Below, in pieces: positions 1-32,000 of a DNA stretch of 32,000 bases. Origin of the DNA: Vulcanisaeta distributa DSM 14429 (GTDB lineage: Archaea > Thermoproteota > Thermoprotei > Thermoproteales > Thermocladiaceae); contig NC_014537.1 of the NCBI RefSeq assembly GCF_000148385.1, forward strand, positions 1,770,001 to 1,802,000. The letters run 5' to 3'. A program made the translations under genes and the position numbers. The notes below the pieces were generated by a model. That model was not told the DNA's origin. It saw nothing but the letters and a program-made list of their open reading frames with translations, and made no database searches. Numbering within the stretch: the stretch's first letter is position 1; each line of letters begins with the position of its first letter.

Positions 1-1
1 G

Positions 2-442
2 AGTCTCAGGGTTAAGTACCCAGTTAGGCTTAGTGGTGATGGTGAGTCGTTGATTATTGATGTTGATAAACCCATCAACACGAGCACCTTCACGGAGTTC
101 TTAAAGATGCTCGGTTCAGTGGAGGGCACTGACGGATCATACATTGTGAGGGGAAAGTTTGGAGAGGCTGAGGTCAGGGTTGGGCAGGGTAACAAGGTGC
201 TTATTTCCTCGGCCAGTAAGGAGTTGAGGATTCATATTGCAGGCTTTGTGGCTAGGGCATCAATATGCGGTGAGTGCAATCTATGCATTAACTGGTGCCC
301 AACAAAGGCCCTGAGGCGCGTTGGTTCCGGCCCATCATTCATTGTTGATGAGAGTAAATGCATAAACTGCCTGCTTTGTTCCAAGGCATGCCCATCAGCT
401 CAATACCTAGTATACCGTAACCCTGAAATTCACGGAACCTGA
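2..442 (+). CDS. 3' part of a gene whose product ends in a 2x[4Fe-4S] ferredoxin-type domain; the gene continues beyond the left edge
   Basis: The frame is open from base 2, with no stop before the TTG at 50. Two cluster motifs are present: CGECNLCINWCP and CINCLLCSKACP. Confidence 0.7.
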   Translation, partial: SLRVKYPVRLSGDGESLIIDVDKPINTSTFTEFLKMLGSVEGTDGSYIVRGKFGEAEVRVGQGNKVLISSASKELRIHIAGFVARASICGECNLCINWCPTKALRRVGSGPSFIVDESKCINCLLCSKACPSAQYLVYRNPEIHGT

Positions 443-466
443 GTTTATTACCTTATTAATTATTTA

Positions 467-694
467 GTGAGTGTTTTATTGATGGATAAGGAGGAGGCCG
501 TTAGGGCCATTTACCACCTAGTTAATTGGTTAGTGAACCCAAATGAGGAGTTTAGTACAGTGCTTCAGTACTTGAATGAGTTGTGTATGGAGTTTGGCAC
601 CTGCGTTAAGGTTGATGAACCGACGAGGGTATCAGTCATGAAGGCAATTATAGAGGTTGTGATGGAGTTACTTAGTAAATGCGATAAAAATTAA
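467..694 (+). CDS. Small hypothetical protein, about 70 aa and predicted helical
   Basis: ORF only. The likely start is the ATG at 482 (MDKEEAV...). No recognisable motif. Confidence 0.35.
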   Translation: MSVLLMDKEEAVRAIYHLVNWLVNPNEEFSTVLQYLNELCMEFGTCVKVDEPTRVSVMKAIIEVVMELLSKCDKN

Positions 695-771
695 TTCCAG
701 CAATACTCGCTTAATCAATGGGTTGGTTAGAAGAGCTTAGGGGTAGAATAGAAATAACACGGAAAAAGGTA

Positions 772-1232
772 TCAGTCCTCATTGACGTATAGCCATAATG
801 CCGTCGCTACACTATCGAGGACGCCCCTGAAAAACCTCTCCTCAAGCTCCTTTAAGTCGCCCTCAAACCTATTACCCAAATACTCACCATCCAACAATGC
901 CTTAAGTCTCTTGAAATCAACTATCCCAGCAAACACCAACTCACCATTAATGAAAATACTCGGTACAGACCTAACATCTCTAACTTATTGATTAATCTAT
1001 AGTCAATGTGTGTCATTGTGGGTGAGACCCTCGATGATTGGTAGTTGTTCCTCAGTAATTCATGGGTGGCTAGGTCCACGTCACCCGTGACCATTAGGTC
1101 GTAGTGCCGCTGAAACCCACTCCTTGGTACTGCTGCTGTATATGCAGTAATGCCGAGCAGCAGCTTTAGGCGGTGCATAGATTTAACAAGCCCAACGCAC
1201 CTCCTTAATTCCTTGATTAGTGCCTTGGGCAT
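772..1232 (-). pseudogene. Glutaredoxin/thioredoxin-fold gene split by a frameshift and lacking the CxxC active site
   Basis: The ORF at 1232..921 (MPKALIKEL...) overlaps a second minus-strand frame at about 990..772. That frame reads DVRSVPSIFINGELVFAGIVDFKRLKALLDGEYL..., which carries the Grx cis-Pro signature (VPxIFINGxxxxG). The second frame has no start codon of its own. At the expected CxxC position the sequence reads TAAVPRS. Confidence 0.35.
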
Positions 1233-1294
1233 TATCTTTGCGGTTGTTGTTTTGTGTCCTCTAATTTTAAGTTGGTGTTTTGTTGTTTTGTTTG

Positions 1295-1864
1295 ATGGGC
1301 CTCGCCAGGTTTTTAATTGCCGGCTTCGTCGGTGCTTTGCTTTTCCTATCCCTTTACTTCCTCGTTATTTGGCTTCAGTCTAGCTTGATCGCAAACCCAA
1401 TGTTCATGGGTAGCCTCGGTTTGGGTTCACCGTTTATAATTCATGTTGGTTGTGTTGGGATTAACCCAGTGCCAATAATCATCGACGCCGTTGTCTTAGC
1501 CGTACTCGCTCTGAACCTCGACTCAGTGGGTGGGTTAATTAGGGCTTTAAAGCTGACGATGACCTCCTCAGTAATCATAGCCTCAATAGCCTCATTTGCC
1601 TACTCAATCGTGATTCATAGCCTAAGCGGCTTGGTCATTTACGAGGTCAACTCACTCACCATGCTCGCGGCTTTGATGATCGGCGTGATTGCAATGATGG
1701 CAATCTGCATTATGGCCAAAGCCACTGAGTGCCTTAGGCCCAGTGCGCTGGCTTTAATCACCTACGCCAATGCATTGATCATAGACTACCTAGTCGATGC
1801 CCTGAACTCAGTGACTATAGCCATCGCGAAGGGGCTATTCCGAATTCGCTGGCGTATTCCCTGA
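1295..1864 (+). CDS. Polytopic membrane protein of unknown function
   Basis: The ORF contains several long hydrophobic segments. The first ATG is at 1295; the ORF track begins at a TTG at 1280. Confidence 0.5.
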   Translation: MGLARFLIAGFVGALLFLSLYFLVIWLQSSLIANPMFMGSLGLGSPFIIHVGCVGINPVPIIIDAVVLAVLALNLDSVGGLIRALKLTMTSSVIIASIASFAYSIVIHSLSGLVIYEVNSLTMLAALMIGVIAMMAICIMAKATECLRPSALALITYANALIIDYLVDALNSVTIAIAKGLFRIRWRIP

Positions 1865-2053
1865 GTGAGGAGTCCAGCATGAGCGCGTACCTAAGCCCAA
1901 CCCTCCTCCTCACTGCCTCCAGCCAGTTCCTGACCATAGACCCGCTTATTGGCACGCCCTGGAGGGTCTGGTTCACCCACGTCATGCATAGCCCCAACGC
2001 ATTAGGCGCACGGCCTAACGTATTTTTAAATTCATGAGAAACCCATTACTTTG

Positions 2054-3655
2054 ATGAGCGCGGGAAACCTGCAAATCGGGGTAGGGAGTGGAAGCCAGCC
2101 CGTGGGCCCTGGGCCAATATGCTGGGGTGTCAAGTCAGGTAAAAGGCTGGTGTGTGGCGAGCCAGTAAACGACCTGAGGGTTGTTGATGAGGTAATGAGG
2201 CTAGTCGACGAGTTCCTAAGTAGGGTTGAGAGGCACAAAGCCGTGCTGCTGAGTGATTCGAGCACGCCGTTTGACTACGCCGTTGATGCGATGATTAATT
2301 GGTTACAGGCGATTGAGGGGAGAATCAAGGAAGGCAGCGATGAGAATACCGCAAACTTAAGGAGGGCAATGCGTGAAGCAGGCAAGAAAATGCTAGAGCT
2401 GGCAAGGCAAGCAAGGGAGGAGTGGCTCAGCACCTATCGGGAAGAACTCGGGGAGTTGCTTGGGAAGCTGAGGAGTGGTGAGGCGACGGTAGTAATACGC
2501 GGTGAACCACTCAACATTGATAAGTCATTCACAGTACTCCTATACACTGACCACCTGGCGGTTAAGGTCGAGAGAGTTGCTAAGTCGGGAAGCATAACAG
2601 TGAGTATAATGCTGACCGGGCTTGATGGTGTGCACGTGATTACGCCAAAGCTATTCAGCGATGATTTGTTAAGACCAATGCGGTATGGCCTGCTCATGAC
2701 CGACGCCACAATCGATAAGGGCTACCCGCAAATGGATACTAACCAACTTTGGCAGGCCGTGGTTTGGCCGTTAACATGGCCTGGGAGGAACTACGTGTTC
2801 ATAAGTAGCTTAGGTATTAATGATGGTGATGTAAAGATTACGTGGCAATTGACGGCTATTGACCATAGAGGTGTCTTCGGGAGTAAGGCTGAGGTCGCTG
2901 AGGAGGTGCTTAGGCTCGATGACAATGCATTCATAACCTTCCTGCTCACCGCAGTCCTAGGCGATGGCAGTGTTGATACAGAGAAGGAGAGGGAGAGCAT
3001 TAGGCTCACAATCGGCAATTCGAAGTATGGGCTGTGGAGGGGCATTGTCGAGAGGATGGTGAGCCTCGGCTTCAAGGAGCACGATAATAAGCGCTTGAAA
3101 GTGAAGGTAATCGGTATTTACTCCTCGAGGGCCGTCGCGCTGGCTCAGAGGTGGCTTGGCGACCTATTGATTAGGGCTTTGGTCGAGGACTTGAGCCAAC
3201 TGCCCGATGCAGAGAAGCTTAGGCGATTATTGACGCTGGCAAGCTTGAGGATTAAGCCGTTGGGTAGGTCGATGGTTGAGGTCATCGATGGCGTATCAAT
3301 GAATGTGCACGTGGGTGGTAGTGGTTATGTTGAGTTGAGGGCTGTGCGTAGGAATCGCGAGGATGCGTTGGCGATCCAAGAGAGACTAAGGAACGCCGGC
3401 TACGACGCCATGCTTAGGGAGTTAAAGGATGGGTTCGTGGTCTCCATAATCAATGACGAAATAAAGATGCACCCAGGGCTGGTCGCCGAGGTCTGCAAGA
3501 TACTTAGGAGGATGCACGAGGAGGCAATAAGCGAGGGGAATAAAAGGAGGGCTTGGAGGGTAGCTAAGGCAATGAAGAAACTAAACTGCCCCGCCCAAGG
3601 GCCCACGGGCCTAAAACAATTTCCTTATTCCCTTAACTTACTTTATTTGGCTTAA
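2054..3655 (+). CDS. Orphan 533-aa protein with a LAGLIDADG-like core domain
   Basis: A long ORF. The TATA-like element TATTTTTAAAT at about 2022-2032 lies about 27 nt upstream of the ATG at 2054. The segment AFITFLLTAVLGDGSV-x8-IRLTIGNSK-x-GLWRGIVERMVSLGF-x-KVKVIGIYSSRAVALAQRWL resembles the helix-GDG-strand-strand-helix layout of single-motif LAGLIDADG enzymes. Confidence 0.6.
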   Translation: MSAGNLQIGVGSGSQPVGPGPICWGVKSGKRLVCGEPVNDLRVVDEVMRLVDEFLSRVERHKAVLLSDSSTPFDYAVDAMINWLQAIEGRIKEGSDENTANLRRAMREAGKKMLELARQAREEWLSTYREELGELLGKLRSGEATVVIRGEPLNIDKSFTVLLYTDHLAVKVERVAKSGSITVSIMLTGLDGVHVITPKLFSDDLLRPMRYGLLMTDATIDKGYPQMDTNQLWQAVVWPLTWPGRNYVFISSLGINDGDVKITWQLTAIDHRGVFGSKAEVAEEVLRLDDNAFITFLLTAVLGDGSVDTEKERESIRLTIGNSKYGLWRGIVERMVSLGFKEHDNKRLKVKVIGIYSSRAVALAQRWLGDLLIRALVEDLSQLPDAEKLRRLLTLASLRIKPLGRSMVEVIDGVSMNVHVGGSGYVELRAVRRNREDALAIQERLRNAGYDAMLRELKDGFVVSIINDEIKMHPGLVAEVCKILRRMHEEAISEGNKRRAWRVAKAMKKLNCPAQGPTGLKQFPYSLNLLYLA

Positions 3656-3757
3656 TGAATTGTTGGGTACCTTCAGAGAGTGCGCCTGAGACTTGATGAT
3701 GGCTCGTGTCCCTGATCATCTTCATCCTCATTATTTCTATTCGCCGCTGAGGCTATT

Positions 3758-4831
3758 ATGAATTTCGTTAATCTATGGCAGGAGGAGGGTGAGCCGTGGG
3801 AATTGGCCCTTGATCATATTATTGAAGCCAAAAAAGTCTTTACGCAATTTATTAATGCCCCATCATGGCGAAGCATTGCTGCTGTGCCGAGTGCCACGTA
3901 TGGGTTAAATGCGTTATTATCTGCCATGGAGTTTAGGCCTGGTAGTAACGTGGTCATTAGTTCGCTCAACTTCCCAACGGGTGTCTTCTCATTCCACGCT
4001 CTTAGGTCCCGCGGCTTAATTAGGGAGGTTAGGATCGCGAGGTCCGTTAATGGGTACGTGCCTCTGGAGGAGTATGAGAGGCTCATTGATGATAATACTG
4101 CCATTGTATTTGTTGATTATGTTTCCTGGATAACGGGTTATAGGGAGAGGATTAGGGAGATTGCTGAGATTGCGCATGCGAGAGGTGCGGTGCTAATAAG
4201 CGACGCGTTTCACGCAGTCGGCGTTTTACCAATTGATGTAACTAAGGATGGTGTTGATGCCTTAATTACAGGTTCATATAAATGGTTACTTGGCCCGCAT
4301 GGTGCCGGCTTTGTCTACGTTAGCGACGAGTTATTGAGCAGGCTTAAACCATCATTATCGGGTTGGATGGGGATTGATGATAACCAAGTGAGTAGGAGGT
4401 TAAGGAGTGAGAAATTGTTTGAGAGGCCAATAGACATCAGTACGTACATGCCCGCCAAGGATGCTGCAAGGCTTGAGTGGGGTACGTGGCCAATAATCGC
4501 ATTCGAAGGGACCTTGGCATCCATGAAGTTACTGCTTAAGTACGAGGTGCCTCATAGGTTTGAGGAGCATACTAGTAAGTTAATTATGCGTCTGGCGGAT
4601 TCACTAGGGGATTTGGGGCTTAAGATAACGACACCACTTAATAGCCACGCAGCAATACTGACCTTCGAGTACTCAGACCCCTACGGACTTGCTGAGTTCC
4701 TCAGTAGGAATGGTATCGTGGTCTCTCCAAGGCCCGGTACCATCAGAGTATCACCGCATGGTTATAACACTGTTGAGGAGATTGAGAGGTTAATAGAGGC
4801 CCTTAGAGCGTACATTAGGTCTAGGGCTTAA
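3758..4831 (+). CDS. Class V (cysteine desulfurase / selenocysteine lyase-like) PLP-dependent aminotransferase
   Basis: The motif ITGSYKWLLGPHGAGFVYV places a Lys at the position of the PLP-binding lysine of fold-type I class V enzymes. Length is 357 aa. Confidence 0.75.
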   Translation: MNFVNLWQEEGEPWELALDHIIEAKKVFTQFINAPSWRSIAAVPSATYGLNALLSAMEFRPGSNVVISSLNFPTGVFSFHALRSRGLIREVRIARSVNGYVPLEEYERLIDDNTAIVFVDYVSWITGYRERIREIAEIAHARGAVLISDAFHAVGVLPIDVTKDGVDALITGSYKWLLGPHGAGFVYVSDELLSRLKPSLSGWMGIDDNQVSRRLRSEKLFERPIDISTYMPAKDAARLEWGTWPIIAFEGTLASMKLLLKYEVPHRFEEHTSKLIMRLADSLGDLGLKITTPLNSHAAILTFEYSDPYGLAEFLSRNGIVVSPRPGTIRVSPHGYNTVEEIERLIEALRAYIRSRA

Positions 4832-5528
4832 TCAGTGATTTCTTCCTTAATAACCACCAATCCCTCCCATTACTTATTGCCTCTTCAAGCGGATCCTTAA
4901 CGCCCAACTCATTAAATGCCCTCCTCCTGGCAAGGCACCCGCTACATTGGCCGCATGGTACATCGTAATTATTATGGCAGGACCACGTGTACTCAAAGGG
5001 CACGCCCAATTTAAGGCCTAGTCTAACGACATCGGTCTTACTTAACCCTGAGAGCGGCGCTATGACCCTGAGCCCCCTGGCCCTGCCTATGTAGGTACCT
5101 ATTGTTAATGCCCTTGAGATAAACCTCCTGAATTCCCTCGACGTATCCGGGAAGTACTTCGTATCGTCGGCGTTATGGCCGGCCACTATCGTATCTATCC
5201 CAAATACCTCTGCGTAGTACGCGGCGACGGCGTATATTATGGCGTTCCTCGCGGGTATCGTACTTGGGTGAGCGTTCCTTAGGTGGCTCGGTCTTTCATC
5301 ATCATTATTCCATAGTTCATCAACCTCCCTCATAAATGGCAGGTCAACCTCAATCAATTTCGTATTTGTTAACCTGGCGAGTTCCCTCGCCGACTCCCTC
5401 TCACGTTCTCCCCTGCCCGGGTAATTTATTGATAGGGCAATCACGTCATAGCCCCGAGACTTAAGTAGGTATAGAGCAACGGCTGAATCAATACCTCCCG
5501 ACAGCAGTAGTATGGCTTTTTTCTTCAT
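4821..5528 (-). CDS. queC: 7-cyano-7-deazaguanine synthase (archaeosine/preQ0 pathway)
   Basis: N-terminal PP-loop KAILLLSGGIDS. C-terminal zinc motif CHNNYDVPCGQCSGCLARRRAF, typical of QueC. Confidence 0.85.
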   Translation of the reverse strand: MKKKAILLLSGGIDSAVALYLLKSRGYDVIALSINYPGRGERERESARELARLTNTKLIEVDLPFMREVDELWNNDDERPSHLRNAHPSTIPARNAIIYAVAAYYAEVFGIDTIVAGHNADDTKYFPDTSREFRRFISRALTIGTYIGRARGLRVIAPLSGLSKTDVVRLGLKLGVPFEYTWSCHNNYDVPCGQCSGCLARRRAFNELGVKDPLEEAISNGRDWWLLRKKSLIKP

Positions 5529-5621
5529 TCATAAATGAGCACACCATTATTATTAATAAGTAGTTTGTGATTATTCATTGAGGTTATGCATTAAAATCAA
5601 GTAACCATATCATTAAGTAAT

Positions 5622-7007
5622 ATGACTAGGGACCCAATCGGCGAGGCTATAATCCATTATGCCCTTAATGTTAAGTTTGAGGACTTGGATCAACAGGTCA
5701 TTAATGAGGTTAGGCGTAGGGTCCTTGATAGTCTTGGCGTCGCCCTGGCAGCCTTCATGGCAGAGCCCGTTAAGATAGCCAGGGGAATTGCTAAGAATCA
5801 TCGGTCAAATGTTGAGGCCACACTATGGGGCACACTTGATGCATCATCAATTGAATGGGCAGTGTTTACAAACGCGCTCATGGTTAGGTACCTTGATTAT
5901 AATGATACATACCTGAGCAAGGAGCCCTTACACCCAAGTGACATGATACCGGCATTGCTGGCGGCCGCTGAGTACAGGGGATTGAGTGGTAAGGACTTGG
6001 TAACGGCCATAGCCACCTCGTACGAGATAGGCGTTAGGCTTTGCGATGCGGGTAGCCTTAGGCTTCATGGTTGGGATCACGTTAATTATATAGGCATCGC
6101 GGTCACGGCGGGGCTCGCGAAACTCATGGGCCTCAGTGAGAATGAGGCTTTGAACGCGTTATCAATCGCTACAGTGCCTCATGCAGCCATGAGGCAGTCA
6201 AGGGTTGGTGAGCTGAGCCATTGGAAGGCAGCTGCAACTGCTAACTCCTCAAGGAATGCCGTGTTCGCAGTATTGCTTGCTAAGGAGGGTTTCACGGGGC
6301 CTGATGCGCCATTGAAGGGTGAGATGGGTTTCATAAGGCAGTTACTGGCTGGGGACTTCAATGATAAGTTAATACTTGACCTGGGCTCAATGCCGAGTCC
6401 AAAGAGGATCCTGGACACGTACATAAAGCCATACCCAGTGGAGTACCATGCGCAGTCAGCGGTTGATGCGGCTAGGATCATTAGGCAAGAGTATGGAAAG
6501 GCCATAGAGCCTGATGATGTTGAGTTAATAACGATAGACACGTTTAAGGCTGCTTACGACATAATAGTTAAGGATCCCGAGAAGTGGGATCCAAAGACCA
6601 AGGAGACCGCTGACCACAGCCTAATGTGGGTAACAGCGGTAGCGCTGCTTTATGGTACTGTCGAGCTATATCACTATAAGCCCGAGAATATACGTGACCC
6701 CAGGGTACTCTCACTGATAAGGAAGATGAAGGTTAATGTCGACCCGGAGCTCGATAAGTTATACCCATCTGCAATACCCAATAGGATAACCGTGAAGTTT
6801 AAGGATGGTAAGGAGTTAACGGCTCGAGTAGATCATCCAAGGGGTCATCCAAAGAACCCAATGACGGATGAGGAGGTGGAGAATAAGTTTAGGAGGTTGA
6901 CTGATGGCTTATTAACGCCGGGTCAGGTCAATACCGTGATAAACCTCGTGAAAAACCTCGAAAATTTAAAGGATATTAAGCAGGTCCTTAAGGCTATAGT
7001 TATATGA
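5622..7007 (+). CDS. MmgE/PrpD family protein (2-methylcitrate dehydratase-like)
   Basis: 461 aa. The N-terminus (IIHYALNVKFEDLDQQVINEVRRRVLDSLGVALAA) and overall length fit the MmgE/PrpD family. Confidence 0.8.
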   Translation: MTRDPIGEAIIHYALNVKFEDLDQQVINEVRRRVLDSLGVALAAFMAEPVKIARGIAKNHRSNVEATLWGTLDASSIEWAVFTNALMVRYLDYNDTYLSKEPLHPSDMIPALLAAAEYRGLSGKDLVTAIATSYEIGVRLCDAGSLRLHGWDHVNYIGIAVTAGLAKLMGLSENEALNALSIATVPHAAMRQSRVGELSHWKAAATANSSRNAVFAVLLAKEGFTGPDAPLKGEMGFIRQLLAGDFNDKLILDLGSMPSPKRILDTYIKPYPVEYHAQSAVDAARIIRQEYGKAIEPDDVELITIDTFKAAYDIIVKDPEKWDPKTKETADHSLMWVTAVALLYGTVELYHYKPENIRDPRVLSLIRKMKVNVDPELDKLYPSAIPNRITVKFKDGKELTARVDHPRGHPKNPMTDEEVENKFRRLTDGLLTPGQVNTVINLVKNLENLKDIKQVLKAIVI

Positions 7008-7157
7008 GCGCATAATACATAAACCGTTATCCATGATCGCCTAATACATGTATAGTGACTATTTTATCACAGATGTAAAACACTGTGAGTGTTGTTATTT
7101 TCAATTATAGTTCACATGGTACGGTATTGTATCATCGTGATTTTATCGATTATTAAT

Positions 7158-7194
7158 AACTTTTGCATATTATAAAATGCAAAAAGTTTAAATT
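7158..7194 (+). promoter_or_regulatory. top6B promoter: inverted repeat next to a TATA box
   Basis: CTTTTGCAT (7160-7168) and ATGCAAAAG (7177-7185) form a perfect 9-bp inverted repeat around ATTATAAA. It is followed by GTTTAAATT (7186-7194), about 27 nt upstream of the ATG at 7221. Confidence 0.35.
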
Positions 7195-7220
7195 GGCTTC
7201 CGTTTCCTAGGCTTTAGATC

Positions 7221-8840
7221 ATGGGCACTAACGATATTGTTAAGTTTGAGGCCTTATCGCCGGCCGAGTTCTTTAGGCGTAATCGAGAAATAGCAGGGTT
7301 TAGTAACCCGACTAGGGCTGTTTATCAGACGATTAGGGAGCTCGTTGAGAATAGTCTCGATGCAACTGAGACGTTTAAGATACTGCCGAGTATAAAGATC
7401 TACATTGATTATGCGGATCAATCTAGGAATTGGGTTAGTATTTATGTTGAGGATAACGGCATTGGAATACCTGGGGATGAAATACCAAACGTCTTTGGCA
7501 GGGTATTCTACAGCAGTAAGTATAGGATTAAGCAGCACAGGGGCATCTTTGGGCTTGGGGCGAAGATGGTTGTGCTGTACGCGCAATCTACTACGAACAC
7601 GCCAATACTCGTTAGAAGCGCGCCGTTGAAGAGTGACGTTATTTATGAATATCAGTTGATGATTGACATTACGAAGAACGAACCCGTGATAGTCTCGCAG
7701 AGAACATTGGAAAATAAGTATGCGTGGCATGGCACGGCGATAAAGGTCGTGCTTGAGGGCGACTGGCCAAAGGCAAAGCGGAGGGTTGAGGAGTACCTGA
7801 GGAGGACCGCCATGGTCGCGCCATACGCAGAATTCGTGCTTAGGGGCCCCGATGAGGATGACGCCATTAAAATACCCAGGATAACCACGAAAATGCCCGA
7901 CCCACCTGAGGAGGGTCTTCCTCATCCCAAGAGTGTTGATGTGGAGCTGATAAAGCAGTTAATACAGAGAGACCCAAGCATGCCACTACTTGAATTTCTC
8001 GTCGAGAACTTCGATGGCGTTGGCGAAACAATCGCAAAGACATTCCTAGACTTCGTTGGGTTACCGCCAGATATGCCCGTGGGCAAGCTCGTTAATGACG
8101 AATTGGTTAATTTTGTGACGAAGATGAGGGAGTTCAATGGGTGGAGGAGGCCAAGGGCTGATTGGCTTTCACCAATTGGTGAGGACATACTTGCTGAGGG
8201 CGTTAAGTTTATTCTTAGGCCCGAGGTCGTGTTTACAGTCACCAGAAAGCCAAGTTCATACATGGGCAATCCATTCATCGTTGAGGCAGCTCTTGCCTGG
8301 GGCGGATCTATTGAGCCTAGTGATAAACCGATTATTTATAGGTTCGCGAACAAGGTTCCGTTGATATATGATGAAGGTAATGACGTTGTTAGGAAGATAG
8401 TCGATGAGATTGACTGGACACAGTACAAGGTTAAGTTCCCAGCCTCACTGGCCATTGTGGTTCATATATGCTCGACGAAGATACCATACGCAAGCGCAGG
8501 TAAGGAGGCCATTGCCGAGGTCCCGGAGATTGAGTCGGAGGTTAGGAATGCTGTTAGGGAGGTTGCAAGGAAGCTCAGGCTTTACATAACAAGGAAGGAG
8601 AAGGAGCAGGAACTCCTAATGAAGTACGCAATATTCAGCATGTACGGTGAGGAGGTAGCCAACGCCCTCTCCTACGTGAGTAAGGCAGACCTTGACGAGC
8701 TGAGAGGAAGCATTAATGCGTTAATAAGGGAGAAGCTAAAGATAAGGAGTCTCGAGGAATTACTCACAAACACTGCTAACAATGCCGAGAACGGGAGTAA
8801 TGAAGGCAATAGTGATCAGGAACACGAGCCATCATCATGA
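7221..8840 (+). CDS. top6B: DNA topoisomerase VI subunit B
   Basis: The GHKL ATPase N-terminus (SPAEFFRRNREIAGFSNPTRAVYQTIRELVENSLDA ... VEDNGIGIP) and the 539-aa length are characteristic of Top6B. Confidence 0.9.
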   Translation: MGTNDIVKFEALSPAEFFRRNREIAGFSNPTRAVYQTIRELVENSLDATETFKILPSIKIYIDYADQSRNWVSIYVEDNGIGIPGDEIPNVFGRVFYSSKYRIKQHRGIFGLGAKMVVLYAQSTTNTPILVRSAPLKSDVIYEYQLMIDITKNEPVIVSQRTLENKYAWHGTAIKVVLEGDWPKAKRRVEEYLRRTAMVAPYAEFVLRGPDEDDAIKIPRITTKMPDPPEEGLPHPKSVDVELIKQLIQRDPSMPLLEFLVENFDGVGETIAKTFLDFVGLPPDMPVGKLVNDELVNFVTKMREFNGWRRPRADWLSPIGEDILAEGVKFILRPEVVFTVTRKPSSYMGNPFIVEAALAWGGSIEPSDKPIIYRFANKVPLIYDEGNDVVRKIVDEIDWTQYKVKFPASLAIVVHICSTKIPYASAGKEAIAEVPEIESEVRNAVREVARKLRLYITRKEKEQELLMKYAIFSMYGEEVANALSYVSKADLDELRGSINALIREKLKIRSLEELLTNTANNAENGSNEGNSDQEHEPSS

Positions 8841-9005
8841 AGCCTCAGACGCACCAGCAACATCACCAAACCAATGAGTGTATCTCAATGTGGGTTTATA
8901 TGATTATCTCCACCCAATTCATAATCACGCCGATAACTTCATGCCATGTAGATTCTTCAGGCTTATTTATCGTAAGTACTCATTGGCGAGTAAATCCCCG
9001 ATCCA

Positions 9006-9413
9006 TTAATTACCTAATGCTTCATGAATAACCCTCCTCAGTTCATGGAGAGCCTTAATTACGTCATCATCATTTAAGCATATCCTGAATAGGTGCGTTC
9101 TATCCTCCCTCTTATCACTATTCCCAAAACCCAAGACACCTGGGAACAGGGTCAGTAACGCCTTAGCCACATCCTCCTCTCTGAAGGGTAGTACCATGAC
9201 GGCGACCTCATCGCATATACCGTGCAGGTAATCAACGTGCCAAAACCTATTAACAACCTTATTAAGATGCCTAACTATCCTTGCCGCGCACGCATTGCCA
9301 CAGGAACCGACATACGCATAAAGCCCATTACCTATCATGAATTTCCTACCCCTCGTAACTACACGACCACCCCTACACTTAAATAGGGCTACGTAACTCC
9401 GTGCCCTCACCAT
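9006..9413 (-). CDS. DUF123 (GIY-YIG superfamily-like) protein
   Basis: GLYAYVGSCGN...RIVRHLNK...FWHVDYL matches the DUF123 pattern YxYVGSA...R..RH...HWHIDYL. Confidence 0.7.
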   Translation of the reverse strand: MVRARSYVALFKCRGGRVVTRGRKFMIGNGLYAYVGSCGNACAARIVRHLNKVVNRFWHVDYLHGICDEVAVMVLPFREEDVAKALLTLFPGVLGFGNSDKREDRTHLFRICLNDDDVIKALHELRRVIHEALGN

Positions 9414-10090
9414 ACATAGGTCACATTAACAACGGCATACTCAGGTATTTCACCATTGATTATTACACCCGCGTTTGTCGGTGGATAATACTCAGCGGCA
9501 TAGCACGTGAATCCAAGGGTGAGTGCGTATGTTGAGTTCGGTAAGACTGGGACGATTAATTGTCCATATTGACCAGCCTCATAGGCGTATGTCGAGCTTT
9601 CGTATGTGTATACCGCTGTCATGGGTATTGAGGGCATCGCTTGAGCCATAACGTACACGTAGTATGAAACAGACCCCTCAATGACCTGAGGATTCGATAG
9701 CCTATACGTTATAACTAAGTAACCTGGTCCCTTGGTCTCAAAGTATAGTTCTTTCGTTGCTTGAAGAGAGTAGCCATTGCAGTTAGTTATTGATAATGTG
9801 GCGTTTATAGTTAGGTTACTCGTAATAACCTCCCTATGGCTTAATGAGCCCTGATACTGAATTAAGCCTCCATTGGCCGTGCACTCATTCAGCTTTTGGA
9901 GGAGTGCTGTATACTTAATGAGCAGTTTTGTGTAATTACTCATCAACTCCTCATACTCAATTGAGTTAACGCATGAACCACCCACTGTCACATTATCCTT
10001 AGTTATGTAAAACGAGTGTATTAAGTACACGAGTACTATAGCGAGTACCAGCGCGAGAATCACCGTGCTCAATGCCTTAATGCTGGGCAC
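9407..10090 (-). CDS. Membrane-anchored, probably extracellular Tyr-rich protein of unknown function
   Basis: An N-terminal hydrophobic anchor (ALSTVILALVLAIVLVYLI) is followed by a region with several N-x-S/T sequons. It overlaps the downstream DUF123 gene by 7 nt. Confidence 0.5.
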   Translation of the reverse strand: MPSIKALSTVILALVLAIVLVYLIHSFYITKDNVTVGGSCVNSIEYEELMSNYTKLLIKYTALLQKLNECTANGGLIQYQGSLSHREVITSNLTINATLSITNCNGYSLQATKELYFETKGPGYLVITYRLSNPQVIEGSVSYYVYVMAQAMPSIPMTAVYTYESSTYAYEAGQYGQLIVPVLPNSTYALTLGFTCYAAEYYPPTNAGVIINGEIPEYAVVNVTYVW

Positions 10091-10175
10091 TCGTGATTGT
10101 TATTGTGGGGTGAAATAAAAGTTAGTTTTTCGTAATGTGTAGATAGGCTTTTATAATTTCATAGAACCTGCAATT

Positions 10176-11231
10176 ATGATAAACGTGTCACTACCCAATT
10201 ACTGCAATGAGCCGGAGATCCTAGTCAAGATACCCAACGAACAAACAAACCCAGAGTGGGGTATACCACCGGAGAAGAGGCCCATGGATTTATACCTAAA
10301 GTATGGCTTCGTAATTATTGATAAGCCAAGGGGACCAACAAGTCATGAGGTGGCCGCCTGGGTTAAGAAAATGCTTAACCTCGATAGGGCTGGTCACTCG
10401 GGCACCCTCGATCCGAGGGTCTCGGGCGTACTGCCCATAGCGCTCGGTGAGTCCACGAAGGCCATGCCCGCGATTAACACACTGGATAAGGAGTACATAA
10501 TGGTTATGAAACTTCATGGCGATGTCGATGACGAGAAGCTGAGGGCTGTGCTCAGGGAATTCACGGGCGCCATATATCAAAGGCCACCGTTGAGGAGCGC
10601 CGTTAAGAGACAGTTGAGGGTTAAGCATGTTTATGAACTTGAGCTTCTCGAGAGGGATGGTAAATACGTATTGATTAGAATGAATGTGGAATCTGGAACC
10701 TACGCTAGGAAACTCGCCTACGACATCGGCGAGGTGCTGGGGATCGGCGCGAACATGAGGGAGTTAAGGAGGACTAGGGTTGGTTGCTTCACGGAGAAGG
10801 AGGCAGTGACGCTTCAAGACCTTAAGGATGCGTATACGCTCTATAAGGATTATGGAGTTGAGGACCTGCTCAGGACCTACGTGAAGCCCGTTGAGTATAT
10901 GGTGAGGCATCTACCTAAGGTCTGGATTAGGGATTCGGCAGTCGATGCGATATGCCATGGGGCTGCGTTAGCGGTTCCCGGTATTGTTAAATTAACAAAT
11001 AACATAGGTAAGGGCTCGTTAGTGGCAATAATGACGCTGAAGAACGAATTAGTGGCACTTGGTTACGCAGAGATGACTAGTGACGAGATAATGAAGGCGC
11101 AGCGGGGGATAGCCGTTAAGACGACTAGGGTAGTCATGAAGAAGGGTACGTATCCTCCAATGTGGAAGAGAAGGAAGGCTGAGGGAAAGGCTGAGGAGAA
11201 GCCTCAGGAAAGCCCTGAGGGTAAGTCGTAG
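10176..11231 (+). CDS. cbf5: H/ACA RNP pseudouridine synthase Cbf5 (TruB family with a PUA domain)
   Basis: The catalytic block [21 protein letters not shown]...[24 protein letters not shown] is present. There is a C-terminal PUA-like region and a Lys/Glu-rich tail. Confidence 0.9.
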
Positions 11232-11265
11232 CAATAGTTTTATTACTCCATTTATTGTAAATGGA

Positions 11266-11323
11266 CTGGCTGATGAGAGTTGAGGGTCAACTGACCTGGT
11301 GAGGAGCAGCGGATCGCCTGATT
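11266..11323 (+). ncRNA. Candidate C/D box sRNA (2'-O-methylation guide)
   Basis: The boxes are C = cTGATGA (11270-11276), D' = CTGA (11291-11294), C' = GTGAGGA (11299-11305) and D = CTGA (11318-11321). Spacers are 14 nt (C to D') and 12 nt (C' to D). The element is intergenic, and the A/T-rich sequence TTTTATTA at about 11239 could act as a TATA box about 27 nt upstream. Confidence 0.5.
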
Positions 11324-11382
11324 TCTATCTCGATATCTGTAATTTAAACCGGAACATGCAATTATAGGGATTAGGCGATTAG

Positions 11383-12540
11383 GTGGTTAATGAAACCGAG
11401 ATATACCTGGACGAGTGCCCAGCATCACCGCTCAGTCACATACTGGCTCTACGGAGTAGTGTCGAGGGTGGTAATGAACTTCCATACCTGGGCTTGGATT
11501 CGATAAATGACGTAACCATATACCTAACCCACGCATGCAACCTTAATTGCAAACACTGCTACTTATCAGCGGGTAAGCCATTAAGTGGGGAGTTGAGTGT
11601 TGATGATTGGCTTCTCATACTCGATAAACTAAGGGATCTGGGGGTTAGGTACGTGTATTTATTGGGTGGTGAGCCGACGTTGTTGATTAAGAGGGGTTTG
11701 TTGAGGATAATAGGTCATGCAAAGGATCTTGGTTTTTACGTATCGATGAGTACCAATGGTACGTTAATTAATAGGGAGAATGCGCTTCAACTTAAAAAGG
11801 CTGGGCTTGATCAGGTCCAGGTAAGCCTAGATGGTCCAAACCCCGCAGTTAATGATGTAATCAGAGGTTTTGGCAGTTTTGATAAGGCTATTAGGGCCGT
11901 CAACGTGCTTAAGGAGGTTGGTATTGCCGTGTCGTTATCATACACGGTAATTCCTGATAATGCCTATTACGTAACTGACATGGTTAAGTTGACGGAGAAG
12001 TTAGGGGTTCCCGTGCTTACCTTTATACGTGTTCAGGAGTTTGGTAGAGCCCGTGAAAACGGCTTATCGCTTAGTGATGGTTTAGCGAGGATGGTGATTA
12101 ATGATTTAATGCGCATTAAGACCAGCGTTAAGCTGGTCCTAAATGGCTTTAGGTTTAGTCTCAGCGATTTATACGAGGCGCATAGGAAGTCCAGGGAGAG
12201 ACTTAATGCCCTTAGGATCATTAATTACTCAACATGCCCCGCAGGCAGAAGCAGATTTGTAATAGATTCGGATGGTAGTATCTATGGGTGTGAACTGACC
12301 ATGAATAAGGAGTTCTACGAGGGCAATGCGCTTAGGGATGATCTTAAGGTCATCTGGAGGAATGGTTTTAGGTCGTTTAGGAATAGGAACTATGTGAATA
12401 TAAAGCCATGCAATACCTGCCCAATGGCTGACCTATGCAATGCAGGTTGCCCTGCCCGGGCATTTACAGCCTTCGGCTCCGTAAATTCACCTGATCCTTA
12501 TTGCCCAATTGTTGGGAGATTGATTAATAAATCCAGGTAA
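11383..12540 (+). CDS. Radical SAM protein with a C-terminal SPASM domain
   Basis: Radical SAM motif CNLNCKHCY (CxxxCxxC). C-terminal Cys cluster: CPAGRSRFVIDSDGSIYGC...CNTCPMADLCNAGCPARAF...YC. The start is uncertain: GTG at 11383 or the in-frame TTG at 11494. Confidence 0.8.
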   Translation: MVNETEIYLDECPASPLSHILALRSSVEGGNELPYLGLDSINDVTIYLTHACNLNCKHCYLSAGKPLSGELSVDDWLLILDKLRDLGVRYVYLLGGEPTLLIKRGLLRIIGHAKDLGFYVSMSTNGTLINRENALQLKKAGLDQVQVSLDGPNPAVNDVIRGFGSFDKAIRAVNVLKEVGIAVSLSYTVIPDNAYYVTDMVKLTEKLGVPVLTFIRVQEFGRARENGLSLSDGLARMVINDLMRIKTSVKLVLNGFRFSLSDLYEAHRKSRERLNALRIINYSTCPAGRSRFVIDSDGSIYGCELTMNKEFYEGNALRDDLKVIWRNGFRSFRNRNYVNIKPCNTCPMADLCNAGCPARAFTAFGSVNSPDPYCPIVGRLINKSR

Positions 12541-12560
12541 TGATTACTCCCTAACTCAAG

Positions 12561-13373
12561 GTGATGATTGTTGATGTATTTAGGGAGCTGAATAGGGACG
12601 TACTTAGCCTGATCAAGAGGGCTTACCTGGCGGACCCCGTTAGATACGCCTACCTTTACTACGACATTACTTACTACCCGGAATTTACCGAGGCGTACCT
12701 AAACGTGGTTGGCAATGACATAGTTGGCTACCTATTAATATTCAGGGGGTTACCATACACGGCAATTCACATAATCGGCAACGCACCCCTCAATGCCCTA
12801 AATGAGACCTTACTAAACAATCACCTGGTGATTCATGCCGAGACCGAGCCTAAGCACGTAAATTACCTAGTTAATAAGTTGTCAAGTAGTGGCGTAGTAT
12901 CTTTATCCAGGGGCTTAACAATGATATGCTGGGGCAACCACTTTAAGGAGTTTGTAATTCGCGGAAACGTCACAATCCGTAGATTGTCAATTAATGACAT
13001 CGATGAATTCCTCAAGATAAAGAACATTCAAGGATCACGGATAAGCAAGGCCGAGGCGTTAATCAGACTTTCATCACCTCACTGGCATTACTACGGCCTA
13101 TTTACCAATAACGAGCTAGTGGCTATCGCAGGAACATACCTCAAGTTACCAGAGGTTTGGGCCATTGGCGACGTATTCACAGCACCTAATTACAGGAATA
13201 GGGGTTTTGCGAAGGCCGTTGTCTCCGCAATCACTAGGGATGCTATTAATGCTAATGCCATAGCTATGCTGCACGTGGACGAGGGTAACACACCGGCAAT
13301 TAAGGTCTATGGGCAGCTTGGATATATTGCTGTTCAGTACTTTACTTGGTTACGCTTTGAGCACAACTCCTGA
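12561..13373 (+). CDS. GNAT family N-acetyltransferase with an N-terminal extension
   Basis: The C-terminal half carries the acetyl-CoA binding pattern (YRNRGFAKAVVSAITRDAI). It lies 20 nt downstream of the rSAM gene on the same strand. Confidence 0.7.
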   Translation: MMIVDVFRELNRDVLSLIKRAYLADPVRYAYLYYDITYYPEFTEAYLNVVGNDIVGYLLIFRGLPYTAIHIIGNAPLNALNETLLNNHLVIHAETEPKHVNYLVNKLSSSGVVSLSRGLTMICWGNHFKEFVIRGNVTIRRLSINDIDEFLKIKNIQGSRISKAEALIRLSSPHWHYYGLFTNNELVAIAGTYLKLPEVWAIGDVFTAPNYRNRGFAKAVVSAITRDAINANAIAMLHVDEGNTPAIKVYGQLGYIAVQYFTWLRFEHNS

Positions 13374-13560
13374 AAATAAATGACAACCTCAATTTGTTCA
13401 GTGTACTTAATGCATTGTTTGCGTGTTCTCATTTTTACTGATGGTAATGGTGCCTTATTAATTCATTGTTCTAATTATTAATGGATGTAATATACGTGAG
13501 CCCCCACATAGTTCTTCGTGCAGTAAGGTTTAAATATATGATAATTCCTCCCACAGTGGT

Positions 13561-14139
13561 ATGGCAAAGGCGAAGATACTAATAATAGCTGGGGATGCCG
13601 TGGAAGCACTCGAGCTCTTCTACCCATATTACAGGCTTAAGGAGGAGGGTTGGGATGTCGATGTCGCCGCACCCAGTAAGAAGGATTTAAGGACTGTCGT
13701 TCACGATTTCGAGCCAGGTTGGGAAACCTATAGCGAAAAGCCAGGTTACCTCTTCAAGTGGGTTACCAAGACCTTATCTGAAGTTAGGCCTGAGGAGTAC
13801 GATGGGTTGGTGATACCTGGAGGTAGAATGCCTGAGTACGTCAGGGTGGTCGCCTTAGAGGATATAAAACGAATAGTGAGGCATTTCTTCGAGACGGGGA
13901 AGCCCGTGGCTGCCATATGCCATGCACCGCAGATACTGGCTGCGGCTGGCGTAATTAAGGGTAGGAGGATGACGAGTTACATAGCCGTGAGACCAGAGGT
14001 GGAGAATAACGGAGGTATATGGGTGGACCAGGAGGTTGTGGTTGATGGTAACCTAGTGACATCCAGGGCCTGGCCGGACAACCCAGCCTGGATGAGGGAG
14101 TTCATAAAGCTGGTAAAGGCAAGAATAGGGTCTGTATGA
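13561..14139 (+). CDS. pfpI: DJ-1/PfpI family protease or deglycase
   Basis: Nucleophile elbow AAICHAPQIL. Length is 192 aa. The TATA element GTTTAAATATA lies about 25 nt upstream of the ATG. Confidence 0.85.
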   Translation: MAKAKILIIAGDAVEALELFYPYYRLKEEGWDVDVAAPSKKDLRTVVHDFEPGWETYSEKPGYLFKWVTKTLSEVRPEEYDGLVIPGGRMPEYVRVVALEDIKRIVRHFFETGKPVAAICHAPQILAAAGVIKGRRMTSYIAVRPEVENNGGIWVDQEVVVDGNLVTSRAWPDNPAWMREFIKLVKARIGSV

Positions 14140-14418
14140 TGCGCTTAACGTAATCCGAATCCAAAGTTAAAAATACGCCTTTCATCATTAATCGGAAATA
14201 CACTACTAAATGCGGTCAATACAACTACGCACTTAATTTAAAGGCCCAGGGCTTAAACTATCATGCCACGTGAATGATTAATGATAAATGCTGGTGTTTG
14301 GGGCAATGGCAATAAAGTTATCATGATTAAACATGGAATGCCGGTGGTCTATGTTCATTATATGGTTAATAACGAGTAAAGACGGTCATTTTTAACCATT
14401 AGAGTTAACAATGTAGGT

Positions 14419-15372
14419 TCACCGGACAACCCTATTGATTAGAGTCCCAATTCTCTCCACATACAACTCCACGGTATCCCCCGGCCTTAAGCTTCTTCCA
14501 ATATCAAGCCCTGTACAACCAGACACGGTGCCGCTCCCAAAGACATCCCCGGGCCTAACGTACTCGCTCATTGATACGTAAGATATCATATCCCCAAAGT
14601 CCCACTGCATATCCTCTATCTTTGTATCGCACCAAATCTCTCCATTGATCCTGGCATAGACCCTTAAGCCCTTTATATCGGGTAGTTCGTCCCTCGTGAC
14701 GATCCACGGACCAAGCCCATTGGCAAAATCCTTACTCTTGCCCGGACCAAGCAAAAGCCTTAATTCCACGGCCTCTAACTCCCTAACACTGAAGTCATTA
14801 AATATTGTATAACCAATCACCAAGTCGTAAGCTCTATCCTTACTCACGTCCTTGCCCTTCTTATACGTTATAGCAGCTACCTCAAGTTCGAAGTCCAAGG
14901 TCTTGGCGTAGCTCGGCCATGGAACGTCCTCCATATGCCCATAGAATATGGCTGGGTCACCCTTATAGTAAGTCGGCACCTTAAACCACTCCTCAGGTAC
15001 CTTAATGCCCATCCTCCTTGATGACGCCTCAACATGGCCCCTAAAGGCAAGGAAGTCCCTAAGCATGTTAGCCCTGGTCAATGGGGCCTTCCACCTCACA
15101 TCGCTGGCACGCCTCACCACGGCAATGTCCCTATGGCTCCTCACCCAATCAATGACATCATTGATCAACCTTAACCCCTCATCACCAGACTGTAGGACGC
15201 CCAGCATGTCTGGTGGTAAAACCGCATTGCAGAATCTTTCCGCGAACTGCTCATCCTCACCCTTATCAATAAGCATCGCGTAACAATTATCATTCAAATC
15301 AACGACATAATTATCCTCGAATAACACAGCGGACCTAACCCTACCATCCCTCAAATAACTAAGGAGCTTCAT
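14419..15372 (-). CDS. Fumarylacetoacetate hydrolase (FAH) family protein
   Basis: The C-terminal FAH fold signature GDVFGSGTVSGCTGLDIGRSLRPGDTVELYVERIGTLINRV is present. Confidence 0.8.
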   Translation of the reverse strand: MKLLSYLRDGRVRSAVLFEDNYVVDLNDNCYAMLIDKGEDEQFAERFCNAVLPPDMLGVLQSGDEGLRLINDVIDWVRSHRDIAVVRRASDVRWKAPLTRANMLRDFLAFRGHVEASSRRMGIKVPEEWFKVPTYYKGDPAIFYGHMEDVPWPSYAKTLDFELEVAAITYKKGKDVSKDRAYDLVIGYTIFNDFSVRELEAVELRLLLGPGKSKDFANGLGPWIVTRDELPDIKGLRVYARINGEIWCDTKIEDMQWDFGDMISYVSMSEYVRPGDVFGSGTVSGCTGLDIGRSLRPGDTVELYVERIGTLINRVVR

Positions 15373-15436
15373 TAATGCATAATGTAATTAATGTAAAACT
15401 TATAAGTTTTATTTGAATTATTATCAGTTGGGAATC

Positions 15437-16357
15437 ATGGAATGGCGGATAGGCCTTATTGAACTTGATAAGGGTGTCCATGCATACATACAGCCCAGGG
15501 GCACCTGGTTCATTGCCAATGCTGGGTTGATAGTGGGTAGGGACTTCTCCATAGTCATTGATTCATTAACGAATGAGAAAATGGCACTGGACTTCTTATC
15601 AAGCATAAGGAGGGTCACGGACAAGCCAATACGTTTTCTAATCAATACTCACTACCACGGTGATCACACATGGACTAATCATCTGTTCAATGCAATAACC
15701 ATAGCCCATGTAAACACGAGAAGGTTAATCGAGGAGGAGATGAGGATGAGTGCAATGAGACTTTACGAAAAACTATTTCCTGAAATAGACTTCAGCGGTG
15801 CTAGATATACATTGCAGGACCTGGTCTTTTCAGAATCACTCACACTTTACGTGGGTGATAAGTCTGTTGAGGTTAAGTACATAGGGTATCCAGCCCACAC
15901 CATTGGTGACGCCTACATTTACATACCCGACTCCAGAGTAGTGTTCGCAGGTGACTTATTATTTGCCGAACCATGCACGCCATTCGTACTATTCGGCTCC
16001 GTCTCAGGGTCAATAGAAGCCCTTGATAATTTAGCCTCACTGAATGCTGACATCTACGTACCAGGCCACGGCCCTATATCGTACGGCCGTAAAGCGCTCT
16101 ACAGGGCTAGGGATTACCTAACGTATATCAGGGATGAGGCCTGGAGATTATTTAAGGAGGGCTTACCGTTTAATGAGGCTGCCCGGAGGATCGATCTCAG
16201 GGAATTCGCCAATTGGTATGATAAGGAGAGGGTGGTGGGTAATGTTGCGAGGGCCTATAGCGAGTTCAGGGGTGAAAGACCTGGTGCGCCATTGCAAAAT
16301 CTTAACGAGATAATACTTGAGATGAACAGGTATCGACAGTATACGCAGGATGATTAA
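15437..16357 (+). CDS. MBL-fold metallo-hydrolase
   Basis: Contains the HxHxDH motif (NTHYHGDHTW) and later His/Asp ligands. The first ATG is at 15437; the ORF track starts at a TTG at 15413. Confidence 0.8.
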   Translation: MEWRIGLIELDKGVHAYIQPRGTWFIANAGLIVGRDFSIVIDSLTNEKMALDFLSSIRRVTDKPIRFLINTHYHGDHTWTNHLFNAITIAHVNTRRLIEEEMRMSAMRLYEKLFPEIDFSGARYTLQDLVFSESLTLYVGDKSVEVKYIGYPAHTIGDAYIYIPDSRVVFAGDLLFAEPCTPFVLFGSVSGSIEALDNLASLNADIYVPGHGPISYGRKALYRARDYLTYIRDEAWRLFKEGLPFNEAARRIDLREFANWYDKERVVGNVARAYSEFRGERPGAPLQNLNEIILEMNRYRQYTQDD

Positions 16358-16418
16358 AGCGAAATAACTCGTTAATAATTACTCGATACTGTAGGGCGGT
16401 TTTCATAACCTACTGCCC

Positions 16419-16525
16419 TGGTGCGGGGGGTGGGATTTGAACCCACGCAGGCCTTCGCCAACGGGACCTCATTGCGGGGATTGTTATCCTACCCGCCCCC
16501 TTTGACCTGGCTCGGGCACCCCCGC
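16419..16525 (-). tRNA. tRNA-Leu(GAG) with a 19-nt non-canonical intron and an encoded CCA
   Basis: Hand-folded cloverleaf:
- acceptor stem GCGGGGG/CCCCCGC with discriminator A73 and CCA
- D arm CCCG-AGCCAGGUCAA
- anticodon stem GCGGG/CCCGU
- 14-nt variable arm containing a GGC-GAAG-GCC hairpin
- T arm GUGGG-UUCAAAU-CCCAC
Removing 19 nt gives the loop UUGAGGU. Confidence 0.85.
16472..16490 (-). other. tRNA-Leu intron (19 nt) on the 5' side of the anticodon loop
   Basis: The intron sense sequence is AGGATAACAATCCCCGCAA, lying between nt 32 and 33. An equivalent register between nt 31 and 32 is also possible. It can form GGAT-AACA-ATCC and GCGG/CCGC helices with a 3-nt bulge at the 5' splice site. 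Confidence 0.65.
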
Positions 16526-16585
16526 AAGATCATTATCTTGCGGTTTGGTTTTAAGTGTTTTTCTGTGGTTTTGTTATGGTGTCTT

Positions 16586-17521
16586 GTGCTATGGGGAGAA
16601 AGTGTTATTAATGTTGTTTTCGATAACGGCTTCGTGTCTGCGGTTCTTTATGACCATGTCACTAAGAGGTTTGGGCGTATTGTGGCTGTTGAGGATGTTT
16701 ACCTTGAGGTTCCTGAGGGTAGGATAGTGGCGCTCGTGGGTCCTAACGGTGCTGGTAAGACGACGATGCTCAGGCTTGCGGCTGGTATACTAGCTCCCGA
16801 TGGTGGTAGGGTCCTTGTTTATGGCTATGATGCAATGAGCGTTAAGGCTAAGAGGAGGGTTGGGTTCATGACGCCCATGGACCGCGGTGTTTACTGGAGG
16901 TTAACGGCAATGGATAACCTAATCTTCTTCGGTGTATTGTACGGCTTATCGCTGGGGGAGGCTAGGGCGAGGGCTAAGGAGTTACTTGAGGACCTGGGAC
17001 TTGGTGGGAGGGCTAATGATTGGGTTGCTACGTATAGTACAGGCATGATGAGGAGGCTCGAGATAGCCAGGGCGTTGATGCACGACCCAGATGTACTACT
17101 GCTTGACGAGCCAACAAGCGGCATAGACATTGATGCGAAGCGCAGCATACTTAACTTCATTAGGGGTCTTAGGGGTAGGAAGACCGTGATCCTCGCATCC
17201 CACGATCCTCAGGAGATTGAGTTGGCGGATGCAGTTGTGTATATAAATAGGAGGATTTTGAATGAGTCGCCTGCCCTTAAGGTGGTTAAGGTCCTCGTTA
17301 AGGGTTCCGTGGATGGGCTTAGCGGATTTAATGTGGAGGGCGTTGGTGATGATGAGTACGTAATAGTAACAACAATTGATAAGTTTAATGAGTTAATGAG
17401 TATGTTAGCCATGTATGATGGTAGGGTCAGGGTTGTGGATATAGATGTTGAGGTTGCGGTGGCCGAGGGCAATGCACGGAAGATGGAGAGGGTTTTGAGG
17501 AGGAGGGAGGGGTGGTTGTGA
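16586..17521 (+). CDS. ABC transporter ATP-binding protein (ABC-2 exporter type)
   Basis: Walker A GPNGAGKTT, signature YSTGMMRRL, Walker B LLLDEPTSGID. The 5' part of the tracked ORF (16421-16585) overlaps the tRNA gene and is not coding. The GTG at 16586 is my best guess for the start. Confidence 0.8.
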   Translation: MLWGESVINVVFDNGFVSAVLYDHVTKRFGRIVAVEDVYLEVPEGRIVALVGPNGAGKTTMLRLAAGILAPDGGRVLVYGYDAMSVKAKRRVGFMTPMDRGVYWRLTAMDNLIFFGVLYGLSLGEARARAKELLEDLGLGGRANDWVATYSTGMMRRLEIARALMHDPDVLLLDEPTSGIDIDAKRSILNFIRGLRGRKTVILASHDPQEIELADAVVYINRRILNESPALKVVKVLVKGSVDGLSGFNVEGVGDDEYVIVTTIDKFNELMSMLAMYDGRVRVVDIDVEVAVAEGNARKMERVLRRREGWL

Positions 17522-18318
17522 TGGGCATTATTGATAGGCTGTACGGTTTCGTTGTGATTAGAGGCTGGAAGATGTGGGTTTCATACAAGACGCAAGTCGT
17601 GCTTACAATGATTAACTGGGTCATCCCAGTATTTATATACTTCTTCATTGGCGTTACCCTGGGGTTTGGGAGGTTAAGTACTATTAGGGATTACACGGCA
17701 TTCATGGTCATAGGCACGGCATTCCAGGGCTACTTCTCGGCATCAGTAACGACGTTGGCTGGTCGTATAAGGAATGAGGAATTGATTGGGACCCTGGAGT
17801 ATCTAATAGCAGCGCCGCTGAGGCCTATGACGTTGATGATGTATAGTACTGTGTGGGGATTGGTTATAAATTCAATAAGTGCTATCACGGTCCTATTAAT
17901 TGGGCTTGGACTCGGTGTGCCATATAAAGTCAATGCATTGTCTACGGCTATATTCCTAATACTTTACCTGGCATCAATAATTGGCTTAAACCTAATTGCC
18001 GGTGCAGTGGTCCTAATCGTTAAGCAGGGCAATCCCATAGCCCTATTCACCTCAGTGGCCTCAAACCTACTGGGTGGCGTCGTATTCCCCATCTCGGTAT
18101 TACCGACATGGCTTAGGTACATAAGTTACTCATTATCCTTAACCTGGGCATTATCAGGGCTTAGGGGTGCCATGCTTAATGGTTACGGTATTCAACAACT
18201 CCTTAACTACCTATGGCCATTGGCCGCCTTAGCCCTGGCATACATAGTGATTGGGATTACACTATCTAATTATGCCTTCACGAGAATACTCAGGGAGGGC
18301 TCGGTCCACATGTACTGA
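17521..18318 (+). CDS. ABC-2 type transporter permease
   Basis: About six hydrophobic spans. Its ATG overlaps the ATPase stop codon (TGATG), which suggests translational coupling. Confidence 0.75.
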   Translation: MGIIDRLYGFVVIRGWKMWVSYKTQVVLTMINWVIPVFIYFFIGVTLGFGRLSTIRDYTAFMVIGTAFQGYFSASVTTLAGRIRNEELIGTLEYLIAAPLRPMTLMMYSTVWGLVINSISAITVLLIGLGLGVPYKVNALSTAIFLILYLASIIGLNLIAGAVVLIVKQGNPIALFTSVASNLLGGVVFPISVLPTWLRYISYSLSLTWALSGLRGAMLNGYGIQQLLNYLWPLAALALAYIVIGITLSNYAFTRILREGSVHMY

Positions 18319-18336
18319 GGCCAGCGATTGCAAGGG

Positions 18337-19071
18337 TTAGGTGGGCCTATGCTTACTCACTGCCTCCTTGACGGATTCGTAGACCGCCCTCCCGATTAAT
18401 TCTCCGATTTTAGAATGGCCGCCGGTGTATGTTATGCGTATGCCATTGCCTGGAACTACCATTACGTTATCCGTGCCTGTCCCCGTGGCTATTAGGCCGG
18501 GCGTGTAACTACTTGTGATTCCAAGGTCCTGGAGCGCCGCGCACTTTGCTTCCGTTATTGTTATTAAAGCCCTGGCCATGGCGGCTTCCGTCAACGAGGC
18601 GTTAGTTATTAATATGATATTTATCGTGCCTACTCTCTCGAACCTACCATCAACCTCGTACATAGATGCCTTATCCACACCAGTCCTCAACGCATTTGAC
18701 TCGACACCGGCAGTGGTGAATGCCGCCACCCACACGTCCCTATATTCATCGCTTGCCATCGCCAGGTCATCCATGTCCACCCCAGTGCCTAGGCATGCGT
18801 AATCGCCCGGGGCTATCCTCAACTGACTCATTAGTGAATCTAGGTATTTCTCACGAAAGCCCTGACTATGTAGTGCGCACCATAAGTCCGGTGGTGCGTA
18901 GTTATTGCATACGAAGCGTACATTAACCATGCCATGCATCGTACTGAGCACATGCCTTCTCTGTGCTAGGTCAATGAGGAGTGTCTTAACGTTGATGCTG
19001 CCATAGCTTTGATAGTATATTCGAGCCGTCATACCATCGCGAGACCAGACCTCCCTAAACGCGACGCTCAT
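18337..19071 (-). CDS. cbiZ: Adenosylcobinamide amidohydrolase (corrinoid salvage)
   Basis: The length and the block ITITEAKCAALQDLGI...ATGTGTDNVMVV fit the CbiZ family. Confidence 0.75.
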   Translation of the reverse strand: MSVAFREVWSRDGMTARIYYQSYGSINVKTLLIDLAQRRHVLSTMHGMVNVRFVCNNYAPPDLWCALHSQGFREKYLDSLMSQLRIAPGDYACLGTGVDMDDLAMASDEYRDVWVAAFTTAGVESNALRTGVDKASMYEVDGRFERVGTINIILITNASLTEAAMARALITITEAKCAALQDLGITSSYTPGLIATGTGTDNVMVVPGNGIRITYTGGHSKIGELIGRAVYESVKEAVSKHRPT

Positions 19072-19078
19072 TACGTAG

Positions 19079-19102
19079 TAGGATGAGCATCCTATTAATA
19101 AG
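19079..19102 (-). promoter_or_regulatory. cbiZ promoter: TATA element plus the 16-bp palindrome TAGGATGCTCATCCTA (putative operator)
   Basis: The sense strand reads CTTATTAA-TAGGATGCTCATCCTA-CTACGTA-ATG. The palindrome is at 19079-19094, 7 nt from the start codon. Confidence 0.6.
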
Positions 19103-19121
19103 CACTGCGCCCATAAAAGTC

Positions 19122-20048
19122 CTAAATAAGATAGAGGATTCCTAGGATTAGCAATGCCAAGAGCGCCCTAGTTAGTGTGGATATGAGCATTATGGTGATG
19201 CCATCCTTAGGCCCATAAATACCGAGGTAATAAGGCGCATTATGCCTGATCCCACGTATTAATGATGAGGCCACGTAACCAATCAACAACCACTTTACGA
19301 TTAAAATGCCGTTGAACCCCTCATTAATGAGTGTACCTGCGGCTGCGAAGGCCGCGTTATCGTTAATGACGTAAGCCATTATTAAACTCACCGCGTATGG
19401 ACTTAGGGTGCTGAAAGCACGTGTTAAATAATTATTGAGGTAGTTGTTAAGTCCGAGGAGCTCGATGGTGATGAGTGCCGCGCTCGTTATTGACGTAATC
19501 AGTACTATCCTCGTGATGAATTTAAGGGCCATCCTCAGATTAAGCGAATTACTCACAACCTGCCCAATAGGCTCGGTAATGCTGCCCTGGACCCTATCCT
19601 TATTTGAGCCCCATCTTCCGAGGGCCGCAAATATCATCATCTGCATTAAACCAATAGTCATGAGGATTAGGAGATAGAGGAGGCCATAGATGCCCATTGT
19701 GCCTAGCAGTACTGGGATGAGGGTCCTTAAGTGCGAGAGCAGGGCTGGGAATGCATTAATAAGAGATGCTATGTATAGCTCCCTACGTGTTAATTTACTG
19801 TCTTTATACATGGTTACGAGCATTGAGGACGCGGTGGATGGACTAACAAAGGAGACCATAAACGGTAAGGAGCAATAACTGGGCAGTCCAGACAGTGCGG
19901 TGATCCACCGCCCCAACCTGCTTATGGGCCTCATTATAGCTCTCCTACTCATTATGTAGTACATGGCAAGCACTCCTAATGCTATGCTGGGTATCGTGAG
20001 CGACAGGTAGTGAAGTTCGTAAATGATTACATTCATTGCCTGCTCCAC
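19122..20048 (-). CDS. Polytopic membrane protein of unknown function, last gene of the importer/chelatase operon
   Basis: 308 aa with about 8-9 hydrophobic spans. A GTG start overlaps the cobN stop (TAGTG); an alternative ATG is at 20036. I could not assign a family. Confidence 0.6.
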   Translation of the reverse strand: MEQAMNVIIYELHYLSLTIPSIALGVLAMYYIMSRRAIMRPISRLGRWITALSGLPSYCSLPFMVSFVSPSTASSMLVTMYKDSKLTRRELYIASLINAFPALLSHLRTLIPVLLGTMGIYGLLYLLILMTIGLMQMMIFAALGRWGSNKDRVQGSITEPIGQVVSNSLNLRMALKFITRIVLITSITSAALITIELLGLNNYLNNYLTRAFSTLSPYAVSLIMAYVINDNAAFAAAGTLINEGFNGILIVKWLLIGYVASSLIRGIRHNAPYYLGIYGPKDGITIMLISTLTRALLALLILGILYLI

Positions 20049-23000
20049 TAACCAACACCCTCCAACACACCCTCCAATTCAGCGTATATATCCCTTAATT
20101 TACGTATGACGTCCTCCGACGTATGCCACAACCCCCTTTCATACGCCTCATACAGTCTCTTGATGATTTGCTCTAATGCGTATGGATTAACCTCAATAAA
20201 CCACCTCCTCATCTCATCACTAAACACGTACGTCTCCGCAACCCTATCCCAAACCCAATCATCCACCGCATTCATAGTCGCGGCCAGGCCGAGGACATAC
20301 TCAACACGCTTCGAAATGTTCTGGGCGCCCATGTAGCCGTGCCTCCTCATACCCTCAATCCACTTTGGATTGAGTAACCTGGTCCTCACGTAGAACCCAA
20401 CGGCATCTCTAACGTTCATCATCCTAGGTCTGTCCTGGGTTAGGTCCGTGTAGAGAACTAAGGGCCTCTTACCTGAGTATACCTCGACGGACTTTGATAG
20501 GCCGCCTAGGTATGCGTAGTAGTCGTCTATGTCGATTATTGAGTAATCAACGCTGGACTGAACCTGACTAGTGACATCCACCCTACTCAGTAATGCCTTA
20601 AATAGGTCCTTGAGCTCGTTCGAGTTCATACCGCGCATGTCACCGTCATAACCAAAGCCCATGTACATGGTATAAACACTGGCGATGTCTGTATCCGCCC
20701 TCCACCTCGACGTCTCTACTAGGTGATTAACCTTATTCCCGTAGTCACCAGGCCTCTCGCTGAACGTCCTTACTAACGAGGCCTCACCATACCTATTCCT
20801 TAACTCAAGGTAGTGCTTACGGACGTAATTCACATCCACCGGCTCATCTAACCCCGCGACTAGTCTAACTGCCTTATTAATGAGCGAGATTAAGTGCGGG
20901 AACATGTCCCTGAACACGCCGCTCATTGTCACAACAACGTCTATCCTGGGCCTACCGAGGTCCTTAATAGGTATTACCTCCAACCTGGGGTCCCAACTAC
21001 CTGGCCTATGAATAAGCTTAACACCGAGGTAACGCAATGCCTGCCCAATACTGACCCCTCTAGTCCTCGACTCCTGGCCTCCCCAAACAACAATGCCGAC
21101 AGCCTCAGGATACCTACCATACTGCTCCAGGTACCTCTTAATACTCTCCTCGGCAATCCTCGCACCCAACTCAAGCGCCGATTCGCTGGGTATCTTAAGT
21201 GGGTCGAGCGCGTAGAAGTTCCTCCCGGCGGGTAGGACGTCGGAGTCCATCACGTAATCACCACCGACACCGGCCGGTATATACTCCCCATTCAACGCCC
21301 TAATTACGTTCTTAAGCTCAAGCTTAGGCGATAGCCTTAACCTCTCTACCACATCACGCGCGTAATTCAGCACGGCCTTGGCATCATCGCCCTTAATACC
21401 ATATTCCTCCGCCACCTTAATTGCTGAATCAACGCCACCCACAATCAATGCTCTGACAATCCTCCTAACCCCCTTGTCTATTGACCTTAGGATATTCGCA
21501 TACTTACCTGGATGCTCGAGTAAGTCATCATAGTCGTACCCCATTGCCTCGGCCAGGAGCCTATGTAGTGACTTAACAACGCCCCTATCACGCCTTAACG
21601 CCAGCGTTAGGTAATCAACGACCTCATCATCGCTCAACTCCACGCCGAGGACCCTCAACCCGTACGGCATTGCCGAGCGCTCCATCCTCATAAGCTCATC
21701 ATAAAGGGCTTCGAGGTCTTTCACCTCCAACCCATACTTACCCGCAATGCTCTCTATGGACTTGAGCACCGCGCTTGCCCTGGGCTTGTCGATAACGTTC
21801 GCCTCTCTGTACTCATCGATCAAGTCACGCAGCCTCTTTAGCTCATTGTTGAGGCCCGCCTCGGTTATCCTGGGCGAGAGGTGGCTAATTAGTACGGCGT
21901 ATGACCTCCTCTTGGCGATCGTGCCCTCGCCAACGACGACCACGTGGTAGATGTACACGTTTGGTAAATTCCCAAGAAGTGCGTCTGGAGGGCAGCTGGA
22001 AGACAGACCGACCTGCTTACCTGGGAGGAACTCGAGCGTGCCGTGAGTCCCAACATGGATAACGGCATCCGCATGCCAAACCTCCTCAAGCCACCTGTAC
22101 AGTGCGACGTATTGGTGATGTGGGTATAGTTCTGAGTCATGGTAAATCCTGCTGGGATCCTCATGCCAGCCCCTGCTTGGTTGCAATACAATCACTACAT
22201 TACCTAAGTCAAGCACTGGCAGTGCAAGGCCTCCATTCCTAGTCATAACATTGCCAGGGGGCTCACCCCACTGCTTAATGATCCTCTCCCTAAGCTCCGG
22301 CCTTAATTTACTGAATAGGTTCATGTACGTAGCCCTATCGACCAGTACATAATTGGCGCCGGCCGACCACCTGCCTGAGTTTGGGTTTCTCACGAAGAAC
22401 TCCTTAATGGTATCGGCAGTGACGGGCTTAACTCTAAATCCCTCCTCCGACAACCTCCTCAGTAATACTTCAACTGACTTAAGCGTGTCGAGGTATGAAG
22501 CCCTACCTATGTTCTCCTCGCCAGGTGGGTAATTATATATTATGATAGCGATCCTCTTATCGGCATTGGGCTTTTGCCTAAGGGTTAACCACCTATCAGC
22601 CCTGCTGAGCACCCTATCAACCCTGTCCTGGATTACCTCCATAGCCTTAACACCGTTTCTATTGACAAGGCCCGCTATTGGGATGGGCTCTATGGCGCCG
22701 TCGACCTCAGGCATGGCCACGGCGTATATGACCTCGATTGGGCTGAGCCCCGTTGGGTCCCTAACCCATGCGTCAGCGTCCCTACCATACATGACCACGG
22801 GGCTCATAACGGGGACGTTGAACTTAGGCAATACGTCGGAATCCTCACGGTTTCTAACCAACCTAAACCACTGTAAGTTGAGTATAGCCCCAACGCTCGC
22901 ACTGCTAAGCAACTCCCTTAGGCCCCTCAGTGTGTAGCCGTAATTGGAGAGGAGCGGGACTACATCGGCCCTACCCCTCATTATGTGGGTAATCACCTTC

Positions 23001-23710
23001 CTGGCCTTATCGTACGATTGCCCCGAGTAGGCTAACAATACTATGAACGGCGCCTTTAACCTCCTACGCATCATGAGTTCATTAATTCCGTGATATACGT
23101 TGCCCTCATCATCCTCAATCCAGTAATCCCCCAACTCGATGGGCGGCCTCGGCGCTGGCGCCTCAATACCGCAGTATTCCCTGAGTACTAGCCGTACCAT
23201 ATTAATTATATTCTCCCTACGCCAATTTCTCCAGTAATCAATCAGTAATGCCCAATTCTTAAGGTGGCGTGATACAGGGTTAGGAAGGGATTTAGACATT
23301 TCATGAAGCACGTGGGAAACGGTTTTCGGGTCGAAGTAATTAATAGACTGGGTGGGGCCATTACGTGGAGATAACGAGGCGATTAGGTAATCCCCCATTT
23401 TATAATTGTGAATTCTTGTAAGCATTACGGTTTCTAGGCCAGTGCTTAATGTAATGACGACAGGCGCCTCGCGCAACCAGTTCCCTAGGTAATTCAACAG
23501 CTCTGGGTGATCACCCATTAGGCTTAGCAGCGCTATGTCTGGCCTTGCCACGGCGGATAACTGCCTCGAAACCTCATGTATGTCGTAACTCTCCAGGTAA
23601 ATTGTGTTAAATTCCACATCATCGATTCCGCTTAATGCTTCGTTTAATGCCTCATAAAATCCCTCAGTCATTAAAGACCTGGTAATCAACAGTATACGGC
23701 ATTTTGGCAT
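20048..23710 (-). CDS. cobN: Cobaltochelatase large subunit CobN (CobN/BchH family)
   Basis: 1220 aa. Contains the conserved block ADAVIHVGTHGTLEFLPGKQVGLS and a family-typical length. Confidence 0.9.
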   Translation of the reverse strand: MPKCRILLITRSLMTEGFYEALNEALSGIDDVEFNTIYLESYDIHEVSRQLSAVARPDIALLSLMGDHPELLNYLGNWLREAPVVITLSTGLETVMLTRIHNYKMGDYLIASLSPRNGPTQSINYFDPKTVSHVLHEMSKSLPNPVSRHLKNWALLIDYWRNWRRENIINMVRLVLREYCGIEAPAPRPPIELGDYWIEDDEGNVYHGINELMMRRRLKAPFIVLLAYSGQSYDKARKVITHIMRGRADVVPLLSNYGYTLRGLRELLSSASVGAILNLQWFRLVRNREDSDVLPKFNVPVMSPVVMYGRDADAWVRDPTGLSPIEVIYAVAMPEVDGAIEPIPIAGLVNRNGVKAMEVIQDRVDRVLSRADRWLTLRQKPNADKRIAIIIYNYPPGEENIGRASYLDTLKSVEVLLRRLSEEGFRVKPVTADTIKEFFVRNPNSGRWSAGANYVLVDRATYMNLFSKLRPELRERIIKQWGEPPGNVMTRNGGLALPVLDLGNVVIVLQPSRGWHEDPSRIYHDSELYPHHQYVALYRWLEEVWHADAVIHVGTHGTLEFLPGKQVGLSSSCPPDALLGNLPNVYIYHVVVVGEGTIAKRRSYAVLISHLSPRITEAGLNNELKRLRDLIDEYREANVIDKPRASAVLKSIESIAGKYGLEVKDLEALYDELMRMERSAMPYGLRVLGVELSDDEVVDYLTLALRRDRGVVKSLHRLLAEAMGYDYDDLLEHPGKYANILRSIDKGVRRIVRALIVGGVDSAIKVAEEYGIKGDDAKAVLNYARDVVERLRLSPKLELKNVIRALNGEYIPAGVGGDYVMDSDVLPAGRNFYALDPLKIPSESALELGARIAEESIKRYLEQYGRYPEAVGIVVWGGQESRTRGVSIGQALRYLGVKLIHRPGSWDPRLEVIPIKDLGRPRIDVVVTMSGVFRDMFPHLISLINKAVRLVAGLDEPVDVNYVRKHYLELRNRYGEASLVRTFSERPGDYGNKVNHLVETSRWRADTDIASVYTMYMGFGYDGDMRGMNSNELKDLFKALLSRVDVTSQVQSSVDYSIIDIDDYYAYLGGLSKSVEVYSGKRPLVLYTDLTQDRPRMMNVRDAVGFYVRTRLLNPKWIEGMRRHGYMGAQNISKRVEYVLGLAATMNAVDDWVWDRVAETYVFSDEMRRWFIEVNPYALEQIIKRLYEAYERGLWHTSEDVIRKLRDIYAELEGVLEGVG

Positions 23711-23712
23711 GG

Positions 23713-25656
23713 TTAGTCACCAACCCTGACAGTATCCACCGCGTACTTACTGAGTACGTCAATGTACGTTATCGATGGGTCATAAATCAACTGCGGCCTT
23801 GTATCGTAAATAACCACCTTAGCCAACCTACTTAACTCGACCATGAAGCTCTCGAGCTCCTCCCTGACATCCTTCATTAAAGGTACGTTGGCCTTACCGT
23901 CAGTTATGACGTAGACCCAGTAATCACCCCTCAACTTAAGGCCCAACCTCTTAATTAGGTCAACGGCGCAGGCGAGTGCCGCAGATAACGGCGTCGCGCC
24001 ACCGCTTGGTAACCCCTCTAGAGTACTTAATACCTGCCAGTAATTCCTCGTTGGTTCGATAATCACGTCCACGCCACGGCCTCTGAAACTTATGAGACCT
24101 ACGTAACTCCTCTTCACGTAAGACTCCTCGGCTATTCTCCTCACCAGTCCCTTTGCTACCTCAATCCTTCTCATGAAGTTCATACTACCGCTGGCGTCAA
24201 GGACTATCAGCGAGATCCTCGGGGCCCTAACCCTCCTAACCCTAACCATTAGGTCTCCCCAATCAACCTTAATCGGCAACCCCGCACCCCTAAGCGCTGC
24301 GTGCACGATCGATGCCGTTAAATCAACATCAGCCGAGCCCTCCTTATTACTAATTGGTAGGTACATGTATGGAATACCGTGGGGCTGACCAACAATCCTC
24401 CTGAAGGAGGACCTTGACCCCAGCCCATGGCTTCCAGCGTGTATGAACTCCTTCCTAAACTCCACTGGAATACCCACGCTAGCTACCCCATACCTCCTGG
24501 AATTACCGTCCACACCGCCTACATTACCTCCAGTACCTGCATTGCTATGTTCATCTTGTGCCGTGCTCATGCCATCCCTCAACATGCCACCTCGCTGGTT
24601 AGGTGTTTGCCCTGGTTGTTCATTCCGTGTGTTATTATCGTTAATCAATGGTTGAGGGAGTATCGGTGGTTTAGGCCTCTCGAATGGCCGGGCCTTGAGC
24701 CTATGTGGTAGTGCAAGTTCCATGGCCCTCTGTAAATCCTCCATGGTGACCCTAGTCCTCCCCTCCAACGCCGCTAATGCTTTAGCGGTCCTTGTCGTGA
24801 CTATCTCGGCGCGACTCGTCCTTATGTCCAGTTTAATTATAGTCTCAACTAGGGTCTTGAGTAGGTCATCAGGCATCTCAACCCTTTTCACCAATTCCCT
24901 GGCCTTCCTAATCTCTTCCCTAATCTTCTTAATCTCAGGTTCCCACCTTCTGTAAAAGCCCTCGGGGTCCCTATTGAATTCCTCAACCCTCCTAACAATC
25001 TCAGCCCTCACCTCCGGGTCCCTGGGAGCCTCTACATCTACGATGAGGCCAAACCTATCGAGAAGTTGAGGCCTGAGTTCACCTTCCTCGGGATTCATGG
25101 AGGCCACTAGTATGAACCTGGCCGGGTGTTTGACGGACACGCCCTCCCTCTCCACCACGTTCCAGCCGTAGGCGGCTGCGTCCAGGAGTATGTCGATTAT
25201 GTAATCATCGAGTAGGTTAACCTCATCAATGTATAGGATGTTCCTGTTAGCCTCAGCTAAAAGGCCAGGTTGGAGTGCCCTCACGCCCTCCGTTATTGCC
25301 CTCTTGATGTCCAGCGTGCCGACAAGCCTATCGACGGTTATTGAGAGGGGTAGGTCAATAACCCTCATCTTTTTAATCGCCACCGGCAACCTCTCACCCC
25401 TCTGGTACCTGGCATAGCATGAGTCACACATCAGTTGCGGATCGCGTGGGTCGCAATTGAATGGGCAGTCGGCCACCACCTCAACCTCAGGCAGCACATC
25501 CGCAAAGGACCTAACTAGCGTGGTCTTCCCAGTACCCTTATCACCCCTAAGCAGGACACCGCCAATTAATGGGTTAACAGCGACGGCGAGAAGGGCCGAC
25601 TTAGCCTTATCCAACCCCACGATGGCGGGGAACGGAAAGGTAACACGACGGCTCAT
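23713..25656 (-). CDS. Fused ChlI-ChlD type chelatase ATPase (AAA+ module, linker, VWA module)
   Basis: The N-terminus FPFPAIVGLDKAKSALL...LLRGDKGTGKTT is a ChlI/BchI-type AAA+ module. It carries the Cys insert CPFNCDPRDPQLMCDSCY. A Pro/Gln/Gly/Asn-rich linker follows. The C-terminal VWA domain has the MIDAS motif LDASGSM. Confidence 0.85.
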   Translation of the reverse strand: MSRRVTFPFPAIVGLDKAKSALLAVAVNPLIGGVLLRGDKGTGKTTLVRSFADVLPEVEVVADCPFNCDPRDPQLMCDSCYARYQRGERLPVAIKKMRVIDLPLSITVDRLVGTLDIKRAITEGVRALQPGLLAEANRNILYIDEVNLLDDYIIDILLDAAAYGWNVVEREGVSVKHPARFILVASMNPEEGELRPQLLDRFGLIVDVEAPRDPEVRAEIVRRVEEFNRDPEGFYRRWEPEIKKIREEIRKARELVKRVEMPDDLLKTLVETIIKLDIRTSRAEIVTTRTAKALAALEGRTRVTMEDLQRAMELALPHRLKARPFERPKPPILPQPLINDNNTRNEQPGQTPNQRGGMLRDGMSTAQDEHSNAGTGGNVGGVDGNSRRYGVASVGIPVEFRKEFIHAGSHGLGSRSSFRRIVGQPHGIPYMYLPISNKEGSADVDLTASIVHAALRGAGLPIKVDWGDLMVRVRRVRAPRISLIVLDASGSMNFMRRIEVAKGLVRRIAEESYVKRSYVGLISFRGRGVDVIIEPTRNYWQVLSTLEGLPSGGATPLSAALACAVDLIKRLGLKLRGDYWVYVITDGKANVPLMKDVREELESFMVELSRLAKVVIYDTRPQLIYDPSITYIDVLSKYAVDTVRVGD

Positions 25657-26417
25657 ACGATCACCACCGGTCTACCGTTATGTTCAATCACCGTGGTTTT
25701 GACCCCGTACACCTCCTCAATAATGCTTGGGCTGACATCGCCTGGACTTAATTCAGCGATTACCCTACCATTGTGCATCACGTAAATCCTATCCGCATAC
25801 TTAAGGGCTAGGTTTATGTCATGCATTGCAGTTAATACTGCAATTCCATCCTCACGCGCTATCCTCGATAATACTTCCATTACCATAACCTGGTGCTTGA
25901 GGTCTAGGTTACTCGTCGGTTCATCAAGAAGCATTAAAACACCTCCCTGCGCGATGGCCCTAGCTATGTGAACGAGTTGGGCTTCGCCACCACTAAGCCT
26001 ATTAATCATCTTATTAGCCAAGTATTCAATGCCAAGCCTTCTCATGGCATTAATGGCTACATCAACATCGAACTTGCTTGGTCTAAGCCCCATGTACGGC
26101 AGTCTACCCAGCAGGACAGCGTGGAATGCCTCGATTGGGTACGTGACTACGTAATTCTGCGGTACGTAGGAAACGAGCCTAGCAATTTCACGTCTACTCA
26201 TCCTCAATGCATCCCTACCGTTGATCCTAATGAAGCCCTTGAAGACCTTAGCCATGCCCAGAATACACCTAATTAATGTGGACTTACCGGCACCGTTGGG
26301 CCCCATTAATGCCACCAATTCTCCATCTTTAGCGTTAATGCTTACGTCCCTGATTATCGGTCTCTCGTAGCCGCACGTAAGATTCCTTACTTCAAGCACG
26401 TCATTACTCATAACCAT
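25653..26417 (-). CDS. ABC importer ATP-binding protein (FepC/BtuD type)
   Basis: Walker A GPNGAGKST, signature LSGGEAQ, Walker B LLDEPTSNLD. It overlaps both neighbouring genes. Confidence 0.85.
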   Translation of the reverse strand: MVMSNDVLEVRNLTCGYERPIIRDVSINAKDGELVALMGPNGAGKSTLIRCILGMAKVFKGFIRINGRDALRMSRREIARLVSYVPQNYVVTYPIEAFHAVLLGRLPYMGLRPSKFDVDVAINAMRRLGIEYLANKMINRLSGGEAQLVHIARAIAQGGVLMLLDEPTSNLDLKHQVMVMEVLSRIAREDGIAVLTAMHDINLALKYADRIYVMHNGRVIAELSPGDVSPSIIEEVYGVKTTVIEHNGRPVVIV

Positions 26418-27456
26418 ATTGGGTCCCCCTTGATATGACGATGGCCAGTAAGTATGGTGCGCCGATCATTGAAAGTACAACGCCTATGGGTATCACGTAT
26501 GGCGGCACTAGGGCCTTTGAGACCACGTCGGCTAGTACAGCAACGTCAGCACCCATGAGTGCCGAGGCTGGCACTAGGTACCTATTGTCATTACCAATGA
26601 GTATCCTCATTATGTTTGGTATCACTAAGTCGATAAAGCCCACCAAACCAACGAAGCTTATCACAGCCGCTGCCTGGAATGCCGTCACGAGCATTACGGC
26701 CAGTCTCGTATTCCTGACATTAACACCGAGGCTATGGGCGACATCATCGCCTAAATTAAGCGCGTTTAGTCTCCATGAAATGAGTACGTAGTATGGTATT
26801 GCAAGTAGTGACAGGGACATGTAGGGTATGTAGTTGAGGGTTACGTTAGTTACGCTACCCAGCATCCACATGACGATGGCGTGACTTACATCTGGATTGC
26901 CAGAGAAGTACTGGATTAACGAAGTACCTGTGCTAAACACGAACATCACGGCTACGCCGGCCAGTATTATCGTGACCGGCGACGCACCCTTAATGAAGGA
27001 TAGGAAGTAGACGAGTAGTGCTGCTATTGATGCCGCTATAAATGCGCCAATAATTACTAGGTACGGCTCCGTTATCACGGGTAAGTAATACCTAACGACG
27101 TAGCCGGCGCCGAGGAGTATGGCCACGGCAGCCCCAAAGCCCGCGGCTGCGGAGACGCCGAGTGTGTAGGTCGACGCCAGCGGATTCCTAAGAATACCCT
27201 GCAGCATGGCGCCTGCGGATGCGAGTGACGCGCCAAGTAGTAGCGATGCTAAAGTCTCGGGAAGCCTTATTTGCCATATCACTAAGTACGTATCGTGGGG
27301 AACACCGAATACGGGGTCAATACCATCAATAATTGCCTTCAAGGCAACAATGGGATTAACTCTATAGGCCCCGATCACCACATCAAGAATTATTAACGGA
27401 AATAATGCTAAGCCGCTGGCCATTATTAACCCCCACCTCATCCACTGCACCACCAA
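26404..27456 (-). CDS. FecCD/BtuC family ABC importer permease
   Basis: 350 aa with about 9-10 hydrophobic spans. The pattern is typical of the FecCD family (LGDDVAHSLGVNV...). Confidence 0.85.
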   Translation of the reverse strand: MVVQWMRWGLIMASGLALFPLIILDVVIGAYRVNPIVALKAIIDGIDPVFGVPHDTYLVIWQIRLPETLASLLLGASLASAGAMLQGILRNPLASTYTLGVSAAAGFGAAVAILLGAGYVVRYYLPVITEPYLVIIGAFIAASIAALLVYFLSFIKGASPVTIILAGVAVMFVFSTGTSLIQYFSGNPDVSHAIVMWMLGSVTNVTLNYIPYMSLSLLAIPYYVLISWRLNALNLGDDVAHSLGVNVRNTRLAVMLVTAFQAAAVISFVGLVGFIDLVIPNIMRILIGNDNRYLVPASALMGADVAVLADVVSKALVPPYVIPIGVVLSMIGAPYLLAIVISRGTQYGYE

Positions 27457-28556
27457 GTACCACCTGGTTCGGCAGTCCTTAGGAATTCCTCGAAGTATTG
27501 GTTAAGGTATTGAGTGGCGTTAACGCCAGCGAAGGCGCTAGGGTATACCTGGCTAGCTATGTATAACGAGACTATTAACTGCGGCGGCCCCTCGGTTAGG
27601 TAGCCGGGTATCACGATGACCCTGCCGTACTTAACGGCATTAGTCGCATTGAGTATTGGGTTGCTCCTTATTGAGTTAATTATTGATTCGCAGTAGGCCG
27701 TGGTGTTCAGTGAATGCGGGTTTAAACTCCACGTCACTGCGATTATGACGTCTGGGTTACATTGGAGCACGGCACTAGGCTCAACCTGCATTGACTTATT
27801 GAAGCATGGCTGTAGGCCGGCATTGACGGCCGCCCAATACGGGTCTCCAGAGGGGCCTGATGTGAACCATAAGCTGTATTCGTAATCGAAGATTACGTAG
27901 GCCTTATACCTGGTGGGAACTTTACTCAAGCCCCTCTGCAATACCTGGTGCACATTGTTAATGAAGTCGATTAGTTTCACGGCATTGCCAGTGTGGTTGG
28001 TGATTAGCCCGAGGAGGTATATGAATGATGATAGGTTATCCTGAGGTCCATAACCAATCACTGGAATGCCAAATGGGCTTAGCTTACCTCTTACTGTTTG
28101 GACACCGTAGCTCCACTCTATGACTAGGTTGGGCTTTAGGTTAATTATCTCCTCGTAATTCCATGACCACATTCCTTGACTCACGGCCGGTAGTGTCGTT
28201 AAGTTCCCAAAGAGCCAGGGAAGCTCCTTAGCGTAGCCCTCAATACCCACCACCGTGTTTCCAGCCCCTATATCGATTAGTATCTGCATGGCGACGGTGT
28301 TGTCGGCCACGATTCTCTTGACGGGTATTTTCATGGTTACGTTAGACCCATAATTCTCAACAGTAATGGAGGTACCATTGTAACTAACGATTTCGAAATT
28401 GGGCGATGAGTAATAGACGTAAGAGGCGACTCGGGTTACAGACTTATGCGCACTCCACTCATACAGTGTTATTGTCGCTATAAGGGCTATTGCCACCACT
28501 ATTATTGTGAGTAATGCTGCAGTTACCTTACCCATCCTCGACATGACGCCCGACAT
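27438..28556 (-). CDS. Membrane-anchored class III substrate-binding protein (BtuF/FhuD-like)
   Basis: An N-terminal hydrophobic anchor, then a periplasmic-binding-protein pattern (VVGIEGY...LKPNLVIEW...PDVIIA). I prefer the ATG at 28556 over the GTG at 28559, because it reproduces the operator-to-ATG spacing seen at cbiZ. Confidence 0.75.
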   Translation of the reverse strand: MSGVMSRMGKVTAALLTIIVVAIALIATITLYEWSAHKSVTRVASYVYYSSPNFEIVSYNGTSITVENYGSNVTMKIPVKRIVADNTVAMQILIDIGAGNTVVGIEGYAKELPWLFGNLTTLPAVSQGMWSWNYEEIINLKPNLVIEWSYGVQTVRGKLSPFGIPVIGYGPQDNLSSFIYLLGLITNHTGNAVKLIDFINNVHQVLQRGLSKVPTRYKAYVIFDYEYSLWFTSGPSGDPYWAAVNAGLQPCFNKSMQVEPSAVLQCNPDVIIAVTWSLNPHSLNTTAYCESIINSIRSNPILNATNAVKYGRVIVIPGYLTEGPPQLIVSLYIASQVYPSAFAGVNATQYLNQYFEEFLRTAEPGGTWWCSG

Positions 28557-28563
28557 CACGTAG

Positions 28564-28587
28564 TAGGATAAGCATCCTATTTAAAAG
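28564..28587 (-). promoter_or_regulatory. Importer/chelatase operon promoter: TATA element plus the 16-bp palindrome TAGGATGCTTATCCTA (putative operator)
   Basis: The sense strand reads CTTTTAAA-TAGGATGCTTATCCTA-CTACGTG-ATG. The palindrome is at 28564-28579, 7 nt from the ATG at 28556. Confidence 0.6.
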
Positions 28588-29114
28588 CCCTTCCATTCGC
28601 AGAATTTTTATCAATTATATCACCGTAAATTTACTCCTTAATTTACAGCAGTCATTTCGAGCGACTAATCCATGATTGCAACCTCAGCATGTAAAGTGTT
28701 TGTGGGCTTATTGAACTGTTAATGCTAGAAAATGACTTGCGTTGTTCATTGTGTAATTAATAATTAGGTTTGGTCCTTAATCATTACTGAGCTTTATAAC
28801 TACCATACGGCTGTTAGGCCTGTTTTTCAATGCTCTGGTTTCTGGGTTAATTATGATACGTCGATTAGTAGGTCGTTAATTATCTCTGTGACTACGTAAC
28901 CCTCCCCACCATATAGGCTTAATTTAGCATACAATAAGCTAAACTTAATGATTCCCCCAAGTGATCTTGTGCTTATTAGTACATCACCTCATTAAGCTTG
29001 CATCCGCAAGGCTCTGAACCAACTCCATTTATCTCGGCTTTAGCTAATGCCATGTTCACGTTTTTACTTATTACAATGACATGTATTGAGCTTTTCATGC
29101 CTTAGTCCACCGTT

Positions 29115-29915
29115 TTACTCGGTGTCTACGCTGTTAATCTTAGGCTTTGGTCTAAAGCTGTGGGTGTGCCTTGGGTCGTAGACGCTCGATCTTACCGGCG
29201 TGTCCAGGATGGACGGGTCTGCGGCCTTACCCACTATTATCACGGAGTCCTTGGTTATCCTAGCCCTCTTGACCTTCTCGGCGATGTCGGACAGTGTTCC
29301 CCTAATTATCACTTGGTCGGGCCACGTCGCCTTGTAAACCACCGCGACTGGCGTATCATCGGGCACGCCGGCCTCCCTCAACTCCTTAACCACCTTATCG
29401 ATTAGGTGAACACCGGTGTATATGGCCATCGTCGCGCCTATGAGCATTGCCTTGGCGAAGTCCTTTATTGAGCCCTGCATCGGCACCCTAGCCGAGGCCC
29501 TGGTTATGATTAGGGTCTGGGCAACCTTGGGTAGGGTTAACTCAATGCCCAGCACGGCGGCCGCGGCCAACGCCGCGGTGACCCCAGGCACCACCTCATA
29601 CGGTATGCCGGCCTCCCTAAGCGCGATGATCTCCTCAAGTAGCGCGCCGTATATACTCGCATCACCCGACTTAAGCCTAACCACCAGCTTACCCTCCCTG
29701 GCCCTGGTAATCATTATGTCCACGATCTCCTCAAGCGTCATTGAAGCACTATTATGAATCTCCGCGCCTGGCCTAGCCCACCTAAGCACCTCCGGATTTA
29801 CCAGGGAGCCCGCGTAAATAACTACGTCGGCCTGCTGCAGGTACTTCATACCCTTCACGGTAATGAGTTCCGGATCACCAGGCCCGGCCCCAACGAAGAC
29901 CACCTTCCCAACCAT
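29115..29915 (-). CDS. cbiF: Cobalt-precorrin-4 / precorrin-4 C11-methyltransferase
   Basis: VVFVGAGPGDPELITVKG...ADVVIYAGSLV is the CbiF/CobM signature. Confidence 0.85.
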   Translation of the reverse strand: MVGKVVFVGAGPGDPELITVKGMKYLQQADVVIYAGSLVNPEVLRWARPGAEIHNSASMTLEEIVDIMITRAREGKLVVRLKSGDASIYGALLEEIIALREAGIPYEVVPGVTAALAAAAVLGIELTLPKVAQTLIITRASARVPMQGSIKDFAKAMLIGATMAIYTGVHLIDKVVKELREAGVPDDTPVAVVYKATWPDQVIIRGTLSDIAEKVKRARITKDSVIIVGKAADPSILDTPVRSSVYDPRHTHSFRPKPKINSVDTE

Positions 29916-29920
29916 CGATG

Positions 29921-29945
29921 TAGGATCATTATCCTACTTATAAAT
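29921..29945 (-). promoter_or_regulatory. cbiF internal promoter: TATA element plus the 16-bp palindrome TAGGATAATGATCCTA (putative operator)
   Basis: The sense strand reads ATTTATAAG-TAGGATAATGATCCTA-CATCG-ATG. The palindrome (29921-29936) overlaps the cbiL stop codon. Confidence 0.55.
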
Positions 29946-30644
29946 CCTTCTAGCTATGACTAGTGAGAAGTAGTCCCTAGGCAACTCACCACTTGGTTCA
30001 TTAATTATTAACTCACCATCCATATAGCACCGCCTGGCGTAGGTCACGGAATACCCATAATTCCTAAGTAGCGAGGCGACCCTGCCCATGTCCGCGTTCC
30101 CCTTGAGTATTATTATCGTGTCGGCAAAGCCCATAGCCCTCATTAAGCCCTCGATGTCGTCACCCACGAGTATGACTATCGACTCATCACCAACCGCTAA
30201 ATTAACACCGGCCCTGGCAGCGCACGCCATTATTGAGGAGACCCCAGGCACAATTATGGGTTCGTAATCGCAGTCAATGAATGGCTTAATCCTATAGAAG
30301 GTACTGTATAGAGATGGGTCACCAAGTACCACAAATGCCGCACTACCATACCTACGTAACCCATCGCATATGGCCCTGGCATTCCCCATTAATACCTCCT
30401 TACTTGGTTCCTTAATCATGGGAAAACCGAGGAACACCACCTGGGTGTCTGGGTCAATGTACTTACTGACTATGGTGTACGCCAAACTCCTATTGCTGCT
30501 GGTGGAGTAGGGTATGAACACAAGCTTAACTTTACGAAGTACCTCGGCACCCATGACCGTGATTAATCCTGGATCGCCAGGCCCCAACCCAATGACGTAT
30601 AGCTTAGGCACTTCATTACTAAGCTCTTTGCCCACTCTGATCAC
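29934..30644 (-). CDS. cbiL: Cobalt-factor II / precorrin-2 C20-methyltransferase
   Basis: LYVIGLGPGDPGLITVMG..., the FPM motif (FLGFPMIKE) and GDPSLYSTF are typical of CbiL/CobI. Confidence 0.8.
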   Translation of the reverse strand: MIRVGKELSNEVPKLYVIGLGPGDPGLITVMGAEVLRKVKLVFIPYSTSSNRSLAYTIVSKYIDPDTQVVFLGFPMIKEPSKEVLMGNARAICDGLRRYGSAAFVVLGDPSLYSTFYRIKPFIDCDYEPIIVPGVSSIMACAARAGVNLAVGDESIVILVGDDIEGLMRAMGFADTIIILKGNADMGRVASLLRNYGYSVTYARRCYMDGELIINEPSGELPRDYFSLVIARRIYK

Positions 30645-31330
30645 CGCTGCTTAATGGCATCCTTAATGCTTACCACCGAGGATACCCGCCCACACATATT
30701 CTTCTCGCCAGCTATTATGAATATTGGGTTTCTCGAGAGCATTACGGTGCCAACGCCAGTCCTCAGGCCCTTGGCTATAACGACTTCTGTGACCTCCACG
30801 TTCACGAAGCCTAACTCGGCCATGGTCGCCAGGGCCAGCGATGCGTTCTCCAGGGTTATTGCATCAATTACTAGGCGGCCGCCCACGCTTAATTTACCAC
30901 GCACGCCCACGATTATGTCCCTCAACTTACCACCACTACCACCTACGAACGCGGCATCCACCTCACCAGGCACTTGATTTAATGCCTCAGGTGCCTCACC
31001 ATGTATGACAATGACCCTATCACTCACACCAAACCTAATGGCGTTCCTCCGCGTGAGTTCCACGGCATTTTCATCACTATCAATGGCGTAAACGAGGCCT
31101 CTCCTCGCCATTAAGGCAGCCTCCACAGTCACTGAACCTGTTCCCGAACCTATGTCCAGCACCCTCGAGTCCTCCCTCAGCCTAAGCTTCGAAATCACTA
31201 ACGCCCTAACCTCCTCCTTAGTCATTGGGATTCCCTCGACACGTTCAAATAATTCGTCAGGTATTCCAGGGGTTACGTACCGCCAGAGGGGATTACTCAT
31301 GGTCGCCAACCCTCGCGAGTACCTCACCAT
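30641..31330 (-). CDS. cbiT: Cobalt-precorrin-6B C15-methyltransferase (decarboxylating)
   Basis: PMTKEEVRALVISKL...VLDIGSGTGSVTVEAA is the CbiT pattern. An alternative start ATG is at 31300 (MSNPLW). Confidence 0.8.
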   Translation of the reverse strand: MVRYSRGLATMSNPLWRYVTPGIPDELFERVEGIPMTKEEVRALVISKLRLREDSRVLDIGSGTGSVTVEAALMARRGLVYAIDSDENAVELTRRNAIRFGVSDRVIVIHGEAPEALNQVPGEVDAAFVGGSGGKLRDIIVGVRGKLSVGGRLVIDAITLENASLALATMAELGFVNVEVTEVVIAKGLRTGVGTVMLSRNPIFIIAGEKNMCGRVSSVVSIKDAIKQR

Positions 31331-32000
31331 TATCGCTAAATATCACAATCTCGAGGGAAGCATTGCCCAGCTTCCTTAACCTGGTAAGTGCCCTCTCGGC
31401 TATTATCCCCATAACCTTACCCGCGGCATTGCCTAGGTAATGCAAGGCCTCGCCGACCGTTTTAGAGGAGGCTATCCTACGTAGGGTCTCACCATTAATC
31501 CCAGCCATTACTGCGGCCCAGGTGATTGTCTCGATTCTCGCATCACCAACTGAGCTGTGCGTGTTTAGTAAACCGGCCGCGAGCTTAACGGCCTTCCCTG
31601 GCAACAACGCCACGACTACCTTACGGAAGCCCAGCCCAATGGCCTCCCTAACCGAGGCGCCTACTAAATCGCCGACCTTGACCACAGATAGGTCGTAAAT
31701 GGCCTTGGCGAAGTTAACAGCCCTATTGCCTGAGGCGATCACCACACCATCACCATCCCTCCTCAAAGCCATTAATTGAGCCTTTATGTGTTGGATGAAG
31801 GATTCATCACTTACGGGCCACTCGATACCCATCGTCCCGAGTATGGATATGCCACCGATTATACCGACATCCTCATTCATCGTGAACCTAGCCAACTCCT
31901 CACCGTTGGGCACCTCAATGATTACCTCAACACCCGAGCTTACGACTTCCCTAACCGCATTCTCAATCATGAGCTTAGCCGTGGGGCTAATGGCCGACTC
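31293..32000 (-). CDS. cbiD: Cobalt-precorrin-5B C1-methyltransferase, 3' part; the gene continues beyond the right edge
   Basis: The frame stays open to base 32000. The block VGIIGGISILGTMGI matches the CbiD GGxSILGTTGI motif. Confidence 0.75.
   Translation of the reverse strand, partial: ESAISPTAKLMIENAVREVVSSGVEVIIEVPNGEELARFTMNEDVGIIGGISILGTMGIEWPVSDESFIQHIKAQLMALRRDGDGVVIASGNRAVNFAKAIYDLSVVKVGDLVGASVREAIGLGFRKVVVALLPGKAVKLAAGLLNTHSSVGDARIETITWAAVMAGINGETLRRIASSKTVGEALHYLGNAAGKVMGIIAERALTRLRKLGNASLEIVIFSDNGEVLARVGDHE

Follow-up and report, generated by a model that had tools for sequence, protein, structure and literature searches.

A conserved palindrome adjoining the TATA box as a probable operator of cobalamin genes in Vulcanisaeta

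The DNA analyzed here (the window) is a 32,000-nt stretch of the genome of Vulcanisaeta distributa DSM 14429 that carries genes for corrinoid synthesis, import, and salvage on its minus strand (Table 1). The importer/chelatase operon codes, in this order, for a Peripla_BP_2 binding protein, a FecCD permease, an ABC ATPase, a ChlI/D-like chelatase subunit, CobN, and a 308-aa membrane protein. The latter has no assigned family; a distant homologue of it adjoins cbiZ in locus L085. The cbiF-like gene product is identical to a protein named precorrin-4 C(11)-methyltransferase at NCBI. In relatives, the cbi operon upstream of cbiF has its own promoter with one or more palindromes before cbiX-cbiC; the corresponding region of V. 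distributa lies beyond the window end.

Table 1. Cobalamin genes, TATA elements, and putative operator palindromes in the window
Feature	Position	Strand	Evidence or remark
Putative operator palindrome of the cbiZ promoter, TAGGAT-GCTC-ATCCTA (sense strand)	19079..19094	.	exact match
cbiZ TATA element CTTATTAA, adjoins palindrome	19095..19102	-	consensus YTTWTWAR over 51 non-redundant sites, after a BRE-like GTAATG
cbiZ (adenosylcobinamide amidohydrolase), predicted regulated gene	18337..19071	-	Pfam PF01955, E = 8.8e-57; protein 100% identical to that of V. distributa
Putative operator palindrome of the importer/chelatase operon, TAGGAT-GCTT-ATCCTA	28564..28579	.	exact match
Importer/chelatase operon TATA element CTTTTAAA, adjoins palindrome	28580..28587	-	
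Importer/chelatase operon	19122..28559	-	Pfam; genes overlap or abut
Peripla_BP_2 binding protein, first importer operon gene	27438-28559	-	Pfam
Putative operator palindrome of the cbiF promoter, TAGGAT-AATG-ATCCTA	29921..29936	.	exact match
cbiF TATA element TTTATAAG, within 3' end of upstream coding sequence	29937..29944	-	
cbiF-like precorrin-4 C11-methyltransferase, predicted regulated gene	29115..29915	-	Pfam PF00590 (TP_methylase)
Upstream cbi operon, 3' part (methylase, CbiT-like, CbiD)	29934..32000	-	

Exactly three perfect matches to the palindrome TAGGATNNNNATCCTA were found in the window, ahead of cbiZ, the importer/chelatase operon, and cbiF. The minus-strand contexts read CTTATTAA-palindrome-ctacgta-ATG at cbiZ, CTTTTAAA-palindrome-ctac-GTG-ATG at the importer/chelatase operon, and TTTATAAG-palindrome-catcg-ATG at cbiF. 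The cbiZ palindrome lies 27 nt past the stop codon of the 308-aa membrane protein gene, and the center of its TATA element is 27.5 nt upstream of the cbiZ ATG (A at 19071). For the Peripla_BP_2 reading frame, two starts are possible, a GTG 4 nt or an ATG 7 nt past the palindrome. The cbiF promoter is internal, with its TATA element in the 3'-terminal part of the preceding methylase gene (29934-30644), the TAG stop codon of which forms the first three bases of the palindrome. An earlier note made from the letters of this DNA had described the three sites and their promoter contexts; the matches were exact, the contexts correct, and the genes were confirmed by Pfam. Its claim that the palindrome adjoins the TATA element held at all three sites; with the possible GTG start counted, the distance to the start codon is 4–7 nt (5–7 nt in the note).

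From 100 dinucleotide shuffles of the window, a mean of 0.01 copies of TAGGAT-N4-ATCCTA was expected by chance (same order of magnitude as the 0.002 estimated before), and none of the shuffles reached three copies. In the 18 kb of the window outside the B12 genes, no exact copy occurred. Only three copies with two mismatches were detected in the window, one (16476) inside an intron-containing tRNA-Leu gene and two within cobN, and all were rejected as operators.

At the orthologous cbiZ, importer, and cbiF promoters of three to five Vulcanisaeta genomes, the 12 bases of the half-sites were 100% identical, whereas the 4-nt spacer was 33–88% and the 27-nt upstream flank 46–85% identical. The half-sites of the cbiZ palindrome were invariant in five genomes that had four different spacers. 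The importer operon and cbiF palindromes were both kept in L003, L005, and L006, with TTAC as spacer at cbiF, and the cbiF promoter of JCM 14467 carries a copy with one mismatch. Thus, in the four other Vulcanisaeta genomes used for this comparison, which the earlier note had proposed, the arms are kept while spacer and flanks drift, the pattern typical of a dyad that a dimer recognizes. Purifying selection on the palindrome, its fixed position, and its link to B12 genes are what the sequence comparisons show.

Enrichment upstream of cob/cbi/btu genes, a further check proposed earlier, was assessed by proxy in related loci and metagenome contigs, and the outcome was positive. Additional palindromes in Vulcanisaeta relatives precede cbiG-cbiH, cbiX-cbiC, and cobN, and in 441 kb of related DNA all exact palindromes (75/75) adjoin a TATA-like element. 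In the relatives, the palindrome spacer at the cbiX-cbiC promoter contains the ATG, which is preceded by an upstream TATA element with a degenerate palindrome; the simple promoter layout is therefore not universal. A metagenome scan with a pattern that contained the TATA box, and could hence return promoter-abutting copies only, yielded approximately 60 archaeal sites, the majority ahead of B12 genes, with Vulcanisaeta, Thermocladium, and 'Thermoprotei archaeon' as source names. Counted as contig instances, many of them near-identical and from the same few populations, the targets were Peripla_BP_2 binding proteins of ABC importers (12), CbiZ (5), CbiX-CbiC (4), CobN (6), CbiF (1), DUF4430 beside ECF transporter components (3), ECF-S-like proteins (3), an MFS transporter followed by a PfkB kinase (13), and a TPR protein divergent from a CobD-like aminotransferase (13). 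The MFS transporter and the TPR protein are two new recurrent targets. One Peripla_BP_2 target operon runs on into methylmalonyl-CoA mutase and MeaB; this mutase is B12-dependent, and its end-product repression would be odd if it were cotranscribed.

Alignment of 51 non-redundant sites gave a common layout: a BRE-like GTAATG, a TATA element (consensus YTTWTWAR), the 16-bp palindrome at once, 4–8 nt, and the start codon. With the end of the TATA element set to 0, the palindrome occupies positions 1–16 with identical arms in 51/51 sites, C20/G21 are kept, and the ATG falls mostly at 24–26. The TATA center precedes the A of the ATG by approximately 25–28 nt; thus, the mRNAs are most likely leaderless, and the palindrome would cover approximately −23 to −8. 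The position between TATA element and leaderless start claimed in the earlier note fits this measured geometry, from which the transcription start sites were placed.

Taken together, the palindrome is most probably an operator: a dimeric transcription factor would bind it to control a B12 regulon in Vulcanisaeta and related Thermoprotei, most plausibly as a corrinoid-responsive repressor. Protein binding, repression, leaderless starts, and an effector at these promoters are what we infer from motif and geometry. A dimeric sequence-specific factor would bind the palindrome directly downstream of the TATA element, leave TBP (perhaps also TFB) in place, and block RNA polymerase recruitment or promoter opening, hence acting as a repressor. 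The regulon would join de novo corrin synthesis, cobalt chelation, corrinoid import, and cobinamide salvage; as this is the gene set under B12 riboswitches in bacteria, a corrinoid is the most likely effector, with adenosylcobalamin or a precursor possibly serving as co-repressor in end-product feedback. Conservation and enrichment support the protein-operator regulon for corrinoid synthesis, salvage, and uptake suggested earlier, with binding as its inferred part. Neither the window nor the four Vulcanisaeta loci nor the surroundings of any metagenomic site yielded a transcription factor gene; for the window, a domain search of its genes confirmed the earlier impression.

The same operator might instead be bound by a regulator responding to cobalt or to a different metal, such as a DtxR/MDR1-, NikR-, or ArsR-type metalloregulator of cobalt use. 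The regulon contains the cobalt chelatase CobN/ChlID and the first cobalt-insertion enzyme CbiX, its importer belongs to the FecCD/Peripla_BP_2 class that also carries iron chelates, and related boxes or palindromes of other lineages occupy this promoter position ahead of genes for transporters of cobalt or nickel/cobalt (cbiMNQO in Bathyarchaeia, cbtB in Pyrobaculum, NicO in T. tenax). However, the Vulcanisaeta targets comprise CbiZ salvage and DUF4430/ECF-type and BtuFCD-like uptake with no cobalt transporter among them, which fits corrinoid rather than metal feedback. TAGG...CCTA loosely resembles DtxR-type boxes, but its core spacing of 8 bp misfits the DtxR consensus. We therefore consider metal sensing unlikely.

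That the palindrome binds an activator or dual regulator, which would bring the basal machinery to otherwise weak B12 promoters, is formally conceivable, as the motif data give conservation of a binding site and not the sign of regulation. It is very improbable, since characterized archaeal activators (Ptr2, TFB-RF1, and others) are generally known to bind upstream of BRE/TATA, whereas the palindrome always lies downstream of a good-consensus TATA and a BRE-like element, over the region that has to be melted and occupied by RNA polymerase. Still harder to sustain is a copied promoter cassette without specific regulator, spread by duplication or read as a core-promoter element by an alternative TBP/TFB. 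The 26-nt block common to the cbiZ and importer promoters and the invariable fusion to TATA would fit such a cassette, but over genes and lineages only TATA and the 12 arm bases persist while spacer and flanks diverge; moreover, a directional core-promoter element is not expected to be palindromic, and the palindrome is confined to one functional gene set. Finally, a role as RNA hairpin (riboregulator, processing, termination) or DNA cruciform without dedicated protein is next to negligible: the palindrome could fold into a 6-bp stem and a 4-nt loop, read-through from the upstream genes would transcribe it at cbiF and cbiZ, and compensatory-looking conservation of both arms is also expected of a stem, but a hairpin of only −4.4 to −4.6 kcal/mol at 37 °C would melt at the growth temperature of the hyperthermophile V. 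distributa, the arms are invariant and not covarying, an oligo-T tract after the palindrome and an Rfam family match are absent, and strict TATA abutment is not accounted for.

The proposed repressor operator resembles those of MDR1 (Archaeoglobus), LrpA and Phr (Pyrococcus), and TrmB/TrmBL1, archaeal repressors that act from dyads downstream of or overlapping TATA. Common to both would be the block of RNA polymerase recruitment and binding under small-molecule or metal control. The Vulcanisaeta operator differs in that it is a predicted site, is not known to match any of their operators in sequence, joins TATA with zero spacing every time, and serves genes that are probably leaderless.

Rodionov, Vitreschak, Mironov, and Gelfand (J Biol Chem 2003) reportedly predicted an archaeal "CBL-box" for a hypothetical B12 regulator; a protein-bound operator at archaeal B12 genes is itself no new proposal. 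Like the CBL-box, the element described here is a palindromic DNA signal that recurs upstream of B12 synthesis and transport genes in archaea without B12 riboswitches, and it would be a lineage-specific variant of this predicted type of signal. To our knowledge, genomes of Vulcanisaeta, Thermocladium, or Caldivirga were not yet available in 2003. At B12 promoters of Sulfolobales and Bathyarchaeia, a related box, TGGAY-N5-RTCCA, is present; an analysis covering Sulfolobus in 2003 could have picked it up. In the Vulcanisaeta operator, the GGAT/ATCC cores are the same but stand 1 bp closer (N4) and have TA/TA flanks; this form is absent from the B12 loci of Sulfolobus, Thermoproteus, and Pyrobaculum.

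In Bathyarchaeia, wHTH + DUF7839 proteins (PF25211; P0241, P0257) with a MarR-like N-terminal fold are encoded inside cbi, chelatase, and BtuFCD-like clusters, divergently from cbiMNQO and with a GGAY-N5-RTCC box in the intergenic region. By position, box, and fold, they are candidate regulators of the related box. Named relatives occur in Methanopyrus, Methanococcus, Thermoplasmata, and Nitrososphaerota; neither the window nor the Vulcanisaeta-type loci examined showed a homologue.

A precedent is RbkR, the transcription factor that controls the archaeal riboflavin regulon in place of a riboswitch (Rodionova et al. 2017, PMC5397151). There, too, a vitamin pathway is riboswitch-controlled in bacteria and factor-controlled in archaea, through short palindromes near promoters with lineage-specific variants found by comparative genomics. 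RbkR is an easily spotted, enzyme-fused wHTH gene with the Thermoproteales motif AAACT-N2-AGTTT (PMC5397151), whereas the Vulcanisaeta B12 loci show neither an enzyme-regulator fusion nor a linked transcription factor gene. The bacterial cobalamin riboswitch (Rfam RF00174) shares the gene set (cbi/cob synthesis, cobalt chelation, btuFCD-like import, cobinamide salvage, DUF4430/ECF uptake) and the presumed logic of end-product feedback. It is a leader RNA of approximately 200 nt, whereas the palindrome would be a DNA element at a probably untranscribed promoter position. An Rfam search gave no covariance-model match at the gathering threshold and detected no cobalamin riboswitch, in agreement with the earlier proposal of a protein operator in its place. 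If the palindrome is indeed bound by a corrinoid-responsive repressor, this repressor would do the job of the bacterial B12 riboswitches.

Perfect matches to the palindrome TAGGAT-N4-ATCCTA (TAGGATNNNNATCCTA) occurred three times in the 32-kb window, as the earlier note had claimed; the expectation was 0.01 per window, and none of the dinucleotide-preserving shuffles reached three. The minus-strand contexts quoted in that note were re-read at all three sites, where the start codon follows the palindrome by 4–7 nt, and Pfam searches bore out the assignment of the downstream genes to B12 metabolism. These are cbiZ, an importer/chelatase operon (Peripla_BP_2 binding protein, FecCD permease, ABC ATPase, ChlI/D-like subunit, CobN and a 308-aa membrane protein) and a gene for a CbiF-like methylase. 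The cbiF promoter is internal, with its TATA box inside the 3'-terminal part of the methylase gene upstream; the TAG stop codon of that gene supplies bases 1–3 of the palindrome. For cbiZ, the promoter begins 27 nt past the stop of the membrane-protein gene. An exact search gave no copy in the window's 18 kb of non-B12 genes. When up to two mismatches were allowed, only three extra sites appeared in the window, two of them within cobN and one at 16476; the latter was rejected as an operator because it falls in the intron (19 nt) of a gene for tRNA-Leu(GAG).

This tRNA gene was found only with the intron option of ARAGORN and was overlooked by default ARAGORN and by Rfam; because of it, an overlapping ABC ATPase ORF cannot start at 16421 and must have its true start downstream of the tRNA. 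The 535-bp gap between the cbiF gene and the importer promoter is not an empty spacer. The aligned region in three Vulcanisaeta relatives (L003, L005, L006) holds a small ORF that, by eye, has the look of a retropepsin-type aspartic protease, and the gap is probably a decayed gene, because it shows deletions and no long ORF in V. distributa. The 308-aa multi-pass membrane protein, encoded by the last gene of the importer/chelatase operon, gave no Pfam or NCBIfam match. A distant homologue (25% identity, E = 3e-8) is encoded on a Vulcanisaeta MAG contig (L085) divergently from cbiZ across a palindrome, and the protein is a candidate B12- or cobalt-related transporter.

Positions of sites and genes in the window and in the compared loci and contigs (L-numbers)
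Feature	Locus	Positions	Strand	Remark
Palindrome, cbiZ	window	19079-19094	minus	CTTATTAA-palindrome-ctacgta-ATG
Palindrome, importer operon	window	28564-28579	minus	CTTTTAAA-palindrome-ctac-GTG-ATG
Palindrome, cbiF	window	29921-29936	minus	TTTATAAG-palindrome-catcg-ATG
CbiZ	window	18337-19071	minus	Pfam
Importer/chelatase operon	window	28559 down to 19122	minus	Pfam
CbiF-like methylase	window	29115-29915	minus	Pfam; more cbi genes upstream, running off the window
308-aa membrane protein	window	19122-20048	minus	
tRNA-Leu(GAG)	window	16419-16525	minus	
ABC ATPase ORF	window	16421-17521		
cbiF-importer promoter gap	window	28580-29115		
Tandem-like layout, cbiX-cbiC	L003	4395-4447		
Tandem-like layout, cbiX-cbiC	L005	4375-4427		
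Tandem-like layout, cbiX-cbiC	L006	4295-4346		
Two palindromes, ECF-S-like gene	L072	2129-2173		
MFS transporter	L013	2690-3964		
PfkB kinase	L013	3969-4901		
Operator before TPR gene	L069	4822-4837		
TPR gene	L069	4845-5396		
CobD-like aminotransferase	L069	3774-4760		
Leader-ORF region before cobN	L022	10547-10633		
Leader-ORF region before cobN	L085	11656-11760		
Leader-ORF region before cobN	L096	1251-1350		
308-aa protein homologue	L085	4231-5190		
CAGGAT-N4-ATCCTG variant	L028	3550-3565		
N5 box	L101	5938-5952		
N5 box	L110	5965-5979		
N5 box	L111	1879-1893		
N5 box	L118	5939-5953		
N5 box	L107	4539-4553; 15327-15341		
N5 box	L112	5934-5948		
N5 box	L105	about 5325-5340		
NicO promoter with TATA-abutting palindrome	L103	about 1270-1310		T. 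tenax
TATA-abutting element, cbiB	L105	18286-18301		Pyrobaculum
wHTH-DUF7839 gene	L107	15393-16256		
wHTH-DUF7839 gene	L112-L117	6001-6840		L116: 2379-3218

CbiZ and CbiF of the window match V. distributa proteins at 100% identity. With the binding protein as query and one genome per species, four further Vulcanisaeta loci were retrieved (75–85% protein identity). The palindrome was present at the orthologous promoters in all four, and additional copies were found past the window's end, upstream of cbiG-cbiH and cbiX-cbiC; in JCM 14467, whose locus is rearranged, cobN has a palindrome immediately upstream. Averaged over all pairs of Vulcanisaeta orthologues, identity was 100% for the 12 arm bases of all three promoters. 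For cbiZ, the importer operon and cbiF, respectively, it was 100, 100 and 92% for the TATA box, 38, 88 and 33% for the spacer, and 46, 63 and 85% for the 27 nt upstream. Four distinct spacers occur at the cbiZ site among five genomes. Invariant arms together with a free spacer point to a dimeric DNA-binding protein as the constraint. Some promoters depart from the plain arrangement. In the relatives, the cbiX-cbiC promoter has a TATA box with a degenerate palindrome (TAGGATGTATGTCC) and, 10 nt further on, a perfect palindrome whose spacer contains the ATG; an ECF-S-like gene (contigs L072 and L099) carries two perfect palindromes 29 bp apart. These arrangements suggest tandem operators.

A pattern joining the TATA consensus directly to the palindrome (TTWTWARTAGGATNNNNATCCTA) was run against a metagenome collection and returned 94 stretches. 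About 60 site instances lay on archaeal hot-spring contigs with an ORF start a few nucleotides downstream; about 45 were taken as chance, being mostly from AT-rich contigs of other environments without an ORF, or reverse readings of symmetric sites. The contigs with archaeal sites were assigned, by the source names of identical or clustered proteins, to Vulcanisaeta spp., Thermocladium sp. and 'Thermoprotei archaeon'. The targets comprised Peripla_BP_2 binding proteins of ABC importers (12 instances), CobN behind a 20-codon upstream ORF (6), CbiZ (5), a CbiX-CbiC fusion (4), DUF4430 proteins beside ECF transporter components (3), ECF-S-like membrane proteins (3), CbiF (1), an MFS transporter followed by a PfkB kinase (13), and a 183-aa TPR protein divergent from a CobD-like aminotransferase (13). 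Further downstream, one importer operon also includes genes for methylmalonyl-CoA mutase, the B12-binding subunit of this enzyme and MeaB. In 441 kb of site-bearing DNA, a redundant set in which each piece was chosen for carrying at least one site, all 75 exact palindromes adjoin a TATA-like element. Three cbiF promoters among these were found without TATA bias, since their TATTTAAA lies outside the scan pattern. In the relatives and the metagenome scan, the palindrome recurred before B12 synthesis and transport genes. A frequent palindrome indifferent to B12 genes, the outcome that the earlier note had set against its own reading, was seen neither there nor in the 441-kb set nor in the window.

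The MFS transporter (413–424 aa) with its PfkB-family kinase, one of the two most frequent operator targets in the hot-spring metagenomes (L013, L025, L047, L048, L061, also L008 and L083), might, speculatively, form a salvage system of transporter plus kinase for a B12 building block. The 183-aa TPR gene with the divergent CobD-like class I/II aminotransferase gene belongs to Thermocladium sp. (L018, L027, L052, L069, L080). In a Vulcanisaeta population, a conserved 20-codon ORF (MHIEVFRDFDVEREFKVVA; contigs L022, L085 and L096, also L023, L041 and L076) precedes cobN, its stop overlapping the cobN ATG; the operator there would control the promoter of this leader ORF. On contig L028, a CAGGAT-N4-ATCCTG variant with TATA-like elements on both sides lies within 780 bp in which no gene was called; a PurK-like fragment and an ATPase gene border this stretch.

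When 51 non-redundant oriented sites were aligned, they showed a BRE-like purine-rich GTAATG at −13 to −8, a YTTWTWAR TATA box at −7 to 0, the palindrome at 1–16, conserved C20 and G21, and the ATG mostly at 24–26. The arms were invariant in 51 of 51 sites and the spacer was unconstrained. In the window, the TATA box adjoins the palindrome, and its center lies 27.5 (cbiZ), 27.5 (importer operon; 24.5 to the GTG) and 25.5 nt (cbiF) from the start codon. For archaeal TATA boxes in general, the center lies approximately 26–27 nt upstream of the start site. Because the two distances match, the B12 mRNAs are most likely leaderless, with the operator covering approximately −23 to −8 relative to the predicted start. 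TFB and RNA polymerase occupy this region, which is melted as transcription initiates. Similar sites of action are known for the archaeal repressors MDR1, LrpA, Phr and TrmB, and archaeal activators bind upstream of the BRE. By analogy with these repressors, and because of the location of the operator, the putative factor would be a repressor, a dimeric protein that sits flush with the TATA box and blocks initiation. The comparative evidence supports the interpretation offered in the earlier note as well as its observation.

In bacteria, corrinoid synthesis, chelation, import and salvage genes are under the control of B12 riboswitches. As the same set appears to be co-regulated here, a corrinoid is indicated as the effector, which would act as co-repressor. 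The main rival holds that the putative regulator senses cobalt instead; it is the content of the regulon that argues for the corrinoid. An RNA stem in place of a protein-binding site is disfavored, as a stem would tolerate covariation and none was seen in the arms of the orthologues. Folded as RNA, the palindrome yields −4.4 to −4.6 kcal/mol at 37 °C, which is negligible in a hyperthermophile, and transcripts from its own promoter most likely do not include it. A riboswitch or other known RNA was rejected on this hairpin energy and on the Rfam scan, in which no family reached the gathering score anywhere in the window (the cobalamin riboswitch RF00174 thus had no covariance-model match); default ARAGORN found nothing in the window, and, unlike in RF00174, just 4–7 nt lie between palindrome and start codon.

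The regulator was sought by Pfam and NCBIfam scans of window ORFs of at least 80 aa outside the B12 genes and of unassigned ORFs beside metagenomic sites. In line with the earlier note, which had seen no obvious regulator gene in the window, the search turned up no transcription factor gene, whether in the window, in the 21-kb Vulcanisaeta loci or in the DNA adjoining any metagenomic site; the sole HTH protein met was an MBF1-like housekeeping factor, with TFE in the same locus. A guess that a 201-aa operon member might be a PduO adenosyltransferase gained no support from Pfam. A candidate came from Bathyarchaeia, in which a related element, the N5 box (TGGAY-N5-RTCCA), adjoins a divergent regulator-like gene encoding a MarR-like wHTH with DUF7839 (PF25211). 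The gene lies within clusters of cbi, chelatase and BtuFCD-like genes in two Bathyarchaeia lineages, 66% identical to each other. The protein (279–287 aa) is encoded divergently from cbiMNQO, and its two C-terminal domains had no PDB match. The family comprises 405 clusters at 50% identity and extends to Methanopyrus, Methanococcus, Thermoplasmata and Nitrososphaerota. A profile built from 120 members matched nothing in the six-frame window, nor in loci L001-L111 other than those of Bathyarchaeia. We regard the protein as a candidate archaeal B12/cobalt regulator, a lead and not an assignment.

In cbi loci from Sulfolobus islandicus, Thermoproteus tenax, two Pyrobaculum MAGs, a high-GC Thermoproteaceae MAG and Bathyarchaeia, promoters had no N4 motif even when two mismatches were allowed; the motif was also absent from cbi promoters of two other Sulfolobales-like lineages. 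Several lineages without it carry the N5 box at B12/cobalt promoters: at the cbiX-cbiC start of S. islandicus (TGGATAGACAATCCA) and of a low-GC Sulfolobales contig (TGGATAGTTTATCCA), between TATA box and ATG of cbiX-cbiC in another MAG (TGGACGGCTTATCCA), in identical form or as near-copies in the cbiM/regulator intergenic region of Bathyarchaeia, between hemA and cbiA of Bathyarchaeia (TGGATGGGCCATCCA), and, as a copy whose left arm has two mismatches, behind the TATA box of cbtB in Pyrobaculum (TGGGAAACTTATCCA). No N5 box occurs at the window's B12 promoters, and its one-mismatch copies in the window all lie within coding regions. A different TATA-abutting 16-bp palindrome (AGGGATATTTTTCCCT, AGGGAT-ATTT-TTCCCT) precedes the NicO transporter gene of T. 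tenax, and TAGTAC-TAAA-GTCCTA occupies the same slot at the Pyrobaculum cbiB promoter. Across these TATA-abutting 16-bp elements, the sequences suggest a common promoter architecture with a drifting recognition sequence.

A protein operator in place of a riboswitch at archaeal B12 genes is not new, since Rodionov et al. reportedly described in 2003 (J Biol Chem) a 'CBL-box', the signal of a hypothetical B12 regulator in some archaea. Like the CBL-box as reportedly described, the palindrome recurs upstream of archaeal B12 synthesis and transport genes. Plausibly, the signal reported at that time was the N5 box of Sulfolobales; we know of no genome of the Vulcanisaeta/Thermocladium family that existed at that time. 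The N4 operator and the N5 box have GGAT/ATCC cores in common, but the N4 operator has them closer by one base pair, has other flanking bases, and is fused flush to the TATA box. It may be a lineage-specific variant of a predicted, experimentally uncharacterized kind of element. A literature search retrieved no description of the N4 motif or of an archaeal B12 regulator for it, and no identification of the regulator predicted in 2003. To the DtxR/MDR1-type operator, with its roughly 19-bp TWAGGTWAGSCTWACCTWA-type consensus, the palindrome bears no more than a loose likeness (TAGG...CCTA, cores 8 bp apart). In its mode of action, the N4 operator would resemble the classic promoter-occluding operators of archaea. 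Its regulon is similar in logic to the RbkR riboflavin regulon (PMC5397151).

The wider reading, which we hold tentatively and consider possible rather than probable, is that a family of corrinoid-sensing transcription factors replaces the B12 riboswitch in Thermoprotei and others, with a single GGAT/ATCC operator family, the wHTH-DUF7839 proteins as first members, and B12-related roles for the uncharacterized target genes. The N4 form may then serve Vulcanisaeta, Thermocladium and one other Thermoprotei lineage, and the N5 form Sulfolobales and Bathyarchaeia. If true, B12-related roles would fall to the 308-aa membrane protein, the MFS transporter with its PfkB kinase, and the TPR protein, so that the regulon would provide hints to the function of several unannotated genes. 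To our knowledge, B12 sensing and regulation in archaea are essentially uncharted, and riboswitches are absent. The operator has 12 invariant bases, a fixed position and at least five copies per genome; because it is so unusually crisp, it could be used as bait for DNA-affinity purification and as a reporter of B12 status in hyperthermophiles. Its promoters would offer a clean model for a repressor that lies flush against the TATA box and blocks initiation on leaderless genes, and with such a sharply defined, multi-copy operator, the question of what regulates B12 genes in archaea can be put to a direct test.
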